Below, in pieces: positions 1 to 64,000 of a stretch of DNA of 64,000 bases. The translations under genes and the position numbers were made by a program. Below the pieces are notes generated by a model that worked only from the letters and a program-made list of their open reading frames with translations, ran no database searches and was not told where the DNA came from. How positions within the stretch are numbered: position 1 is the stretch's first letter; the number at the start of each line of letters is the position of its first letter. Source of the DNA: Bacteroidota bacterium (GTDB taxonomy: Bacteria; Bacteroidota; Bacteroidia; Cytophagales; UBA9547); NCBI GenBank assembly GCA_004293915.1, contig RDZG01000069.1, positions 2,626-66,625 on the forward strand, in the 5' to 3' direction.

Positions 1-40
1 TGATGAAATAAACAAAAAACTAAATCCAGAAATAGCGTAA
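1..40 (+). CDS. 3' end of an upstream ORF (partial, ...DEINKKLNPEIA*)
   Basis: Open frame ending in TAA at 38-40, immediately followed by a terminator hairpin. Confidence 0.35.
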   Translation, partial: DEINKKLNPEIA

Positions 41-41
41 C

Positions 42-79
42 AAAAAAAGCCGTTGATTGCTCAACGGCTTTTTGTTTTT
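42..79 (+). terminator. Intrinsic terminator (possibly bidirectional)
   Basis: AAAAAGCCGTTGA-TTGC-TCAACGGCTTTTT perfect stem with A and T tracts. Confidence 0.85.
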
Positions 80-198
80 GTATATATTTGCATCACCACA
101 AATTAAACACATACATTATGGATAGCAAATATATAAAATTTATCATACTTGCAATAGAAATTATTTTTGCAGCTATTGTAACTAAATTCTTTTAAAAC

Positions 199-462
199 AT
201 GGTTTATACTGATATTATACTAATGATACTTACACTTGGAATATCATTTTATATTGCACTGCATTATGAATATGAAATTAAACAAGAAAAAAAATGGGTA
301 GAATTTGAAAAGAAAATTTTTGAAATGCTTGAATCTGAAAAAATAAGAGAAGAGCAAAAAGAAGCCTACAATCAAATTTATTTGGATATGAAAAAAAATA
401 GAGAAGAAACCGAAACTTGGATTAAAAACTTATTCAAAATAAATAATTTGAAAATTGACTAA
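199..462 (+). CDS. Small membrane-anchored hypothetical protein (element cargo); possibly the distal part of an interrupted 118..462 ORF
   Basis: N-terminal hydrophobic stretch then charged coiled-coil; TATATTTG promoter-like site at 83-90; convergent 4-nt overlap with the integrase. Confidence 0.5.
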   Translation: MVYTDIILMILTLGISFYIALHYEYEIKQEKKWVEFEKKIFEMLESEKIREEQKEAYNQIYLDMKKNREETETWIKNLFKINNLKID

Positions 463-1574
463 CCCATTTTTTTCAAAATACCATCTATCTGAATATCAGA
501 ATAATGTTTGAGTGTGATGTCTATTTTTTGATGCCCTAGCATATCGGCAATAGTTCGCCTATCGAGACCTTTCGATTCCCAAAAGTTGGCAAATGTTTTT
601 CTGCCACTATGTGTAGTGATGTTTTTTGAGATACCTACCATTTCGATAACGTTTTTGAGATAGGTATTGTATTTTTGAAGCGAAATCAACGGCAGCGAAT
701 TGCCATATTTTTGCCATATCGTTTGAGCCTTATCAAAAAGTGGCAATACATAGCGTGAGCCTGTTTTTTCTCGAAAGCCCTCGATGTAAAGTGTGGTTTG
801 ATGCGATTTTATAAACTCAGCCTTAAACTCTTTCATGGTGCTGTAATCCATGCCGGTATAACATTGCCACAAAAACAAATCTTTGACACGCTGCAAACTG
901 GGTTGAACCACATTAAAATTTTCTAAATCCGCAAGCTCTGTTAGTGTAAGGTATATTTTGGGTTTGGCTTTTGTAGGTAAATACTCTACATACAACAGCG
1001 GATTGTCTTTTATATGCCCTAATCTATGAGCGTGTTTGATAACCGAACCAAGGGCTTGTATGTTTTTGTTGATATAAACCGATGCGTATTTTTGAGTAAT
1101 TAGATAATCTTTGAACCGCTCAGTAAAAGCCATATCTACATCGTTTATTGCTATTTTCTCATTTTTGAGAAACTTTAGATATTCCTGCATGTTGTTTTTT
1201 CGTGTGATATAGGTTTGAACCGTTCTAAATTCTTTTTCCTGCTTTCTTTTGTGTTCAATAAGTTGTTCGTAAACATGAAATAAAAGTACTGGAGGTTTGG
1301 CAGAATTGAGATACATATCTTTGAGCGATTCTGGCGAATAATTTTGCTCAGCCAAATCCATACCATTTTTGATTTCAAATATTTTATTTTTTATTTTTTC
1401 GATTTCTCTTTGCAAATAAAATGTAGTAGAAAGCTGCAAATCTTGATTCCATTCTGTGGGGTTGCACTTAATACCCGTGCTAAAATCCACACATTTTTGT
1501 TTTCCAATTGTGAAATAGCAATATATTGTACGTTTTCTAAGCCAAAAATAAATATTAAAATGTTGGTTTTGCAT
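459..1574 (-). CDS. Tyrosine recombinase/integrase, Bacteroidota type (arm-binding, SAM-like and catalytic domains)
   Basis: N-terminal FSTGIKCNPTEWN; DLFLWQCYTGMDY; REKT; HSGRKTF; MLGH; KHY catalytic Tyr. Confidence 0.92.
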   Translation of the reverse strand: MQNQHFNIYFWLRKRTIYCYFTIGKQKCVDFSTGIKCNPTEWNQDLQLSTTFYLQREIEKIKNKIFEIKNGMDLAEQNYSPESLKDMYLNSAKPPVLLFHVYEQLIEHKRKQEKEFRTVQTYITRKNNMQEYLKFLKNEKIAINDVDMAFTERFKDYLITQKYASVYINKNIQALGSVIKHAHRLGHIKDNPLLYVEYLPTKAKPKIYLTLTELADLENFNVVQPSLQRVKDLFLWQCYTGMDYSTMKEFKAEFIKSHQTTLYIEGFREKTGSRYVLPLFDKAQTIWQKYGNSLPLISLQKYNTYLKNVIEMVGISKNITTHSGRKTFANFWESKGLDRRTIADMLGHQKIDITLKHYSDIQIDGILKKMG

Positions 1575-1727
1575 TGTAGTAAAATTTAAAAAGGTGTAGT
1601 AAATGTGTAAAATTCTAGTTATCGTATTTATATTACTAATTGATAATCAGATAGTTATGTATAGCATCTATATATATGTAATAAAACAAAAAAGGTGTAG
1701 TAAAAACACTGTTTTTACTACACCTTT
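1575..1727. repeat. Repeated TGTAGTAAA motifs, including a perfect 18-bp inverted repeat; candidate integrase arm-type sites
   Basis: TGTAGTAAA at 1575, 1595 and 1696, and inverted at 1714-1722; AAAGGTGTAGTAAAAACA-C-TGTTTTTACTACACCTTT at 1691-1727. Confidence 0.7.
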
Positions 1728-1757
1728 AGGCTTAAAACGCTGATAATCAGTTAATAG

Positions 1758-1831
1758 TCGGGGTGGCAGGATTCGAACCTACGACCTCTTGGTCCCAAAC
1801 CAAGCGCGATACCGGGCTACGCTACACCCCG
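1758..1831 (-). tRNA. tRNA-Pro(TGG)
   Basis: Reverse complement CGGGGTG...CTTGG-TT-TGG-GA-CCAAG...GGTTCGAATCC...CACCCCGA folds as a cloverleaf; CCA not encoded. Confidence 0.97.
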
Positions 1832-1845
1832 AATTTTTCGGATTG

Positions 1846-1853
1846 CAAAGGTA
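1846..1853 (-). promoter_or_regulatory. Bacteroidota -7 promoter element for tRNA-Pro
   Basis: TACCTTTG (TAnnTTTG) on the minus strand about 15 nt upstream of the tRNA. Confidence 0.6.
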
Positions 1854-1896
1854 ATGAAGTTTTTTGATTTATCATTAACTTTGTGAAAAAATTAAG

Positions 1897-1985
1897 TGGA
1901 GAGAGAGGGATTCGAACCCTCGATACAGTTTAACCCGTACGGCAGTTTAGCAAACTACTGGTTTCAGCCACTCACCCATCTCTCC
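1897..1985 (-). tRNA. tRNA-Ser(GCT)
   Basis: GGAGAGA/TCTCTCC acceptor stem, GTAGT-TT-GCT-AA-ACTGC anticodon arm, long variable arm, GGGTTCGAATCCC T-arm. Confidence 0.96.
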
Positions 1986-2003
1986 TTCAATTTTTTCGGA
2001 CTG

Positions 2004-2011
2004 CAAATATA
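2004..2011 (-). promoter_or_regulatory. Bacteroidota -7 promoter element for tRNA-Ser
   Basis: TATATTTG on the minus strand upstream of the tRNA. Confidence 0.6.
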
Positions 2012-2075
2012 GAAGTGGCTTTTTGATAATCAAATTTTATATTGATTTATTTCTATATTTTTTTAATCATCTTTT

Positions 2076-5000
2076 TTATAAAAATGAACTACACCAATGG
2101 CATTTCTCATCGTTGCAACCCGTGTAAAAATCGTGATTCATTATTTTTATATAAGTATCTTTAATTTGATTTTTTACAATTTCTTCATCTTCGGGTGTAA
2201 CCACAATTTTATGTTTAACAAAGTTGTTGTCTTTATCGGGTTGCAATAAATCTATTTCACCCGAAACCATGTGCCAATCTTGGTTTTTATTGTTATCTAT
2301 CAATAATTTATAAAATACAATTTGACGCCAATAATCTCCACCATGTAATTTTTCAAAAGTTGATGTTTCATCTGCATCAGCATTTGGACGTATTAATTTC
2401 TTTTTCGCATTTTCTGGTTTTCCCGTTTTATAGTCAATTACATTTACTTCGTTTCCTCTCTTTTCTATTTTGTCAATTTTGCCTGTGATTGGAACTTCAT
2501 CTAATAACACAATAGAAAAATCGTATTCTGTTTCCACATTTTTTTCCCATGTATTAATATAATTTTCATAATAAAGCGGCAATATTTGTTCGGCATATTC
2601 TTTTTTGAGCAAATATTCTTCTTCGGTAAAATGCGAAGCATAGCGTGTTAGACCCAAATTAAAAAAGTACTCAAAACGTTCCAAAGTTGGAAATTGTTTG
2701 TTCCAATCTGCTAACATGGCTTTAAAAAACTGGTCGATAGCATAGTGGTAAGCATTTCCAAACGCAGCATCGGCTGTTCGAGCAGTTGGTATTTTGAGTA
2801 TATTTTCAAAATAAAATGTAAGTGGGCAACTTAAATATTTGCTCAAATGCGTAACACTTAATTTATAATTTCTCAAAACTTGATTGATATGCGATTTTTC
2901 GTATGCTTCAATCACTGGTTTAGGACTTTCAGCAAGTAGCATAATCAAAAATTCTGCCATTTCTTGATTTTTAACTGTTTTACTAACAGGCAAAATACCT
3001 GCTTTATCTATCAATTCTTGAATAAATTGTGATTTTTCTAAAGTGCCTTCTTTTATATCTTTATCGCTGGTTTTCATCACTGGATACGATAAAAATATTT
3101 GCTCCTTTGCACGAGTCATTGCCACATAAAACAACCTGCGTTCTTCTTCAATATCTTTTTTAGAAATATCAAACTCGTCAATTGGTGGGAATTTAATTTG
3201 TTCTCCTTTTGTACTTTTTTTCTCCCACGATTTGCTTTCGCAATTAATTAAATAAACTGTTTTAAACTCCAATCCTTTGGAAGAATGTGCAGTTATAAAA
3301 TGTACTCCAGCCTCTTGCGAAACAATTTGTTCTATTGCAAGTTCAACTCCATTTTCATTCATTTTTGAAATCATACTCAAAAACTGCGTAAGTGTAATTT
3401 CAGGATTTTTGACCGATTCTTCTTTTAAAAAATCAAAAAAACTTGTTAATGTTTGTAGCAAAAGTATTTTTTCGGAAGATTTTAATATATAGTTAATCAA
3501 CTTTAAATCAGTTAATAACTTTTCGAAAACAACTTGTAAAGTATGATTATGAACATTTTTAATTCCATTTTCGATTGCAAAACTCAATGCCAAAATTTCT
3601 TTTTCAGACGAAATAGAAAGCTTTTGCATTTCGGCTTCGTTTGCTAAAAACGTACGCCATTTGAGTTTATTGGCTGCAATATGAAGGGCAATTTTTGAAA
3701 TATCATTTGTATTAATATTGAAAAAGTCAAAAAATAAGGCTTTAGAAATAATGAAATTACCACTTTCAAAAGCTTGATTTTCGGCATCGATATAACTCAA
3801 AATAGCTGTTAATTTCTTAATAAAAGGCGTTTTGAGTATATTTAGTCTTTTTCGAATGTTATATGGAATTTGTTTTTGGTCGAAAACTTTTATAATTTTT
3901 TCAACATCTTTTTTATTGCGGTATAAAATGGCAATTTCGTTCAAATCCTCCCCATTATTTTTTTTGTTTTCGATTTCAAAAGCAATATCAGCAGCTTCGT
4001 GAAAGGCATTATTATAGGCTCTAATTTCGATTTCGTTGGTTTGAATTTGTTTTTTTGAAACTAAATTTTTTGCTAATTTTTGTCCTTGTTTTTCAAAATT
4101 ATCAATCAAATTAGTATCAAGAACTAAGCGAGTAATATTATGTTCAATAGAAGCTTTGCTTGCATCCAAAATTGCTTGTGTGGAGCGATAGTTTTGTGTT
4201 AAAACTATTGCTTTTAAATTTTCATTATATTGAGCTACAAATTGTTTAATACGCTCGTTTTCAGCACCTTGAAAACTATAAATGGACTGGTCGTCATCGC
4301 CTACGACAAATAAATTTGGGTTATCTTCCCAAAAAGATACCAACAAACTCAAAATTTTATTTTGGGAGCCATTTGTATCTTGAAACTCATCTACTAAAAT
4401 ATACTGAAATTGTTCTTGATAACGAGCCAAAAGATTTTCATGTATTTCAAAAGCATTGATTACCCAGTGAATCATATCGTTAAAATCATATCTTTCGGCT
4501 TTTTTCATTTTTTGTTGAAAAACAGGAAAAAGCAAAACCGCATCTATAAACTTTTCTATTTTTTTGGTTTCCTCTAAAACAAGGCGTGGATTTGCATCTC
4601 CTTTTTGATATTCTTTTGTATTTCGTTTATATTGGTATTCAGGAATATCAGGCAACGATTTTATGTATTCTTCGGCTTGATAAATCAAATCTTCGGGTAC
4701 ATAATTTTCTTTTTTAATGGTTTCAAATAATTTTTTTAATGCGATATAAGCAGAATAAATATTACCCGTATATTTTTTAAAACGATTGCCAGCAGGTAGA
4801 TTGTTTATTAAATCATAATAAACATCTATGGTTTCGAGTTCTGAAATAGGCTGCAAATCCTGACTATCGCCAAAATACTGCCTATTATCTTGAATAATGG
4901 TGTTACAAAACGAGTGAAAGGTATAAATATGTACTTTGTATGCCTCAGCACCAATAAATTCTGACAAACGTTTTCGCATTGCAACAGCACCAGCATCGGT

Positions 5001-5198
5001 ATAAGTTAGGCATAAAATATTGTGTGGAAAAATGTCTGGAATTTGTAATATTTTACCAATTCGGAGCGAAAGAATTTGTGTTTTTCCTGTTCCAGGTCCT
5101 GCCAATACTAAAACTGGACCTTCTGTAGTTTCAATAGCCACACGTTGCTCAGCATTTGCTTTTGCAATTGCCGCTTCAAAAATCGGATTTGTAATCAT
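2076..5198 (-). CDS. UvrD/PcrA-family ATP-dependent DNA helicase with C-terminal PD-(D/E)XK nuclease domain
   Basis: AGPGTGKT, VDEFQDTN, VGDDDQSIY, NYRS, HSSKGLEF, EERRLFYVAMTRAK; C-terminal GKIDKI...IDYKTG and Cys cluster. Confidence 0.93.
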   Translation of the reverse strand: MITNPIFEAAIAKANAEQRVAIETTEGPVLVLAGPGTGKTQILSLRIGKILQIPDIFPHNILCLTYTDAGAVAMRKRLSEFIGAEAYKVHIYTFHSFCNTIIQDNRQYFGDSQDLQPISELETIDVYYDLINNLPAGNRFKKYTGNIYSAYIALKKLFETIKKENYVPEDLIYQAEEYIKSLPDIPEYQYKRNTKEYQKGDANPRLVLEETKKIEKFIDAVLLFPVFQQKMKKAERYDFNDMIHWVINAFEIHENLLARYQEQFQYILVDEFQDTNGSQNKILSLLVSFWEDNPNLFVVGDDDQSIYSFQGAENERIKQFVAQYNENLKAIVLTQNYRSTQAILDASKASIEHNITRLVLDTNLIDNFEKQGQKLAKNLVSKKQIQTNEIEIRAYNNAFHEAADIAFEIENKKNNGEDLNEIAILYRNKKDVEKIIKVFDQKQIPYNIRKRLNILKTPFIKKLTAILSYIDAENQAFESGNFIISKALFFDFFNINTNDISKIALHIAANKLKWRTFLANEAEMQKLSISSEKEILALSFAIENGIKNVHNHTLQVVFEKLLTDLKLINYILKSSEKILLLQTLTSFFDFLKEESVKNPEITLTQFLSMISKMNENGVELAIEQIVSQEAGVHFITAHSSKGLEFKTVYLINCESKSWEKKSTKGEQIKFPPIDEFDISKKDIEEERRLFYVAMTRAKEQIFLSYPVMKTSDKDIKEGTLEKSQFIQELIDKAGILPVSKTVKNQEMAEFLIMLLAESPKPVIEAYEKSHINQVLRNYKLSVTHLSKYLSCPLTFYFENILKIPTARTADAAFGNAYHYAIDQFFKAMLADWNKQFPTLERFEYFFNLGLTRYASHFTEEEYLLKKEYAEQILPLYYENYINTWEKNVETEYDFSIVLLDEVPITGKIDKIEKRGNEVNVIDYKTGKPENAKKKLIRPNADADETSTFEKLHGGDYWRQIVFYKLLIDNNKNQDWHMVSGEIDLLQPDKDNNFVKHKIVVTPEDEEIVKNQIKDTYIKIMNHDFYTGCNDEKCHWCSSFL

Positions 5199-5210
5199 GT
5201 TTTAAAATTG

Positions 5211-7940
5211 TTATCGAATAATCTGTACCCAACCTTTTCGGGTTTGTTTTTGTTTTGCCGGATTTAAAACATCAAATTCTACAATTACTGAAAAATAATA
5301 AATTCCATCGGGCTGTCCAGCTCCATCCCAATTGATGTTGATGTCGTTTCCTGAAAAAACTTTTGTTCCCCAACGATTGTAAATGGTACTAACAACAGAT
5401 TTTACCAATCGAGTTGGCTTTTTGGGTTCAAAAACATCGTTTATGCCATCTTTTGGATCGGGTGTAAACACATTTGGAAGTTCAAAATATTCAAACGATT
5501 CGCAAGCAGAAACATCAATACAAGCTTGATTACTAAAAACACTTTCGATTAAATTTCCATTTTCTAAAAAACGATAGGTTTTGACTTTATAACAGCCAAA
5601 AAACCGACTATTACCATCTGTAAAAACCGAATCAGGAGCTTTTACATCTGCAATTTGTACATAATCTGCTTCGTTGGACAATTGGGAATAAAATAATTTT
5701 GTACCTACAACTGTATTTTCGCAATCTAAATTTAGAAGAATTTTCCATTTCAATTCTACTTTACTTTTTTCAATATCACAATCTATAGGACTTAATTTCA
5801 ACTCGGGTGGACAAGGTGGCAACGAATCTTTTGGAATAGCATCTACCACAAGTTGCGAATTGTTTAGTAAGGAATCTAAAATAATTCCTGTATTGGTTAA
5901 ATTTGGGCATCCAAATTCATATTTTCCATTCGTTTTTACATAATAAGTATATTTATTTCCGTTGATTAGTGGTTCGGTATTTTGACCAATATCATCAAAA
6001 TTAGTGCTAGTTGTTGTTCCAATTAACACAAAACCAGCTGATGTAGTAAGTTTATATATTGAAGTTGGGTAACTATTTTTCCAAGATGTTTGCGTTTTTC
6101 GCCATGTCAAAGTTATTTTTTTGTTTTTAGAAATGGCTTCTAAAAATACTGACGAAGACTCTTCTGTTGTATATTTTATCGTATTTGCAGTTCCAAACCG
6201 ATAGCCGATTTTATAAAAATATTGCTTTTGGGTTGTATTTAAACCAAAATCAGTAAAAACAGTATCGTTTAAAGCTGATATTGTGGTAATAACTTCATAA
6301 GTACCAGCATTTTCTTTTCGGAATACTTGGTACGAATAGGGTGGGGGATTTAAAATCGGGTCTATATCTTTTGGTTTTTTCCAACGCACAAAAATTTGTC
6401 CATTATTGAGCGAAGTTGATGTAACCGAAACATTTATCAAAAACGGAATATCGTTGCGCAATTGAGAACATGACATCAAAGACGGTTTGCTTTCTCCGCC
6501 TCCCAAATCGGTATGCCGGGCAAATACATAATAGCAATATTTTTTCCCGTACGTAACATTTGTGTCTATAAAAGTACTCGCTCCACTTTGTGTTACAATA
6601 CCAATTTCTTCAAATCCATTAATACTTTTATTTCCTTTTGCACATGAGTCAATTGTAAAAGGAGTTTCATCACAGGTTTTTCGCATAATATGATATTCTG
6701 GACTTCTGCTGTTTCTGCATAAATACCTATTCCAAGATAATTTTATAGAATCATTTGATGGCAAAGCAACAAAACCTGTGATGGCAGGCCCGTTTACCTG
6801 AATCGACCACGATTTTATATCAACTAATGGTACAAGAGCATCTTTATCATCTACCTTAAAAACAGGAATATAAGGTTGATCTCTAATGTGTTCGCAAGTG
6901 GTTTGCCAATTAAAAATTAGTTTTGCAGGGTTTGATAATAATAAAGGGTTTCCTATGGGAGAAATTGTAGCTTTATTTGTTGCTAATTCAAACGGACCAC
7001 TAAAATATGACATTTCTATTTGATTACTTTCCAAATCGGTACCAATTATAGTACCAACCAGTAGTTTTGTAGCCGAAATACAGGTATCTTTAGGTACAGT
7101 TAGCTCAGGTTTTGTATTGTTAGATTTTACAATTTCGACTTGCATATCACGAGTCAAATACCCAATCTGAATACCATTTCTAAATTCTTTAACAATAAAA
7201 GCAATATTATATTCACCTTCTATACAAGGTTTATTCCAAGTAATTGTGCCTGAAATGGCATCAATTGAAATTTGCGAACTACATGCACCAGAACTAAAAG
7301 ATGGGTCATTAACAGGTTTAAAACCTAAAATATCTCTGCCTGAAGTTGAACCATCTGGAAAATCTTTACTTGGAATTAATTGATATACTAACGAATCGCC
7401 ATCAGCATCAAACGAACCTGGGTTGTGTATAAAAACCTGTCCAACAGCACCTTTATCGATTGGCGGAACTTTTAATGCTGGTGTGCTATTTGAACCTAAG
7501 AACGGATCAATCAAAAGTTGCGTTTCGATATAAAAACTAGTATTCCCAGAACTAGGAATGTTTTGTATGCCCACATTTCTATATTTAATATATGTAAAAA
7601 CAGTATATTTTCCTGAATTAGTATAGGTATGTGTAAATTCAAATTTAAGTTGTTGGGTATTAGGTGTTAATTGTGTTCGTAAAATCAAATTGGAAGTAAC
7701 TGTATTGCCATCTCCTAAATACAAAACTGCAGAAGTTTCATCAGCTACAACATTGCTGTTTCTATATATAAATAATGTAAATTTATAAGTATTGCTGCTC
7801 GAATTGCCAATTTTTGTGGCAATAATTTCTCCAGCACGAATGTGTGTAGCAAAGGTTTTTAAAGTGGATATAAAAAATAAAAAACAAAATATAAATACGA
7901 TTTTTGAAATCTGATTCATCAAACTTTTGAGTAAATTCAT
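5211..7940 (-). CDS. Secreted protein with fibronectin-like repeats and gliding-motility-associated (T9SS type B) C-terminal domain
   Basis: Signal peptide then ATHIRAGEI; C-terminal LPNVFTP..DGINDVF..IYNRWG..WDG..GIYYF..KGWVQIIR. Confidence 0.88.
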   Translation of the reverse strand: MNLLKSLMNQISKIVFIFCFLFFISTLKTFATHIRAGEIIATKIGNSSSNTYKFTLFIYRNSNVVADETSAVLYLGDGNTVTSNLILRTQLTPNTQQLKFEFTHTYTNSGKYTVFTYIKYRNVGIQNIPSSGNTSFYIETQLLIDPFLGSNSTPALKVPPIDKGAVGQVFIHNPGSFDADGDSLVYQLIPSKDFPDGSTSGRDILGFKPVNDPSFSSGACSSQISIDAISGTITWNKPCIEGEYNIAFIVKEFRNGIQIGYLTRDMQVEIVKSNNTKPELTVPKDTCISATKLLVGTIIGTDLESNQIEMSYFSGPFELATNKATISPIGNPLLLSNPAKLIFNWQTTCEHIRDQPYIPVFKVDDKDALVPLVDIKSWSIQVNGPAITGFVALPSNDSIKLSWNRYLCRNSRSPEYHIMRKTCDETPFTIDSCAKGNKSINGFEEIGIVTQSGASTFIDTNVTYGKKYCYYVFARHTDLGGGESKPSLMSCSQLRNDIPFLINVSVTSTSLNNGQIFVRWKKPKDIDPILNPPPYSYQVFRKENAGTYEVITTISALNDTVFTDFGLNTTQKQYFYKIGYRFGTANTIKYTTEESSSVFLEAISKNKKITLTWRKTQTSWKNSYPTSIYKLTTSAGFVLIGTTTSTNFDDIGQNTEPLINGNKYTYYVKTNGKYEFGCPNLTNTGIILDSLLNNSQLVVDAIPKDSLPPCPPELKLSPIDCDIEKSKVELKWKILLNLDCENTVVGTKLFYSQLSNEADYVQIADVKAPDSVFTDGNSRFFGCYKVKTYRFLENGNLIESVFSNQACIDVSACESFEYFELPNVFTPDPKDGINDVFEPKKPTRLVKSVVSTIYNRWGTKVFSGNDININWDGAGQPDGIYYFSVIVEFDVLNPAKQKQTRKGWVQIIR

Positions 7941-8002
7941 AATGTAAAAGTAATGTATAACAGATAAAGTTATACACTTAATGAATATTTTCTATAATAT
8001 TT

Positions 8003-8032
8003 TTTGTTTACTACAAAAAATCGCTATTTTTG
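8003..8032 (+). promoter_or_regulatory. Bacteroidota -33/-7 promoter for rplS
   Basis: TTTG (8003-8006), 18-nt spacer, TATTTTTG (8025-8032). Confidence 0.6.
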
Positions 8033-8072
8033 CAGTCCTTTTTAGAGAAGATATACAAATAACAACATAGAG

Positions 8073-8432
8073 ATGAGCAAAATATTAGATTTTGTAAATG
8101 CAGAAATTGCTGGAGAAATTAAAAAATCGCAACCTGATTTCAAAGCAGGTGATACCGTGAATGTACACGTAAAAATTAAAGAAGGAGCAAAAGAGCGAGT
8201 TCAACAATATCAAGGTGTTGTGCTTCAACGCAGAAACAGTGGACATCCTGGCGAAACTTTTACAGTTCGTAAAATTTCAAATGGTATAGCTGTAGAGCGT
8301 ATTTTTCCAATTCTTTCACCATCAATCGAAAAGCTTGAATTGGTTCGTAGAGGTAAAGTTCGCAGAGCTCGTTTGTTTTACTTACGCGATGCAAAAGGAA
8401 AAAGTGCTCGTATCAAAGAGAAAAAAATGTAG
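8073..8432 (+). CDS. rplS: 50S ribosomal protein L19
   Basis: [38 protein letters not shown]. Confidence 0.98.
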
Positions 8433-8455
8433 TTTGTTTTCAAACCTATATTTAG

Positions 8456-8489
8456 AAAAAGCTCCAATCAGAAAATTGGAGCTTTTTTT
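8456..8489 (+). terminator. Intrinsic terminator after rplS
   Basis: AAAAAGCTCCAAT-CAGAAA-ATTGGAGCTTTTTTT. Confidence 0.9.
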
Positions 8490-8553
8490 ATATGAAAATA
8501 AATTTTAAAGACATAAAAAATGACTATTTTTGTATTGTTATTTTTACAACTAA

Positions 8554-9414
8554 ATGAATGCAAAATATATAAATCCGTTTACTGACTTTGGATTTAAAAA
8601 AATATTTGGAGAAGAAGCAAGTAAGTTGTTGCTTATCGACTTCTTAAATGCTTTATTGCCTCAAACCAATAAAATAGTTGATCTTACATTTAAAAATACC
8701 GAACATTTAGGACAAACAGAAATAGATAGAAAAGCTGTTTATGATATATTTTGCGAAAATGAAACAGGAGAAAAATTTATTGTAGAACTTCAAAAAGCCA
8801 AACAAAATTATTTTAAAGAACGAACCATTTATTACTCCACATTTCCAATTAGAGAACAAGCCGAAAAAGGAGAATGGAATTATAATTTAAAAATGGTTTA
8901 TTGTATTGGTATTTTGGATTTTACCTTTGACGATTACAAAGATGAACCTGAAAAAAACGAGGTAGTACATACCATAAAATTGAAAAACCAAAATGGAAAA
9001 ACATTTTATGACAAACTAACTTATATTTATATCGAAATGCCTAACTTTAAACAAAGCGAGGCAAATCTAAAAACCAGATTGGATAAATGGTTGTATTTCA
9101 TTAAACATTTAGAAGATTTTCAGACCATACCAACCATTTTTAAAGACGAAGTATTTACCATTGCATTTGAAAAAGCAGAAATTTCTAAATTTGGGCAAGC
9201 CGAATTGAAGAGTTATGAAATGAATTTAAAAATGTATAGAGATTATAAAAATACGGTTGATACAGCTTTTGATGAAGGGAAATTAGAGGGAAAATCAGAA
9301 GGAATAATAGAAGGGAAAATACAAACAGCTAAACAACTGAAAAAATTGGGAATTGAAATTTCTATTATAGAAAAATCAACTGGTCTAACAAATGAAATAA
9401 TAGAAAAACTATAA
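8554..9414 (+). CDS. Rpn-family (PD-(D/E)XK nuclease/putative transposase) protein
   Basis: YINPFTDFGFKKIFG, YDIFCE, IVELQ, ERTIYY, IEMPNF, C-terminal EGK repeats and HTH-like tail. Confidence 0.9.
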   Translation: MNAKYINPFTDFGFKKIFGEEASKLLLIDFLNALLPQTNKIVDLTFKNTEHLGQTEIDRKAVYDIFCENETGEKFIVELQKAKQNYFKERTIYYSTFPIREQAEKGEWNYNLKMVYCIGILDFTFDDYKDEPEKNEVVHTIKLKNQNGKTFYDKLTYIYIEMPNFKQSEANLKTRLDKWLYFIKHLEDFQTIPTIFKDEVFTIAFEKAEISKFGQAELKSYEMNLKMYRDYKNTVDTAFDEGKLEGKSEGIIEGKIQTAKQLKKLGIEISIIEKSTGLTNEIIEKL

Positions 9415-9462
9415 GTTTGAATTACATAAGTTTATATTTTTTAAAAAAATGATTCAAAAATA

Positions 9463-9921
9463 ATGAAAGATAAAATCGAGAAATCGGTAAATATTAGAAA
9501 CAAAAAAGCAAGTTTTGAATATCATTTCTTGGAAACATACACGGCTGGAATTGTGTTGAGAGGCACCGAGATAAAATCTATACGTCAGCAAAAGGTAAAT
9601 ATGCAAGATGCCTATTGCTATGTACAAGATAATAGTTTACGGATTAAAAATTTTCATATCTCATCTTACGAATCGGGTTCTTGGCTAAACCATGATCCAT
9701 TGCGAGAACGTATATTATTATTAAAGAAAAAAGAAATAAGAAAAATCACTTCAAGTCTTGAAGACCAAGGTGTTACAGTTATTCCAACTCGCATTTATAT
9801 TTCGGATAGAGGTTTTGCAAAAATGGAAATTGCAGTAGCAAAAGGTAAAAAACTTTACGACAAACGAGAAGACCTAAAAGAAAAAGATTCTAAACGAGAA
9901 ATGAAATCTATTGAATTTTAA
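9463..9921 (+). CDS. smpB: SsrA-binding protein SmpB
   Basis: NKKASFEY, AGIVLRGTEIKSIR, NHDPLRERILLL, KGKKLYDKRE. Confidence 0.97.
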   Translation: MKDKIEKSVNIRNKKASFEYHFLETYTAGIVLRGTEIKSIRQQKVNMQDAYCYVQDNSLRIKNFHISSYESGSWLNHDPLRERILLLKKKEIRKITSSLEDQGVTVIPTRIYISDRGFAKMEIAVAKGKKLYDKREDLKEKDSKREMKSIEF

Positions 9922-9976
9922 TTAAAACATTCAGGTTAATTTTATAATTTTGTATAAAAATATTATTAAATAAAAA

Positions 9977-10627
9977 ATGGCAAAGAATTTTGTATCAAAC
10001 AAAGACGAATCTGTAAGAATGTTTAAGGCAGACTGGATAGATATGGTTTCGAGAGTGCATTTCAGTATTCCCCTTTATTTATATGTTCCAGTAGCATTGA
10101 TTTGCTTATATCGCAGTTTTTTTATTTTTGAAAATAGTTTTTTAGCTATTTTGGGTTTGATTGTGGTTGGCATTGCAGTTTGGACTTTTGCCGAATATCT
10201 TTTACATCGATTTATATTTCATTACCATCCAACAACAGAATGGGGCAAACGTATGTCGTTTATTATGCACGGTGTGCATCACGATTATCCAAACGACAGC
10301 AAACGTTTGGTTATGGTTCCTTCGATAAGTATCCCTTTGTGTGTATTATTTTATTCTATGTTTTATTACACTTTTGGAGCAACAAATGTTGATGCTTTTT
10401 TTGTTGGATACGTAATTGGTTATTTGTTTTATGATATGACACATTATGCTTTGCATCATGCCAATTTTAAATCTAAATTTTGGTTGATGTTGAAACAAAA
10501 CCACATGCGTCACCATTATATGGAACCTGATAGAGGTTTTGGTGTTTCAACCACATTTTGGGATTTGGTTTTTAAATCTACTTTTACAGGCGTAGCTGAT
10601 AAAAAAGAAGTTGAAGTTATACATTAA
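9977..10627 (+). CDS. Sterol desaturase/fatty acid hydroxylase family protein
   Basis: His boxes EYLLHRFIFH, HGVHH, YDMTHYALHH, HMRHH; FGVSTTFWD. Confidence 0.9.
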   Translation: MAKNFVSNKDESVRMFKADWIDMVSRVHFSIPLYLYVPVALICLYRSFFIFENSFLAILGLIVVGIAVWTFAEYLLHRFIFHYHPTTEWGKRMSFIMHGVHHDYPNDSKRLVMVPSISIPLCVLFYSMFYYTFGATNVDAFFVGYVIGYLFYDMTHYALHHANFKSKFWLMLKQNHMRHHYMEPDRGFGVSTTFWDLVFKSTFTGVADKKEVEVIH

Positions 10628-10865
10628 TCTAGTTTTAAAATACTTAATCAATATATTTTTTACAATTTAGATGCTTTAGTGGTATTTTAATTATTATTGA
10701 GTTTTTGTTTGCAATTAATCTTTTAAGTATTTACGATTAAAATCGGTAATTATTTATGATTATTGTTGTACTATGTTTAAATGCATATTAGCTCAAAAAT
10801 TCCTTTACAATTTTATATTTTTTCTGTTTTCATTCTCTACATTTACAAAAATTATTAAATCATAA

Positions 10866-11303
10866 ATGGGTTCAACAGTAAATCTGAAAAACAGAATAAA
10901 AGAAGTTAGTTTACAAAAAGCTGAAGCAAAAGCAGCTGTTAAAAATTATGTTACTTGGTTTGAAATTCCTGCCTATAATCATTACAGAGCTATTGCCTTT
11001 TTTAATTTTATTTTTGGAATTGAAATGACAACTGTTGAACTCAATGGATATTATATGGGGTTTTTTCCAGCCGAAAATGGCATAGGAGGGGCTGTAGTAA
11101 CAGGGCAGGGGTGTGTGCCAAGCGAAACTGGAGCTTTGATTTATTTGAATGCAGGACCTGATTTAGAAATTCCATTGAGCAAAATAAACGAAGCAGGTGG
11201 ACGTGTTGTAATGGGCAAAACCTATTTGGGTGAATCTGCAGGATATTTTGCATTATTTATTGATACAGAAGGAAATAGATTGGCTTTACATTCTAAAAAT
11301 TAA
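10866..11303 (+). CDS. VOC (glyoxalase/bleomycin-resistance fold) family protein
   Basis: VTWFEIPA, GIGGAV, GALIYLN, GYFALFIDTEGNRLALHS. Confidence 0.88.
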   Translation: MGSTVNLKNRIKEVSLQKAEAKAAVKNYVTWFEIPAYNHYRAIAFFNFIFGIEMTTVELNGYYMGFFPAENGIGGAVVTGQGCVPSETGALIYLNAGPDLEIPLSKINEAGGRVVMGKTYLGESAGYFALFIDTEGNRLALHSKN

Positions 11304-11347
11304 GAATATTATTTTTCAAATGATGATTTATAAAATAATACTATTAC

Positions 11348-12265
11348 ATGAAATTCATTGCTAGCTCGTATTCAGATTTAGTTAATTCTATTTCTGAAAC
11401 ATATTCTTTTGGAAGGGTCAATGCTTTTAAACAAGTTAATAAATTACTTGTTGATACATATTGGAGGATTGGCAAAAATATTGTCGAATTTGAGCAAGGT
11501 GGAAATGTAAAATCTCAATACGGTTCACAGTTATTAGAACGTTTATCAAAGGATCTATCTTTACAATTTGGGAAAGGTTTTAGTTTAAGCAACCTTCAAA
11601 GATTTCGTCAGTTTTATATTTTATATCCAAATTATGCGATATCATCGCATAATTTACAAAAGTCTGACAATCAGTTTGTTAAAAATCATGCGACAGCATC
11701 GCATGATTTAAGTTGGAGTCATTATGTTGAACTTATAAAAATTGAAAATGATTTAGAAAGAAGCTTTTATGAACAACAAATACGAATAGAAAAATGGAGT
11801 ATAAATGAGTTAATAAGACAAAAAAACACCTCACTATTTTTAAGATTAGCATCAGGAAAAAATAAAGACGAAATATTGAAGTTGGCAAATCAGGGTATTA
11901 TAATTGAAAAACCTGAAGATATTTTAAAAGATACTTATGTTTTTGAATTTTTAAAAATTCCTGAACCATTTCATCTAACAGAAAATGATTTAGAAACCAG
12001 ACTTATTTCACAGTTGCAAGATTTTTTACTTGAATTAGGAAAAGGATTTGCATTTATTGGAAGACGATATATTGAAGCAGAGCAAAATGTAGAAGGAGAT
12101 AATCCACCTATTGGTTTAATACTTGCAAGAGAAAAAGATGAGTTACAAATAAAATATGCTATGAGCCACACAGATAGTAGGTTATTTGTTCAAAAATACC
12201 AACTTTTTTTACCAAATGAAGATGAACTTAGAAGAAAAATACAATCAGTTTATGAAGAACAATAA
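11348..12265 (+). CDS. YhcG/DUF1016-family protein with an apparent in-frame deletion of the nuclease core
   Basis: YWRIGKNIVE, YGSQLL..LS.DL, GKGFS, LSWSHY, KDTYVFEFL, ELGKGFAFIGR joined directly to YIEAEQNVEGDNPPIGLIL. Confidence 0.85.
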   Translation: MKFIASSYSDLVNSISETYSFGRVNAFKQVNKLLVDTYWRIGKNIVEFEQGGNVKSQYGSQLLERLSKDLSLQFGKGFSLSNLQRFRQFYILYPNYAISSHNLQKSDNQFVKNHATASHDLSWSHYVELIKIENDLERSFYEQQIRIEKWSINELIRQKNTSLFLRLASGKNKDEILKLANQGIIIEKPEDILKDTYVFEFLKIPEPFHLTENDLETRLISQLQDFLLELGKGFAFIGRRYIEAEQNVEGDNPPIGLILAREKDELQIKYAMSHTDSRLFVQKYQLFLPNEDELRRKIQSVYEEQ

Positions 12266-12324
12266 AATCTTAAAAATATATTATTAGCTAGAAGCCCTTA
12301 TAAGTTTTAAAAATACACTTTGAA

Positions 12325-15045
12325 ATGAACTCAAAACACTACAATATCAACCAATTGCGAATTGATTTATGGAATGAGCTTAAAGAAAAAAGCAACATTG
12401 CAAATCGAAATTTAGCATCGGATAAAAAACTTATTGAAATCAATGATGTATTACAAAATCTTGTTTCAATAGAACAATATTTCTCATTTCCAGGTGTTTA
12501 TCTTGTAAATACGTTAATCGAATCGGTAAAAAGAGGCGAAATAAAATCTATTTCTACACAAGTAAATGAGATTGTACATTTGCTGGTGAGCGAAAGTTAC
12601 AAAACCAATCCAGATGTTTTGGATGATACTTTTGGAGATGGATTTCAAGGAAAATCGAAAAGAAATGCAACCTCAAACACAACAAAGAAAAACTATTTTG
12701 AGGTTTTATATGTCGAAGATATATCTCAAAACGAAGAGGTTAGCATTAAAAATAAAATCAAAGATTTATTAGATTCAAGAGATAATCTTACCTACGATTT
12801 GGTGGTGCAACGCTCTTTTCAAGATGCATTAATTTGTCTTTTTTTTAATTATAACATTCAAGCTGCGGTAATCAGATATGCACCGTTGCATCTTTCTACA
12901 AACATTACCGAATTGATAAAACCTTTTATACAAAATGTATTAAAAGTTGATATTTCAGAAATAAAAGATGCAGAACTGGGTCCGCTTTTAGGAAAATATA
13001 TTCATCAATTCAGACCAGAATTAGATATTTATTATATCACAGATACTTCGCTTACGCATTTAGAAGATACAACATTAAAAGCATTTAGACGAATATTTTA
13101 TCGCATGGAAGATATTCAAGAATTGCATTTGAGCATTATTAGTGGCATAAACGAACGATTTGAAACACCATTTTTTACCGCCTTGTGCGAATATAGCAAG
13201 CGACCAACAACTGTTTTTCATGCCTTACCAATTTCTCGTGGAAATTCAGTTTTTAAATCACGTTGGCTTTCCGATTTTGGCGATTTTTATGGTAGAAATG
13301 TATTTTTAGCCGAAACCTCAGCTACAAATGGTGGATTGGATTCATTACTTCAGCCGAAAGGTCCGCTTAAAAAAGCTCAACAAAAAGCTGCAAATGCTTA
13401 TGGTGCAGAACAAACTTTTTTTGTAACCAATGGCACATCAACAGCAAATAAAATTGTACAACAAGCATTGATTCAACCTGGAGATGTGGTTTTAGTTGAT
13501 AGGGATTGCCACAAATCGCATCATTATGGATTAGTACTTGCTGGTGCATTTCCAGTTTATTTAGATTCTTATCCGATAGAAGAATATTCGATGTATGGGG
13601 CTGTACCGCTGCGTGTTATCAAAGAAAAATTATTGACTTTAAAAGCTGCGGGCAGGTTAGATAAAGTTAAAATGTTGCTACTAACCAATTGTACGTTTGA
13701 TGGATTGGTCTATAATGTTGAAAAAGTGATGGAAGAGGTTTTGGCAATAAAACCTGATATGGTTTTTCTTTGGGACGAAGCTTGGTTTGCTTTTGCAAGT
13801 TTTACTTATACGTTTAAGCAACGTACAGGCATGTATGTGGCTCAAAAATTGTTTCAAAAATATAGAACAGAAGAATATTTAAACACCTATAAAAACCATA
13901 TTGCTACGCTAAAACCGAATGAAACGCCACTTTTACCTAATCCAGAAAAAGTTAAAATCCGTGTGTATGCTACTCAAAGCACACACAAAACACTTTCGAG
14001 TTTTAGGCAAGGTTCAATGATTCATGTATGGGATGAGGAACATAATCTAAAAGTTGCTGACAGCTTCCGAGAAGCATACATGACACACACCACAACTTCA
14101 CCAAATTATCAAATTTTGGCATCAATGGATGTTGGTCGGAGGCAAGTAGAACTCGAAGGCTATGAATTGGTTGAAAATAGCATAGAAATGGCAATGGTTT
14201 TGCGTTCAAAAGTGCAAAATCATCCCAAACTCAACAAGTATTTTGACATACTTTCTGTAAAAGATATTATTGGAAAAGAATACAGAACTTATGGTCTTGA
14301 CGATTATTACGATGCCAACACTGGTTGGGAACGCATGGAAGATGCTTGGGAAAAAGATGAATTTGTTTTAGATCCAACCAAAATTACACTTTCTGTTGGC
14401 AAAGCTGGAATCACTGGCGATGATTTCAAAAACAAATATTTGATGGATAGTTTTAATATTCAAGTAAATAAAACGTCTAGAAATACAGTTTTGCTAATGA
14501 CAAACATTGGTACAACCCGAAGCAGTGTTACTTTTCTTATCAATGCTTTGTTGCAAATGGCTAGTCAACTAGATGAAAGCAATCGTTCACTAAATAAGCG
14601 TGAAGCAGAAATTTCTCAAAAACACATCACTTCGTTAATAAAAGATGTACCACCTTTACCCGATTTTAGTCATTTTCATACTTCATTTTTGGCTTCTCCT
14701 AGTGTGCCAGGTGGCAATATCAGAGAAGCCTATTTTTTGGCTTACAACGAAGATATGTGTCAGTATATTCCGATTAATGAATGTTTGGAAGCATTGCAAA
14801 AAAACAAAAATTTGGTATCAACTTCATTTGTAATTCCATATCCACCCGGATTTCCAATTTTAGTTCCCGGGCAAGTTGTAAGCGAAGGCATCATTCGTTT
14901 TATGATTGCCTTAGATGTAAAAGAAATTCATGGATACAGAGCAGATTTGGGCTTGAAAATATTTAACGAAGAAGCATTAAATCGTAAAAATACCATTTCG
15001 GCTATGGGTGCCATGGCAATGATGAACAATAAAAGTAAAAAATAA
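12325..15045 (+). CDS. Large PLP-dependent Orn/Lys/Arg decarboxylase-family protein
   Basis: FHALPISRG, GGLDSLL, FFVTNGTSTAN, DRDCHKSHH, WDEAWF, QSTHKT (PLP Lys), TTSPNYQILAS, PYPPGFP. Confidence 0.9.
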   Translation: MNSKHYNINQLRIDLWNELKEKSNIANRNLASDKKLIEINDVLQNLVSIEQYFSFPGVYLVNTLIESVKRGEIKSISTQVNEIVHLLVSESYKTNPDVLDDTFGDGFQGKSKRNATSNTTKKNYFEVLYVEDISQNEEVSIKNKIKDLLDSRDNLTYDLVVQRSFQDALICLFFNYNIQAAVIRYAPLHLSTNITELIKPFIQNVLKVDISEIKDAELGPLLGKYIHQFRPELDIYYITDTSLTHLEDTTLKAFRRIFYRMEDIQELHLSIISGINERFETPFFTALCEYSKRPTTVFHALPISRGNSVFKSRWLSDFGDFYGRNVFLAETSATNGGLDSLLQPKGPLKKAQQKAANAYGAEQTFFVTNGTSTANKIVQQALIQPGDVVLVDRDCHKSHHYGLVLAGAFPVYLDSYPIEEYSMYGAVPLRVIKEKLLTLKAAGRLDKVKMLLLTNCTFDGLVYNVEKVMEEVLAIKPDMVFLWDEAWFAFASFTYTFKQRTGMYVAQKLFQKYRTEEYLNTYKNHIATLKPNETPLLPNPEKVKIRVYATQSTHKTLSSFRQGSMIHVWDEEHNLKVADSFREAYMTHTTTSPNYQILASMDVGRRQVELEGYELVENSIEMAMVLRSKVQNHPKLNKYFDILSVKDIIGKEYRTYGLDDYYDANTGWERMEDAWEKDEFVLDPTKITLSVGKAGITGDDFKNKYLMDSFNIQVNKTSRNTVLLMTNIGTTRSSVTFLINALLQMASQLDESNRSLNKREAEISQKHITSLIKDVPPLPDFSHFHTSFLASPSVPGGNIREAYFLAYNEDMCQYIPINECLEALQKNKNLVSTSFVIPYPPGFPILVPGQVVSEGIIRFMIALDVKEIHGYRADLGLKIFNEEALNRKNTISAMGAMAMMNNKSKK

Positions 15046-15061
15046 TAAACCAATCTCAAAA

Positions 15062-16531
15062 ATGAACAACACTCCAATTGAAAAAGAAATAACAAACATT
15101 AGACAAATTTTTGAAAATAACACTACACCAATTTATTTCATCAGTGCTACCAATTTTAATCTTTTAGGCATGGACGAATGGATAAAAAACTTCACGTTTA
15201 TTAGTCATATCGATTGTTTTGAAGGAAAACATCCCAATGTTTTTTCTCCAAAAACCGAAATTGAACACGAAGAATTTCAAAGTATTGAAGAAATTAATAA
15301 TTATTTGCTACAACATCCTGAAGTTATCCAATTTATAAAATCGAGGAGTGTAAATGAAAAAATAGGCAAAGCAATTTTTTTGATGTTTGACGAAACCACT
15401 GAAAAACTTGCTCAAAATATTGGACTAGAAGTGTGTATGCCTTCGGCACAGTTGAGAAATTTTCTGGATAATAAAGTAAATACTAATAGAGTTGCCCAAA
15501 AAGCCGGTGTAGCCTGTGTGCCTTATGTGCTTTCGCCAGTAAAAAATTATGTGCATTTGAGAGAAGTTTCAAAAGATTTGGGAGAGCATTTAGTAGTGCA
15601 AACGCCTTATGGCGACTCAGGACATACAACTTTTTTTATTTCAACAGAAGCTGAATTTAATACCTATTCAGAAGAGATTTTGGCAGAAAAAGAGTGCAAA
15701 ATAATGAAAAGAATCAATTGTTTTGGTTCGGCAATCGAAGGTTGTGTTACTTCAAAAGGTACTTTAGTGGCTCCACTCATGACCGAATTAGTTGGGTTTA
15801 AAGCGCTCACACCCTACAAAGGTGGATGGTGTGGAAACGAATTATTTGCAAATGCTTTTAATGCTGATATTCGAGCAAAAGCACAAAAGTATACCCAGCT
15901 TTTTGGCGATCAATTACTTAAAGAAGGTTATAAAGGATATTTTGAGTTAGATTTTTTAATTGATAAAGACAATGGCGAAATTTATTTGGGTGAACTAAAT
16001 CCACGTTTTACTGGCGTAAGTTCTTTAACTAATCATGGATTATTTGCAATGAACGATGTGCCATTGTTTCTTTTTCATCTTTTGCAATGGATGGATGTAA
16101 ACTTCGATATTTCTATAATCGAACTCAATCAAAGATGGAATAATCAATCAAATATTGACAGCTGGAGCCAATTGGTTGTAAAACATACTAAAAAATCGCT
16201 TGAATATGTTACTCATGCTCCTTCTTCTGGAATTTGGGAAATACAAAGAAATGGAAGAATTGAATTTAAAAATGCAGATGCCCATCGCCAATCGGTAAAA
16301 AACGATAACGAAGCTTTTTTCTTACAAATCACACAAAAAGAAGGATATATGTACGAAGGTGCAGACTTAGGGATTTTAGTAATGCGGGGCAGATTAATGA
16401 CCGATGATTTTGAACTTACCGAACGAGCAAAACGTTGGATTTCAGCTATTCGTAGTCATTATAAAACCGAAATTATTGATGCTGAAATCCTTGAAGAAAG
16501 TGGAATTGGTGGCGATTTTAAGATATTATAG
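15062..16531 (+). CDS. ATP-grasp fold protein (often labelled biotin carboxylase-like), probable amide ligase
   Basis: LDNKV, QTPYGDSGHTTFF, GYKGYFELDFL, YLGELNPRFTG. Confidence 0.8.
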   Translation: MNNTPIEKEITNIRQIFENNTTPIYFISATNFNLLGMDEWIKNFTFISHIDCFEGKHPNVFSPKTEIEHEEFQSIEEINNYLLQHPEVIQFIKSRSVNEKIGKAIFLMFDETTEKLAQNIGLEVCMPSAQLRNFLDNKVNTNRVAQKAGVACVPYVLSPVKNYVHLREVSKDLGEHLVVQTPYGDSGHTTFFISTEAEFNTYSEEILAEKECKIMKRINCFGSAIEGCVTSKGTLVAPLMTELVGFKALTPYKGGWCGNELFANAFNADIRAKAQKYTQLFGDQLLKEGYKGYFELDFLIDKDNGEIYLGELNPRFTGVSSLTNHGLFAMNDVPLFLFHLLQWMDVNFDISIIELNQRWNNQSNIDSWSQLVVKHTKKSLEYVTHAPSSGIWEIQRNGRIEFKNADAHRQSVKNDNEAFFLQITQKEGYMYEGADLGILVMRGRLMTDDFELTERAKRWISAIRSHYKTEIIDAEILEESGIGGDFKIL

Positions 16532-16559
16532 TTTTTTTACTATGATATCTTATATCAAC

Positions 16560-17051
16560 TTATTCTTTTGGGAAATCAAAAGATACTAATTTACCAAGTC
16601 CTTGCGAGGTTTCTGCCCAAGTTTCTACTTGTAAATCAATAGTAAGTATAGCACATGTTGGAATATCTCCAATCAATTCTTTGGTAAGATATTCGGCTAA
16701 ATAACTCATTCCTGGATTATGTCCAAATACGATTATATTGTTAAATTTATCATCAAAAGCACAAATTTCGTTCATTAACACACGCGTTGAGGCTTCATAA
16801 ATATTTTCGTTATAGATAATTTTATCAAAATCAACTTTTAGTTGTTCGCAAAAATATTGAGCTGTTAGTTTGGCTCTTTCGGCAGGACTAGAAACAATAG
16901 CATCGAATGTTATATTTTTCTCTGCTAATAGATTTCCCATTCGAGGAGCATCTAAATGTCCTTTTGCACTCAACGAACGGTCAAAATCTTTTTGCCCAGC
17001 TATGCTTCTATCTGATTTTGCATGACGAACAAGCACTAATTGTTTTGACAT
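16560..17051 (-). CDS. sixA: SixA-like phosphohistidine phosphatase
   Basis: LVRHAKS, DFDRSL, SSPAERA, GHNPG. Confidence 0.85.
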   Translation of the reverse strand: MSKQLVLVRHAKSDRSIAGQKDFDRSLSAKGHLDAPRMGNLLAEKNITFDAIVSSPAERAKLTAQYFCEQLKVDFDKIIYNENIYEASTRVLMNEICAFDDKFNNIIVFGHNPGMSYLAEYLTKELIGDIPTCAILTIDLQVETWAETSQGLGKLVSFDFPKE

Positions 17052-17213
17052 AAATTATACTATGGTTACTTATATATTTAATAAAAGAATAAACAGCGAA
17101 AACAAATCCTAGCACAAATGTTTGTAAATATTAGAATTTATTAACAAGATTTGTGCAAAATTTTTACATTTTGCAGTTCGCAAATATACAATAAAATTTG
17201 TAAGTCGATAATA

Positions 17214-19511
17214 ATGAAGAATTTAGTAATCGTAGAGTCCCCTGCAAAAGCAAAAACTATCGAAGGATATTTGGGAGATGATTTTGTAGTAAAATCAAGT
17301 TATGGTCACATAAGAGATTTACCTGATAAAGGTTTGGGTATTGATATTTTAAATAAGTTCAAACCAAAATACGAAGTTTCAAGCGATAAAGTAGATACTG
17401 TAAAATCGTTAAGAAAATTAGCAGACGAAGCCGAAATAGTTTGGTTAGCATCCGATGATGACCGTGAGGGAGAAGCCATTTCTTGGCATTTGAAAGAATC
17501 GTTAGAATTGAATGATGCAAAAACACGCAGAATTGTTTTTAGGGAAATCACTAAAAAAGCAATTCTAAATTCGATTCAAAATCCACGCCAAATTGATATT
17601 GATTTAGTAAATGCTCAACAAGCACGCAGAATTTTAGATCGTTTGGTGGGTTATGAACTTTCGCCAGTATTGTGGAAAAAAATCAAAACAGGACTTTCTG
17701 CTGGTCGTGTACAATCTGTTGCTGTGCGTTTAGTCGTGGAAAGAGAGCGAGAAGTAGATAGTTTCAAATCGGTATATCAATTTATTGTAAAAGCCTATTT
17801 TGAATTAGATAAAGGCAAAAAATTAGTTGCCGAATTGCCAACTCGATTCGATTCTGAAGAAAAAGCAATGGCATTTTTAGAATCGTGTAAAAAAGCAAAA
17901 TACACGGTTGCAAATGTCGAAAAAAAATTAGCAAATAAATATCCAGCTGCTCCGTTTACAACCTCTACTTTGCAACAAGAAGCAAGTAGAAAATTATATT
18001 TTTCGGTTTCGCAAACCATGACAGTGGCTCAAAAGCTTTACGAAAGTGGAAAAATAACCTATATGCGTACCGATAGTACCAATCTTTCGGAAGATGCTAT
18101 TGCAAATGCAAAACAAGCCATAGAAGCCGAATTTGGTGCTAAATACTCGAAAACTCGTAGGTTTAAAACCAAAAACGAAGGCGCTCAAGAAGCCCATGAG
18201 GCAATTAGACCTACTAATTTTGCCACTATGGCTGCTGGTGCTGATGCTAACGAAAAAAAATTGTACGATTTGATTTGGAAACGTGCCATTGCTTCGCAAA
18301 TGGCTGATGCTGAGGTAGAAAGAACAACTTTAACGATTAATATCAGTACCAATAATCAAAATTTAGGTGCAACGGGTGAGGTCATAAAATTTGATGGTTT
18401 TTTAAAAGTTTATTTAGAATCAACGGATGATGAAAACGAAGAAGAGGAGGGGAGTGCAGTGCTTCCGCCATTGAAAGTAGGCGAAGAACTAAAATTTGCA
18501 GAAATGCTTGCTACCCAGCGTTATTCTCGTCCTTCTGCTCGCTATACAGAGGCAAGTTTGGTAAAAAAACTCGAAGAATTGGGTATTGGCAGACCTTCTA
18601 CTTATGCTCCGACCATTACTACAGTGCAAAAACGTGGATATGTTGTAAAAGAAAATAGAGAAGGAAAAGAACGTAAATTTAATGTTTTAACGCTAAAATC
18701 TGATGCCATATCGGCTGTTACAAAAACTGAAATTTTTGGTGCAGAAAAAGCTAAACTTTTTCCTACGAGTTTAGCAATGGTTGTAAACGATTTTTTGGTT
18801 CAAAATTTTGATAATGTTGTCGATTATAAATTTACAGCCAAAGTCGAAAAAGAATTTGACGAAATTGCTGATGGCAAAGTAGATTGGGTAAATATGCTTG
18901 GTAATTTTTATGATGATTTTCATAAAACAGTAGAAAATTCAGAAACTATTTCTCGAAAAGATGTTTCTGCAACCCGACTTTTGGGTGCTCATCCCGAATC
19001 GGGAAAAAATATGTATATCAAATTAGGTAAATTTGGTGCATATATCCAAATGGGTGAAAATGAGGAAGATGCAGGTGTAAAACCACAATATGCAAATCTC
19101 AAAAAAGGAATGTTAATGGAAAGTGTTTCGGTTGAAGATGCGTTAGAGCTTTTCAAATTGCCACGTATTTCTGGCGAATTTGAAGGCAAACCGATGAAAG
19201 TAGCCGTTGGGCAATTTGGACCTTATGTGCAACACGATGCAAAATATTATTCACTAGCCAAAACCGATGATCCATTATTGGTTGATGATCAACGTTGTAT
19301 CGAAATTATAGAAGCAAAACGCAAAGCTGATATTGAAAAAATCATCAAAGTATTTCCAGAAAATGCGGATGTAAAAGTTTTAAATGGCAGATATGGTGCT
19401 TATATTGCTGTTGGTAAAAAAAATGTAAAAATCCCAAAAGATATAGAAGCCAAAGATTTAACCTTAGAAAAATGCTTAGAATTAGCCGAAGCCACACCAG
19501 ATAATAAATAA
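17214..19511 (+). CDS. topA: DNA topoisomerase I (start moved to MKNLVIVESPAK)
   Basis: IVESPAKAK, DDDREGEAI, SAGRVQS, ITYMRTD, QEAHEAIRP, GIGRPSTYA, C-terminal topA repeats. Confidence 0.97.
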   Translation: MKNLVIVESPAKAKTIEGYLGDDFVVKSSYGHIRDLPDKGLGIDILNKFKPKYEVSSDKVDTVKSLRKLADEAEIVWLASDDDREGEAISWHLKESLELNDAKTRRIVFREITKKAILNSIQNPRQIDIDLVNAQQARRILDRLVGYELSPVLWKKIKTGLSAGRVQSVAVRLVVEREREVDSFKSVYQFIVKAYFELDKGKKLVAELPTRFDSEEKAMAFLESCKKAKYTVANVEKKLANKYPAAPFTTSTLQQEASRKLYFSVSQTMTVAQKLYESGKITYMRTDSTNLSEDAIANAKQAIEAEFGAKYSKTRRFKTKNEGAQEAHEAIRPTNFATMAAGADANEKKLYDLIWKRAIASQMADAEVERTTLTINISTNNQNLGATGEVIKFDGFLKVYLESTDDENEEEEGSAVLPPLKVGEELKFAEMLATQRYSRPSARYTEASLVKKLEELGIGRPSTYAPTITTVQKRGYVVKENREGKERKFNVLTLKSDAISAVTKTEIFGAEKAKLFPTSLAMVVNDFLVQNFDNVVDYKFTAKVEKEFDEIADGKVDWVNMLGNFYDDFHKTVENSETISRKDVSATRLLGAHPESGKNMYIKLGKFGAYIQMGENEEDAGVKPQYANLKKGMLMESVSVEDALELFKLPRISGEFEGKPMKVAVGQFGPYVQHDAKYYSLAKTDDPLLVDDQRCIEIIEAKRKADIEKIIKVFPENADVKVLNGRYGAYIAVGKKNVKIPKDIEAKDLTLEKCLELAEATPDNK

Positions 19512-19531
19512 TTTATTAAATTTCATATTAA

Positions 19532-19577
19532 TTGGATGCGATTTTAGCTTGAATATTTTAGCTATATTCGCATCCAA
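19532..19577. repeat. Intergenic hairpin between topA and the rhomboid genes
   Basis: TTGGATGCGA...TAGCT/AGCTA...TCGCATCCAA; no immediate T tract. Confidence 0.5.
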
Positions 19578-19594
19578 AATCGTTTTTAACAAAC

Positions 19595-20389
19595 ATGCTA
19601 AATCTTATACTCACTCCCGTAGTTAAAGCCTTATTAATAATAAATTTTGCTGCTTTTATCATTTCGAGCATGGTATTTAGCGATTTAAACACCTATTTTA
19701 GCTTAAAATATATTTTTGCTAGCAATTTTTATCCCTACCAATTTTTTACTTATATGTTTTTACATGAATATTTTGGGAATGTTTTTTTCAATATGCTAAG
19801 TCTATTTTTTATTGGACCCATTTTGGAAATGTACTGGGGAAGCAAAAAATTCATGTATTTTTATTTTATTATCGGAATTGGAGCTGGAGTAATTTATAGC
19901 ATCATTATGTATGCTCAAATGTATGGCTTGAATTTAGAAATTGAAGCATATATTAACAATCCAACCTTTGAGAATTTTTTAAATTTTCAAAATAAACATC
20001 TGAGCGAACTTACTGATTTGAACAAAAATTTCTTGCACGAATTTCAACAAAATCCAACAAATCGAGAAGCAATTGAACAATCTATCAGATTTGCGTATAT
20101 GTTGTTTGATGTAAAATCAAAAAGTTCACTTATGGGTGCATCTGGAGCTACATATGGACTTTTAATGGCATTTGGGCTTATTTTTCCACAACGAGAGATG
20201 ATGATTTTCCCATTTCCTGTACCCATAAAAGCCTGGAAATTTATACTTGGAATTGGTGCTTTTCAATTGTTTTTAGGTTTCATTAGTCGAAGTGAAAATG
20301 TAGCCGTTCATTTTGCAAATGTAAGCGGAATGCTTTTTGCTTTCATCATGATAAAACTTTGGAAAGAAAAATCTCAAGAAGACTATTGA
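19595..20389 (+). CDS. Rhomboid-family protein, catalytic His apparently replaced
   Basis: PYQFFTYMFLH, FFNM, GASGA; HFANVSG where AHLGG is expected. Confidence 0.85.
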   Translation: MLNLILTPVVKALLIINFAAFIISSMVFSDLNTYFSLKYIFASNFYPYQFFTYMFLHEYFGNVFFNMLSLFFIGPILEMYWGSKKFMYFYFIIGIGAGVIYSIIMYAQMYGLNLEIEAYINNPTFENFLNFQNKHLSELTDLNKNFLHEFQQNPTNREAIEQSIRFAYMLFDVKSKSSLMGASGATYGLLMAFGLIFPQREMMIFPFPVPIKAWKFILGIGAFQLFLGFISRSENVAVHFANVSGMLFAFIMIKLWKEKSQEDY

Positions 20390-20444
20390 TTTTGTAAAAC
20401 TATTTCACTATCTTGTGAGTTAATTAGTAGAATTTAGACTTGTA

Positions 20445-21290
20445 ATGAGCAATATAATCGAAGATTTGAAAAATTCATTTAACCGTACAGGCAACGGTTC
20501 TGGCAACGAAGTTATATATGCTCAAATCACATCATTTCTTTTTTTGCCCGCTTCGTTTCAAGAATTTATTTACAAACCTTGGACTATTTTAACTTATGCT
20601 ATTTCGCACGAAGGTTTTTTTCATATTCTTTTTAATATGATTTTTATGTATTGGTTTGGGATGATTATTACTGAATTTATAGGTTCAAAACGATTTATTA
20701 GTTTATATATTTTAGGTGCTTTAGCTGGAGGAGTTACATTTTTACTAATGTTTAACACAATTCCTTTTTTTATGAATATGCCAAATGTTCCACTTTTAGG
20801 TGCTTCTGGTGGGGTATATGCAGTAGTTGTAGGTGCTGCCGTTTTATTGCCTGATTATACATTTTATTTGCTTTTTCTTGGACCTGTTCGTATAAAATAC
20901 ATAGCTGCTTTTTATGTTTTTCTATCTTTTGCCGAAAGTATTGGACAAAATGCTGGTGGCAATTTAGCTCATTTGGGAGGTGCTTTAATGGGTTTTGTAT
21001 TTATTTGGCAATTGCGAAAAGGCAACGATTTAGGGAAACCTTTTTCGTGGATGGCAACTGGAGTTGCAAACTTGTTTAAACCCAGTTCAAAAATTAAAAT
21101 TACGTATCGCAATCCAAATCCAAAATCAAGTTCGGTAACAAATAATTCATACTCAAATTCGTCTGACAAAGAAATTTCGCAAGACGAACTTGATGCTATT
21201 TTAGATAAAATTTCTAAATACGGCTACGAAAAACTAACCAAAGAAGAAAAACAAAAACTTTTTAAAGCCAGCCAAAGTGCTGATATATAG
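20445..21290 (+). CDS. Rhomboid-family intramembrane protease with C-terminal soluble domain; first TM helix appears to be missing
   Basis: KPWT, HILFNM, GASGG, NLAHLGG, ELDAILDKISKYGYEKLTKEEK. Confidence 0.88.
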   Translation: MSNIIEDLKNSFNRTGNGSGNEVIYAQITSFLFLPASFQEFIYKPWTILTYAISHEGFFHILFNMIFMYWFGMIITEFIGSKRFISLYILGALAGGVTFLLMFNTIPFFMNMPNVPLLGASGGVYAVVVGAAVLLPDYTFYLLFLGPVRIKYIAAFYVFLSFAESIGQNAGGNLAHLGGALMGFVFIWQLRKGNDLGKPFSWMATGVANLFKPSSKIKITYRNPNPKSSSVTNNSYSNSSDKEISQDELDAILDKISKYGYEKLTKEEKQKLFKASQSADI

Positions 21291-21364
21291 AATAATAAAA
21301 ATACTTTTTTATTTTCTCAAACCTTTGGCAATCAGCATTTTACGTATTTTATTTACAAAAAAAT
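21244..21364 (+). repeat. ~120-bp direct repeat, copy 1
   Basis: 21244-21293 identical to 21923-21972; 21297-21340 identical to 21975-22018; a further ~24 nt with mismatches. Confidence 0.95.
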
Positions 21365-21396
21365 GTATCCATCTTTGAAATATATTTGTAATTAAA

Positions 21397-21825
21397 ATGA
21401 TTGAAAAAATAAAAGCATTAGTCGAATTTGCTAAAAACAGCAAAAACGCTATAAATTCAAAATTACAAATTAGCATAATTGAACAAAAAGAAGCAGAATT
21501 TTTAGAATTAAAAACTGGAATTAAATTGTTGGGTTATAAAAGAGTTATTGATAAATTTGGTATTAATCATACATTAAAAAATCATGGAAATGCTAAAACC
21601 GAGGCTTTACGCGGTCAAATAGCAATAACTGATATCGATTTTGAACTTATTCCATTAATAGTGCTTTCTAAAAATGTTATTCATACAAGTAAAAATAATA
21701 TGGGAAATGATTTGATACTTTATGAAGCTATAATTGAAAATACATTTTATTATGTGGAGGAAGTAAGAAAAGGAAAAAAAGAATTATGTATGACTACAAT
21801 GTACAAAAGAAAACCAACCATTTAA
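21397..21825 (+). CDS. Putative BECR/PBECR-like ribonuclease-fold protein
   Basis: HTLKNHG..E..RGQIAIT..DF..IP and YYVEEVR.G...L...TMY pattern recalled from phage polyvalent-protein nuclease domains. Confidence 0.55.
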   Translation: MIEKIKALVEFAKNSKNAINSKLQISIIEQKEAEFLELKTGIKLLGYKRVIDKFGINHTLKNHGNAKTEALRGQIAITDIDFELIPLIVLSKNVIHTSKNNMGNDLILYEAIIENTFYYVEEVRKGKKELCMTTMYKRKPTI

Positions 21826-21922
21826 TTAAAATAGTTGGTTTAAAATCAACGAGTTATGCTCAATTTCACCTACTCCTTACGTCCAAAACGTATTTTGATT
21901 ACACAAATATACAATATCTTAT

Positions 21923-22043
21923 AAGAAAAACAAAAACTTTTTAAAGCCAGCCAAAGTGCTGATATATAGAATTGAAAAATACTTTTTTATTTTCTCAAAC
22001 CTTTGGCAATCAGCATTTCACGTATTTTGTTCACTAAAAAAAT
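21923..22043 (+). repeat. ~120-bp direct repeat, copy 2
   Basis: Matches copy 1; overlaps the 3' end of the MTHFR-like gene. Confidence 0.95.
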
Positions 22044-22919
22044 TGAAGCTTCAATTTCTTCTTTTCTTATAGCTACCGATTCGATATTAAACCCAAAAGG
22101 GATTGATTTTGAATGGCAATAATTAATTAATTCATCGGCTATTTCGATACAAATATCCAGCGATTGAGCCAAAATATTTTCTGATTGTAGTAGTTTTTGC
22201 TTTTGTGTTTCAGGGATATGTATGCCCAACCATTCCATAAATTCCAATGTTTTTGCCGAACCACATGCAGTAAGTGTAAAAATTAGCGTAGGAATTTCTC
22301 TGTTTTTAGTTGTACACGTTTTTTGTAAATCTTCTAATACTTTTTTTGCATAATCGACATTGAAAATACATTGAGATATGAAATAACTCACACCAGAATT
22401 CATTTTATCTAAAATTCGCACATCTTCGTCTTTCAAAACTGCATGGCGTTCGGGAATCATAACTGCACCAATGGCAGTTGTGTTTTTGTGTTTGCTCCAA
22501 AGTGCATAAGCCTCTGGCAATGTGGTTTTTACCTTAAAATCAGGCGAAGGCAGACCAACAAAAACAGGATGAAAATTATTTTTTTCTATTTTTTCGAGCC
22601 ATTCGGTAAGTTCTTCTTTCGAGAATTTTCCGGCAGGTCTGTATATTATTTTTTCTAATTTTAGTGGGTTTAAATGAGAGCTGGCAAAATCCAAAGGATC
22701 GAGCGCACTCATAAACGGGAAAGGTCTTTCTTCGCTTGTTCGTGCCGATTCGTCTTGCACATCGTACACAACCAAGGCATCTAAATCTAAATTATATAAT
22801 CTTGTTAGGGTTTTTTCGGCAATTTCAACTACTTTTTCGGGCAATGTTTGCGATTTTGGAGGAGTAATACCATAAATCAATATACCAGACTCTCTTTGTT
22901 TTATTTTAGATAAGAACAT
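21987..22919 (-). CDS. Methylenetetrahydrofolate reductase-like protein
   Basis: YGITPPK, YDVQDES.R...RPFPF, IPERH, FISQ, TLEFMEWLGI, FNIESVAIRKEEI. Confidence 0.75.
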   Translation of the reverse strand: MFLSKIKQRESGILIYGITPPKSQTLPEKVVEIAEKTLTRLYNLDLDALVVYDVQDESARTSEERPFPFMSALDPLDFASSHLNPLKLEKIIYRPAGKFSKEELTEWLEKIEKNNFHPVFVGLPSPDFKVKTTLPEAYALWSKHKNTTAIGAVMIPERHAVLKDEDVRILDKMNSGVSYFISQCIFNVDYAKKVLEDLQKTCTTKNREIPTLIFTLTACGSAKTLEFMEWLGIHIPETQKQKLLQSENILAQSLDICIEIADELINYCHSKSIPFGFNIESVAIRKEEIEASIFLVNKIREMLIAKGLRK

Positions 22920-23072
22920 TTTTATACTATTGTTTCAAAAGCACAAAGCTAATAAATAAATGTATTTTTTAGATATTGTTTGGTATAAATTGCTGTTGAT
23001 TTTTAATAATTACGCAAAAAAACATTTTTGGCATTTGTTTTTTGTATTTTTGCATTCCAAAAATCAATAGCT

Positions 23073-24389
23073 GTGACTTTCGAATCATTAAAGTTTAATA
23101 AAAATCTACTCAAATCGCTTTCCGAAAATGGATTTGAAGAGCCAAACGAACTCCAATTAAAAACGGTTTCACGTGTTTTTAGTGGTCAAGATATGTTTGT
23201 GATTAGTCCAGAAGGTTCGGGCAAAACAACTACCATTGTTTTGACCATGTTGGCAAGTTTGGGCTATGGCAAAGAAGAACCGCCTAGAGCCTTGATTTTG
23301 GTCGATACCAAAGAAAAAGTTTTGGAATTGGTCGAAAAATTTGAGAAAATTGGACGCTATTCTGGCTTAAAAATTGCAGGTTTGATTTCGGGTGCATCGC
23401 TCGAAAACCAAAAAGATATGCTTTCGCAAGGTGCTGATATTATTGTCGGAACTCCAGATCGTATCCACACTTTGTATTGGAAAACAGGTATTAATGTAAA
23501 TAAACTTAAATATTTTATTGTAGATGATTTAGATTTAATCATCAAATTGGGTTTGCAAAGTCCTGTTCGATTGATGTCGGAAAGTGTGCCAAAATGCCAA
23601 AGATTGGTTTTTTCGGAAATCAAGCACGAAAAAATCGAATTGGTATTGAAAAATCCGTTGCATATCGAAATAGAAGCGGTTATTGAGCCTCAATTAGACA
23701 CCATCGATTTGGGAGTTTATAATGTTCCAAATTTTAAAACAAAATTAAATTTATTAAATAGATTATTAAGAGACGAAGTAATTTACCATCAAGCAGTTGT
23801 GTTTGTAAATACTGCGTTTTCAGCCGAAAATATACAGCATAATTTAGAACACATTTTTCCAAATCAAACTTATATTGTGCCAAGTATTCAATCTACAATT
23901 AATTGTGAAAACGAGTTTTTTGCTGATGAAAATATTCGTGTCCTAATTATTGCAAATGAATTTAAACAAACTGTTGATTTAAAAGAAGTTGAGCATATTT
24001 TTCATATCGATTTGCCATCTGATAACGATGTTTTTATTGAAAGAATCAAACCCATTGCTGAAAACAAAACAGTTGCCTTATCAAAAGTATTTGCTACGGA
24101 TATTGAGCTAACACAAGTGAGGTCAATAGAAAAAATAATTGGTAAATTTATGGCTAAGTTGCCTTTGCCTTTTGATTTGGTAATAGACGAAACCAAAACC
24201 AAAGGAATATATAAAGTGGAAAATACAGAAGATGGCGATGGCAGCAGCATCCATTCTAAAAGCAAAGACCCAAATGTTGGTGCTTTCCATGCAAAAAAAG
24301 AAGAAAACAGCAAAGATTACAACTGGGGTTGGAAAGAAAAAAACAAAATTTTTGGCAAAAAATATACTGATAAAAAGAACAGAATTTAG
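23073..24389 (+). CDS. Degenerate DEAD-box helicase-like protein (probable GTG start at 23073)
   Basis: Q-motif GFEEPNELQ, SPEGSGKT, VGTPDR; motif II reads DDLD; no SAT or HRIGR. Confidence 0.8.
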   Translation: MTFESLKFNKNLLKSLSENGFEEPNELQLKTVSRVFSGQDMFVISPEGSGKTTTIVLTMLASLGYGKEEPPRALILVDTKEKVLELVEKFEKIGRYSGLKIAGLISGASLENQKDMLSQGADIIVGTPDRIHTLYWKTGINVNKLKYFIVDDLDLIIKLGLQSPVRLMSESVPKCQRLVFSEIKHEKIELVLKNPLHIEIEAVIEPQLDTIDLGVYNVPNFKTKLNLLNRLLRDEVIYHQAVVFVNTAFSAENIQHNLEHIFPNQTYIVPSIQSTINCENEFFADENIRVLIIANEFKQTVDLKEVEHIFHIDLPSDNDVFIERIKPIAENKTVALSKVFATDIELTQVRSIEKIIGKFMAKLPLPFDLVIDETKTKGIYKVENTEDGDGSSIHSKSKDPNVGAFHAKKEENSKDYNWGWKEKNKIFGKKYTDKKNRI

Positions 24390-24437
24390 TGTTTTAAAAT
24401 AACCATTTATACAAATTTTAATTCAATTAATTATTTT

Positions 24438-24481
24438 GCCACGAATTCACTAAGTTTTAGTTTTTTTCATGCATTCGTGGC
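24438..24481. repeat. 44-bp REP-like palindromic element, copy 1
   Basis: GCCACGAAT-N26-ATTCGTGGC between convergent genes; homologous to 42699-42742 in opposite orientation. Confidence 0.7.
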
Positions 24482-24586
24482 TAAAATATTATTTTGAATA
24501 ATTTCTATCTTCAAAATACTATTCTTTTTACACTTTGGTTATCAAATTTTGTTGTAATTTATTACATTGTTAAGATTATTTAAAAC

Positions 24587-25739
24587 TTATTCTACATGTA
24601 ACAAAAAGCCTTTTAAATATTCGCTTTCGGGGTGGAAAATATTGATAGGATGGTCATACGGTTGTCCTAAATGTTGCAAAATGCGAACATTTCGTTTGGC
24701 ATCAGCGGCAGCACTGAAAACTACTTTTTGAAACAAATCTCTCGAAATATTTTGAGAACACGAATAAGTCATCACTAAACCATTGGCTTTCACAGCTTTA
24801 AATCCAGAAATATTCAATTCTTTATAACCTCTACACGCATTTGGAACCGACTTAGCATTTTTTGCAAAAGCGGGTGGGTCTAAAATTACAATGTCATATT
24901 TTTGTTCGTTTTTTTTCAGAAAATCAAAGCAATCTTCGGCTATCGAAGTGTGTTTGCTCTTAAATCCATTGAATAAAACGGTTTCATCGCACATTCTGAT
25001 GGCATCTTTTGATACATCAACAGAATCTGTAAATGCTAAAACCGCCTGTGTAACAAAACGTATTTAAGACCGACTTGCCTTTACTTATCGATTTTAACAA
25101 AGCACGATTATCTCTTTGGTCGATAAAAAAGCCTGTTTTTTGACCTTTTTCTATATCAATTTTAAATTTAACACCATTTTCTATTACTTCTATTTCGGTT
25201 TTGCCTGTTTTTCCAAACCAGCCTGATGGCAACGAAATATTTTCTATTTCTTGCGAACTAATTTTGGTTTTGATGTACAAATATTCAATGCCAAGTTTTT
25301 GCAAACAAGCTGCAAAAATCTCAACTAAATTTTCGGTGCCTTTTGTAAGCACTTGCATCACAGCTACATCTGCATATACATCAACAATAATGCCAGGCAA
25401 AAAATCTCCTTCGGCATGTATAAGCCTGTAACAATTTGTGGTGCTTTTGTCAATAAAATTGGTGCGAAGTTTATACGCATTTTCAAACTTTTTGTACCAA
25501 TAATCAATTGATTTAAAGTCGATTACGATTTTTGAAAAATCAAATAAACGACATACGATTTGGCTATTTGCCGAATAAAATCCAGCTCCCAAAACAGTAC
25601 CTTTGTTATCAATTACTTCTATAATCTCTCCGTTTTTGGCTTTTGGAAAAGTTTTTACTCCACCCGAAAAAATCCAAGGATGAAAATTTAATACTGGTTT
25701 TTCTCTTCCTGATTTTAGTTCTAATTTTTGATATTCCAT
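24587..25739 (-). pseudogene. rlmI: RlmI-like 23S rRNA m5C methyltransferase (PUA plus SAM domain), frameshifted near 25028
   Basis: HPWIFSG, RLIHAEGDFLPG, GQKTGFFIDQRDNR, VLNTFCYTGGFSIY in one frame; DSVDVSKDAI..ILDPPAFAK..YSCS..YLKG in the next frame. Confidence 0.85.
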
Positions 25740-25781
25740 GATGCAAATTACAGACATTTCTGACTATTTTATCATTATATT

Positions 25782-25816
25782 AAAAAAGCCTCAACTATTG
25801 CTAGTTAAGGCTTTTT
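25782..25816 (-). terminator. Intrinsic terminator after metK
   Basis: AAAAAAGCCT-C-AACTA-TTGC-TAGTT-A-AGGCTTTTT. Confidence 0.8.
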
Positions 25817-25835
25817 ATAATTATAAATTTAATAT

Positions 25836-27155
25836 TTAAGCTATTGAAAACGCTTTTTTAATTTCAACTTGGTGATCAAGTTTTTCCCAAGCAAAGAAAT
25901 CTACTTTTTTCTTAGCAGCAGTTCTTATTTCGGTTACTTTTCCTTTATCTTCTGATTTAGAAACATAAAAAGTATCTACTTCTTTCGAGTATGGCACACG
26001 ACCAACGTGTCCATAAGCAGCAGTTTCTGAGAAAATTGGGTTTTTAAGTCCGAACCTATCAATGATAGATTTTGGTTTTAATTTTTCTTTGAAAAGTTTT
26101 TCTACGATGGTTGTTATTTCGCCATCTTTTAATTTTACTTTTCCAGTACCATACGTATTCACGTTAATAGAAACTGGTTCTGCAACTCCAATTGCATAAG
26201 AAACTTGCACCAATGCTTTTTCTGAAACGCCAGCAGCAACTAAGTTTTTAGCAATATGACGAGCAGCATAAGCCGCACTTCTATCTACTTTTGAAGGATC
26301 TTTTCCTGAAAATGCGCCTCCACCATGAGCACCAGCTCCGCCATAAGTATCTACAATGATTTTACGACCAGTCAAACCTGTGTCGCCATGCGGTCCGCCA
26401 ATGATAAATTTGCCTGTAGGGTTAATAAAGTATTTGATTTGAGCATTAAACATACGTTGAACACGAATTGGTAATTGTTTTTTTACCAATGGTATCAATA
26501 TATTTTTAACATCTTTTTCGATTTGTTCTTGCATAGCTTTTTCAGCTTTTGCATCGCCACCTTTCACAAACTCATCGTGTTGAGTAGAAACTACAATGGC
26601 ATCTATTCTTTTAGGACGACCTTTGTCATCGTACTCCATCGTTACTTGCGATTTTGCATCAGGACGAAGGTATTTCATTGTTTTACCTTCTCTGCGAATA
26701 TCTTGTAAAATTTTCACTAATAAATGTGAAATTTCAAGTGTCAATGGCATAAAGTTATCTGATTCGTTGGTTGCATAACCAAACATCATACCTTGGTCGC
26801 CAGCACCTTGTTCTTTAAACAAACCTTCGCCTTCGGTTACACCTTGCGAAATGTCTGGTGATTGAGCATGTAAAGCATTTATAACTCCACAAGAAAGATA
26901 ATCAAATTGATATTCAGATTTTGTATATCCAATTTTTTTGATGGCAGCACGAACTACTTCTTGCACATCAACATAGGCATTTGTAGTGATTTCACCTGCA
27001 ACAACAGCCAATCCTGTAGTTACTAAAGTTTCGCATGCAACACGCGATTGAGGATCTTGAGCCAACATGGCATCAAGAATGGCATCGGAAATTTGGTCAG
27101 ATACTTTGTCCGGATGGCCTTCAGAAACAGATTCTGATGTAAATAAATAAGGCAT
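25836..27155 (-). CDS. metK: S-adenosylmethionine synthetase
   Basis: [52 protein letters not shown]. Confidence 0.99.
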
Positions 27156-27309
27156 TTGTTATGAAATTTGATTTATAATGGATAAAAGATTGATTTCTTG
27201 TGGCAAAATTAGATGAATATTGATATAAAACAGTATTTGAATCAATAATTTTTTCAACCAACAAAATTTGTAATTAAAATACAATCTTATCTAATTAACA
27301 TTTTGATTA

Positions 27310-27816
27310 TTATTCTGTTTTTTCAAAACCATCAACTTGCTTTTTTGCGTTTTTATAAGCTGCATCTAATAAAATCCGTTCTAAAAACCCTTCTAATGGT
27401 TTCAACCCAAGTGCAATTGCACCTTTTGCACCTAAACTAAACCAAACATTACCTCCAGAATAATTATCAATTAATTTTTCTATAAATATTTCTTCTAATA
27501 AAAAAAGTATAACTGCCAACGCCAAAATGATAGTTGCTGCTTTTCTTCCTGCTTTTGCTTTCGTTAGTGCATCTAATGTTTCTTGAAGTTCTTTATTTTT
27601 GTTATCAAGTGCTGAATTGGTTTTATCAAGCTTATTCTGCAATTTATCACTAACTTTTGTGATAAGCTTTAATTCGCCAATAGTTTCTTCAAAATTATCA
27701 ACTAATCGGTTGTATTCTGCTTTGATTTTTTGTTGATCAACAGATTCAGTTTCTAAAAACGCCTTTGCTCTACCTAGTTCTTCTGCTTGCCTTTCGTATA
27801 AGTTATTGCTAGCCAT
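27310..27816 (-). CDS. Coiled-coil plus two-TM protein resembling the SiaD N-terminal stalk, no GGDEF domain
   Basis: ELKLITKVSDKLQNKL coiled coil; hydrophobic segments IILALAVILFLL and VWFSLGAKGAIALGL; 8-nt overlap with the upstream gene. Confidence 0.55.
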   Translation of the reverse strand: MASNNLYERQAEELGRAKAFLETESVDQQKIKAEYNRLVDNFEETIGELKLITKVSDKLQNKLDKTNSALDNKNKELQETLDALTKAKAGRKAATIILALAVILFLLEEIFIEKLIDNYSGGNVWFSLGAKGAIALGLKPLEGFLERILLDAAYKNAKKQVDGFEKTE

Positions 27817-28777
27817 TGATTACACGAATATTAAATGGAATGCCTAGTACATCTTGATAATCTTCGCCTGTTTCTTTCATATCTTCATCATCTTCTTCGT
27901 ACCACCAATTAAATTCTACAGCATTTCCAGCTTTGTGTATGGCAGAAAGTTTTTTCATTACATCTAATAAGCATTTAGAAGAGCTTGTATTAAAATATTC
28001 TAATTGAACATGAAACACAGTTTTTGGTTTTGGACTAACACTATATTTTTCTAACCAATCTACAATTGGCTTATAGTATTCTACAGGATTTTCGGGAGTA
28101 GAGCGACCTTTAAATTCTAGTATTCCTGTTTCTGAATCGAATTTTACTAGAGGTGTTTGTTTTGTTGCTTCAAGCCTTAATGATTCCATACTATGGTTTA
28201 AATTTGAATGTACTTCTGTAATATTTGATGTATTTTTTGATTCTTCGCTTTTCCAAACGACTACTTTGAGTGTAAAGAACGATATTTCTTCTTTATAAGC
28301 ATAAAATTTGTAGAAGATTTTTTCTCCTGATTTTCTTGCTATATCTATAAATCCCAGACCCGCAGTACCTTTATCTGAAAACTCATTATTATCTAAAGTT
28401 GTTTTATATATTGCTTTAAGTTCTTCTTTTGAGGCGGCATTTACCATCTCAATTTTATCTTTTATCTTGTCTATTTTATCATTATAGATATAATTCCCTG
28501 TTACGATTACATAATGATCAGGATATGATTCTATACATGCCAAAGCGGTGTGGTTAAATGGATTAGATTCGTTGTCTAAATGATGTCCTAAGTTTTGCAA
28601 ACATTCAACAGCTACATTATAGACTTTTTTCCTGACTTTAGTATCAGGTTCGATTTCTAATCTATCTTCGAGCATTTTGAGCAAATTATTGACTTGTTCA
28701 AAATTGACTTCTCCTTTAAAAGACAACATTAAGTTGTTGTCTGTCATTTCTTCGTATAAACTATAATAGTTTTTCAT
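27809..28777 (-). CDS. Fusion of a SiaB-family kinase and a SiaC-family (DUF1987) phosphoprotein
   Basis: SiaB: KKVYNVAVECLQNLGHH, GTAGLGFIDIARKSG; SiaC from M197: TPLVKFD, GRSTPEN, LEYFNTSSSK, WWYEEDDEDMKETGEDY. Confidence 0.8.
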   Translation of the reverse strand: MKNYYSLYEEMTDNNLMLSFKGEVNFEQVNNLLKMLEDRLEIEPDTKVRKKVYNVAVECLQNLGHHLDNESNPFNHTALACIESYPDHYVIVTGNYIYNDKIDKIKDKIEMVNAASKEELKAIYKTTLDNNEFSDKGTAGLGFIDIARKSGEKIFYKFYAYKEEISFFTLKVVVWKSEESKNTSNITEVHSNLNHSMESLRLEATKQTPLVKFDSETGILEFKGRSTPENPVEYYKPIVDWLEKYSVSPKPKTVFHVQLEYFNTSSSKCLLDVMKKLSAIHKAGNAVEFNWWYEEDDEDMKETGEDYQDVLGIPFNIRVING

Positions 28778-28796
28778 TCTAAGTTAAATTTGTGTT

Positions 28797-31700
28797 TTAT
28801 ACAGTTGCACCAAAAACAATCATATCATCAACCTGAGGATTATCATTTCCCATCCAATTATTCATCGTATCAAAAATTTCTTGTTTTTGAGTATTAATGG
28901 GTTGAGCAGAAATGGCATGCAATTTTTCTTTTAAACGTTTAACCATAAATTTACGTTTGTCGGGTCCTCCAAATTGGTCTTGAAATCCATCAGTACATAA
29001 ATAAAATGTTGTTGGCGTTGAAATATCAATTTCGTGTTTAGTAAAGCTTACTTTGTCGTTTTCGTCAGTTCGTCCTCCAATTGGTCTTTTGTCTGCTTTA
29101 ATCTCAAAAAACTCCCCATTTTGAACATAATACAATGGATTCATAGCACCTGCATAAGCCATTTTTTTAGCTTTCGCATCAATTACAACAATGCCGACAT
29201 CCATACCATCTCTAATGTCGTTTTCGTTTTGTTTTAATGTTTGTGCAACTCCAAAGTGCAAAACTGAAAGTATCAATTCAGGAGATGTAATTTTCTTTTC
29301 ACGAACAATTTGATCAAGTTGATTATCTCCAATCATTGTCATAAATGCACCTGGAACACCGTGTCCAGTGCAATCGGCAATAACAATTATAATTTTATCA
29401 CTCACATAATCAATCCAATAAAAATCGCCACTAATAATATCTTTGGGTTTGTAATATAAAAAGTGGTTCGGAATCAATGATTTTACATACTCATCTGCTG
29501 GTAATAATGCTGATTGTATGCGTTTTGCATAGTTTATCGAAGCTATAATATCTTTGTTTTTTTCTTCTATTATATGTGATTGTTCTTGTATTTGAACTTC
29601 GGCTTCTTTTCTTTGTAGCGATTTGTAAGCAATTGTTAAAATATCTGCTATCGATTTTGTAAAGTTAAAATCTATTACATCAAATTTTTTCACTACATTT
29701 TTATGTTCACAACAAATTACACCACGAACTAATCCATCCACATAATATGGAATATCTAGCATCGATTTTATATTATTTGGCTTTAAATAATTTTCATTGA
29801 ATTCTATAGTATTCAAATCACTTTCTGCATTTGGTGCATTGATAGGTTCTCCACTTGTAATAGCTTGAAAATAAATTGGATAATCTTTTTGAGAAATAGA
29901 TATAGATGGCAAATATTTCATTTCATCTTTATTATACATTGCAAGGCTAGTGAGGGTTTCATTGTCTTGGCTCAATTCCCAAACGCCAACTTGTGTAATA
30001 TCTAAAGAAAGTGAAGTTTTTTGCGCAATTTCTTTGATAGATGTTTCAAAGTTTCCTTGTTGGATATTTTTGCTTTTTGCCAAATTCATCAATACTTTGC
30101 TATTGGCTTCAAACTCACGATTTTGATTTTCTATAAATCTTTTTTCTTCATCTAATTGTTTTACAAGCGATTGCGTTTCTTCATACGATTGATTGATTTT
30201 AATTGCTTGACGCTCCATTTCTGTTTTTTGAGCATTTACAGTAGAAATTACACCTTCCAATTCTCTGTTTTTAGCTTCTACTTGTATTTTTTGGATTTCG
30301 GCTTCTTGATTTGATTTAGAAAGTGCCAAAGTTTGTTCTTCTAGCTCAGATTTACCTTTTTCTAATTCTCCCAAAACAGATTGAAGTGCCATTTTTTCGC
30401 CTTTCACATCCTTTACCATTTTGTTGAATACATTTGAGAGGTTTTCTATTTCGTCACCTGTATTCACATCGGCATGCACATCGAGATTTCCTTTAGAAAC
30501 CTCATCGGCTGCAGCTGAAAGCGTAAAAAGTGGCCTAGAAATACCGCCAGACACAAAATTAGACACGATGGCAATGAGCAAGAATACCAAAATAGAAGCT
30601 ATAATTACTCGTGAACGCACTTGATTGATAGGCTCAAAAACCTCAGCCTCATCTATTTCTGAAAGCAATGCCCATTTTAAATCTGGATCACTAATTAATG
30701 AATACGAACTTAATACAGGAATATTTCTATAATCATTAATAATTTTGGTTTCCACCAATTTGTTGTGTGCATTTTTTGAAGCATCAGTTTTTACATCGGC
30801 ATAAAGTATAGAAGTTTTATAAGCTTTCATAAACTCTAATGTAGTATCAGGAACGTTGTATGTTTTCATGGCTTCAAAAAATCCTTTCGGATCTTCGAGA
30901 ATAAAACGAGAGTTGGTCCGCATTTTATAATCAGGTCCTACAATATATGTTTCTCCTGAAGCTCCCAATCCATCTGATTTCCAGTTTTGATTTCCTGTCA
31001 TGATATTATCAATCTCATCAATGGAAAGTTGCAAAACCAGTGTCCCAATTTTTTTGTCGTTTCTAAACATGTTAGTTGCACAAAAAATTGATGGTTCATA
31101 AGCTGAAGGCAAATAAAACTGATAATCATAAATTTTTACAGTATTTGTACTTTGTACTTTTTTAAACTCATTGTAAATTTTATAAATATTAGTTTCTTTT
31201 ATCATTGGATCGTTTACATTGGCAGCAAAATCGAGCTCTTTTGCCACTGTATAAACTATATTTCCATCGTTATCAATCAAGAAAATATCATAATACTTAA
31301 ATTTTTCGAGCGCATCTTTTAAAAGTAAATCGTATTTTTCATGCACATTAAAATAGGGTTTATCTTTGGTTACTCTTTCGCCTCTATTTGCAATATAGTG
31401 ATATTGGTAGAGCAAAGTTTTGGCATTTTTGAGTGGAATGTAATCATAAATAGGTGTATTTTTTTTATCAGATTCTGCTAACTTATTGTAAAAAATATTT
31501 TCATAATAGTTTATAATTTCGGGTTTTACTGTACTCATTTCAGAGCTATCAACTTCAAAATTATTATATGCATTACTCATATCTTCTAAGGCATCCAAAA
31601 AGAAACTATTTGAAGAAAAATAAACTGCTTCCTGCCTAACTTTTTGAATATAGCCTTCAACTTGTCTTTTTCGAAGCTCACGTACAGAAGTTAATCGATC

Positions 31701-31823
31701 AAAAGATTGTTTGGTAATGGTTTCTTTTGTAGTATAATAATTATAAAAACCGAAAATCGCCATTGGAATTAAACCTATCAATTGGAAATAAATCTGAAGA
31801 CGGTTTTTTATATTTTTAAACAT
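28797..31823 (-). CDS. Membrane sensor PP2C/SpoIIE phosphatase (Cache-like, HAMP, coiled coil, GAF, SpoIIE), SiaA-like
   Basis: Two TM helices, HAMP DEIENLSNVFNKM, GAF SMLDIP..GVICCEH, SINYAKRIQ, SGDFYW, ADCTGHGVPGAFM, DGMD, TDGFQDQFGG, QVDD. Confidence 0.9.
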   Translation of the reverse strand: MFKNIKNRLQIYFQLIGLIPMAIFGFYNYYTTKETITKQSFDRLTSVRELRKRQVEGYIQKVRQEAVYFSSNSFFLDALEDMSNAYNNFEVDSSEMSTVKPEIINYYENIFYNKLAESDKKNTPIYDYIPLKNAKTLLYQYHYIANRGERVTKDKPYFNVHEKYDLLLKDALEKFKYYDIFLIDNDGNIVYTVAKELDFAANVNDPMIKETNIYKIYNEFKKVQSTNTVKIYDYQFYLPSAYEPSIFCATNMFRNDKKIGTLVLQLSIDEIDNIMTGNQNWKSDGLGASGETYIVGPDYKMRTNSRFILEDPKGFFEAMKTYNVPDTTLEFMKAYKTSILYADVKTDASKNAHNKLVETKIINDYRNIPVLSSYSLISDPDLKWALLSEIDEAEVFEPINQVRSRVIIASILVFLLIAIVSNFVSGGISRPLFTLSAAADEVSKGNLDVHADVNTGDEIENLSNVFNKMVKDVKGEKMALQSVLGELEKGKSELEEQTLALSKSNQEAEIQKIQVEAKNRELEGVISTVNAQKTEMERQAIKINQSYEETQSLVKQLDEEKRFIENQNREFEANSKVLMNLAKSKNIQQGNFETSIKEIAQKTSLSLDITQVGVWELSQDNETLTSLAMYNKDEMKYLPSISISQKDYPIYFQAITSGEPINAPNAESDLNTIEFNENYLKPNNIKSMLDIPYYVDGLVRGVICCEHKNVVKKFDVIDFNFTKSIADILTIAYKSLQRKEAEVQIQEQSHIIEEKNKDIIASINYAKRIQSALLPADEYVKSLIPNHFLYYKPKDIISGDFYWIDYVSDKIIIVIADCTGHGVPGAFMTMIGDNQLDQIVREKKITSPELILSVLHFGVAQTLKQNENDIRDGMDVGIVVIDAKAKKMAYAGAMNPLYYVQNGEFFEIKADKRPIGGRTDENDKVSFTKHEIDISTPTTFYLCTDGFQDQFGGPDKRKFMVKRLKEKLHAISAQPINTQKQEIFDTMNNWMGNDNPQVDDMIVFGATV

Positions 31824-31844
31824 AATTTAATAATTTTTTAAAAG

Positions 31845-32369
31845 TTAAAGCATTTCTTTATAGAAGAAATACGACTGAATATACTTATTGAATAAACTAA
31901 AAAGACTATACATACAAAACATACTCATTATAAAACAGAAAATAAATACACCTTTTTCGTGTCCATTTGAATTGATAATATGGTCTGGAATATTAAGATA
32001 AGCAGTGCCAATTTCCATGAGTAAGCCATTTATAAGAAAACCAACGCCATAGTTTATACTTAATTTATTTAATTTATGTTCTAAAGCTTCTTGTGTACTT
32101 CCTAAATGCTTGTTTACAATATTAAACAATGTCTCTCTCGATTCTAAAAACACACCCAACATCACAAAAATGGTTGCAATTCCATCAGTTGTTTCTTGCA
32201 ATTCAATTATTTTATTTTGTGGTGGATCTGCTCCCCAATACAAAGTAAGAAAATCAATTATAGAAAGCATTATGGGAACTGATACAAACATTACAACCGT
32301 GAGCATGATCATCAATGCAGGTCGCGAACTTATATTTTTGTAAACCCAAGCAAAAAACTTTTTATCCAT
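31845..32369 (-). CDS. Hypothetical multi-pass membrane protein
   Basis: About four hydrophobic segments; tight spacing with neighbours on the same strand. Confidence 0.65.
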   Translation of the reverse strand: MDKKFFAWVYKNISSRPALMIMLTVVMFVSVPIMLSIIDFLTLYWGADPPQNKIIELQETTDGIATIFVMLGVFLESRETLFNIVNKHLGSTQEALEHKLNKLSINYGVGFLINGLLMEIGTAYLNIPDHIINSNGHEKGVFIFCFIMSMFCMYSLFSLFNKYIQSYFFYKEML

Positions 32370-32386
32370 TTATTTTTTTGTACAAT

Positions 32387-32764
32387 TTAGGACTCAAATT
32401 TTAGAAATCTTATACGACTTACAAAATTTATTTTAAAGATGTTACAAATTACAACATAATAATAAATCATAGATGCAATTCCTAGTGCAAATAAACCTAA
32501 AGTTAGCCATTCTATATTCAAAACAAAAAACTCATCAGCCATCCAAGTAGAATCAGCCACCATCCAACATAATATGGCAAAATTAGAATAGAAACCTTGT
32601 TTTTGGCGTATGCTTTGTATCGTTAGTATCATTGCTACACCAACTGTAGGCATAATCATTAATACTCCCCAAAATTGCTCTTCTCTTACCCAAAATATAT
32701 CTTTCATTAACCAAAGCACAATGTGGAAATTGTCTAATTGTTTTGGAGAGAACTTATTTATCAT
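32387..32764 (-). CDS. Hypothetical small membrane protein
   Basis: NFHIVLWLMKDIFW..NFAILCWMVADSTWM, four hydrophobic segments; first gene of the minus-strand operon. Confidence 0.7.
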   Translation of the reverse strand: MINKFSPKQLDNFHIVLWLMKDIFWVREEQFWGVLMIMPTVGVAMILTIQSIRQKQGFYSNFAILCWMVADSTWMADEFFVLNIEWLTLGLFALGIASMIYYYVVICNIFKINFVSRIRFLKFES

Positions 32765-33098
32765 GAATCTTTTTATTGTTTTATTTTATACTCGTATTTA
32801 TAAAACTTCAAATATTTAGCCTTTTTTAAGTATCTTAAATTTTTGAGTAGTTTTACTACAAATATACTCTTATAGTTTTCTGTTTACTAAAAATGTATTT
32901 AATATAAATGTAATATATTTATCAATATTGGTTATATTGGGCATAACACTAAAAATTAGTGTATAAATTTTCTTAATTCATCTCCATAAAATAACGCTTA
33001 GTCTAAATAGTAAATTTTACTTATATGTATGTATTTTTATATTTAGTGAAGTTTAAGTAAATAATTTCTTTCAAACTTTCTTTTTATAGTATAATTTG

Positions 33099-33106
33099 TA
33101 TTTTTG
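33099..33106 (+). promoter_or_regulatory. Bacteroidota -7 promoter element for leuC
   Basis: TATTTTTG about 30 nt upstream of the ATG. Confidence 0.55.
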
Positions 33107-33135
33107 CAATCCGAAATTAAGGAACGGCAATAAAA

Positions 33136-34533
33136 ATGGCAAAAACATTATTTGATAAAATTTGGGATTCGCATATAGTAAAAAGCCAAGCTGGACATCC
33201 AGATGCACTTTTTATAGATATGCATTTTATTCATGAAGTAACCAGCCCACAAGCGTTTGATGGACTTCGTAAAAGAAATATTCCAGTTTTTATGCCACAT
33301 CGTACAAGAGCAACTGCTGATCACAATGTGCCTACAAAAGACCAACATTTGCCAATAAAAGATGCTATTTCAAAATTTCAAGTAGATAAATTAACAGAAA
33401 ATACAACTGCATTTGGAGTAGAACTTTTTGGTTTAGGGCATCCATTTCAAGGTATTGTACATGTAATTGGACCCGAATTAGGAATTACTCAGCCAGGCAT
33501 GACAATTGTTTGTGGAGATAGTCATACATCTACACATGGCGCTTTTGGAACTATAGCTTTTGGCATTGGAACTTCGGAAGTAGAGATGGTTTTGGCTACA
33601 CAATGTGTGCTTCAATATAGACCTAAAACTATGCGTATTACTATTGATGGCAAATTGAGTAGGGGAGTGCTGTCTAAAGACATTATATTATATGTAATTG
33701 CTCAAATTTCTGCAGCTGGTGGAACAGGCTATTTTGTAGAATTTGCTGGTTCTGCCATTCGTGATTTATCTATGGAAGCTCGCATGACTGTTTGCAATAT
33801 GGCAATCGAAATGGGAGCCAGAGGTGGATTGATTGCACCTGATGAAAAAACATTTGAATATGTAAAAAATAGAGAATTTTCGCCAAAAGCAGGGGAGTGG
33901 GATAAAAAACTTGCTGCTTGGAAAAATTTGTATTCTGATGCTGATGCAAAATTTGATAAAGAATATACTTTTGATGCTGCGGCTATTCAACCTATGATAA
34001 CTTATGGTACAAATCCGGGTATGGGAGTTGGAGTTTCGGATAGATTGCCACTAGAAAACGAAATAAATCCAACCGAACTTTTATCTTTTAAAAAATCGTT
34101 AGAATATATGGGCTTACAATCTGGTCAACAAATGATTGGAAAAGCCATAGATTATGTTTTTATTGGTTCGTGTACCAATTCGAGAATTGAAGATTTGAGA
34201 TTGGTTGCCGAATTTGTGAAAGGAAAGAAAAAAGCAGATGGAGTAGAGGTTTGGATTGTACCAGGTTCCAAACAAGTAGAAAAACAAGCCCAAAAAGAGG
34301 GAATTGACAAAATTTTGAAAGAAGCAGGAATGGAACTGAGAGAACCAGGCTGTTCGGCTTGTTTGGGAATGAACGAAGATAAAGTTCCAGCTGGCAAATA
34401 TTCTGTTTCGACCTCAAATCGTAATTTTGAGGGCAGACAAGGACCGGGTGCAAGAACATTTTTGGTTTCGCCACTTACTGCAGCATTGGCAGCCGTTACA
34501 GGTAAAGTACAAGACATAAGAAAATTTATTTAA
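33136..34533 (+). CDS. leuC: 3-isopropylmalate dehydratase large subunit
   Basis: [60 protein letters not shown]. Confidence 0.98.
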
Positions 34534-34583
34534 ATCGTATTAATCAATCATTTATAAATCATAAAACTTAAATTTAAAACAAA

Positions 34584-34691
34584 ATGGGATCATTAATTAG
34601 CTTAGTATTTAATTCATTATTTTCAAAAGCAGGTGCAATTGTAGTTGGTGTAATTGTTGCAATTGTGTTAGTAGTAAAATTTGTATTCTAA
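34584..34691 (+). CDS. 35-aa hydrophobic small ORF between leuC and leuD (not in the ORF track)
   Basis: ATG at 34584 after an A-rich leader; MGSLISLVFNSLFSKAGAIVVGVIVAIVLVVKFVF*; its TAA abuts the leuD ATG. Confidence 0.6.
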   Translation: MGSLISLVFNSLFSKAGAIVVGVIVAIVLVVKFVF

Positions 34692-35276
34692 ATGTCAGAC
34701 AAAAAATTTGTTAAATTAGTTTCTACTGCCGTTCCATTACCAATCGAAAACATAGATACAGACCAAATCATACCTGCACGTTTCTTAAAAGCAACTACAA
34801 GGGAAGGTTTTGGTAATAATTTATTTGCGGATTGGCGTAAGAATGCAGACGGAACGCCAAAAGAGGATTTTGTTTTAAATAACAATACTTATTCGGGTCA
34901 AATACTGGTTGCAGGCAAAAACTTTGGGTGTGGAAGTAGCAGAGAACATGCAGCTTGGGCTTTGGCAGATTATGGGTTTAAGGTTGTAGTTTCAAGTTTT
35001 TTTGCTGATATATTTAAAAATAATGCACTCAATAATTTTATTTTGCCGATTCAAGTTTCAGATTCGTTTTTGAATAAAATTTTTGAAGCAATTAATTCTA
35101 ATCATGCAATAAATCTTACTATTGATTTAGAAAATCAAAAAATTATTTTTGATACATTTTCAGAAAATTTTGATATTAATCCATACAAAAAAACCTGCTT
35201 AATTAATGGTTTTGATGATATTGACTACTTATTAAATCTGAAATCTGACATATTACAGTTCGAGAAATCTATATAA
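34692..35276 (+). CDS. leuD: 3-isopropylmalate dehydratase small subunit
   Basis: [40 protein letters not shown]. Confidence 0.98.
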
Positions 35277-35345
35277 AATACAAATTTTTCACTAAAAAAT
35301 ATTACTTAATTTAAACTTATTCTTGTAGTATTCGTATATTTGCGA

Positions 35346-35440
35346 AATGGTTACATTATTTAACCAAAAGATATTTAAGATTAGGTTTAGGTTTGGTTAA
35401 TTTATGAAAGCCCTTTTAATTTTTAAAAGGGTTTTTATTT
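35346..35440 (+). ncRNA. Candidate small RNA (~90 nt) with its own promoter and terminator
   Basis: TATATTTG at 35335-35342; stem TTAACCAAA (35360-68)/TTTGGTTAA (35392-400); terminator AAAGCCCTTTTAA-TTT-TTAAAAGGGTTTTT; no substantial ORF. Confidence 0.45.
35407..35440 (+). terminator. Intrinsic terminator
   Basis: GCCCTTTTAA/TTAAAAGGGT stem followed by TTTTATTT. Confidence 0.75.
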
Positions 35441-35554
35441 TTAGGTGGAGACAGATTATTTAAATTGAACTTGTCAAATTAAAAATCTTTTCAGCTAATT
35501 TTATAATCATGATAATTTTATCATGATTATAAAACTACTTCTAAAAAATGTATT

Positions 35555-35995
35555 TCACTTTGAATTTTGCATTAGTTTATTAATTAATTCTTTTTGCCAA
35601 TTAATTAAATCCCAAGCACGATTCAACTCTGTTCTTAAATTTTCAGTTTGTAACTTTAATTCCTCAAGTATTTTTTCTGAAATAGTTGAATCGCTATTTG
35701 CTTTTGCGTGTTCTTCTAGTAACTGCTGCTGTTGTGTTTGCAACAATAATAATCTACCTTCGCCATAGAGTAACCAATCCATGTTTAGATTATTGAAACA
35801 ATTTCTTATTTCGTAAATCATTTGTGCAGTTATTGGATTTCTACAAGATTCAACAAGTGAAATATACTGTTGAGTAATTTTTAATTTGGAAGCCATTTCT
35901 GCTTGATTTAGTCCAATATATTTTCTGAATTCTCTTAATCTCATGCATTGAGCCCGCTCAGTGTCATGCAAATGTTTAATGTTTTCTGATTCCAT
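35555..35995 (-). CDS. XRE-family HTH transcriptional regulator with coiled-coil tail
   Basis: RLREFRKYIGLNQAEMASKLKITQQYISLVE, LNMDWLLYGEG. Confidence 0.85.
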   Translation of the reverse strand: MESENIKHLHDTERAQCMRLREFRKYIGLNQAEMASKLKITQQYISLVESCRNPITAQMIYEIRNCFNNLNMDWLLYGEGRLLLLQTQQQQLLEEHAKANSDSTISEKILEELKLQTENLRTELNRAWDLINWQKELINKLMQNSK

Positions 35996-36269
35996 TTTTA
36001 TTTTTTTTCAAATATACTATTCAATAATTTATATACAAATGAAATATGTATTTATTTGTATATTATTTTTTATTAGTTATTGAAAAAGTATTAAATCTAT
36101 ATGACCTCAATAATAGTTTGAAAAGAAATAAATTTATAAGTATAAAAAACTGGTCAAATTATTTAACATAATGTATATTATGCAACAAATATAATAATGT
36201 AAATAATTAAAAATTCGTTTAAGATAAACACAATAAATAAACTAATTTTGCTGCATTAATAGACAAAAA

Positions 36270-38777
36270 ATGTTTCATGCAGCCATTGGCAATTTAGGTC
36301 ATCTTTCAATCATAATTTCTTTTGTAACAGCATTATTATCTGCCTTTGGATATTTTGTTTCAGCTTTATCGCCAGATGATTCTTTAGAACATAATTCTTG
36401 GAAAAAGTTTTCAAAATTTACTTTTTACATCCATTCATTTGCTGTTTTAGGAATTATAACTTGCTTATTTACAATCATTTACAATCATTATTACGAATAT
36501 TATTATGCTTGGAGCCATTCGAGCAATAGTTTGCCTGTGCATTTTATGATTTCGTGCTTTTGGGAAGGTCAAGAAGGTAGTTTTTTGCTTTGGATGTTTT
36601 GGCATTGTGTGTTAGGCATTGTTTTGTTGAATACGCAAAAAAAATGGGAAGCACCTATGATGGCTGTTTTTGCATTTGTGCAAGCATTTTTGGCTTCAAT
36701 GATTTTGGGAATTGCTTTGGGAGAACTAAAAATTGGCAGTTCACCTTTTATACTTTTAAGAGATTTTATGGTTGATGCACCTATTTTTCAGATGCAACCC
36801 GAATTTGTACCAAAAGATGGAACAGGTTTAAATCCACTTTTACAAAATTATTGGATGGTTATTCATCCACCTACCTTGTTTTTGGGCTTTGCCACTACCT
36901 TAGTTCCTTTTAGTTTTTGTATTGCTGGCTTAGCAAAAAAAGATTTTACAAATTGGATAAAACCTGCCTTGCCTTGGGCTCATTTTTCTGCTTTAGTTTT
37001 GGGAGTTGGTATTTTGATGGGTGCATATTGGGCTTACGAAACCTTAAATTTTGGAGGATATTGGAACTGGGATCCAGTAGAAAATGCCGTTTATGTGCCT
37101 TGGTTGGTTTTGGTTGCTGCTATACATTCGATGTTGATTGCTGTAAAAAATGGGAACGGATTAAAAACTGCTATTATATTGGTAATCAGTACATTTATAT
37201 TGATTTTATATTCAACATTTTTGACACGAAGTGGCATTTTAGGAAATGCTTCGGTACATTCTTTTACCGATTTAGGGCTTTCTGGACAGCTTTTGATTTA
37301 TCTTTTGTCGTTTATTATTTTAGCCATTATATTATGTGTTAAAATTTGGAAATTATTACCAAAAAACGAAAAAGAAACTTCGGTTTGGAATAGCGATTTT
37401 TGGATTTTTATGGGAATTTTATCTTTGTGTTTGGCTGCGTTTCAAGTTGTTTCTACAACTTCAATTCCTGTTTATAATGCCATTTTAGGAGCATTTGGCA
37501 TAAAATCAAATTTGGCTCTTCCTGCAGACCAAATTGAGCATTACAGCAAGTTTCAACTTTGGATTTCGGCTTCAATTGCTATTTTATCAGGCATTGGGAA
37601 TTATTTTTATTGGAAAAAAATAGATAAGCAATCGATTCAAAATCAATTTTATACTCCCCTATTGCTAACTATTTTATTTACAGCAGGTTGCGTCTTGTTT
37701 TTTGAAGTTAATAAACCACAATATATTGCTTTGTTATTTGCTTCTGTATTTTCAATAGCAAGTAATGGCATTATTTTAATCCATATTTTCAAAAATAAAC
37801 CTGAACTTTCGGGTGGAGCTGTTGCTCATTTAGGAATAGCTTTTATGTTGATTGGAGTTTTGTTTTCGGCTGGGTATTCCAAAGTGGTTTCGCAAAATAC
37901 TACTGGATTGCTTTATTCAAAAGAATTTACAACTCAAATGAATCAAGAAAATACACTTTTATTTCGTAATGAAAAAACTAAAATGGGTGATTATCAAGCA
38001 CTTTATAAAGGAGTACGGATTGAAGCAAATGGTTTTAAAAATTATATAGATAAAGAAATCACACGCCAAACTTCAAATATAAACAAAGCTGTTTTGATTC
38101 AAGATTTGATTCAAAATAATGTAACAATAGCAAAATCTGGCGATACAATAAATTATATGCCCGAAAATACCTTTTATGAAATTGAATTGACAAAAGATAG
38201 CTCAAATACGTTTACGATTTTTCCTAGAGCACAAGTGAACAAAGAAATGGGTTTATTGGCTTCGCCAGATGTGAAAAAATTTGGTACAAAAGATTTGTAT
38301 GCACATGTCTCGTCCATACCCGACCCTGCCGAAGACCGAGAATGGAGTGAGTTGGAAACCAAACAATTAGCTATTGGCGATACATTTTTGGTAAACGATT
38401 ATTATGCAATTTTGGAAAAAGTGCAACGAGTTTATAAAGTTGATGAGTTTGAACTAGGCGAAAATGATGCTGCAGTAAGAGCTTTTATAAAAGTTTTGGC
38501 TAAAGACAATGAATATTATGTTAATCCAACGTATGTAATTCATCGTCAGATGGTTGGAAGGATTTCAGAAGATAATTTAGGCTTAGGAATCAGACTGACC
38601 ATTATGGATATTGATCCTAAAATTGGAAAATTCACAATTGGAATGAATACAACACAAAAAGATTGGGTAATTTTAAAAGCAATGGAAAAACCTGGAATAG
38701 ATTTCCTTTGGGGAGGTGCTATAATTGTTGTTGTAGGTTTTGGAATGGCAATTAGAAGAAGAAATAAAATAGCTTAA
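36270..38777 (+). CDS. ccmF: Cytochrome c heme lyase, CcmF/NrfE family
   Basis: WEGQEGS, GLNPLLQN..MVIHPP, WAYETLNFGGYWNWDPVEN, FLTRSG, SVHSF, AHLG. Confidence 0.92.
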   Translation: MFHAAIGNLGHLSIIISFVTALLSAFGYFVSALSPDDSLEHNSWKKFSKFTFYIHSFAVLGIITCLFTIIYNHYYEYYYAWSHSSNSLPVHFMISCFWEGQEGSFLLWMFWHCVLGIVLLNTQKKWEAPMMAVFAFVQAFLASMILGIALGELKIGSSPFILLRDFMVDAPIFQMQPEFVPKDGTGLNPLLQNYWMVIHPPTLFLGFATTLVPFSFCIAGLAKKDFTNWIKPALPWAHFSALVLGVGILMGAYWAYETLNFGGYWNWDPVENAVYVPWLVLVAAIHSMLIAVKNGNGLKTAIILVISTFILILYSTFLTRSGILGNASVHSFTDLGLSGQLLIYLLSFIILAIILCVKIWKLLPKNEKETSVWNSDFWIFMGILSLCLAAFQVVSTTSIPVYNAILGAFGIKSNLALPADQIEHYSKFQLWISASIAILSGIGNYFYWKKIDKQSIQNQFYTPLLLTILFTAGCVLFFEVNKPQYIALLFASVFSIASNGIILIHIFKNKPELSGGAVAHLGIAFMLIGVLFSAGYSKVVSQNTTGLLYSKEFTTQMNQENTLLFRNEKTKMGDYQALYKGVRIEANGFKNYIDKEITRQTSNINKAVLIQDLIQNNVTIAKSGDTINYMPENTFYEIELTKDSSNTFTIFPRAQVNKEMGLLASPDVKKFGTKDLYAHVSSIPDPAEDREWSELETKQLAIGDTFLVNDYYAILEKVQRVYKVDEFELGENDAAVRAFIKVLAKDNEYYVNPTYVIHRQMVGRISEDNLGLGIRLTIMDIDPKIGKFTIGMNTTQKDWVILKAMEKPGIDFLWGGAIIVVVGFGMAIRRRNKIA

Positions 38778-38780
38778 AAC

Positions 38781-39752
38781 TTACTTTTTAAGCATTTGTC
38801 CAAATTGCTTTGCAAAATAAGTTAAAATGATATTAGCACCAGCACGTTTGATGGCTAAAAGGCTCTCTATCATACATTTATCATGGTCTAACCAACCGTT
38901 TTTACTGGCTGCTTTTATCATGGCATATTCGCCACTGACTTGATAAGCAGAAATGGGCAAATGCGAATTATCTTTTAATAATTTTATTATATCCAAATAT
39001 GCACCTGCTGGTTTAACCATCAAAAAATCTGCACCTTCTTGTGCATCTAATTGGGCTTCAATCAACGCTTCCCTACTGTTTGCAGGATTCATTTGATACG
39101 TTTTTTTATCGCCAGATTTTGGAGCCGAATCCAACGCATCTCTAAAAGGTCCATAAAATGCAGAAGCATATTTTGCAGTGTAACTCATAATAGAAACATC
39201 TGTAAAACCTTGTATATCAAGCTCTTTGCGAATATACCCTACCCTACCATCCATCATATCAGAGGGACCTAAAATATCTGCACCAGATTTGGCTTGTGCA
39301 ATAGCCATTTTGCCTAGAATTTCGAGTGTTTCATCGTTCAAAATTTTTCCGTTTTCGACAAAACCATCGTGTCCATCAGAACTGTAAGGATCCATTGCCA
39401 CATCAGTCATCAAAACTAAATCAGGAAATTGCGATTTTATTGCTCGCAATGCCGAACAATACAAACCATCTTCGTTCCAACTTTCAGAAGCTATTTTATC
39501 TTTTTTAGATTCTTCATAATGTGGGAAAAGTGCAATACTTTTAATACCAAGTTCTTGACATTCAGCCATTTCTGTTAATAAATTATCTAACGAGAATCTG
39601 AAAATTTCTGGCATAGATGCTATTGGAGTTTTGATATTTTTTCCAGCTGTTAAAAACATTGGAAAAATAAAATCATTCATAGAAAGCGAAGTTTCTTGAA
39701 CTAAGTCTCTAATTCCAGCCGATTTTCGGTTTCTTCTTGGTCTAATCAACAT
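38781..39752 (-). CDS. hemB: Porphobilinogen synthase
   Basis: RPRRNR, DVAMDPYSSDGHDG, PSDMMDGR, FYGPFRDA, MVKP, AYQVSGEYAM. Confidence 0.98.
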   Translation of the reverse strand: MLIRPRRNRKSAGIRDLVQETSLSMNDFIFPMFLTAGKNIKTPIASMPEIFRFSLDNLLTEMAECQELGIKSIALFPHYEESKKDKIASESWNEDGLYCSALRAIKSQFPDLVLMTDVAMDPYSSDGHDGFVENGKILNDETLEILGKMAIAQAKSGADILGPSDMMDGRVGYIRKELDIQGFTDVSIMSYTAKYASAFYGPFRDALDSAPKSGDKKTYQMNPANSREALIEAQLDAQEGADFLMVKPAGAYLDIIKLLKDNSHLPISAYQVSGEYAMIKAASKNGWLDHDKCMIESLLAIKRAGANIILTYFAKQFGQMLKK

Positions 39753-39756
39753 AAAA

Positions 39757-40137
39757 TTAATTATTTAAAGCACCGTTTTTTATCCATTTTTCTATGGCTG
39801 TGATATCACAGTCTGAAAGTTTAGGACTATTTTTTGGCATTGCACTTGCACCAGCTTGGTGTTTTATTGATTTTAAAAATAAACTGTTAGTTGCTAATGC
39901 AGCAGTTTGAAGTTTTGAAAAAGGTTTCAAAGGAAAATTTACATCAGATGCACCATGGCAACCATAACATTGACTTTCTAAAATCACATTTATTCTTGTG
40001 CTAAAAGCAAAACTTGTATCACAAATTGTGTTATTTGTACTTGGATTAATTGTTTGTTTGTCGCTGGTACATGAAACAAAATATAAGATTGAAAATATCA
40101 ATATTGAGATAAATCGAATTAAAAGGTTATTTTTCAT
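39757..40137 (-). CDS. Small c-type cytochrome lipoprotein
   Basis: Lipobox FVSC; CYGCH heme motif; MP..WI..GA C-terminus. Confidence 0.8.
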   Translation of the reverse strand: MKNNLLIRFISILIFSILYFVSCTSDKQTINPSTNNTICDTSFAFSTRINVILESQCYGCHGASDVNFPLKPFSKLQTAALATNSLFLKSIKHQAGASAMPKNSPKLSDCDITAIEKWIKNGALNN

Positions 40138-40221
40138 TTTATATGGTATGATTTACGTTTACAAATCTATAACTCTATTTTTGTAAAAACGTTTTAATAA
40201 TTTAAACTTATAAATAATAAA

Positions 40222-41418
40222 ATGTCATTTCAATATTTGTTTGAAAGCAAAACAAGTCAATTAATTGCTGACTTACAAACTATTCCACTAGAAAAAGCCA
40301 TATTAAAACTACAAAACAATCCTGATAAATTACAGATAATCAATCAATTAGATGGAATAAAACGCACAAAAACTAAACTTCCAACTTGGTTTGATATGCC
40401 AAAAATAGTTTATCCACCAAAAATAAATTTAGAACAATGTTCATCAGAAATTGCAGCTAAATACAAATCTGTAATTTGTGAAGGAAAACATTTAATTGAT
40501 TTAACTGGTGGATTTGGTGTAGATAGTTTTTATTTTTCAAAGTATTATGAATCAGTTACTTACATTGAAAAAAACAACAATCTGTTTGAAATTGCTAATT
40601 GGAATTTCTTACAATTAAAAATAAAAAACATTGAAACACTAAACACAGATTGTGAGCAGTATTTAGAAAATTTTAAACGAAAATATAAAAAAGAAGAAAT
40701 TGTATTTTTTATCGACCCAGCACGAAGAAGCGAATCAAATAAAAAACTAGTACAATTTGCTGATTGTGAACCAAATATTATTGCATTAATTCCTAAGCTT
40801 TTTGAATTTTCAGAAACAATTATTGTAAAAGCTTCGCCAATGCATGATATAAATTTAGCTTTGAATGAGTTAAAATTTGTGGATAAAGTACATGTTTTGT
40901 CTGTAAAAAACGAGTGCAAAGAATTGTTATTTATATTAAAAAATAGCATAAATAAAAATCCTGAAATTTGTACAATTAATATTGACTACATAATACAAAA
41001 GTATAACTTCAATTATATTGATATAAATTATTATAATACAGAATATTATGATGTTAAAAAATATATTCTTGAGACAAATAGTTCAGTTATGAAATCTGGA
41101 GCATTTAAAGTAATACTTCAATCATTTTCAATCCAAAAAATAGCACCAAACACACATTTATATACTTCAGATGAAATAATAAAAAACTTTCCTGGAAAGA
41201 TTTTTGAAATAGAATCTGAAATAAAATTAACTTCAAAAGAAATTGCTGTATATATTCCTGATAATCAAATAAATATAATTTCAAGAAACTATATTTTAAC
41301 TGCTGATGAAATAAAACAAAAATTGAAGTTAAAAGATGGCGGAAAAAAGTTTTTGATTTGTTTTAAAGATCAATTTAATATTCCTAAATCATATATCTGT
41401 TCTAAAATTATTATATAA
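40222..41418 (+). CDS. Class I SAM methyltransferase with THUMP-like C-terminus
   Basis: LEQCSSE, IDLTGGFGVD, FIDPARR, VKASPM, NECKELL, LKDGG. Confidence 0.8.
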   Translation: MSFQYLFESKTSQLIADLQTIPLEKAILKLQNNPDKLQIINQLDGIKRTKTKLPTWFDMPKIVYPPKINLEQCSSEIAAKYKSVICEGKHLIDLTGGFGVDSFYFSKYYESVTYIEKNNNLFEIANWNFLQLKIKNIETLNTDCEQYLENFKRKYKKEEIVFFIDPARRSESNKKLVQFADCEPNIIALIPKLFEFSETIIVKASPMHDINLALNELKFVDKVHVLSVKNECKELLFILKNSINKNPEICTINIDYIIQKYNFNYIDINYYNTEYYDVKKYILETNSSVMKSGAFKVILQSFSIQKIAPNTHLYTSDEIIKNFPGKIFEIESEIKLTSKEIAVYIPDNQINIISRNYILTADEIKQKLKLKDGGKKFLICFKDQFNIPKSYICSKIII

Positions 41419-41605
41419 ATATTTGATTTATAGCATCTTAATAATAATTATAAAAGTAATAGTTTAATATTGTTTTGTACATTTGTATTAAATTATAATA
41501 TGAAATATTACATAAGTATTTATACTCATTAAAAAACAAATAAAGATTTTTGTATATTATTAATAAAAAAATAATGATATTACACTCCTTTTTTAGTAAA
41601 ACAGC

Positions 41606-42679
41606 ATGATAACTGCAGATTTAACAAACATACGAATAGAAAAAAATAATTTTTCGAGCATTAAAAGCGTTGATTTTAACCAATTAGATTTTGGAAAATA
41701 TCATACCGATCACATGTATATTGTAGATTATGGAGATGAAAAATGGTTTGATGCTCGCGTAATTCCGTTTCAAAATATTTCTTTGAGCCCAGCAACAGCT
41801 AGTTTTCATTATGGACAAACAGTTTTTGAAGGTTTTAAAGCACATCGCTCAAAAACGAGTAACGAAATTATACTTTTTAGACCTGAAAAACATTGGGAAA
41901 GAATGAATAAATCGATGGAACGTATTTGTATGCCAACGTTGCCTAAAGATATTTTTATGGATGGCGTAATAGAAATGGCAAAAATGGAACGAGATTGGGT
42001 GCCAACGCAAGATGGTTGTTCGCTCTATTTCAGACCATTTGTTTTTGCAACAGACGCATTTATACGTGTAAAACCATCGGATAATTACTATTTTATCGTG
42101 TTTTGTTCGCCTGTTGGTGCTTATTTTTCTGGTGAATTAAAAGTAAAAATAGAAACTGACTACGTGCGTTCGTCTGAAGGTGGAATTGGTTTTGCCAAAT
42201 CGGGTGGAAACTATGCAGCTTCGCTTTTGCCTGCAAAAAAAGCTGCTAAAAATGGCTACCAACAAATCATGTGGACTGATGCAAAAGAACATAAATATAT
42301 TGAAGAAACAGGTGCTTCAAATGTGATGTTTTTGATTGATAATGTGTTGATTACGCCAAGTTTAAGTAGTTCTATTTTAGATGGTGTAACCAGAGATAGC
42401 ATCATAACCATTGCAAAAGATATGGGCTATAAAGTTGAAGAACGAAAAGTTACTGTTGATGAAGTAATAAATGCCATAAAAAACAAAACGCTTCAAGAAG
42501 CATTTGGAACTGGTACGGCAGCCGTTATTTCACCAATTAGCGTGATAAATTATTTGAATGTAGATTATAAAATAGATGCTCCAAAAGAAAATGGATTTTC
42601 TAGAAAAGTTTATAAAACATTGAATGATATAAAATATGGAATAATTCCAGATCCATATAATTGGACAATTAGAGTTTAA
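41606..42679 (+). CDS. ilvE: Branched-chain amino acid aminotransferase
   Basis: FGKYHTDHM, HYGQTVFEGFK, KSGGNYAASL, EETGASN, ILDGVTR, GTGTAAVISP. Confidence 0.95.
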   Translation: MITADLTNIRIEKNNFSSIKSVDFNQLDFGKYHTDHMYIVDYGDEKWFDARVIPFQNISLSPATASFHYGQTVFEGFKAHRSKTSNEIILFRPEKHWERMNKSMERICMPTLPKDIFMDGVIEMAKMERDWVPTQDGCSLYFRPFVFATDAFIRVKPSDNYYFIVFCSPVGAYFSGELKVKIETDYVRSSEGGIGFAKSGGNYAASLLPAKKAAKNGYQQIMWTDAKEHKYIEETGASNVMFLIDNVLITPSLSSSILDGVTRDSIITIAKDMGYKVEERKVTVDEVINAIKNKTLQEAFGTGTAAVISPISVINYLNVDYKIDAPKENGFSRKVYKTLNDIKYGIIPDPYNWTIRV

Positions 42680-42698
42680 TCTCTACCAATTAATATTT

Positions 42699-42742
42699 GC
42701 CACGAATGGAAGAAAAAATACTAAAAATTGTAAATTCGTGGC
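42699..42742. repeat. 44-bp REP-like palindromic element, copy 2
   Basis: GCCACGAAT-N26-ATTCGTGGC between convergent genes. Confidence 0.7.
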
Positions 42743-42748
42743 AAAAAA

Positions 42749-43327
42749 TTAAACTAATAATTTCAAATGTACTTTCCTGATTTCTCCGCTTTTAAAATCT
42801 TTAATTGTCAGATTTTCAATAGAATAGCGAACCAATCGCAATGTAGGAAAACCTAAAGCAGCTGTCATTTTTCTTACTTGTCGGTTTTTTCCTTCTATTA
42901 AAGTTAAACTAAGCCAAGAAGTTTGAATATTTGCTCTAAATCGAATTGGTGGATTGCGTTCGGGCAAAAAAACGGGTTCAGAAATGATTTCTGCTTTTGC
43001 GGGCAAAGTAAAATGTATTTTATCTTTAATTTTTATTGCAATATTCCCCTTCTCTAATTTTGAAATTGCTTCTTGATTTATAGTTCCTTCGACTTGAACA
43101 AAATAGGTGCGTTTATGGCTATTTTTTGGATTTAAAATCCTGTCTGTAAGCGATTTATCGTTAGTTAAAATCAATAAACCTTCGCTATCTTCGTCTAGTC
43201 TGCCAACGGGATAAATGTCATTTTTTAATCCTAAATTCAAATCTGATAATGTTTTTTTGCTTTCGATTGGCGAAAACTGACACATTACCATATAGGGCTT
43301 ATAAACTACATAATATTCATACAACAT
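42749..43327 (-). CDS. Pseudouridine synthase, RsuA/RluE family
   Basis: YPVGRLDEDSEGLLILTND, PPIRFR, EGKNRQVRKMTA. Confidence 0.92.
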   Translation of the reverse strand: MLYEYYVVYKPYMVMCQFSPIESKKTLSDLNLGLKNDIYPVGRLDEDSEGLLILTNDKSLTDRILNPKNSHKRTYFVQVEGTINQEAISKLEKGNIAIKIKDKIHFTLPAKAEIISEPVFLPERNPPIRFRANIQTSWLSLTLIEGKNRQVRKMTAALGFPTLRLVRYSIENLTIKDFKSGEIRKVHLKLLV

Positions 43328-43331
43328 ATTA

Positions 43332-45170
43332 CTAAAAATTATCTCTTAAATGTTTTTTCTTAAGGATATCAATTTTTACATTTTCGATTTCTCCCTTAGG
43401 AATTGCAGCTATAAGTGCTTGTGTATAAGCTTTTTGTGGATGATTATAAATATCATTTGCAAAACCTTGTTCTTCGATTTTGCCTTTATTCATCACAATA
43501 ATTCTATCCGACATAAATCTAACAACCGACAAATCGTGTGAAATAAAAATACAGGTAAATTTGAATTGCTCTTTTAGTGAATTTAATAAGTTAAGTACCT
43601 GAGCCTGAACTGACACATCCAAAGCAGAGACCGATTCGTCACAAATTATAAATTTGGGATTGAGTGCCAATGCACGAGCAATACAAATGCGTTGGCGTTG
43701 CCCACCCGAAAATTCGTGAGGATAGCGATTAAAATGTTGATGTTTTAAACCCACAATTTCTAATAGTTCAAATAAATGTTTTTTACGTAAAAAATCAGAA
43801 TCATATAAATTATGCACACGCATAGGTTCCATAATGGCTGCACCTATTGGTATTCGTGGATTGAGCGAAGAATAAGGGTCCTGAAAGATAATTTGCATAT
43901 CTTTTCTTTGTTTCCTAAGTTCTGATTCTGAGATATTTACAATATTTTTTCCTTCAAAAATAATTTCTCCTGCAGTTGGTTTTACGAGTTGCAAAATAGT
44001 TCTTCCTAAAGTAGTTTTACCGCACCCAGACTCCCCTACCAAACCCAAAGTTTCACCCGCATAAACATCAAAACTTACATCATCCACAGCTTTTACAAAT
44101 TCCGTAGGTTTTTTAAACCAACCTTTTTGGATTGGAAAATATGTTTTTAAATTTTTGACTTGTAAAATAGGTAATGTGCCTTCGTATTTTTGGTTTGAAG
44201 TAGGTTTTTTGTTTTCAATATTTTTTAAAATAGCATCTTCGACAGAAGTAAACTTTCCATTAACTTTTTCAGTAATATTACCAAATTCGTCAAAATCCAT
44301 AAAATCAGAAACGGTTGGCAAACGTTTTAGATTTACATTTACTTTTGGACGACAAGCCAAAAGACCTTTTGTGTAAGGATGCTTTGGATTTGAAAAAATA
44401 TTCCAAACCGTGCCTTGTTCAACTATTTTTCCTTGATACATGACCAAAATACGGTCAGCAATTTCGGCTATTACACCCAAATCGTGGGTTATAAAAATTA
44501 TAGAAGTATCTTGTTCTTCTTTTAATTTTCGCATTAAATCCAAAATAGTTGCCTGTACCGTAACGTCCAAAGCAGTTGTTGGTTCGTCAGCAATCATTAT
44601 GGCAGGATTGCAACACATTGCCATAGCAATCATAACCCTCTGTTTTTGTCCACCCGAAAGCTGATGTGGATACGAATCATAAATTTGTGCTGGTCGAGGC
44701 AATTTTACTTTTTCAAAAAGCTCAATGGTTTTAATTTTTGCCTCTTTACTACTCAATTTTTGATGCAAAATGATAGATTCTGCCACTTGGTTTCCACAAG
44801 TAAAAACAGGATTGAGAGATGTCATTGGTTCTTGAAAAATCATGGAAATTTCGTTTCCTCTAAATTTTCGCATTTCAGCTTCTGTACAATTAACTAAATC
44901 TACAATTCCTTGTGTTTTTGAATTAAAAATGATTTCGCCATTTGCTATTTTTCCATTTGAGGCAATTAATTTTAAAATAGACAAAGATGTTACCGATTTA
45001 CCCGAACCACTCTCTCCTACTATACCAATGGTTTCACCTTTTCTGAGCCTAAAACTAACATTATTTACAGCCTTAACCGCACCATGTTCGCTCGAAAAAT
45101 GAGTTTCGAGGTTTCTAACTTCTAAAATAGAATCTAAAAATTTGGGTTGTGGAAACGAATTTATCGGCAT
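43332..45170 (-). CDS. ABC transporter ATP-binding protein with two NBDs (peptide/nickel type)
   Basis: GESGSGKS and GESGCGKT Walker A motifs, LSGGQKQR and FSGGQRQR signatures, HPYT. Confidence 0.93.
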
Positions 45171-45277
45171 TCAATCAAAACAAGATTTCAAATATAGATT
45201 ATGTAGCTATATTTTAAATACACAACTATAAATATTAACGAATAATTTTTGATTTTTAATTTAATTTTATAGATTTG

Positions 45278-45298
45278 TTGAGTAGTTTTTTTACTCGA
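45278..45298. promoter_or_regulatory. Palindromic operator candidate upstream of the polysaccharide locus
   Basis: GAGTA-N7-TACTC (45280-45296) just upstream of a wHTH regulator gene. Confidence 0.45.
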
Positions 45299-45320
45299 TA
45301 AAAAAATCAAATGTGATTTT

Positions 45321-45340
45321 CGTGGCGGAGCCATACCCAA
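45321..45340 (+). promoter_or_regulatory. ops-like pause/loading element candidate for UpxY
   Basis: GC-rich TGGC-GGA-GCCA mini-hairpin in an otherwise AT-rich leader, resembling ops (GGCGGTAG). Confidence 0.5.
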
Positions 45341-45346
45341 AACACT

Positions 45347-45883
45347 GTGTTAGAAACACTTATTACATCCAAAACTAGGATAAAACTTTTATTAAAATTT
45401 TTTTTAAATACGCATACAACTGCTTATTTGCGAGGTTTAGAAACCGAAACTGGTGATTCTACAAATGCCATTAGGCTAGAACTCAATAGATTAGAAGCGG
45501 CTGGAATGTTAAAATCTTTTGAGGTTGGGAACAAAAAAAAATACCAGGCAAATCATGCTCATCCGCTTTTTAGCGAAATAAAATCATTAATTAAAAAATA
45601 TGTTGGTATAGATGTTGTAATCGAAAATATAATAAACAGATTAGGAAAACTCGATGCTGTTTATCTAACAGGTTCGTTTGCAAAAGGCATTGATAATGAA
45701 GTAATTGACTTAGTTTTTATAGGAAATATCGATCACATATTTTTGGCAGAACTAACTCATAAAGCCGAAAAATTATTACTCAAAAAAATAAAATACATTA
45801 TATACAATGTAGATGAAGGAAAAATTGAAGTATTGAATTTTTCAGAAGAAAATTTTTTACTCCTTTGGAATAATGAAAACTGA
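45347..45883 (+). CDS. Winged-HTH regulator fused to a minimal nucleotidyltransferase-like domain
   Basis: LITSKTRIKLL, YLRGL, NAIRLELNRL; C-terminal YLTGSFAKG...IDLVFIG. Confidence 0.8.
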   Translation: MLETLITSKTRIKLLLKFFLNTHTTAYLRGLETETGDSTNAIRLELNRLEAAGMLKSFEVGNKKKYQANHAHPLFSEIKSLIKKYVGIDVVIENIINRLGKLDAVYLTGSFAKGIDNEVIDLVFIGNIDHIFLAELTHKAEKLLLKKIKYIIYNVDEGKIEVLNFSEENFLLLWNNEN

Positions 45884-46385
45884 GCCTATAAAACATTGGA
45901 TGGCAATATATACTAAGCCAAAAAACGAGCGAAAAGTATTTGATAAACTCCAAAAGTTTGGTTTCGAAGTATATCTTCCGCTTCATAAAGTTGTGAGACA
46001 ATGGAGTGATAGGAAAAAAAAAATATTAGTACCACTCATTTCTTCGTATGTCTTTGTGAAAACAGATGAAGCCAATCGTTTGGCAGTTTTAAAAACAATT
46101 GGAGTCCTTAATTTTGTATTTTGGCTTGGCAAGCCAGCAATTATTCAAGATATTGAAATAGAGCGAATTAAATATTTTTTAAAAGAAGCTATAAATCATG
46201 AAATTATTATTGAAAACATGGCAGTTGGAGATATGGCTATGGTTTCTTCTGGTCATTTCAAAGGACAAAAAGTAGAAATTGTTGATGCAGATAATAAAGA
46301 ATATTTTGTAAATTTGGTTTCATTAGGAATGAGATTACGCCTTAGTAAATTGGATGTCCAAAAAATTACGCATGCGCATATCTGA
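45873..46385 (+). CDS. upxY: UpxY-family (NusG paralog) transcription antiterminator
   Basis: WMAIYTKPKNERKV, YLPL, RQWSDRKKK..PLISSYVFV, KPAII, KOW-like GHFKG. Confidence 0.9.
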   Translation: MKTEPIKHWMAIYTKPKNERKVFDKLQKFGFEVYLPLHKVVRQWSDRKKKILVPLISSYVFVKTDEANRLAVLKTIGVLNFVFWLGKPAIIQDIEIERIKYFLKEAINHEIIIENMAVGDMAMVSSGHFKGQKVEIVDADNKEYFVNLVSLGMRLRLSKLDVQKITHAHI

Positions 46386-46656
46386 ATTTGAAAAACGTGT
46401 TTTTATCGAAACAGTAAAAGAAATAGATTCTGAGGCAAATATTTTTCTTTTTGGTTCTAGAACTGATGATAATAAACGAGGTGGAGATATTGATTTATTA
46501 GTACATTCTCAGAAAATAGATCTACGAAAAGAAATGCAAATTCAAAAAGATTTTTTTTTAAGATTAGAAGAGCAAAAAATAGACTTAGTAGTTACAAAAG
46601 ATTTCTCTGAACCATTTGTACAATATATTAAGCCAACATTAATTCCTCTAATATGA
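46372..46656 (+). CDS. MNT (minimal nucleotidyltransferase) antitoxin
   Basis: FLFGSRTDDNKRGGDIDLL (GSx10DxD), EQKIDLV; likely start MRISE at 46372. Confidence 0.88.
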   Translation: MRISEFEKRVFIETVKEIDSEANIFLFGSRTDDNKRGGDIDLLVHSQKIDLRKEMQIQKDFFLRLEEQKIDLVVTKDFSEPFVQYIKPTLIPLI

Positions 46657-47093
46657 CTGACAAAGAGTATTTATTTAAGGAATTAAAAGATTTATTAAGT
46701 GCTTGTGAAGTTTTAAAGTATTCGTTTGAAAAAACAAAGCCACTACTCAAAAAAGAAGATTATTCTCCTGATGAGGCAAATGACATTGAATCATTTACTA
46801 GCAGATTTGCTAGAATAAGTGATATGTTAGTTCAAAAAACATTAAGAATGATTTATGAAATAGAGCTCGACAAAGTAGATTCTGTGCGTGATAGGATAAT
46901 GAAAGCGGAGAAAATGGATTTGAATAAATCTGCTTCTGATTTAATAGAAATAAGAAAGTTAAGGAATGAAATAGCTCATGATTATGCAGGCAAAAGGTTT
47001 GAAGAACTTTTTAAATTAGCCTCAGTCTATTGTGAAACCATTTTTGATATTGTAGAAAGAATAGAAAATTATATTTTGAAAAAATACTTATAA
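46653..47093 (+). CDS. HEPN-domain RNase toxin
   Basis: RFARISD, RNEIAHDY (Rx4HxY); ATGA overlap with MNT. Confidence 0.85.
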   Translation: MTDKEYLFKELKDLLSACEVLKYSFEKTKPLLKKEDYSPDEANDIESFTSRFARISDMLVQKTLRMIYEIELDKVDSVRDRIMKAEKMDLNKSASDLIEIRKLRNEIAHDYAGKRFEELFKLASVYCETIFDIVERIENYILKKYL

Positions 47094-47377
47094 TGGAAAA
47101 TTCACCAGAAATAAAGGCTTTTATCAGAGAAAATAGTTCTCTTTTTTGGTATACCCCAGAAGCAGAAAAAGAAAATATCGACCATGAGTTTTTGGTGGAA
47201 CATATTTTAAACTATGGAGATTTGGATGCGGTGGTAAAGCTTATAAAAATATTGGGGGTAGAAACAGTTGGAAAAATTTTTAGATATACAACAGGTTTTA
47301 GTGAAAGAAGAAAAAATAATTACTTTGAACTCACTTACAATTATTTCGATTTGATATTCAAAAAACATGCATTTTAA
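47093..47377 (+). CDS. Small FW-motif protein (DUF6922-like), putative partner of AbiEii
   Basis: SLFWY..LVEHILNYGD; translationally coupled to the AbiEii gene. Confidence 0.65.
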   Translation: MENSPEIKAFIRENSSLFWYTPEAEKENIDHEFLVEHILNYGDLDAVVKLIKILGVETVGKIFRYTTGFSERRKNNYFELTYNYFDLIFKKHAF

Positions 47378-47984
47378 TATACTTTCTGAAAATCAAACAA
47401 AAATTTTACCTTACCTAAAACATTATAAAAAAAGTTATTATTTGGTTGAAGGTACAGCAATTGCACTTCAAATAGGGCACAGAAAATCCATAGATTTTGA
47501 TTTGTTTTCTGCAAAAAAACTCGTTTTTAAAAAAATTCATGAAGGGCTATCTAAAATACCATTTGAAAAAAAGATAAGATTTCAAGATACTGATCAAATA
47601 CATTTAGATGTTTTAGATGTTAAACTAACATTTTTTGAATATACTTATTCTATTATTCACGAAGTAAAAATTAATGATGTATTAACTATGCCAAACCTAT
47701 TGACATTGGCTGCAATGAAAGGTTTTGCTTTAGGAAGAAGGTCTAAATGGAAGGATTATGTTGATTTATACTTTTTAATTAAAAATCATTTTACTATAGA
47801 AGAAATCGCAAACGAAGTTGAAAGAATATTTCCAAACCAGTCTTCTCAAAAGTTGATAAGACAACAATTAGCTTATCATAAAGATATAGACTTTAAAGAG
47901 CAAGTAGAATATCTTATTCCAAACCCTCCAAAGGAGCAAGAAGTAAAAGATTTTTTAATAGAAAAAGCAATAGATATTTTATAA
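47367..47984 (+). CDS. AbiEii/AbiGii-family nucleotidyltransferase (GGTA reads EGTA)
   Basis: YLVEGTAIALQIGHRKSIDFD, LAAMK, RSKWKDYVDLY. Confidence 0.85.
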   Translation: MHFNILSENQTKILPYLKHYKKSYYLVEGTAIALQIGHRKSIDFDLFSAKKLVFKKIHEGLSKIPFEKKIRFQDTDQIHLDVLDVKLTFFEYTYSIIHEVKINDVLTMPNLLTLAAMKGFALGRRSKWKDYVDLYFLIKNHFTIEEIANEVERIFPNQSSQKLIRQQLAYHKDIDFKEQVEYLIPNPPKEQEVKDFLIEKAIDIL

Positions 47985-48842
47985 ATGAACCAACAAAATA
48001 ACCAGCAAAACTGGGATACCATCATAAAGCCCCAAAGTTCGCTCTTTGAATTGCCACTAAAAGACCTTTGGCATTATAGGGATTTATTGGTTTTGTTTGT
48101 TCGAAGAGATTTTGTGAGTTTTTATAAACAAACTGTTTTAGGTCCGATTTGGTTTTTTGTACAACCTATTTTTACTACCTTAATTTATACTTTTGTGTTT
48201 GGTAATTTGGCTGCAATTTCTACAGATGGACTTCCAAAACCGCTATTTTATTTGGCTGGAATCACTTGTTGGAACTATTTTTCGGAATGTTTAAGTAAAA
48301 CTTCTACTGTTTTTAAAGACAATGCCAATATTTTTGGTAAAGTTTACTTTCCACGTTTAATCATGCCTTTGAGTATTGTGGCTTCAAATCTTATCAAATT
48401 TGGTGTACAATTTGCCTTGTTTTTAGTTGCTATTGTCTATTTCAAATGTACTGGTTCGAGTTTTAATCCAAATATGTATATCTTACTTTTTCCATTTTTA
48501 GTACTTTTAATGGCATTGCAAGGTTTGGGATTAGGTATGATAATATCGGCATTAACTACAAAATATAGAGATTTGAGTTTTTTAGTAACTTTTGGTGTAC
48601 AATTATTAATGTATGCCACTACGGTAATTTATCCACTTTCGACAGCACCCGAAAAATATAAATTTATAATAGCACTCAACCCAATGACTGCAATTATAGA
48701 AACATTTCGCTACGGGTTTTTAGGTCAGGGTTCGTTTTCGTGGTTTTATCTTGGTTTATGCACAAGTTTTACTTTTGTGATTACCATTTTGGGTGTTTTG
48801 ATATTTAATAAAGTTGAAAAAACGTTTATTGATACGGTTTAA
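47985..48842 (+). CDS. wzm: Polysaccharide ABC exporter permease
   Basis: YRDLL..RRDF..YKQTVLGPIW, KVYFPR, YRDL, NPMT..IETFR. Confidence 0.93.
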   Translation: MNQQNNQQNWDTIIKPQSSLFELPLKDLWHYRDLLVLFVRRDFVSFYKQTVLGPIWFFVQPIFTTLIYTFVFGNLAAISTDGLPKPLFYLAGITCWNYFSECLSKTSTVFKDNANIFGKVYFPRLIMPLSIVASNLIKFGVQFALFLVAIVYFKCTGSSFNPNMYILLFPFLVLLMALQGLGLGMIISALTTKYRDLSFLVTFGVQLLMYATTVIYPLSTAPEKYKFIIALNPMTAIIETFRYGFLGQGSFSWFYLGLCTSFTFVITILGVLIFNKVEKTFIDTV

Positions 48843-48887
48843 ATTAATAATAAATAGTATATTGCTTCATAAAAATGTGGAATTAAC

Positions 48888-49484
48888 ATGAATATGCTCG
48901 ATGAATTAGGTTCGATAGTTTTAGATACACATCGTTTGGGTAGTTTTTCTGATGATGAATTTTATCATTTTTGTTTAGATAACAGAAATTTAAAATTTGA
49001 GAGAGATGCACAATCTAACATTATTCTAATTCCTAATTCAGGAGGAATTATTGGGAATTACAATGCTGAAATATTAGCAGAAATAGGAATCTGGAGTAGA
49101 ATATCAAAAACAGGAATTTGTTTTGATTCATCTACTGCTTTCAAACTTCCAAATTCAGCAGTTCGTTCACCTGATGCTGCTTGGATTCAAAGCGAAAGAT
49201 GGAATACTTTATCAAATAAAGAAAAGGAACAATTCCCTCCATTATGCCCTGATTTTGTAATAGAAATAAAATCTTCATCAGATTCTTTGCTCAATTTGAA
49301 AGATAAAATGAAGGAATGGATGGCTAATGGTTGTAAATTAGCTTGGCTTATCAATCCTGAAGAAAGTTTAACATATTGTTATTATGATAATCAAGAATAT
49401 GCTATTTCTTTTGAAGAAATATTGAGTGGACAATCGATTTTAAAAGGCTTTGAAATTCAATTAAAAGATATTTTTAGTAAATGA
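48888..49484 (+). CDS. Uma2-family endonuclease-fold protein
   Basis: FDSSTAFKLPN, RSPDAAW, FPPLCPDFVIE, KMKEW, LAWLINP. Confidence 0.9.
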   Translation: MNMLDELGSIVLDTHRLGSFSDDEFYHFCLDNRNLKFERDAQSNIILIPNSGGIIGNYNAEILAEIGIWSRISKTGICFDSSTAFKLPNSAVRSPDAAWIQSERWNTLSNKEKEQFPPLCPDFVIEIKSSSDSLLNLKDKMKEWMANGCKLAWLINPEESLTYCYYDNQEYAISFEEILSGQSILKGFEIQLKDIFSK

Positions 49485-49537
49485 TACATTTCCTTCTTTA
49501 GTTTAACCAAGTTTAAATTACAAAAACATTTACATAC

Positions 49538-49774
49538 ATGACAACAGCTGCTATTCAACATCAAATTATCAATATTTTACCCAGAGTTGAGAATAAAAAA
49601 ATATTGAAAGCCATACACGCCATTTTAGAACAAGAAGCCAAGCCTATCAACCTTTCGCAAGCCCAAATGGACGAACTTGATAGACGTGAAGCTGACTATT
49701 TGAGCGGCAAAGGAAAAAGTTATTCATGGGAAGAAGTTGAAGATATGATTTTGAATGGCAAAAAAATAAAATGA
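49538..49774 (+). CDS. Addiction-module antitoxin
   Basis: LSQAQMDELDRR..Y..G....SWEEV; ATGA-coupled to the toxin. Confidence 0.8.
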   Translation: MTTAAIQHQIINILPRVENKKILKAIHAILEQEAKPINLSQAQMDELDRREADYLSGKGKSYSWEEVEDMILNGKKIK

Positions 49775-50067
49775 TTAGTTATGAATTAGAAATTAGGGAA
49801 GAAGCACAGCAAGAGTTGAATGATGGCTATATTTGGTATGAATTTCAACAAGATGGAATTGGGAAAAAATTTATTTCGCTAGTCAAGGAGTATATCAATA
49901 ATCTTAAAATAGCACCATTTCAAAACCCTTTAATTTATAAAAAGAAAAGAGCTGTATTCATTCAAGACTTTCCATATCAAATTATATATGCTGTATATGA
50001 AACTAAAATTGTAATATATTCTGTATTTCATACCAAACGTAATCCTAAAATTTGGAAGAAAAGATGA
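49771..50067 (+). CDS. RelE/ParE-family toxin
   Basis: EAQQEL...WYE....G.G..F, FPYQIIY, VFHTKRNP..W. Confidence 0.88.
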   Translation: MISYELEIREEAQQELNDGYIWYEFQQDGIGKKFISLVKEYINNLKIAPFQNPLIYKKKRAVFIQDFPYQIIYAVYETKIVIYSVFHTKRNPKIWKKR

Positions 50068-50193
50068 AAGAATCGTTGCAAATAAGCCCTACTTACCATT
50101 TACTATTATAATAATCAAGCCTAAATTATTCATTTTCTTGATTAATTTAATTTTGAAAAGTTTTTAAAATTAGTTTTTAAATATTTCATATAA

Positions 50194-50973
50194 ATGATAA
50201 ATTTCCTTCTATTTATAGCCAAACTTTTGCCTCTCAAACTCAGGAGTACGTACTATTATAGAGTATTTAGAAAAATTAAAGCCCTAGAAAATCAAGATTT
50301 TGAATCTATTTCATTGGTTTTTACAAAAGATGTAAAAATTACAGGTTTGAAAAGCGATTTAATTTCTCAGCATATTTTATGTACTGGTTACTATGAATTA
50401 AATCTTTCCAAATTAGTCCTAAGAATTGCTTAAGAAGGGGGTAATATGCTCGATGTAGGTGCTAATATTGGATATTTTAGTACTTTGTTTGCTTCACAAA
50501 AAGCTACAAATAAAGTATATGCCTTTGAACCATCGCCTAGGAATATTGCATTTTTAAATAAAAATATTCAAAAAAATAGTCTCAAAAACATTGAAATTGT
50601 TCCTCATGCGGTTGCAAATAAAAACGGAACTACTTATTTTGAAATAGGACCAGCAGAGCAAACAGGTTGGGGTGGTATAGCCGAAACTAAATCAAGTACT
50701 ACTCAAGAAGTAAAAGTTATGACGCTAGACTCTTTTCTGGAAAATAAAAATATCATTATTGATTTACTCAAAATAGATATTGAAGGACATGATTTAGAAG
50801 CCATTGAAGGAGCAATGAATTCAATTTTAACCAAAAAAATTAAACGAATTGTGTTTGAATATTATTCAGAGAAGAATGTGATGAACGAAGAAATTATAAA
50901 ACAAATCTTGTCAAACCCAGATTTCAAAATAAGTGAATTGGAGAACGGGAATTATTTATTAGAATGTCAATAG
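50194..50973 (+). pseudogene. FkbM-family methyltransferase interrupted by an in-frame TAA at 50431-50433
   Basis: ILCTGYYE..LRIA*EGGNMLDVGANIG..FEP..KIDIEG all in one frame. Confidence 0.85.
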
Positions 50974-51068
50974 TATTTTAGGATGGGCTAATTGTAATGG
51001 ACATTAATAAAAATGCGACTACTTTTATTCGTTTTATTATTAATTAAATATCACAGTCAATAATTAAA

Positions 51069-51356
51069 ATGAGAATTTCGAGAAATCAACAAGATTTTTT
51101 ATCTACATATTGGAATAAAATAGACAATTCTTGTTTAGTATATTTATTTGGTTCTCGAGCTGATGATACTAAAAAAGGTGGCGACATAGATATACTGTTA
51201 TTAACTGACAAAAAACTACATCACAGCCAAATATTTAAAATGAAACAATCTTTTTATTTACTTTTTGGTGAGCAAAAAATAGATATTATTAATTTTGAAA
51301 AAAATGAAGAAAATGCCTTTAAAAATTATATTTTAAGCTACGCAAAAATCTTATAG
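51069..51356 (+). CDS. MNT antitoxin (second, diverged copy)
   Basis: YLFGSRADDTKKGGDIDIL, GEQKIDI. Confidence 0.88.
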   Translation: MRISRNQQDFLSTYWNKIDNSCLVYLFGSRADDTKKGGDIDILLLTDKKLHHSQIFKMKQSFYLLFGEQKIDIINFEKNEENAFKNYILSYAKIL

Positions 51357-51363
51357 AATAGAT

Positions 51364-51813
51364 ATGAATAATTTATTTTTAATAGCTTATAAAGAATCGT
51401 ACAAAAAATTTGAAATTGCAATGTTAGGGCTTCAAACATCATTTGAGCATTGTCAAAAAATAGGAATAAAACCAAACTATACTTTTGAAGAAACAGAAGC
51501 TTTTGATGCACTAATCATAAAATTGACAAGAAATTCGGATATTTTTTTTCAACAAATTATTAAAGGATATTTTAAACTTAAAGGCGAAGATCGACTTTTG
51601 TTTATTGATAGATTAAATTTGCTTGAAAAAATGGAGGTCATCACAAATACCGATGAACTTTTAAGTCTTAAAAGTTTTAGAAATCAAGCTGTACATGAAT
51701 ATTCTTATGTCGATTTTCAATCGTTGTATGAAGAAGCACTTGTTTTGACTCCAGTTTTAAAAAAATCAGCACATCTTTTTTTTGAACATTTAAAAAAAGA
51801 TAATGTATTATAA
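51364..51813 (+). CDS. HEPN-domain RNase toxin (second)
   Basis: FIDRLNLLEK, RNQAVHEY (Rx4HxY). Confidence 0.82.
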   Translation: MNNLFLIAYKESYKKFEIAMLGLQTSFEHCQKIGIKPNYTFEETEAFDALIIKLTRNSDIFFQQIIKGYFKLKGEDRLLFIDRLNLLEKMEVITNTDELLSLKSFRNQAVHEYSYVDFQSLYEEALVLTPVLKKSAHLFFEHLKKDNVL

Positions 51814-51816
51814 TTA

Positions 51817-52104
51817 ATGGAAATCGAAGAAAAAAAGAAATATCTTAAAAAAGCATTTTGGGATAGACAAATCTCTGGCGATGAATTATTGGCTATTTTA
51901 GAAAAAAGAATGGAAGCAAGCCATGATGTAACTTTACCCAAATTGTACGTGCGTTTGTTGGAAACATATAATTGGTACACAATTTTAAATTTAATTTCAT
52001 ATGACCAAAGAATAGAAATTGTTTCTGAAAAATTCACAAATAAAATATGGAACAAACCAATAAGGACTAGATTTGAATATGCAAGAAGATTATTATCAAA
52101 GTAA
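51817..52104 (+). CDS. Small FWD-motif protein, putative partner of AbiEii
   Basis: KAFWD..LYVRLLE...WY; overlaps the AbiEii start. Confidence 0.6.
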   Translation: MEIEEKKKYLKKAFWDRQISGDELLAILEKRMEASHDVTLPKLYVRLLETYNWYTILNLISYDQRIEIVSEKFTNKIWNKPIRTRFEYARRLLSK

Positions 52105-52753
52105 ATTATATCCTCTTCAGGATAAAGTTTTAAAAATAATTGAACATAATGGTACTGATTTTTATCTTACTGGTGGCACTGCAATTAGTAGAGCTTATTT
52201 CAATCACAGATTTTCAGATGATTTAGATTTTTTTGTAAATCATAATCCAGATTTTTTGAATGAATTTAAGAGTATCTATAGCTTGTTTAAAGATTTTGAC
52301 ATAAAAACATCAACTTTATCTGAATCATTTGCTAGGGTATTTATTACAGAAGGTGATTGTGTATTGAAAATGGATTTTGTAAACGATGTTAAGTTTAGAA
52401 AAGGAGAAGTAATTCCAACACCACTATTTTATAGGACAGACACTGTTTTAAATATCTTAAGCAATAAAATATCCGCACTTACTAGAGATGAACCTAAAGA
52501 CATTTCAGATATTCTGGTTATTTCTAGCAATACTAATTTTAATTGGATAGAAATTATAGATGATGCCAAAAATAAAGACATGAGTGTGGATGAGCTTGAA
52601 ATTGTAAAAACGTTGACAAATTTTGATATAAATCGCTTGAAATCTATACATTGGTTATATGATATTGATATATTTAAAATGGAAAATCAACTTAATATTA
52701 TCATCCAAGATATACTTATGGGTAGTCAAAACTCCCTTTGTTTAACATATTAA
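52073..52753 (+). CDS. AbiEii-family nucleotidyltransferase (second)
   Basis: LYPLQD, FYLTGGTAISRAYFNHRFSDDLDFF, NKISAL..DEPKDISD. Confidence 0.9.
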   Translation: MNMQEDYYQSKLYPLQDKVLKIIEHNGTDFYLTGGTAISRAYFNHRFSDDLDFFVNHNPDFLNEFKSIYSLFKDFDIKTSTLSESFARVFITEGDCVLKMDFVNDVKFRKGEVIPTPLFYRTDTVLNILSNKISALTRDEPKDISDILVISSNTNFNWIEIIDDAKNKDMSVDELEIVKTLTNFDINRLKSIHWLYDIDIFKMENQLNIIIQDILMGSQNSLCLTY

Positions 52754-52787
52754 TACGAAATTCACTATTTTTGTAAAAAACTAAAAA

Positions 52788-53000
52788 ATGAATATTCAAA
52801 GGCATAATTTGACGCAGCCACAAATAGAATTTGTGAAATTTTTAGGAAATAGAAACATCTCAGATCAAGAAATTGGAGATATAAAGCGATTAATTTCTCA
52901 TTATTATATCATAAAAGCAGATTTGTTGATGGATAATATTTGGCAAGAAAAAGGACTTTCCGAACAAAAAATTATTGAAATATTAAATGCTGTTTTGTAA
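52788..53000 (+). CDS. Putative antitoxin upstream of the PIN toxin
   Basis: 70 aa, LTQPQIEF..IKRLIS....D..W; TATTTTTG promoter-like site just upstream. Confidence 0.65.
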   Translation: MNIQRHNLTQPQIEFVKFLGNRNISDQEIGDIKRLISHYYIIKADLLMDNIWQEKGLSEQKIIEILNAVL

Positions 53001-53006
53001 ACTATT

Positions 53007-53426
53007 GTGAGAATTGTATTAGATACTAACTGTTTGCTAGTAATTGTTCCTAAGCAATCACAATTTAGAGCATTATTTGATTATATTTTATCAGGAAAAC
53101 TTGAAATGGTTATTACTACAGAAATACTATTTGAGTATGAAGAGCAACTTTCATTGTTTTATTCGCCAGAATATGCAAAACTAGTTGTTAACGCTATTTG
53201 CAATTTGCCAAATACAAAAGAAGTGAATCCCATCTATTTCAATTGGCTTTTAATACAAAATGATAATGATGATAATAAATTTGTGGATGCTTACATTGCA
53301 GGACAAGCGGAATACATAATCACAAATGATAAACATTTTCAAGAACTTTCAAAAATTGAATTCCCAAAAGTATCTTGCATTAAGCTTAAAGATTTTATGA
53401 ATTTAAAAATAACACATAACTTATAA
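53007..53426 (+). CDS. PIN-domain toxin (VapC-like)
   Basis: IVLDTN, EILFEYEE, DDNKFVDAY, ITNDKHF. Confidence 0.9.
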   Translation: MRIVLDTNCLLVIVPKQSQFRALFDYILSGKLEMVITTEILFEYEEQLSLFYSPEYAKLVVNAICNLPNTKEVNPIYFNWLLIQNDNDDNKFVDAYIAGQAEYIITNDKHFQELSKIEFPKVSCIKLKDFMNLKITHNL

Positions 53427-53438
53427 TTCATAATTATT

Positions 53439-54692
53439 TTGTCAAACATAGCCATACAAGTAGAAAATTTAAGTAAAGCCTATCAGTTAGGAGAAATTGG
53501 AACTGGAACTATTTCTCGTGATATCGAGCGGTGGTGGGCAAAAATGCGTGGCAAAGAAGATCCTTTTCTAAAAATTGGACAAACTAATGATCGCACCCTT
53601 AAAGCAGGAGAAAGCGATGTGGTTTGGAGTTTGAAAGACATCAATTTCGAAATAGAGCAAGGACAAGCCGTTGGCATCATTGGTAGAAATGGGGCAGGGA
53701 AAAGTACATTACTAAAAATATTGAGTAGAGTGACTTCTCCTACAACAGGGAGCATAAAACTGAAAGGAAGAGTAGCATCGTTGCTAGAAGTGGGTACTGG
53801 TTTTCATCCTGAACTCACTGGCAGAGAAAATATTTTTCTCAATGGTGCAATTTTAGGAATGCGAAAAGCTGAAATTATACGAAAATTTGATGAAATTGTG
53901 GCTTTTGCAGGCGTAGAACGCTATATTGATACTCCTGTAAAACGCTATAGTTCAGGGATGTATGTACGTTTGGCTTTTGCAGTAGCTGCTCATTTGGAAA
54001 GTGAAATATTAATTGTAGATGAAGTACTTGCCGTAGGCGATGCCGAGTTTCAAAAAAAATGCCTGGGCAAAATGGGCGATGTAAGCAAGAACGAGGGGAG
54101 GACGGTGCTTTTTGTGAGTCATAATATGGATGCAATAAAAGGAACTTGTACTAATTGTATTTTATTAAATAAAGGTAAATTGACCAAATATAGTAATACT
54201 GCAGATACAATAAATGAATATCTATTTAGTAAAAATTCTACTCTAATTTCAAATAGCAATTCATCAATAAAGCTTAATGAATTAGTAGAAATAGAATATT
54301 TTTATCTTTCAAGTCATTCTATAGAAAGTTTTGAAGAATTGAGGTATGATTTTAAACTAGCAAACAAAGAAGCCAATAAATTTCAATCAATTGTAATATT
54401 AATTTCCGATGAATTTAATCACAGAATCGCAATAGCAGACTTACGACATCAAGAATTATTCAAAGATTTCAAGCATGGAGAATCATTAAGTATATCAGGC
54501 ACGATTAATCAAATCCCATTAATTGCTGGTACATATTCAATAGGTATCTATATTGAATCACTCTTATTTTCTGGAAATATTTTTGGAATAGTACAGTTTG
54601 AATTACAAGAAAAACTAAATGATATTGTTCTATATGATAAAAGTGTAAGAGGAAAAATTAACTTAAAACATCATTTTAAATTTGCAAGATGA
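53439..54692 (+). CDS. wzt: Polysaccharide ABC exporter ATP-binding protein with C-terminal domain
   Basis: GRNGAGKSTLLK, GFHPELTGREN, KRYSSGMYVRLAFA, VDEVLAVGD, VSH. Confidence 0.95.
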   Translation: MSNIAIQVENLSKAYQLGEIGTGTISRDIERWWAKMRGKEDPFLKIGQTNDRTLKAGESDVVWSLKDINFEIEQGQAVGIIGRNGAGKSTLLKILSRVTSPTTGSIKLKGRVASLLEVGTGFHPELTGRENIFLNGAILGMRKAEIIRKFDEIVAFAGVERYIDTPVKRYSSGMYVRLAFAVAAHLESEILIVDEVLAVGDAEFQKKCLGKMGDVSKNEGRTVLFVSHNMDAIKGTCTNCILLNKGKLTKYSNTADTINEYLFSKNSTLISNSNSSIKLNELVEIEYFYLSSHSIESFEELRYDFKLANKEANKFQSIVILISDEFNHRIAIADLRHQELFKDFKHGESLSISGTINQIPLIAGTYSIGIYIESLLFSGNIFGIVQFELQEKLNDIVLYDKSVRGKINLKHHFKFAR

Positions 54693-55456
54693 AAAAAATA
54701 ATCAAATACTATATTTTCAATTTATTAGGTTACTTTAAATATTTTAATTGTAAAGTTTTTTTTCCAAGAAATTCATTGATTTTTAAAATTTGTATTGAAC
54801 AAGGAATTTATGAAAAAAGAATCTTAGATATTATTGCAATTTATAGTAATAAAGGAATTGTTTTAGATGTTGGAGCAAATATTGGATTGATTTCTGTTGC
54901 TATTTTAAGAATGTTACCTGAAATAAAAGTTTACTCTTTCGAACCTTCTAAGCATACTCTTCAATTTTTGTTAAAAACAAGGGGGGATAGCATCTATAAG
55001 ACAAGATGGGAAATAGTTGGTAAAGCAGTTGGAAATAAACTAGATGATTTGTATGTCATAAATGGGATTGATACAGATTCGGCATTTAATAAAATGACAA
55101 CTCAAGTTAATTCGGAAAATGAGGGCAATAAAGTAAGTCAAATAACTATTGACTCATTTTGGAATGAATTAGGTAGACCAAAGGTTGATGCAATAAAGAT
55201 AGATATAGAGGGTTATGATTTTTTTGCATTAAAGAGTGCTTTTAATTGTATAATTAGCTGTAAACCAGCCATAATCATCGAATGGACAACTGAATTAATA
55301 AGTGCAAATCAAGTGACAGATGAAATGTTAATAGATTTTTGTAAAGAAATAAATTATAATTTATACACTTTGAATTCCTTTAATAAGGTAGGAAATATTA
55401 ATGAATTTAAACTGGCAAAATTATTAGATATTAATTTTTTATTAATTGCCAATTAA
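54689..55456 (+). CDS. FkbM-family methyltransferase
   Basis: LDVGANIG, FEPS, IKIDIEG. Confidence 0.9.
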   Translation: MKKIIKYYIFNLLGYFKYFNCKVFFPRNSLIFKICIEQGIYEKRILDIIAIYSNKGIVLDVGANIGLISVAILRMLPEIKVYSFEPSKHTLQFLLKTRGDSIYKTRWEIVGKAVGNKLDDLYVINGIDTDSAFNKMTTQVNSENEGNKVSQITIDSFWNELGRPKVDAIKIDIEGYDFFALKSAFNCIISCKPAIIIEWTTELISANQVTDEMLIDFCKEINYNLYTLNSFNKVGNINEFKLAKLLDINFLLIAN

Positions 55457-55459
55457 TTA

Positions 55460-56383
55460 TTGAAATACTCAATCTCGTATATAATTTCTACCAGGAATCG
55501 TTTATCTTTTCTTAAAATCACTCTTGGACAATTAATTTCTGAATTGCAAGAGGATGAAGAAGTTGTAGTAGTAGATAGTAACAGCACAGATGGGGCAAAA
55601 GAATATTTAGAAAATCTTTACAATGACAATAAAATTCACCAGTTTATTTCAGAATCTGATAGAAACCAAGCCCATGGCTGGAATAAAGCCATGTTGATGG
55701 CAAAAGGTGAAATTATTAAGAAAGTCATAGATGATGATTTGATTTGCTTATCTGCAGTGAGATTGTGTAAAGATTTTATGTTCAACAATCCAGAAATAGA
55801 TATTTGCATATCAAATGATATGAGTGTAACTCTTGGCAATAAGGTGGAAGATATTGGTTTTCATTCTAGATTGAACCAATTTAAAGACTGGAAAGCAGGT
55901 AAAAGCAAGTCGTTTTCGTTTGGTGATGTTCACATGCTAATAAGAAAAACAAGTTTACCTTATATTGGACTTTATGATACAAGTTTTACAATGATGGACT
56001 GGGAATATTCGTTAAGAATTTCATATTTGAGAGCAAATATAGCCTACTACACTGGTTTTAATGCACTGAGTATAAGTCACGGAGCTTCTATTAGTTCTAA
56101 TACCTCTCAAAAAAAATTAAAACTTGAATCCAAAAGAGCATGTCCCATGTATGAGTATGCTGGAGATGCATCCCAAATTAGTTTTTGGTCTAAAATTAAA
56201 ATTTTTATCGGAAAGTATATTTTATTTAGATTTAAAAAAAATAAAACAATAGTTAGTGAGGAAATTTTATCTATTCAAGATATTAATAATTTTTATGGCA
56301 ATTATCAGAACTTTCTAATTGAATATAATAAGGACAATGTTAATATTTTTTCATTTGAAAAATCACAATTGAATATCTCTTGA
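55460..56383 (+). CDS. Glycosyltransferase family 2
   Basis: ISYIISTRNR, VVVDSNSTDG, WNKA, DDD. Confidence 0.85.
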   Translation: MKYSISYIISTRNRLSFLKITLGQLISELQEDEEVVVVDSNSTDGAKEYLENLYNDNKIHQFISESDRNQAHGWNKAMLMAKGEIIKKVIDDDLICLSAVRLCKDFMFNNPEIDICISNDMSVTLGNKVEDIGFHSRLNQFKDWKAGKSKSFSFGDVHMLIRKTSLPYIGLYDTSFTMMDWEYSLRISYLRANIAYYTGFNALSISHGASISSNTSQKKLKLESKRACPMYEYAGDASQISFWSKIKIFIGKYILFRFKKNKTIVSEEILSIQDINNFYGNYQNFLIEYNKDNVNIFSFEKSQLNIS

Positions 56384-57387
56384 AAAAGAACATTAAACTT
56401 CAATTCCGAAATGGATTAAATCTAGAAACTTTCAAAAAAGAAGTTTTTGATGTTAATAAAATATCTGAATCATATCAATTCGAAGAATCCAATCAACCTG
56501 ATTTTATTATTTTTGGACCTTATGGAAACCATATTCCATCCAAATCATATAAATATAAACGTATAGGTTATTTTTGTGAAAACATAGTTCCTGATATGAA
56601 TACTTGTGAATTTGGATTTGGCATGATGAGGGAAGAAAGCATTAAAAATCCAAACTATTTCCACATTCAATGGCATGGTTTCAATCCAGAAAAGCTTATT
56701 AAAAGCACTGATGTTGATTATGACAAGATAATCGATTCAAAAACCAAATTTTGTAACTTTATTTATTCTCACAAAGTCTCATATAGAGAACGTTTTTTTG
56801 TCCAACTATCTAGATACAAAAAGGTAGATGCTCCTGGTAAGTCAATGAATAATATTTCGTCTATTGATGCTTTATACCCTGAAAATAGATGGAGAGCTAA
56901 ACGACTTTTTCAATTAGATTATAAATTTACTCTGGCTTTGGAAAACTATTCATACCCTGGTTATCAAACAGAAAAATTATATGATAGTATGCTATCTGAT
57001 ACAATACCTATTTATGTTGGTGATCCTTTAGTTGGTGAATTATTTAATACTCAAAGTTTTGTATCTTTATATAATCATGAGGAATCATCTTTCATAATCA
57101 AAAAAATAGAAGATTTTGCTCAGTTTAGTTTTACTGATATACTTCCTACATTCCATAAGCTACCCCAACATCGTATAAGTAGAAAACTTAAATCTGTTTT
57201 AAGAGATTATAAAATGAAATTGTTAATGGATAAGTATATGGATAGTATTATCGATACAATTATAGACATAGATAAAAATGATGAGAAGTATTTGAAAATG
57301 TTCACTGAGCCATGGTTGAAAAACAACAATGTTCCTGAAAATAGCTATTCTGATAATCATTGGAAGAAAATCTTTGAAGGATCATGA
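56380..57387 (+). CDS. Glycosyltransferase family 10 (alpha-1,3-fucosyltransferase-like)
   Basis: KFCNFIYS, RERFF, YKFTLALENYSYPGYQTEKLYD, IPIY.G. Confidence 0.85.
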   Translation: MKKNIKLQFRNGLNLETFKKEVFDVNKISESYQFEESNQPDFIIFGPYGNHIPSKSYKYKRIGYFCENIVPDMNTCEFGFGMMREESIKNPNYFHIQWHGFNPEKLIKSTDVDYDKIIDSKTKFCNFIYSHKVSYRERFFVQLSRYKKVDAPGKSMNNISSIDALYPENRWRAKRLFQLDYKFTLALENYSYPGYQTEKLYDSMLSDTIPIYVGDPLVGELFNTQSFVSLYNHEESSFIIKKIEDFAQFSFTDILPTFHKLPQHRISRKLKSVLRDYKMKLLMDKYMDSIIDTIIDIDKNDEKYLKMFTEPWLKNNNVPENSYSDNHWKKIFEGS

Positions 57388-58394
57388 ATCAAAAACCTTT
57401 AGTTTCAATAATTATACCATTGTATAATGCCGATAAATATTTGTCCGAAACAATTAAAAGCGTCATCAACCAAACCTATACTCATTGGGAACTTTTAATC
57501 ATAAATGATGGAAGTACTGATCAGAGCCTTGAAGTAGCTAGGAAATTTGTATCTGCTAAGATAAAAGTATTTGATCAAGAGAACAAAGGAGCAGGCGCAG
57601 CCCGAAATTTTGGGTTAAAGGAAGCAAAAGGTGAGTACATACAATTTTTAGATGCCGATGATTTACTGAGTTCAAATAAAATTGAGGTTCAAGTAAGACT
57701 GTTAGAAAATACATCTGAAAAAGTTGCAGTTTGTCCTACTGTTCATTTTTTTGATGGACAAGATCTTAGTTCAATTCATCCATCTGCTTATGAAAACTCA
57801 TTTCTTTTTTCTACTGGCAATACTTTTGAATTTTTGATTAACCTATATGGTGGCTCTAACAATAAAGGTTCAATGATTCAAACTAATGCTTGGTTAGTAC
57901 CAGCAAATCTAATAAAGAAGGCTGGAAATTGGGAAGAATTTTATTCACCTGATGATGATGGAGAGTTTTTTTGTAGGGTTCTATTGAGTGCAAAAGGCGT
58001 AGTTTATACACCTAATTGCAGCAATTATTATAGAAAATTCAAAAATGGGTCTTCATTAGCATCTACAAAAGAAAAAAGAGCACTTGAAGGAATTTTTAAA
58101 TCATTGATGCTAAAAAAAAAGCATTTGACTCTGAAATCAAATGATTCAAGAATTAATAAAGTAATAGCTAGGGCAGCCATTGAAATAGCCTATTTATCTT
58201 ATCCAAAGTACAAAGAATTAACAAATATTATCTTAAATGAAATAGAAGCTTTAGGAGGGACTAATTATATTCCAGTATTAGGTGGGAAAGTAGCCGAAAC
58301 TTTAAAGAAAGTATTTGGATGGAAAGTAGCAAAATACTTAATTGAGTTTAATATAAGTATAGGCACGAATTTTTTCGGCAAGTATGGAAAATGA
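57384..58394 (+). CDS. Glycosyltransferase family 2
   Basis: VSIIIPLYN, INDGSTD, NKGAGAARN, FLDADD. Confidence 0.92.
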   Translation: MNQKPLVSIIIPLYNADKYLSETIKSVINQTYTHWELLIINDGSTDQSLEVARKFVSAKIKVFDQENKGAGAARNFGLKEAKGEYIQFLDADDLLSSNKIEVQVRLLENTSEKVAVCPTVHFFDGQDLSSIHPSAYENSFLFSTGNTFEFLINLYGGSNNKGSMIQTNAWLVPANLIKKAGNWEEFYSPDDDGEFFCRVLLSAKGVVYTPNCSNYYRKFKNGSSLASTKEKRALEGIFKSLMLKKKHLTLKSNDSRINKVIARAAIEIAYLSYPKYKELTNIILNEIEALGGTNYIPVLGGKVAETLKKVFGWKVAKYLIEFNISIGTNFFGKYGK

Positions 58395-59343
58395 ATCTAA
58401 AAGCATAATTACAATTGCAACTGGTAAAGATATTTACATTCAAATGGCATGTAATTTGGCTATGTCTTTTTTATTATGGAATGTAAACAACAATATTTCT
58501 TTCTACTTAGTAACAGATAATAGCGAATCAGTTCCTGAATGTTTGAAAAATAAAATAAATATCATTCTAATAAATTCTGTGGACTACCCTACAGGATTTT
58601 CCATTAAACTATATTTAGATAAATTTATTCAAACCGATAAAAATCTCTTTATTGATTGTGATTGTCTTATTTACGGTAATTTATCTTACGTATTTGATTT
58701 ATTTGAAGGCAAAACAATGTCAGCAATTGGTGAAGAGTGGAATAAAGGTGAATTCTTTTGTTCAGTGGAAAAAATGATTAAAGTAATGAATATTCCCCAT
58801 ATGCCAGTCTTTGTAGGTGCTTTATATTATGTTCAAAAGTCTAATATCACTAGTCAAATATTTGAATTTGCACGCAAAACTCAAAAAAAATATGATGAAC
58901 TCGGATTTGTTAGATTAAGAGGAAAAGAAAATGAAGAACCGCTTTTATCTGTTGCAATGGCTAAGTTTAATCAAACTGTGATAAAAGATAATTTTCAGAT
59001 TAAAGCTGATATGATGTCTTTTACAGAGATTCAGTCAAATATAATAAATGGAAAAGCTCATTTATCAAATAATAATGGTAAATACCCGACTTGGCAAAAA
59101 TGTGATGAATCATTTCCTTTAATTGTTCATTTTAATTCATCTTTTACAGAAGGGTTTCAATACAAGACAGAAATATTCAGACTTAAATTATACAGGAAAA
59201 TTAATTTAAAATTAATTACTAACGTGTTAGCAGGTGTGTTTTTGTATTTTCCAGGGAAATCAAAGCAAATATTAAAATCAAAGTTTAGACCTTTTTATCA
59301 TAAGTTGTTAGGTATTAGAACTTTACAGAACACAAACAGATAG
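58384..59343 (+). CDS. Putative GT-A fold glycosyltransferase (GT8-like)
   Basis: TIATG, LFIDCD (DxD), EEPLLS, IVHF. Confidence 0.6.
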   Translation: MENESKSIITIATGKDIYIQMACNLAMSFLLWNVNNNISFYLVTDNSESVPECLKNKINIILINSVDYPTGFSIKLYLDKFIQTDKNLFIDCDCLIYGNLSYVFDLFEGKTMSAIGEEWNKGEFFCSVEKMIKVMNIPHMPVFVGALYYVQKSNITSQIFEFARKTQKKYDELGFVRLRGKENEEPLLSVAMAKFNQTVIKDNFQIKADMMSFTEIQSNIINGKAHLSNNNGKYPTWQKCDESFPLIVHFNSSFTEGFQYKTEIFRLKLYRKINLKLITNVLAGVFLYFPGKSKQILKSKFRPFYHKLLGIRTLQNTNR

Positions 59344-59352
59344 CTTTATTAT

Positions 59353-59463
59353 ATGGTTTTATACCTATCATTTTTACAATCCGAAATTCCGCACCCTTTC
59401 CCAGCATATTCTTTTTGGGAATACTATATAAAAAAGAATTAAGGAGTCCAGGCATGAATGGGT
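59353..59463 (+). pseudogene. Relic 5' fragment of a homolog of the 60282 glycosyltransferase
   Basis: MVLYLSFLQSEIPHPFPAYSFWEYYIK versus MIVYLSFFQSKIPHPIPAYSFWEYYIK; then a 2-nt frameshift. Confidence 0.85.
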
Positions 59464-59520
59464 GTCATTTTTAAAGAATTATTATAAAGCAGGTTAATCT
59501 CTACTTAAAATAAGTCCCAA

Positions 59521-60285
59521 ATGAACATATTAGCAAAAATTATAAATTCAATAGAGTTTAGGCTTAAATACTATTTTAAGCATAAAGGAAGAAGAAATGA
59601 ATTAAAAAATACGATAGCAGCTAAGCTTTCGATCGCAGAAATTGACTCATTAGAACTTCTTCAAATTTGCAAAGCCGAAAGCATTGATGTCAAATGTATA
59701 TATGATATTGGTGCGAATATTGGTACATGGGCAATGCTTGCAAAAGCAGTATTTCCGAGTGCAAGTTTTGAATGTTTTGAGCCATTAAATTTACACTTTT
59801 CTGATTTTGAAAAAAACACAAAACTTCTTCAATATATTCATTTACATAAAGTTGCATTAGGAAACACGAACGCATTTCTTAATTTAAACATAACTTCACA
59901 ATCCGATTCATCAAGCATTTTACAACTAACAAAATTACAAACTGATGTATTCGGTATTAATAAAATAAAGGAATCGCGAGTCGAAGTAGTGATTTTAGAT
60001 GATTATATACTTAAACATAATATTGCATATCCCGATTTAATGAAACTTGATGTTCAAGGCTTCGAACTTGAAACACTCAAAGGAGCAAAAAAATGTATGG
60101 CGTATTGCAAATTTATAATATTAGAAGTAAGTTTTGTTGAGTTTTATGTAGGACAGCCATTGTTTGAAGAAGTAATTAATTTCATGTTTGAAAACAATTT
60201 TAAAGTAGTTTCTTTTGGATTTAATACAGCTACCGGCATTAAAATTTCTCAAACAGATATATTATTTAGAAACAAAAATATATGA
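59521..60285 (+). CDS. FkbM-family methyltransferase
   Basis: YDIGANIG, FEP, SSSIL, MKLDVQGFE, EVSF..FY.GQPLF, QTD. Confidence 0.9.
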   Translation: MNILAKIINSIEFRLKYYFKHKGRRNELKNTIAAKLSIAEIDSLELLQICKAESIDVKCIYDIGANIGTWAMLAKAVFPSASFECFEPLNLHFSDFEKNTKLLQYIHLHKVALGNTNAFLNLNITSQSDSSSILQLTKLQTDVFGINKIKESRVEVVILDDYILKHNIAYPDLMKLDVQGFELETLKGAKKCMAYCKFIILEVSFVEFYVGQPLFEEVINFMFENNFKVVSFGFNTATGIKISQTDILFRNKNI

Positions 60286-61442
60286 TAGTATATCTCTCTT
60301 TTTTTCAATCTAAAATTCCGCACCCTATCCCAGCATATTCCTTTTGGGAATACTATATAAAAAATGGCATCAAAGAGGCTGGATATGAATGGGTAGAAGG
60401 CGCAGTAGATTGGGCAGAAGGATTAATGTACAGTTTTGATAAGGCAAAGCTAAATACTTGGAAAGCAGAAACCTGGACAAAAACTTTGGAAGATATAAAG
60501 GAAAAACATACGAAATCTCCAGTTTCTTTATTTCTAAGTTATCTATATCCACATCAGGTAGATGAACTAGCAATAAAAGAAATACAAAAATTAGGTATTC
60601 CTTGCGTAAATTTCTTCTGCGATAATGTGAGAGAGTTTACTAAAGCACCTAAAGAATTTAAACCTTTTGATCTGAATTGGGTGCCAGAATTCAAGGCACT
60701 AGAAATGTACAAAAAAGTAAATTATAACTTTATTCATTTACCTATGCCAATGTGGGTCGCTCCTCAATACCGTAAAATTTCGACTTTAGAAACAAATAAT
60801 GTTTCATTTATTGGGTCGAAAGATATACAAAGGTGGATGCTTTTTGAAAATTTAGCTAATAATCACAAATTTGAAATCCAAATAATGGGTTCTGGTTGGC
60901 AAGATAAATCTGAAAGTAAAGAATCAATAAAAATTCAAAACACTCGTTTACAAACTATCAAAAATCAATTTGATTTTATTACAAAATTTGGATTATCGGC
61001 TTATTCACGAAAATTACAACAAAGAAATATTTCGTTACAAAATTCAAATCAACTGCAGAAACTCATTCAACAGAAACCTGATTTTGAGAAATATATTCAA
61101 GTAACTAAAGAAAGTATGGTTACACTCGGAGTAAACAGATATCCAAGTTATTTGTATCCGTTGGAACAAGCCAGTACCTACTCCAGGTTACGTGACATTG
61201 AGGCTCCAATGTTAGGGGCATGTTACTTAACGGAATATACCGAAGGTTTAGAAAGTTTGTATGATATAGGAAATGAAATAGAAGTTTATAAAAATGGCAA
61301 TGAGTTGATAGAAAAGATCAAATACCTTGCTTCAAATTCTTCAAAAAGGAAAGACTTTAGAAGAAATGGACAGGCTAGGGCTTTAAAAAACCATGCTATT
61401 TTAAATTCACTTAAAGCTATTTTTGAAAAATTATGGAAATAA
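60282..61442 (+). CDS. CgeB-like glycosyltransferase
   Basis: NFFCD, FIGS, RLRDIEAPMLGACYLTE, EIEVY..EL.EKI.Y. Confidence 0.75.
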   Translation: MIVYLSFFQSKIPHPIPAYSFWEYYIKNGIKEAGYEWVEGAVDWAEGLMYSFDKAKLNTWKAETWTKTLEDIKEKHTKSPVSLFLSYLYPHQVDELAIKEIQKLGIPCVNFFCDNVREFTKAPKEFKPFDLNWVPEFKALEMYKKVNYNFIHLPMPMWVAPQYRKISTLETNNVSFIGSKDIQRWMLFENLANNHKFEIQIMGSGWQDKSESKESIKIQNTRLQTIKNQFDFITKFGLSAYSRKLQQRNISLQNSNQLQKLIQQKPDFEKYIQVTKESMVTLGVNRYPSYLYPLEQASTYSRLRDIEAPMLGACYLTEYTEGLESLYDIGNEIEVYKNGNELIEKIKYLASNSSKRKDFRRNGQARALKNHAILNSLKAIFEKLWK

Positions 61443-62398
61443 AGACTTCTGAAAAAATTTATTCTATTGAATATTTGAGAGGGATAGCTGCCATCATGGT
61501 TACATATTTTCATCTCACTGGAAGTTCTAATTTGTCTGAATCAATTAAAGTTAGTGGTAAGTACGGCTTTTTAGGTGTGGAAATTTTTTTTGTAATTAGC
61601 GGGTTCATCATTCCATATAGTCTTTACAGAAACAATTATTCGATAGGAAATTTTTTTTCTTTTATTGCTAAAAGGATAGTTAGGATCGACCCTCCATATA
61701 TTGCAATAATTGTTATAACCTTGGTATTGATGATTATCACTGGAAGATCTCTGCCCAAAGTAGCAGATATAGTATTTCATTTGGGATATTTAAACGGTCT
61801 TTTGGGATTTGAGTGGATATCACCAGTATTTTGGACTCTGGCATTAGAATTTCAATTCTATTTGATAATTGGCTTGTTATTTCAATTGCTTAACAATGAG
61901 TCACATTTATGGTTCTTAGTTGTCATTTTTTCATTGATATCACTCTCTTTTTTCACTTCTAAAAATACCATATTCCCGTATTTTTGTATGTTCTCTATCG
62001 GTCTAATTTTATTTAGAAAAAAAGTACATAATCTCTCCGACCTATATTTTTATCCCGTTTTTGTGTTATTGTTTATATTAATATTTTGGTTCAATGGTGT
62101 AGCCGAAGCATTAGCCTGCATATTTGCAGGGATTTTTATTTTGTTAAATAAAGAGATTAAAAATGGCAAAGCTAGAAGCTTGCTTTTATGGTTTGGGTCA
62201 ATCAGTTATTCTTTATATTTAACACATTGGGAACTAGGAAGGACTGTAATAGCTGTTTTCAGACATACTCCGATTTTGGGTGAAATCGAAATACTAAGAT
62301 TGTTATTTGGTTTTCTATTTTCAATCTTAACTGCCTGGCTTTTGAATAAATTTATCGAACAACCATTTATTTCAGTTTCAAAGAGAATTAAATATTAA
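61433..62398 (+). CDS. Acyltransferase family 3 (O-acyltransferase)
   Basis: YLRGIAA..V..FH, GVEIFFVISG, KRIVRI.P, WTLALEFQFY, GSISYSLYLTH. Confidence 0.92.
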   Translation: MEIKTSEKIYSIEYLRGIAAIMVTYFHLTGSSNLSESIKVSGKYGFLGVEIFFVISGFIIPYSLYRNNYSIGNFFSFIAKRIVRIDPPYIAIIVITLVLMIITGRSLPKVADIVFHLGYLNGLLGFEWISPVFWTLALEFQFYLIIGLLFQLLNNESHLWFLVVIFSLISLSFFTSKNTIFPYFCMFSIGLILFRKKVHNLSDLYFYPVFVLLFILIFWFNGVAEALACIFAGIFILLNKEIKNGKARSLLLWFGSISYSLYLTHWELGRTVIAVFRHTPILGEIEILRLLFGFLFSILTAWLLNKFIEQPFISVSKRIKY

Positions 62399-62399
62399 A

Positions 62400-63386
62400 G
62401 TGAAAGGTAGCTTGTACTTATATTTCATCACCCCCCCCGAAAGAGACCGTTGGATTTTTGGTGATAGATTTGTTCGATCATTTATTAGACGAATTATAAA
62501 AGGGAAACGAAGGCAAGGAGGGGTAGAAAAGGTATTTATTAATCTTTGTAAAGGTCTAAATCAAATAAAGCAGCCATATATAGTCAATTTACCATTTGTT
62601 CAACTACAGCCTAAAGATATTGTTTGCATTTTGGGTTCCGGTATTCATTGTTTAGATGGCTATAATAATCCAAACAAAATAGTAGCTGGCATTGGACTAA
62701 TGACTCACCCAAGCGAATGGCCTAATTTGTGCAACGAATATCCTGTGATGAAATACTTGCAGCATTCAGAATGGGCAAATAGTATCTACAAACCATTTTA
62801 TGGAGATAAATGTGAGATCTGGCCAGTTGGTATTGATACAGAGAAATGGTTGCCAAATTATAAAATTGAAAAAAAGTTGGACTTTATAATTTACAATAAA
62901 GTTCATTGGGAGTATGAAGCAAAAGAAAAAGAGTTGTTGCAACCAATAAGAAATCATTTACTTTCTAAAAATCTAAACTTCGTAGAGATAAAATATGGAT
63001 ATTATCATTCAAATGATTTCAAAAGATTATTGGATTGCTCAAAAGCAATGATATTCCTTAGCGAGCATGAAAGCCAAGGTATAGCATATCAAGAAGCTCT
63101 CTCAACCAATGTGCCGATTTTCGCTTGGGATCAGGGTAAACTATTGGATCCAAACTATAAAATCTGGGGAGATGAAAATAAGCCAACTAGTTCTGTTCCC
63201 TATTTTGATGAAAAATGTGGTCTTAGGTTCAGAGATTTATCTGAATTTGAATCAAAATTTGAGTTGTTTTTCTCGAAAGTGCAAAATCATGAGTTTAAAC
63301 CTAGAGAATATATTTTGGAAAATTTGACACTAGAAAAAAGTGCTTTAAGATTTTTGGAGATTGTAAAAAGTGTCGAGGATCAATGA
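62400..63386 (+). CDS. Putative glycosyltransferase (GT-B type)
   Basis: WPVGIDT, FLSEHESQGIAYQEALS, VPYF; C8 tract at 62431-62438. Confidence 0.7.
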   Translation: MKGSLYLYFITPPERDRWIFGDRFVRSFIRRIIKGKRRQGGVEKVFINLCKGLNQIKQPYIVNLPFVQLQPKDIVCILGSGIHCLDGYNNPNKIVAGIGLMTHPSEWPNLCNEYPVMKYLQHSEWANSIYKPFYGDKCEIWPVGIDTEKWLPNYKIEKKLDFIIYNKVHWEYEAKEKELLQPIRNHLLSKNLNFVEIKYGYYHSNDFKRLLDCSKAMIFLSEHESQGIAYQEALSTNVPIFAWDQGKLLDPNYKIWGDENKPTSSVPYFDEKCGLRFRDLSEFESKFELFFSKVQNHEFKPREYILENLTLEKSALRFLEIVKSVEDQ

Positions 63387-64000
63387 GAATTCTACTAATT
63401 ATGGATCCAGGCGTTCCTGTGCCGCCCAAGTTGTATGGTGGTCACGAACGTTTGGTATACATGTTTGCTGAGGAATATATTAAAATGGGACACGAAGTAA
63501 CAATACTTGCAGGTCCTGACTCTTATTGCTCTGGAAAAACGATTCATTTTGGACGAAATGGATTGCCTAAAACTAGATTTCAGACCCTTAGAGAAGTATT
63601 GTGGGCCATATTTTTTTTAGCATTCAATCATAAAAAATACGATTTGATTCACAATTTCGGTCGTTTAATATACTTGCTTCCCATCTTAAATAAAAGTGTA
63701 AAAAAGTTAATGACTTATGGAAGACCTGTAGCTTCAAAAAATATTAGCTTTATAAATAAATTGCCCAGTAGGAATCTAATTTTTACAGGCTGTAGTGACT
63801 ATCTAGTTTCTACGGGAAGTGTTGCTGGAGATTGGAGAACTGTGTATAATGCTATTGATTTTAGCAAATACCAACTCAAAGAAAGAGTAGAAGAAGATTC
63901 CCCATTGATATTTTTAGGGAGGTTAGATAGAATTAAGGGTTGTCATAATGCCATTGCATTTGCAAAGTATACTGGTAAAAAGCTTTGGATAGCTGGCAAT
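63383..64000 (+). CDS. Glycosyltransferase family 4, truncated by the window edge
   Basis: MRILLIMDPGVPVPPKLYGGHERLV..., VYNAID, FLGRLDRIKG; ATGA overlap with the previous gene. Confidence 0.85.
   Translation, partial: MRILLIMDPGVPVPPKLYGGHERLVYMFAEEYIKMGHEVTILAGPDSYCSGKTIHFGRNGLPKTRFQTLREVLWAIFFLAFNHKKYDLIHNFGRLIYLLPILNKSVKKLMTYGRPVASKNISFINKLPSRNLIFTGCSDYLVSTGSVAGDWRTVYNAIDFSKYQLKERVEEDSPLIFLGRLDRIKGCHNAIAFAKYTGKKLWIAGN

Follow-up and report, generated by a model that had tools for sequence, protein, structure and literature searches.

A PBECR3-family gene and a convergent predicted small RNA as a candidate mobile cassette between duplicated host gene ends in Bacteroidota

How does a single small gene come to lie between two copies of the ends of both its neighbours, and what does it bring with it? 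The question is raised by a locus in a 64,000-nucleotide stretch of the genome of a Bacteroidota bacterium (the whole stretch analysed, hereafter the window, with positions counted from its first letter), where a gene encoding a rhomboid-family protein of 281 aa (20445..21290, plus strand; Pfam Rhomboid with E 7e-23, plus DUF6576) converges on a gene encoding an MTHFR-like protein of 310 aa (21987..22919, minus strand).

Structure of the locus and its neighbourhood

Between the two host genes we found an insert of 558 bp, flanked by a direct repeat of ~120 nt with a start-to-start spacing of 679. Copy A (21244-21364) consists of the working rhomboid end (21244-21290, holding the last ~15 codons and the stop of that gene), the spacer (21291-21308) and a spare MTHFR-like end (21309-21364), a non-functional copy of the final ~18 codons of the MTHFR-like gene together with its stop. 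In copy B (21923-22042) the roles are reversed: the rhomboid end (21923-21969) is the spare one and the MTHFR-like end (21987-22042) the working one, with the spacer between them at 21970-21986. A preliminary description of the sequence had proposed a repeat of ~120 bp that duplicates both flanking gene ends and leaves the hosts intact, with a single ORF of 142 aa and no recombinase between the copies; the repeat was confirmed by alignment and by contigs from public sequencing runs, and a PBECR3-family gene indeed proved to be the only ORF of at least 60 aa in the insert. The longest exact match between the flanks is 44 nt, against a median of 8 and a maximum of 15 in random windows, which excludes chance as the source of the repeat.

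A global alignment of copy A with copy B (121 vs 120 nt) gave 8 differing columns, with 0/47 in the rhomboid end, 3/18 in the spacer and 5/56 in the MTHFR-like end. This spread is uneven (0/47 in the rhomboid part vs 8/74 elsewhere; Fisher p = 0.022), which simple decay in place does not predict without gene conversion or constraint. In the spare MTHFR-like end, translations read by eye revealed two synonymous substitutions (in an N and a V codon) and two non-synonymous ones (E to K and L to F), and the fifth substitution lies at the repeat border.

Logan contigs from public runs cross the left junction in run X1 (record 2, 21311-21874), both junctions in run X2 (record 12, 21321-21972) and the right junction in run X3 (record 17, 21816-21955). 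The depth of the insert equals that of its flanks in X1 (111 for the insert contig vs 96 and 88-106 for the flanks) as well as in X2, and an 86-nt contig in X2 that covers the rhomboid end, the spacer and the MTHFR-like end has a depth of 19.2 vs 7.8-9.5, so that in that strain the two copies must be identical there, over at least 86 nt. The structure of insert and repeat is not an artefact of this assembly alone. The assembly, in which the source genome consists of 156 contigs, is imperfect near the locus, as 72 letters present between 20497 and 20498 in all four runs are missing from the window; the rhomboid protein lacks 24 residues that are present in an orthologue from the same genus.

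The assignment of the MTHFR-like gene rests on a weak Pfam match (E 3.5e-5, 23.7 bits, just below the cut-off of 24), and its NCBIfam matches are far under their cut-offs. Orthologues were found in the genomes G011 (72%) and G010 (62%), and none in the same-genus genomes G001 and G002, where the gene after rhomboid differs (restriction-modification-like in G001, RluD-like in G002). The rhomboid and MTHFR-like genes lie on separate contigs in G010 and G011, and no empty site was found in these two genomes or in the two of the same genus. A scan of the 22 larger ORFs in the interval 8-38 kb found no integrase, and the only gene of a transposase-named family among them was a PDDEXK_2 gene 12 kb away.

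A predicted RNase and a putative convergent small RNA

The ORF in the insert (21397..21825, plus strand) encodes a putative toxin of 142 aa that belongs to the PBECR3 family (Pfam PF18812; 68.1 bits against a cut-off of 30, E 8.2e-19, with residues 30-139 aligned to positions 5-109 of the 115 profile positions), a family also carried by 72/72 homologous protein clusters. An AlphaFold2 model had a mean pLDDT of 94.5, against 42 for a single-sequence prediction, and the best fold matches in VIA-align were BrnT (Z 6.2) and the Salmonella TA toxin 7vd7 (Z 6.0), followed by CdiA-CT toxins (Z 5.2, 5.0 and 4.9), colicin D (Z 4.5) and RelE (Z 4.4). BECR-type folds took the top 12 rows of this comparison, at Z values (4.4-6.2) that are middling, a Z below 8 sometimes meaning a common arrangement only; Foldseek with the same model returned nothing at E <= 0.001. 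These matches bear out the nuclease-like character proposed earlier for the ORF, and the protein is predicted to be a metal-independent endoRNase with a BECR fold. PBECR domains are described in PMC5512222 as predicted metal-independent RNases whose helix ahead of the sheet carries a conserved histidine. Residues H58, H63, D81 and F82 are invariant among 31 homologues and R72, E122, R124, Y136 and K137 are at least 90% conserved; by analogy with that description and with a 2026 bioRxiv paper on BECR, we infer that the conserved His, basic and polar residues are catalytic. No family in PADLOC or NCBIfam matched the ORF, and PHROGs gave just weak matches, to families of unknown function. The leader of 32 nt between copy A and the ORF (21365..21396, plus strand) is not conserved in other loci and holds a plus-strand match to the Bacteroidota -7 promoter box (21381-21388, 8 nt before the ATG). 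The ORF has the same orientation as the upstream host gene and is probably read through from it.

Downstream of the ORF we found a non-coding element of ~100 nt, not noticed in the preliminary description, that is more conserved than the ORF itself (90.8% vs 82.2% identity with the homologous locus L027, 85.1% vs 74.5% with L028 and 80.5% vs 72.0% with L029). The architecture is the same in homologues of just 31-38% protein identity, and by eye the element was present in 9/9 intact homologues from 401 genomes of the genus Flavobacterium; in the pseudogene copy L056 it is decayed. Its signals favour the minus strand. The structured core (21845..21899, minus strand; helices P1, P2 and P3) scores 70.3 bits (E 3e-23) with a covariance model, R1. 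A hairpin resembling an intrinsic terminator, with a T-rich tail (21811..21841, minus strand), reaches over the final codons of the ORF and its stop. A motif match to the -7 promoter box lies just upstream of P1 (21904..21911, minus strand; Bacteroidota consensus as given in PMC7366714), with a TTTG 19 nt upstream of the box (21934-21931), within the spare rhomboid end of copy B. The predicted RNA would extend from ~21897 to ~21803 on the minus strand, i.e. over ~95-100 nt. The hairpin is the only terminator-like site in 21150-22150 (0.2 expected from shuffles) and a strong hairpin is predicted at this position in 14/14 folded loci, with several different stem sequences; a minus-strand -7 box is found at the equivalent place in 13/14 loci (all except L030), at a background of 1.26 boxes per kb per strand. 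A third partial repeat of 23 nt (21888-21910) is part of the conserved element, and chance may account for the 10 nt over which it matches the MTHFR-like end.

The helices are maintained across diverged loci. Paired cells make up 95.6% in the R1 core vs 84.4% in shuffles (0/500 reached the observed value), figures to be read with the structure having been derived in part from the same sequences and with the sequences, often related, forming ~5 diverged groups only. Compensatory changes were seen at 5 pairs (pair 27-51 of P3, for instance, is GC in 8 sequences, AU in 3 and UA in 2), and P1 is made up of four different complementary arm pairs across loci. When the P1 helix was anchored, own arm pairs had a mean of 5.62 bp vs 2.21 bp in 116 cross-group pairs (7 of which reached 5 bp), values that are inflated for this helix since the P1 arms were picked for complementarity; the anchored test was used instead of an unanchored search, which gave no separation (5.79 bp for own vs 4.76 bp for cross-group pairs). 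RNAalifold on the raw MAFFT alignment of the 14 elements did not recover the helices, because the helix registers are misaligned there. As to the strand, 22/183 paired cells are G-U when the element is read on the minus strand; read on the plus strand, these cells would be A-C mismatches. P1 of L055 and L050 is kept only through G-U pairs. R1 separated the 14 loci (49.8-70.3 bits) from everything else (at most 23.3 bits); L048 was left unscored, and L030 has a second weak match of 17 bits beside the first. No Rfam family reached its gathering score, the best in 21200-22100 being SSRC34_2 (24.6 vs 48 bits, on the terminator hairpin only). Small ORFs within the element were considered and rejected, as reading of the alignments revealed none that is conserved across groups.

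From its conservation, its covarying helices and its promoter and terminator signals, we read the element as the gene of a convergent small RNA, which most probably acts as an antitoxin. We regard as unlikely, yet as a serious alternative, that it is instead the plus-strand 3' UTR or terminator of the mRNA, or a recombination or recognition site in the DNA by which the mobile unit is defined; the RNase encoded by the ORF would then serve defence or counter-defence and require no antidote. In some loci the stop-codon hairpin is preceded by an A-tract and followed by a T-tract, and so could terminate both strands, and in every context the right boundary of the unit lies just past the element. 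At the locus L071, moreover, the junction with another nuclease gene (YhcG/DUF1016) falls precisely at the element. The minus strand is nevertheless favoured by the G-U pairs, by the -7 box and by the T-tail, and the covariation of P1 to P3 is what one would expect from an RNA and not from a protein-binding DNA site; by eye, there is no fit to the R'/R'' consensus of integron attC sites. A nuclease without a partner would have parallels in the PBECR domains of phage polyvalent proteins, for which no antidote is known (PMC5512222).

Distribution and mode of insertion

The cassette was found at 12 sites, the window included, for instance at hisD/hisC (shared by L028, L029 and L032), inside the nuo operon (L051 and L055) and beside an integrase gene, and at none of these sites does it contain a recombinase. 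Its presence at unrelated sites in other genomes points to horizontal movement, in agreement with the earlier proposal of a mobile unit that carries no recombinase of its own. In the closest relative (L027, 87% protein identity), 17 nt separate the cassette from an upstream gene that resembles tyrosine integrases, and an HTH_17 gene that resembles an excisionase is found close by. In the window the cassette has a GC content of 0.251, vs 0.308 for the window as a whole and 0.32-0.34 for the flanking genes. It occurs once in its own genome and was not found in 21 genomes of the same family, including the two of the same genus; a search of 40 relatives gave a single weak match, in another family. 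Judged by its GC content and this distribution, the cassette is of foreign origin. In a sample of the phylum the element was present in 2/401 genomes, own genome counted. Metagenome contigs yielded one match, another hisD/hisC copy, and viral contigs yielded no match to the 31-nt core and no relative of the ORF; plasmids and phages gave distant matches only (32-38% identity), e.g. to C-terminal parts of portal-fusion proteins of Burkholderia phages. Two shortened forms were seen: at L071 the RNA is kept (62 bits) and the toxin is reduced to its last 5 codons, and a contig in X3 joins the leader directly to 21758.

Flanking duplications derived from the host were found at 3/12 sites, namely in the window (120 nt), at L050 (27 nt, 100% identical, 6 nt of it shared with the start of the ORF) and at L071 (~100 nt, 81% identical). 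At the other nine of the 12 no flank repeat rose above background, the hisD/hisC and nuo sites having at most a degenerate re-creation of ~8-11 nt. Duplication is thus not a constant feature of the cassette, and the lengths of 27, 120 and ~100 nt argue against a fixed-length cut by a transposase. In the spare gene end at L071, pS (0.21-0.25) is close to pN (0.18-0.21) over 20-33 codons, which fits decay in place.

No terminal inverted repeats were found at the ends of the insert. An insertion sequence or transposon was rejected, there being no transposase, no terminal inverted repeats and no duplication of fixed length. Target-primed retrotransposition was likewise set aside, as the unit holds the promoter of the RNA gene, extends past the terminator of the ORF and has imprecise ends.

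With moderate confidence, we explain the insert (~21365-21922) as one copy of a small, horizontally spreading cassette of an RNase and a convergent RNA, inserted by a duplicative illegitimate event. The evidence favours this mode of insertion, with selection keeping those outcomes in which both genes are intact. The cassette would have inserted into the 18-nt gap where the rhomboid and MTHFR-like genes converge, and the two joints, 120 nt apart and in staggered order, could have come from template switching at a fork or from fill-in of staggered breaks; the outcome would have been retained by selection since both gene ends were intact. Transcription of the RNA, toxicity of the protein, the antitoxin role and the mechanism of insertion are what we infer here. 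The RNA would neutralise the RNase through cis-antisense pairing at the 3' end of the mRNA, through binding to the protein, or through both, and the cassette would then be a toxin/RNA-antitoxin addiction module or a defence module. Such a module would explain how the cassette persists as a lone insert in core operons, and also how the RNA survives where the toxin gene is lost.

The preliminary description had favoured another route, in which a circle of ~679 bp, made up of the cassette and one 120-bp segment from a related strain, integrated by a Campbell-type single crossover that could be reversed. We consider this improbable, though not unreasonable. The direct repeats are long enough for recombination of the RecA type, the 8 differences between their copies include 2 synonymous ones in the spare MTHFR-like end, and the occupation of the same site in several species (hisD/hisC; nuo) would fit spread via flanking homology. 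In principle, the two copies could also recombine and the insert loop out. However, the donor must already have had the duplication, so that its origin is left unexplained, and donor and recipient would have to be identical over the 47-nt rhomboid part yet ~11% apart next door. The copies in X2 are identical over at least 86 nt, pS and pN are similar in the spare end at L071, and the three duplications differ in sequence and length and lie at unrelated sites. Positive evidence for entry on homology from a related strain was not obtained, and the argument from synonymous changes, which had been put forward for it, comes down to 2 synonymous vs 2 non-synonymous substitutions. A short contig in X4 joins 21291 to 21983 with 11 other letters between them (44 nt on its shorter side) and could be the empty allele, but is equally well a spacer variant of either copy; a junction of 21922 to 21244, diagnostic of a 679-bp circle, was not found among the contigs of the public runs.

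Quite improbable, in our estimate, is the view that the repeats are attL and attR of a once larger island with its own integrase, of which later deletions left the toxin/antitoxin cassette, as the part that is hard to lose. The integrase-like and excisionase-like genes next to the L027 cassette would fit such an island, and it is well established that integrative elements can restore the 3' end of their target gene while a diverged spare copy stays behind, as with e14 and phage 21 at icd. Against it, there is no integrase remnant between the copies, where only 32 nt and ~11 nt of sequence beside the cassette are unexplained, the start codon of the ORF lies inside the 27-nt repeat at L050, and it would be a coincidence for three sites to have been trimmed independently to nearly the same unit; the three duplications have in common only a T-rich 9-mer-like stretch, for which chance was estimated to be possible. 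That the duplication is a mis-assembly, a chimera of strain variants in a metagenome, is highly improbable, for although the genome is in 156 contigs, the window lacks the 72 nt at 20497/20498 found in all four runs, and the run contigs break at a 50-nt identical stretch because it exceeds their word size, independent contigs span the left (X1, X2) and right (X2, X3) junctions, insert depth equals that of the flanks in X1 and X2, and the shared repeat contig has double depth in X2.

Relation to known systems and significance

The arrangement resembles type I toxin-antitoxin systems in which antisense RNAs are convergent with, and overlap the 3' end of, the toxin gene, such as txpA/RatA and bsrG/SR4 of Bacillus subtilis and par of Enterococcus; a nuclease-like toxin is known from SymE/SymR. 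In common with these, the cassette would have convergent genes for a toxin and a small RNA, a terminator region complementary to the 3' end of the toxin mRNA, and no protein antitoxin. As to cis-antisense overlap, the predicted minus-strand terminator reaches over the end of the ORF and a promoter box is present. The candidate toxin, in contrast, is a soluble protein of 142 aa with an alpha/beta RNase fold and not a small hydrophobic or membrane peptide, and most of the RNA lies outside the overlap, where its conserved three-helix core suggests more than simple antisense pairing.

Elements that leave a spare gene end offer another comparison. In E. coli, e14 and phage 21 integrate into the 3' end of icd and leave a spare icd end, and the cassette shares with them the direct repeats of a host gene 3' end, the intact host gene and a spare copy with few substitutions. 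Those elements, however, encode an integrase and use one fixed site, whereas the cassette has no integrase, its duplications vary by site in sequence and length, and the one in the window copies the ends of both convergent neighbours together. Integron gene cassettes consist of a promoterless ORF with a boundary near the start codon and a structured element of ~60-140 nt, and have no recombinase. The boundary near the start of the ORF, the structured 3' element and the lack of a recombinase are alike here, but the 3' element is conserved in sequence, has its own promoter and terminator signals and shows no attC core sites by eye; there is no attI/intI context, and the insertions duplicate host sequence.

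Type III systems (ToxIN, CptIN and TenpIN) combine an endoRNase toxin with a structured non-coding RNA antitoxin, as described in PMC8860590, and an endoRNase toxin (predicted here) with a structured RNA that may bind the protein is what the cassette has in common with them. Their antitoxin is a tandem repeat array upstream of the toxin gene on the same strand, whereas the element described here occurs once, downstream of the gene, and faces the other way; the fold, too, differs, being of the BECR type rather than ToxN/AbiEii-like. No tandem or direct repeats were found upstream of the ORF besides the 120-nt host duplication. PBECR domains themselves have been reported in polyvalent proteins of phages and conjugative elements, with mention of solo versions (Iyer et al. 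2017, PMC5512222). The ORF belongs to the same Pfam family (PF18812) of predicted metal-independent BECR RNases, but is a stand-alone chromosomal protein of 142 aa, consistently paired with a conserved, convergent predicted RNA element and located between core genes. Our literature search found no paper that describes such a pairing.

A wider reading can be offered only tentatively, namely that the locus belongs to an undescribed family of autonomous 'nano-cassettes' of ~0.55 kb that combine a BECR RNase toxin with a convergent structured RNA antitoxin and are neither classical type I nor type III. Such cassettes would colonise junctions of densely packed core genes in Flavobacteriia without a recombinase of their own, by duplicative insertion that leaves host repeats of variable length (27 to >100 nt), the hairpin-rich end perhaps taking part.

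If the RNA is an antitoxin, the cassette would represent a new toxin/RNA-antitoxin family in the Bacteroidota, a phylum poorly charted for RNA-based control of toxins, and the RNA would be the first proposed cellular partner of a PBECR RNase. The element is a candidate new Rfam family, its R1 model separating cleanly (at least 49.8 vs at most 23.3 bits). The cassette is also a tractable case of a wider pattern, in which a single gene lies between core genes, flanked by long duplicated gene ends, and no recombinase is present, as its 12 sites, its three duplications of different ages and the empty sites for two operons make the mechanism of insertion open to comparison and experiment.

Duplicated gene ends around a foreign insert

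The direct repeat of about 120 bp that the preliminary description saw duplicating the ends of both neighbouring genes, with the hosts left intact, was borne out by a repeat finder and by alignment. Copy A (21244-21364) and copy B (21923-22042) lie 679 nt apart, both in the window as read and with the repeat finder, and a global alignment of their 121 and 120 nt gave 8 differing columns. The rhomboid ORF (20445-21290, plus strand) has its 3' end within copy A and the MTHFR-like ORF (21987-22919, minus strand) within copy B, so that copy A holds the working rhomboid end and a spare MTHFR-like end and copy B the reverse. The longest exact match between the flanks is 44 nt (random windows: median 8, maximum 15), far beyond chance expectation. 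The differences are unevenly spread: the 47 nt encoding the rhomboid C-terminus with its stop have none, the spacer (18 nt) has 3 and the MTHFR-like end (56 nt) has 5 (0/47 vs 8/74, p = 0.022), and every model leaves this unexplained unless gene conversion or a constraint on the spare rhomboid end is added. Compared as translations, the spare and the working MTHFR-like end differ by two silent changes and two replacements (E to K and L to F), numbers too small to speak for either reading.

The insert is foreign to the host genome, in which it is single-copy. Its GC content is 0.251 (the window 0.308, the two neighbouring genes 0.32-0.34); among 40 relatives searched it gave one weak match only, in another family, and it was found in none of 21 same-family genomes (2 same-genus genomes included). 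Species-level relatives offer no true empty site, since their gene order departs from that of the window beyond the rhomboid gene, and the MTHFR-like gene was found in neither of the 2 same-genus genomes. The rhomboid gene is one of a tandem pair (19595-20389 and 20445-21290) directly 3' of topoisomerase I, a pair that also occurs in the same-genus genome G001. The 22 larger ORFs scanned between 8 and 38 kb are housekeeping genes (e.g. L19, SmpB, topoisomerase I and SAM synthetase), the sole transposase-named family among them being that of a PDDEXK_2 gene (8554-9414). This 'nuclease family transposase' and a DUF1016/YhcG nuclease gene (11348-12265) lie 10-13 kb upstream of the insert; we found no link between either gene and the insertion.

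Six public sequencing runs match part of the stretch, the best four (X1-X4) coming from a single study, and their contigs were placed on the window. A 564-nt contig of X1 spans 21311-21874 with the left junction (depth 111 vs 96 and 88-106 in the flanks), a 655-nt contig of X2 spans 21321-21972 with both junctions, and a 140-nt contig of X3 spans 21816-21955, the right junction. Furthermore, an 86-nt contig of X2 on 21266-21350 has a depth of 19.2 against 7.8-9.5 around it, the doubling that two identical copies within one genome would give. Because contigs cross the junctions and because of this depth pattern, the insert looks fixed and integrated in the run populations, and the junction-spanning contigs make it unlikely that the duplication is a mis-assembly. 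In X4 one contig links 21291 to 21983 via 11 other letters, its shorter side being only 44 nt; such a contig could stem from an empty site, or from either copy with a variant spacer, and is weak evidence for an alternative allele. No circle junction was reported among the contigs of the four runs placed on the window. One X3 contig runs from the repeat end through 20 leader-like letters to 21758, and is a copy without the first ~120 ORF codons that has kept the 3' element. Another X3 contig, over 21404-21842, carries a near-identical ORF copy with several small indels and a different context on both sides, and stems either from a further site of the insert or from a co-occurring organism in which the copy is decaying.

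The contigs of all four runs also carry 72 letters that the window lacks between 20497 and 20498 (X1 at depth 96, otherwise without differences), and the rhomboid protein of the window lacks 24 residues, a hydrophobic stretch, found in the same-genus orthologue. Either the assembly collapsed locally at this point, or the gap marks a genuine variant with an in-frame deletion.

A PBECR3 gene and a conserved 3' element with a predicted RNA

The 142-aa ORF of the insert (21397-21825) scores 68.1 bits against Pfam PBECR3 (cut-off 30); no PADLOC or NCBIfam family matched and PHROG gave weak matches only. In the definition given in PMC5512222, PBECR domains are predicted RNases in polyvalent proteins of phages and conjugative elements, and a 2026 preprint groups PBECR3 with colicin-like BECR folds. 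A search of 5.8 billion proteins returned 72 homologous clusters, all of 79-157 aa and all with PF18812, and H58, H63, D81 and F82 are invariant in the homologue alignment. A structure model built from an alignment of 31 homologues (mean pLDDT 94.5) gave no Foldseek match at E <= 0.001. Exhaustive structural alignment put BrnT (Z 6.2) and a Salmonella TA toxin (6.0) on top, with further matches to three CdiA-CT toxins (4.9-5.2), colicin D (4.5) and RelE (4.4). These Z-scores of a predicted structure are middling, yet the top 12 rows are uniformly RNase toxins. Together with the Pfam match, these folds uphold the earlier description of the ORF as nuclease-like.

The insert has a second component, a conserved element behind the ORF. 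A one-genome-per-species scan gave four relatives with flanks, and in the aligned DNA the similarity begins at the start codon and extends about 100 nt beyond the stop. In three loci with related cassettes (ORF plus 3' element) in other genomes, the 3' element is more conserved than the ORF (L027: 90.8 vs 82.2% identity; L028: 85.1 vs 74.5%; L029: 80.5 vs 72.0%); Rfam has no family for it. Judged by eye, an element of the same design was present at 9/9 intact homologues found in 401 Flavobacterium genomes, including those with only 31-38% protein identity. It comprises a hairpin across the stop codon, the stem of which varies by group with complementarity kept, a core closed by helix P1 (seen as four different complementary arm pairs) that encloses the conserved hairpin P2 and the short helix P3, and, just past P1, a minus-strand promoter box matching the Bacteroidota -7 consensus as taken from PMC7366714. 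The box is found in 13 of the 14 loci (background 1.26 boxes per kb per strand).

Anchored P1 has a mean of 5.62 bp within sequences vs 2.21 bp in 116 cross-group pairings, 7 of which reach 5 bp. In a MAFFT alignment of 13 cores 95.6% of the cells pair (shuffles 84.4%, 0/500 as high), a count that favours P1 since its arms were selected by complementarity; with the partner column slid, 27-48% pair. Both sides changed at five pairs, and P3 pair 27-51 (GC 8, AU 3, UA 2) is independent of the choice of P1 arms. The minus strand is favoured as the probable RNA strand, because 22 of its cells are G-U pairs, which the plus strand would turn into A-C mismatches, because P1 in L055 and L050 holds solely by G-U pairs and because 21150-22150 has a single terminator-like site, on this same strand (21841-21811; 0.2 expected from shuffles). 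From structure and promoter and terminator signals, a small RNA is predicted from ~21897 to ~21803 on the minus strand, with its -7 box at 21911-21904 and, 19 nt further upstream, a TTTG within the spare rhomboid end of copy B.

A covariance model of the element (R1) scored 49.8-70.3 bits at 14 loci; the next-best matches were 23.3 bits in 151 Flavobacterium genomes and 15.8 bits in the own genome, and strong matches occurred in 2 of 151 genomes of a class-wide sample, the own genome included. R1 gave no score at L048, where the element bears insertions. On the Chitinophaga-labelled contig of L030, a second weak match (17 bits, L030:1922-1974) directly adjoins the first, after which the promoter box is missing, and iteron-like 10-nt repeats lie at 791-942.

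The ORF has just 32 nt before it and ~97 nt after it within the insert, which leaves no space for a protein antitoxin. A conserved and apparently active RNase gene standing alone in core operons would need restraint, for which the predicted convergent RNA overlapping the ORF 3' end is the obvious antitoxin candidate. At L071 (G468, 1268-2786) the RNA element is strong (62 bits), but of the toxin gene no more than the last five codons are left, joined to a YhcG/DUF1016 PD-(D/E)XK nuclease gene, which, like the truncated X3 copy, would fit an antidote outliving its toxin. Our literature search turned up no publication that pairs a PBECR gene with an RNA.

Sites of the cassette and its mode of insertion

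Among 401 Flavobacterium genomes, cassette relatives were found at 10 places in 8 genomes. In total we counted 12 sites: this window, hisD/hisC (L028, L029 and L032), between two nuo genes (L051 and L055), after an integrase-like gene with an excisionase-like gene nearby (L027), on a phage- or plasmid-like contig (L030), after an LPD3 protein near a Fic gene (L048), near a GIY-YIG gene (L049), between two small ORFs (L050), after an MFS transporter (L052), near a GNAT gene (L053), after a DUF2400 gene (L054) and the toxin-less L071. The nearest upstream ORF is co-oriented at all 11 intact-ORF sites, and often it ends only 2-17 nt before the cassette ORF or runs into it, which suggests that the cassette ORF may be expressed through read-through from the host gene. 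At the his and nuo sites, in several Flavobacterium genomes, single co-oriented cassette genes stand within histidine and NADH-dehydrogenase operons. Most other genomes of this genus have empty junctions there, where hisD and hisC share an overlap of 11 nt and a gap of 13 nt separates the two nuo genes.

As to whether homologues elsewhere are also flanked by long duplications, host-derived duplications, differing in length and age, occur at 3 of the 12 sites (this window included), and no flank repeat rises above background at the other nine. In a scan of 14 loci, flank repeats rose above background only in the window and at L050 (G798), where a perfect repeat of 27 nt (579-605 and 1151-1177, spacing 572 nt) brackets the cassette. 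It takes in the end of the upstream ORF (ATGA stop/start overlap) as well as the downstream ORF's ATG and has 6 nt in common with the start of the cassette ORF, which seems to start from the duplicated context. At L071 a direct repeat of ~100 nt (81% identity, spacing 1419 nt), the 3' end of a TPR gene, flanks the RNA-plus-YhcG block. Its spare and working copies differ by 0.21-0.25 at synonymous and 0.18-0.21 at non-synonymous sites, a near equality that fits decay in place, since evolution inside a working gene elsewhere would give far fewer non-synonymous differences. The his and nuo sites show a degenerate re-creation of 8-11 nt at most.

Because the duplications vary in length among sites, a fixed-stagger transposase appears ruled out, and the comparison favours imprecise duplicative insertion filtered by selection for intact neighbours. 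Campbell-type entry on foreign homology, the mechanism of the preliminary description, may account for spread between strains that share a site. By itself it could not have produced the first duplication, and no positive evidence speaks for it at this locus. That the cassette is the remnant of a decayed integrase island is suggested by L027, where it follows an integrase-like gene, and is opposed by the overlap of the L050 repeat with a start codon and by the absence of remnant sequence between the window copies.

The finding in the window is real; the toxin/antitoxin function and the insertion mechanism of the cassette are putative, and the mechanism proposed earlier is partly supported. The recurrent insertion signature is open to comparative study and the 3' element is a candidate new RNA family. 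More than a bare insertion scar, the locus exposes an undescribed family of RNase-plus-antisense-RNA cassettes, putative in function.

Follow-up and report, generated by a model that had tools for sequence, protein, structure and literature searches.

Toxin–antitoxin and defence-candidate cassettes at the gene junctions of a Cytophagales glycan export operon: a probable recombination hotspot

In the genome studied here the two transporter genes of a glycan exporter, wzm and wzt, are separated by a string of genes of toxin–antitoxin (TA) type, and the explanation that we favour, and hold to be fairly probable, is that the promoter-proximal part of this operon is an integrase-free recombination hotspot that gathers autonomous TA and defence-candidate cassettes, which are read through by operon transcription. 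The locus looks like an ordinary build-up of selfish genes at a hotspot, not like a designed link between sugar coat and cell suicide. The window, i.e. the whole stretch of DNA that was analysed, comprises 64,000 nt, and the array occupies positions 45347-54692 of its + strand. According to Pfam and NCBIfam profile scans of the window proteins, by which gene classes were called, the order is: an HTH-nucleotidyltransferase gene (orf178), upxY, an MNT-HEPN pair, a small-ORF/AbiEii pair, wzm, Uma2, an antitoxin/ParE pair, a nonsense-interrupted FkbM gene, a second MNT-HEPN pair, a second small-ORF/AbiEii pair, a small-ORF/PIN pair and wzt. The six co-oriented TA pairs and the Uma2 gene named in the initial annotation were thus all recovered at their places.

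The compact layout and the split transporter described in that annotation were likewise borne out. From orf178 through upxY, MNT1, HEPN1, s94 and AbiEii1 to wzm the successive gaps are -11, -32, -4, -1, -11 and 0 nt, so that the overlapping or abutting block begins at orf178, and the wzm stop lies 4596 nt from the wzt start, as compared to the 4.6 kb estimated before. The reported absence of a transposase, attC-like repeat or terminator agrees with our protein-family, repeat and terminator scans: no transposase or integrase family was found among the 35 window proteins scanned, no terminator-like site on the + strand between 45000 and 56000, no attC-like or genome-wide repeat for the locus, and no inverted repeats bracketing the TA modules of the window. 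The clustering of TA genes at the locus exceeds chance. Across the 3.85-Mb genome there are 58 six-frame matches to AbiEii, Polbeta, ParE, PIN_3 and Uma2; five of them are packed into 5.9 kb of this locus, and no other 7-kb interval of the genome is as dense in these families (expectation by simple arithmetic, about 0.1 per 7 kb); the genome counts are lower bounds, because MNT1 and ParE of the locus itself escaped those searches. The remaining glycan locus (54689..64000, + strand), which encodes an FkbM methyltransferase, GT2, a GT10 fucosyltransferase, GT2, a 319-aa ORF, an FkbM methyltransferase, a GT1-like gene, an acyltransferase, a 328-aa ORF and GT4, contains no TA-type genes.

A candidate operon promoter (45248..45277, + strand; TTTG-N18-TAGATTTG) lies 70 nt upstream of orf178 and matches what we take to be the Bacteroidota-type -33/-7 consensus. 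This two-box pattern is weak, with 13 matches in the window versus 9.4 expected, and the site is its only match within intergenic DNA of the locus. The first gene, orf178 (45347..45883, +), encodes a 178-aa winged-HTH and nucleotidyltransferase-like protein of a defence-candidate family (PADLOC PDC-M05A, 86.5 bits); because it precedes upxY, which it overlaps by 11 nt, the array starts before upxY. Its homologues adjoin wzm or upxY in three loci (L007, L032, L023), and tblastn gave no match in the same-genus locus L038. The initial annotation had missed this gene. The product of upxY (45873..46385, +) is a NusG-like antiterminator of the UpxY family (NF033644, 125.7 bits, cut-off 100) with NusG NGN and KOW domains, the only copy above this cut-off in the genome. 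Given the co-orientation, the lack of a terminator-like site on the + strand and a promoter match upstream of orf178 only, read-through transcription of the cassettes from the operon promoter is plausible. Lone -7-like boxes (TANNTTTG) are situated 15-111 nt upstream of MNT1, Uma2, fkbM and s70, so the modules may be transcribed from internal promoters.

The first MNT-HEPN pair consists of a minimal nucleotidyltransferase, MNT1, as the antitoxin-type partner (46354..46656, +; NTP_transf_2 29.3 bits, cut-off 21; GSx10DID motif) and HEPN1, a HEPN-fold RNase-type toxin candidate (46653..47093, +) with RNEIAH at residue 104, whose Pfam matches all lie below cut-off. The AF2 model of HEPN1 (pLDDT 88.4) has the HEPN toxins 8xdj, 8yuf and 7ae6 as its top Foldseek matches, the best being 8xdj_C, the HEPN toxin of a HEPN-MNT pair, with TM-scores of 0.72/0.79. 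The second pair is formed by MNT2 (51069..51356, +; Polbeta 41.7 bits; GSx10DID motif) and HEPN2 (51364..51813, +; RNQAVH at residue 106), for which the HepT-like match is below cut-off in Pfam and NCBIfam, and which is a paralogue of HEPN1 (24% identity, E 1.7e-8).

The AbiEii-family nucleotidyltransferases each follow a small partner ORF. The 94-aa partner s94 (47093..47377, +) is a distant relative of DUF6922 (hhalign against the DUF6922 alignment, 92.8% probability, E 3.9e-7) and precedes AbiEii1 (47367..47984, +; PF08843 39.8 bits, cut-off 22.5), whose PADLOC AbiEii matches are weak and whose stop abuts the wzm start. The 95-aa s95 (51817..52104, +) has no Pfam family above cut-off and is conserved together with AbiEii2 in L001, L003 and L023; AbiEii2 itself (52073..52753, +) is an AbiEii/DUF2204 nucleotidyltransferase (PF08843 39.4 bits, PADLOC AbiEii 35.8 bits) with a GGT...DDLD motif. 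In 11 of 12 fetched loci the AbiEii homologue is immediately preceded by an ORF of about 90-115 aa, the exception being L105, where the adjoining 109-aa ORF is on the opposite strand. The other two pairs are an Unstab_antitox/TIGR02574 antitoxin (49538..49774, +; 35.1 bits, cut-off 23.3, and 41 bits, cut-off 31.9), whose gene overlaps by 4 nt that of a ParE/RelE-family toxin candidate (49771..50067, +; ParE_toxin 26.2 bits, cut-off 23), and the 70-aa antitoxin candidate s70 (52788..53000, +), without a family match in Pfam or NCBIfam, upstream of a PIN_3/TIGR00305 toxin candidate (53007..53426, +; 56.6 bits for PIN_3, cut-off 27, and 41.6 bits for TIGR00305). The catalytic motifs are intact in the MNT and HEPN proteins and in AbiEii2, which argues that the cassettes are not mere debris.

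The permease gene wzm (47985..48842, +; ABC2_membrane 81 bits) has homologues in 29 of 31 relatives, and the ATPase gene wzt (53439..54692, +) matches ABC_tran (80 bits), Wzt_C weakly, and NF050108 with 174 bits, below its cut-off. Uma2 (48888..49484, +; PF05685 106 bits), a PD-(D/E)XK-type solo gene with 16 copies in the genome, keeps its position after wzm in all three same-genus genomes at 73-79% amino acid identity. Its 3' end plus 13 nt forms the first copy of a 61-nt direct repeat, D2 (49437..49497, +), which is 74% identical to the second copy found by repeat search in the spacer and the start of the fkbM frame (50150..50210, +); the two copies flank the antitoxin/ParE module on both sides. 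The FkbM methyltransferase frame (50194..50973, +) is a pseudogene or split gene, a single frame with an in-frame TAA at 50431-50433, a point missed by the initial annotation. In L003 the frame likewise ends after residue 79, and the counterpart of 50448-50894 is missing.

It had been proposed that orthologous loci be compared for variable TA content at the same junctions, and such variation is what we find in the two congeners available, G001 and G002, both of them fragmented assemblies, the G002 interval being two contigs joined by inference. Differing cassette sets lie between shared anchors, with wzm-wzt distances of 10,094 nt in G001 and about 9.3 kb in G002. In G001 the wzm-wzt interval holds AAA_14/DUF4143, Uma2, a 1247-aa SNF2 helicase (PADLOC DpdE/ZorD-like), an Asp protease, Uma2, MNT, HepT-like_2, homologues of s95/AbiEii2 and an IS200-like gene, and the 7.6 kb from upxY to wzm hold HipA_2, MNT-HEPN, s94/AbiEii, DUF1801, a C5 methylase, R.HinP1I and others. 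The G002 cassettes are an acyltransferase, a Uma2 copy with a TAA stop, SNF2, an Asp protease, DUF3791/DUF3990, a truncated ParE, an fkbM remnant, s95/AbiEii2 and s70/PIN. Among the congeners, whole modules are inserted or deleted, or replaced by others of the same class; ends of flanking genes are duplicated over short stretches, and some genes have become pseudogenes. Breakpoints in blastn coincide with gene boundaries: G001 carries a 1.47-kb insert at the wzm stop codon, and G002 carries about 400 nt (a 396-nt alignment gap) at AbiEii1|wzm, where the gap in the window genome, G000, is 0 nt. Positions 50981-51807 (MNT2-HEPN2) are missing from L003 (G002), the MNT/HepT-like_2 pair that G001 has at this junction is no orthologue of MNT2/HEPN2, and neither s70 nor PIN had a tblastn or blastn match in L001 (G001). 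One sister genome has apparently broken copies of Uma2 (one stop inside) and of PIN and the 94-aa ORF (two-piece matches).

Nucleotide identity between G000 and G002 is a mosaic with sharp steps at module borders: 54-63% for MNT1-HEPN1 versus 87-98% for s94-AbiEii1, and 49-69% for s95-AbiEii2 versus 93-97% for s70-PIN; wzm and wzt give 79-94% and 83-93%. In tblastn s70 is 97% identical in L003, where it adjoins the PIN homologue. At the protein level MNT1 is 90% identical to L038 (G001) versus 51% to L002 (G002), and AbiEii1 is 95% identical to L002 and 58% to L038. Short duplications flank inserts in all three genomes: in G000 the ParE module is bracketed by 61 nt from the end of Uma2, in G002 the acyltransferase by about 75 nt from the 3' end of wzm, and in G001 the IS200-like gene by 45 nt from the 5' end of wzt. 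From these three duplications and the mosaic identity we infer recombination as the mechanism.

Self-contained TA and defence-candidate cassettes would be gained, swapped and lost precisely at gene junctions (orf178|upxY, upxY|MNT, AbiEii|wzm, wzm|Uma2, after Uma2, fkbM|s95, and AbiEii2 or PIN|wzt). The conserved upxY, wzm and wzt would supply the homology that anchors such exchange with related loci; neither an integrase nor an attC-type site would be needed. The hotspot reading is also supported by a wider sample of 88 Bacteroidota-type loci: wzm and wzt are on one strand in 75, with gaps of at most 130 nt in 55, 181 nt in one and more than 300 nt in 19, and 12 of these 19 split loci contain TA, Uma2, IVP (23S-IVS-protein) or other selfish-type genes (four contain glycan genes only and three unknown ORFs only). 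The habit extends to other operons of the window genome, where nuoD and nuoE are separated by two Uma2 genes; this junction holds one or two Uma2 genes in G009, G010 and G011 and none in six other relatives, in which nuoD and nuoE are adjacent. Uma2 and MNT-HEPN lie upstream of sufC, co-oriented in the suf gene string, a co-oriented TA and defence string lies upstream of ileS, and throughout the genome 36 of 48 TA-type matches are co-oriented with both neighbours. There is precedent in TA "islands" and Uma2 cassettes, and in an MNT-HEPN pair inserted in the lysine operon of one Thermus strain and not another (PMC2701414). The cassettes share one orientation and are closely spaced, and read-through from the operon promoter is therefore their most likely mode of transcription, perhaps alongside weak promoters that belong to the cassettes themselves. 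RfaH-type NusG paralogues switch on foreign operons that would otherwise be kept silent by NusG and Rho (PMC7593976), and antitermination of the UpxY type would spare wzm, wzt and the glycosyltransferases any polar effect of such inserts. Each module would be autonomous, either as selfish addiction or as phage defence, and its link to the glycan would be positional, not mechanistic. The constant place of Uma2 after wzm, or the recurrence of s94/AbiEii in glycan clusters, may point to a non-random tie to glycan loci, one that is possibly functional.

Could phage pressure have selected defence cassettes beside the glycan genes that determine adsorption, with receptor and defence sets exchanged together by recombination? 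We consider this unlikely. It is true that the congener intervals hold clear defence-type genes (R.HinP1I with a C5 methylase, the DpdE/ZorD-like SNF2 helicase, and PDC-S01 and PDC-M66A candidates), and that the s94/AbiEii-type module recurs in glycan clusters outside this genus; of 12 other Cytophagales loci sampled without reference to glycan genes, 7-8 have it within such a cluster. Of the 19 split wzm-wzt loci, moreover, 12 contain selfish- or defence-type genes. However, high recombination and transfer of glycan loci alone predicts such enrichment, most matches are to candidate (PDC) families and not to proven systems, and equivalent inserts are found in the nuo and suf operons, neither of which is a phage-receptor locus.

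The initial annotation had suggested that a UpxY-driven transcript feeds the antitoxins, so that silencing, deletion or phage shut-off would free the toxins and couple the receptor glycan to abortive infection; we regard this as improbable. The co-oriented genes with their overlapping or abutting orf178-to-wzm block, the lack of a + strand terminator-like site, the sole intergenic two-box promoter match upstream of orf178, the intact toxin motifs and the matches to AbiEii and several PDC defence-candidate families are all compatible with it. On the other hand, there are candidate internal -7 boxes, congeners differ in cassette content and some copies seem broken. The antitoxins of MNT-HEPN pairs work as enzymes, and those of AbiE type are not necessarily labile; release upon shut-off is therefore no given for four of the six pairs. 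It had been conceded that equal density of TA genes in other operons would speak against the coupling, and this is in part the case: the same cassette types are present in nuo, in suf and upstream of ileS, so the arrangement is not specific to glycans.

In chromosomal integron arrays TA cassettes have been proposed to play a stabilising role, and such a role had been suggested for this locus too; the TA pairs would then be addiction modules that guard wzm, wzt or the glycan locus as a whole against loss. TA-type pairs do flank both transporter genes, and Uma2 and the AbiEii pairs are kept in all three congeners. Yet we think this very improbable, since the mid-array glycan gene fkbM has decayed, more so in G002, sister copies appear broken, whole modules are present or absent between congeners and several were swapped for non-orthologous ones; the locus is visibly not frozen. 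That the MNT and AbiEii-like genes do their work in the glycan pathway rather than as TA modules is scarcely credible, for although the s94/AbiEii-type pair recurs in glycan clusters of several genera, the two-gene, overlapping architecture with a small partner is typical of TA modules, HEPN1 has a predicted HEPN toxin fold, the modules come and go between congeners that all retain wzm, wzt and the glycosyltransferases, and homologous pairs occur in non-glycan contexts (L103, L105, L106, L107).

In comparison to known systems, the hotspot that we favour shares with the UpxY-controlled capsular operons of Bacteroides fragilis, as far as these are described in PMC7593976, a UpxY-family NusG paralogue at the 5' end, co-oriented with a polysaccharide operon. 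Unlike there, no UpxZ-like partner was recognised here, an MNT gene comes next, a defence-candidate gene precedes upxY, and export follows an ABC-transporter route. Convincing invertible-promoter repeats were not seen at the locus. IVP genes lie in the wzm-wzt gap of L023, L043, L063 and L067, with inverted arms in L023 and L063; such hairpin-armed cassettes are likewise small selfish genes in operon orientation at the same target junction, but the TA modules of the window are of other families and are not bracketed by inverted repeats.

Chromosomal integron cassette arrays carry TA cassettes, and they resemble the locus in their many small, co-oriented, apparently promoter-poor cassettes downstream of one promoter, TA modules included; here, in contrast, integrase and attC-like repeats are absent and short duplications of neighbouring gene ends flank the inserts. 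Defence-island hotspots between conserved core genes are a general concept, with which the locus has in common conserved flanks, variable cargo, class-for-class replacement and a mix of TA, RM and helicase-type genes. Its anchors, however, are genes of one operon (upxY, wzm, wzt) and not neighbouring independent core genes, and its cargo is co-oriented and partly overlaps its neighbours, without a mobile-element backbone in G000. Our literature searches found no description of such TA islands in UpxY or Wzm/Wzt operons. Comparable features are found in the account of TA islands and of MNT-HEPN in housekeeping operons by Makarova, Wolf and Koonin (2009, PMC2701414): mixed TA classes packed together in a way that tandem duplication does not explain, MNT-HEPN in the operon of one strain and absent in a relative, and Uma2 as solo or paralogous cassettes. 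Unlike the islands described there, the present one lies inside a single co-oriented glycan export operon, where it separates two transporter genes, and its insertion points are precise gene junctions that are reused in sister species.

On the forward strand, an unbroken string of genes runs from position 45347 to the end of the window, in a region of low G+C content (about 0.24-0.32) where the locus shows no compositional jump. According to Pfam and NCBIfam the order is orf178, upxY, MNT1, HEPN1, s94, AbiEii1, wzm, Uma2, an Unstab_antitox/TIGR02574 antitoxin, a ParE-family toxin, an FkbM frame, MNT2, HEPN2, s95, AbiEii2, s70, PIN_3 and wzt, where MNT stands for minimal nucleotidyltransferase, HEPN for an RNase-type toxin candidate, and s94, s95 and s70 for the small ORFs preceding AbiEii1, AbiEii2 and PIN. 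All gene classes named in the initial annotation are among them. From orf178 to wzm the successive gaps are -11, -32, -4, -1, -11 and 0 nt, while wzm and wzt are separated by 4596 nt. The two genes encode the permease and ATPase of a glycan ABC exporter, an assignment borne out by ABC2_membrane (81 bits), ABC_tran (80 bits) and the GT2, GT10 and GT4 genes downstream, with a weak Wzt_C match on the wzt product (17.6 bits, under the cut-off). Genes for FkbM, GT2, a GT10 fucosyltransferase and another GT2 lie 3' of wzt, followed by more methyl-, glycosyl- and acyltransferases.

The upxY gene (45873-46385, forward strand) passes the curated NCBIfam cut-off for UpxY-family antiterminators (NF033644, 125.7 bits against 100), and its product contains both NGN and KOW domains (NusG 71.3 bits, KOW 25.4 bits). 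It forms the 5' end of the polysaccharide operon in the same orientation, and the next gene is an MNT; in 35 other loci upxY likewise lies 5' of wzm and co-oriented with it. Directly in front of upxY, orf178 (45347-45883, forward strand) encodes a winged-helix and nucleotidyltransferase-like protein of the PADLOC defence-candidate family PDC-M05A (86.5 bits), so that the accessory-gene array begins before upxY. Homologues of orf178 with 39-56% identity adjoin wzm or upxY in unrelated Bacteroidota (L007 8439-8909, L032 9467-9943 and L023 1936-2457), and no tblastn match to it was found in L038, a locus of the congener G001.

Both MNT-HEPN pairs carry the motifs of their class (type VII, MntA/HepT): GSx(n)DxD in the MNT (GSRTDDNKRGGDID and GSRADDTKKGGDID; GSx10DID), encoded directly 5' of HEPN, and Rx4H at the expected position of HEPN1 (RNEIAH) and HEPN2 (RNQAVH). 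The genes overlap by 4 nt in the first pair and are 7 nt apart in the second. HEPN1 and HEPN2 are paralogues of each other and score under the Pfam cut-offs. An AlphaFold model of HEPN1 (pLDDT 88.4, built from a four-sequence alignment) retrieves 8xdj_C as the top Foldseek match (E 4.7e-4, TM 0.72/0.79), then 8yuf, 7ae6 and the 8xeh complex, and we count HEPN1 as having the predicted fold of HEPN toxins from HEPN-MNT pairs. The NCBIfam equivalog cut-offs of 60 bits for MntA (NF047752) and HepT (NF047751) are not reached by the MNTs (26.5 and 32.9 bits) or HEPN2 (20.9 bits), and HEPN1 gives no match; the window proteins are therefore distant relatives of MntA and HepT, not equivalogs.

AbiEii1 and AbiEii2 contain the AbiEii domain (39.8 and 39.4 bits; Pfam cut-off 22.5). 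A type IV AbiE system is defined by an AbiEi-type winged-helix-turn-helix antitoxin encoded upstream of AbiEii. No AbiEi-type partner was found with Pfam, NCBIfam or PADLOC, and ORFs of 94-95 aa stand in its place, which makes these AbiEii-family toxin candidates with a different partner. The ParDE/RelBE-type (type II) pair is recognized by Unstab_antitox (35.1, cut-off 23.3), TIGR02574 (41, cut-off 31.9) and ParE_toxin (26.2, cut-off 23), and its genes overlap by 4 nt. PIN matches PIN_3 (56.6, cut-off 27) and TIGR00305 (41.6, cut-off 29.15), and the 70-aa s70 product belongs to no family but is kept beside PIN in L003, a locus of the congener G002. Sequence searches of the PDB gave no significant match for AbiEii1, and a best E value of 0.65 for the HEPN profile.

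The sole intergenic two-box match to a Bacteroidota-type promoter consensus lies directly 5' of orf178 (45248-45277, forward strand) and is a candidate operon promoter, although the enrichment of this pattern is weak (13 matches against 9.4 expected). The -7 box occurs 24 times against 14.1 +/- 3.8 in mononucleotide shuffles, which ignore dinucleotide content, and lone TANNTTTG boxes lie 38 nt upstream of MNT1, 111 nt upstream of Uma2, 39 nt upstream of the FkbM frame and 15 nt upstream of s70. A sigma-70 promoter scan, a model ill-suited to Bacteroidota, gave fewer matches than shuffles and was discarded. Around the -7-like box of the candidate promoter lies an inverted pair (45241-45257 and 45302-45318; 17 nt, 82% complementary, 44 nt apart), which is too short and imperfect to be convincing as an invertible promoter or operator. 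As had been noted at the outset, no clear terminator is seen: the forward strand at 45000-56000 is devoid of terminator-like sites. Neither an integrase or transposase family, among the 35 window proteins scanned, nor a repeated boundary element was found. Together with the co-orientation and the overlaps, the lack of terminator-like sites makes read-through transcription of the cassettes from the operon promoter likely.

How did wzm and wzt come to be separated? Their homologues are adjacent in most of 31 genomes, the relatives and the genome of the window (G000) together. We compared the locus with those of two same-genus genomes, G001 and G002, both of which are fragmented assemblies, and ORF calls in the relatives are crude. 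In G001 the two genes are 10,094 nt apart. There, upxY is followed by a HipA_2-like kinase and a 285-aa ORF, MNT-HEPN, s94/AbiEii, DUF1801, a C5 DNA methylase, a NOV_C protein, R.HinP1I, three unknown ORFs and wzm, and then by an AAA_14/DUF4143 ATPase, Uma2, a 1247-aa SNF2 helicase (DpdE/ZorD-like in PADLOC), an Asp protease, a second Uma2, MNT, HepT-like_2, s95/AbiEii2, an IS200-like gene and wzt. In G002 wzm and wzt are on different contigs, and joining two contigs that overlap one G000 segment would place them about 9.3 kb apart, in the inferred order SecB-like ORF, MNT-HEPN, s94 (a two-piece match, apparently frameshifted), AbiEii1, a 121-aa ORF, wzm, acyltransferase, Uma2 with an internal TAA, SNF2 helicase, Asp protease, DUF3791/DUF3990, the C-terminal half of ParE, an fkbM remnant, s95/AbiEii2, s70/PIN (PIN in two pieces) and wzt. 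The best wzm and wzt matches also lie on different contigs in G004, G010, G011, G018, G019, G022, G024 and G025. Both matches are deep in large contigs in G010, and the genes may truly sit at separate loci in some relatives.

In blastn alignments of G000 with the congener loci, every difference falls on a gene boundary. G001 has a 1.77-kb insert between upxY and MNT1. Between AbiEii1 and wzm, which abut in G000, an insert of about 400 nt is present in G002 (a 396-nt alignment gap) and one of 4.3 kb in G001. Another insert of G001, 1.47 kb long, lies at the wzm stop codon, and the acyltransferase of G002 sits at the same point. G002 lacks 50981-51807, a spacer with MNT2-HEPN2, and no match to s70-PIN was found in G001. 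Close relatives thus carry different cargo between the same flanks, as expected of a hotspot. No attC-like, MITE-like or hairpin boundaries of modules were found, and an integron cassette array can be set aside, as the searches of the window gave neither an integrase gene nor attC-like sites.

Three of the inserts are bordered by short duplications of the adjoining gene end. In G000 the duplicated stretch is 61 nt from Uma2; in G002 it covers about 75 nt at the 3' end of wzm (G000 48768-48843 matches twice), and in G001, where it surrounds the IS200-like gene, 45 nt at the 5' end of wzt. The G000 copies (49437-49497 and 50150-50210, 74% identical) form a direct repeat that brackets the antitoxin/ParE module; the first is the end of Uma2 and the second reaches the beginning of the FkbM frame. 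In two other loci with split wzm-wzt (L061 15110-15259 and L048 12513-12704), pieces of the 5' end of wzt likewise recur upstream of the full gene, a duplication of the same kind. The FkbM methyltransferase frame (50194-50973, forward strand) is a single frame with one in-frame TAA at 50431-50433. Because the frame in L003 of G002 also ends after residue 79, with the middle of the gene and most of the catalytic part deleted, inheritance is the most likely origin of the break, rather than an error of sequencing. Twelve nt past the TAA come GAAGGGGG, five bases and an ATG (50446), from which a 175-aa catalytic part could be translated separately.

The nucleotide identity between G000 and G002, followed in a 150-nt sliding comparison, changes sharply from module to module: 54-63% in MNT1-HEPN1, 87-98% in s94-AbiEii1, 79-94% in wzm, 49-69% in s95-AbiEii2, 93-97% in s70-PIN and 83-93% in wzt. 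At the protein level MNT1 is 90% identical to the G001 copy and 51% to the G002 copy, and the G001 MNT/HepT-like_2 genes before s95, which give no blastp match to MNT2/HEPN2 below E 0.03, are not their orthologues. This sharp mosaic, together with breakpoints at gene boundaries, argues for module-wise replacement by recombination and not for gradual divergence. The locus is therefore most likely a junction-specific recombination hotspot that gathers autonomous TA and defence-candidate cassettes. The exchange would use upxY, wzm and wzt as anchors for recombination, either homologous or homology-facilitated, and the short duplications would be the expected residue of single-crossover (Campbell-type) or imprecise events.

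The s94/AbiEii1 module was also followed beyond the genus. A search of 301 genomes of the order gave 34 with an AbiEii1 match, and in 11 of 12 loci examined from other genera an ORF of about 90-115 aa lies directly 5' of the AbiEii homologue (the small ORF next to it in L105 runs in the opposite direction), which identifies s94/AbiEii1, judged from gene neighbourhood, as a real two-gene unit. The s94 product is a distant relative of DUF6922 (hhalign 92.8%). A co-oriented pair of this type lies inside glycan clusters of varied content in seven of the 12 loci (L096, L097, L099, L100, L101, L102 and L104) and partly in L098, which stand for only about four to five independent genera of Cytophagales; in L103, L105, L106 and L107 it occurs in unrelated contexts. 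In L012 and L023 a DUF6922-like ORF and an AbiEii gene stand directly 5' of wzm. The recurrence in glycan clusters is a finding that points the other way from mere passengers. It may come from the high exchange rate of such clusters, and a functional tie of s94/AbiEii to glycan loci is possible. We considered a general four-gene cassette of MNT, HEPN, small ORF and AbiEii and rejected it: G000 and G001 each have two instances of this order, and none of the 12 AbiEii1 loci from other genera has an MNT or HEPN match upstream.

To what extent is the wzm|wzt junction used elsewhere? Scanning one genome per species with the Wzm protein gave 80 loci, which together with 10 fetched earlier make 90, or 88 once the repeats L011 and L038 are left out. 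In 75 of the 88, wzm and wzt lie on one strand within the stretch, with a gap of 130 nt or less in 55, of 181 nt in one and of more than 300 nt in 19. The wide gaps were annotated from L001 (of G001) and from 42 ORFs in the remaining 18, excluding five tiny or opposite-strand ORFs. They contain genes for 23S-rRNA-IVS-proteins (L023, L043, L063 and L067), DUF2683 with YoeB or PIN (L065 and L073), DUF2683 fragments beside FkbM (L068 and L071), DUF6922 (L077), Uma2 (L026), Asp protease, AAA_14, MNT, PIN and YhcG (L061), and the G001 set (L001). Selfish or TA-type genes are thus found in 12 of the 19, only glycan genes in four (L007, L054, L069 and L070) and only unknown ORFs in three (L006, L012 and L076), which identifies wzm|wzt as a recurrent insertion point in Bacteroidota. 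Inverted arms bracket the IVS-protein gene in L023 (8969-9442) and L063 (10849-11326), those of L023 being arrays of a 7-nt unit with 88-94% complementarity; none were found around this gene in L043 or L067, or around any module of the window. The upxY-wzm interval, for which 29 of 50 ORFs from 11 of 35 loci were annotated, usually holds asparagine synthase and/or GT4, with IVS-protein genes in L043 and L086, and in this genus accessory cassettes only.

Could the toxins instead be coupled to the glycan operon, so that silencing of the locus or phage shut-off of its transcription releases them? The initial annotation proposed this, and named TA genes equally dense in other operons of this genome among the observations that would tell against it. 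G000 is rich in TA genes: family searches in all six frames of its 3.85-Mb assembly gave 3 AbiEii, 17 Polbeta-type MNT, 16 ParE, 6 PIN_3 and 16 Uma2 matches, counts that are lower bounds because MNT1 and ParE of the locus itself were missed. Five of the 58 matches fall within 5.9 kb at the locus, the densest 7-kb window of G000 (the next densest have 4 and 3; by our own arithmetic about 0.1 is expected per 7 kb). The locus is indeed the densest, but the same weaving into co-oriented gene strings is seen elsewhere. The nuo operon reads nuoA, a 77-aa ORF, nuoB, nuoC, an 80-aa ORF, nuoD, two Uma2 genes (L093, G000:C87:40000-49348, at 5731-6982), nuoE, dxr, and a 70-aa ORF with ParE; G009, G010 and G011 also have one or two Uma2 genes between nuoD and nuoE, a junction that is closed (13-138 nt) in G003, G005, G006, G007, G012 and G023. 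The suf operon reads iron repressor, DUF1801, Uma2, a zinc-finger ORF, MNT, HEPN, sufC, two 86-aa ORFs that match no family, sufD, sufS and sufE, with the Uma2, zf-DksA/TraR, MNT and NTase_sub_bind HEPN genes directly 5' of sufC (L094, G000:C53:77000-90000, at 3487-6520, minus strand). A co-oriented defence/TA string of MNT, AAA_15, HNH, MNT, HepT, a 68-aa ORF, RelE, MNT, HepT and GmrSD_N lies 5' of ileS (L091, G000:C89:21000-34774, at 6435-11196, minus strand).

With crude ORF calling, 36 of the 48 TA-type matches with two neighbours in G000 are co-oriented with both, and for 24 of the 48 both gaps are also shorter than 150 nt, compared with 1106 of 3227 among all ORFs, a comparison that is inflated by a toxin's neighbour being its own antitoxin. 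Such weaving is therefore genome-wide, which is in part the evidence that the initial annotation had named against itself, and the nuo and suf cases indicate that UpxY is not required for it. Release of the toxins on silencing or shut-off is possible, but the coupling gained no specific support. Close relatives within the 31 genomes carry anywhere between 0 and 26 Uma2 copies (16 in G000, 19 in G001 and 5 in G002); a passage of a 2009 survey (PMC2701414) treats the family as cyanobacteria-specific.

The recombination hotspot is thus the reading that we prefer, and UpxY-type antitermination may let the operon tolerate and express foreign inserts. A bolder version, which we consider rather unlikely, is that, across Bacteroidota, Wzm/Wzt operons led by UpxY have a 5' part that acts as an integrase-free "expression platform": processive antitermination by UpxY would render promoter-less inserts expressed and non-polar, upxY, wzm and wzt would serve as homology arms that move cassettes between species, and TA pairs, Uma2, IVS-protein genes and the DUF6922/AbiEii module would gather preferentially at these junctions. 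If the hotspot reading holds, surface-glycan operons of Bacteroidota are both receptor-variation loci and parking or exchange sites for addiction and defence cassettes, operating at precise junctions and without a dedicated recombinase. This would help to explain the frequent separation of wzm and wzt in these genomes and caution annotators against inferring function from such adjacency; moreover, one promoter with many swappable cassettes would offer a tractable system for testing whether antitermination shelters foreign genes.

Conserved anchors with defence cargo that varies between them are a well-known concept. None of the literature searched describes TA arrays in UpxY or wzm-wzt operons, and the words polysaccharide, lipopolysaccharide and glycosyltransferase are absent from a survey of HEPN proteins (PMC3710099). 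What seems undescribed in that literature is an islet of this kind at the head of a Wzm/Wzt operon led by UpxY, with junction-precise, class-for-class turnover, no integrase and a wzm|wzt junction reused across the phylum. Were the expression-platform version true, such loci would be an operon-built functional analogue of the integron. The 2009 survey (PMC2701414) already describes TA islands, Uma2 cassettes and MNT-HEPN modules inserted in an operon of one strain and not of its relative. On present evidence the locus illustrates a known process, clearly and with good documentation, and does not represent a new mechanism.
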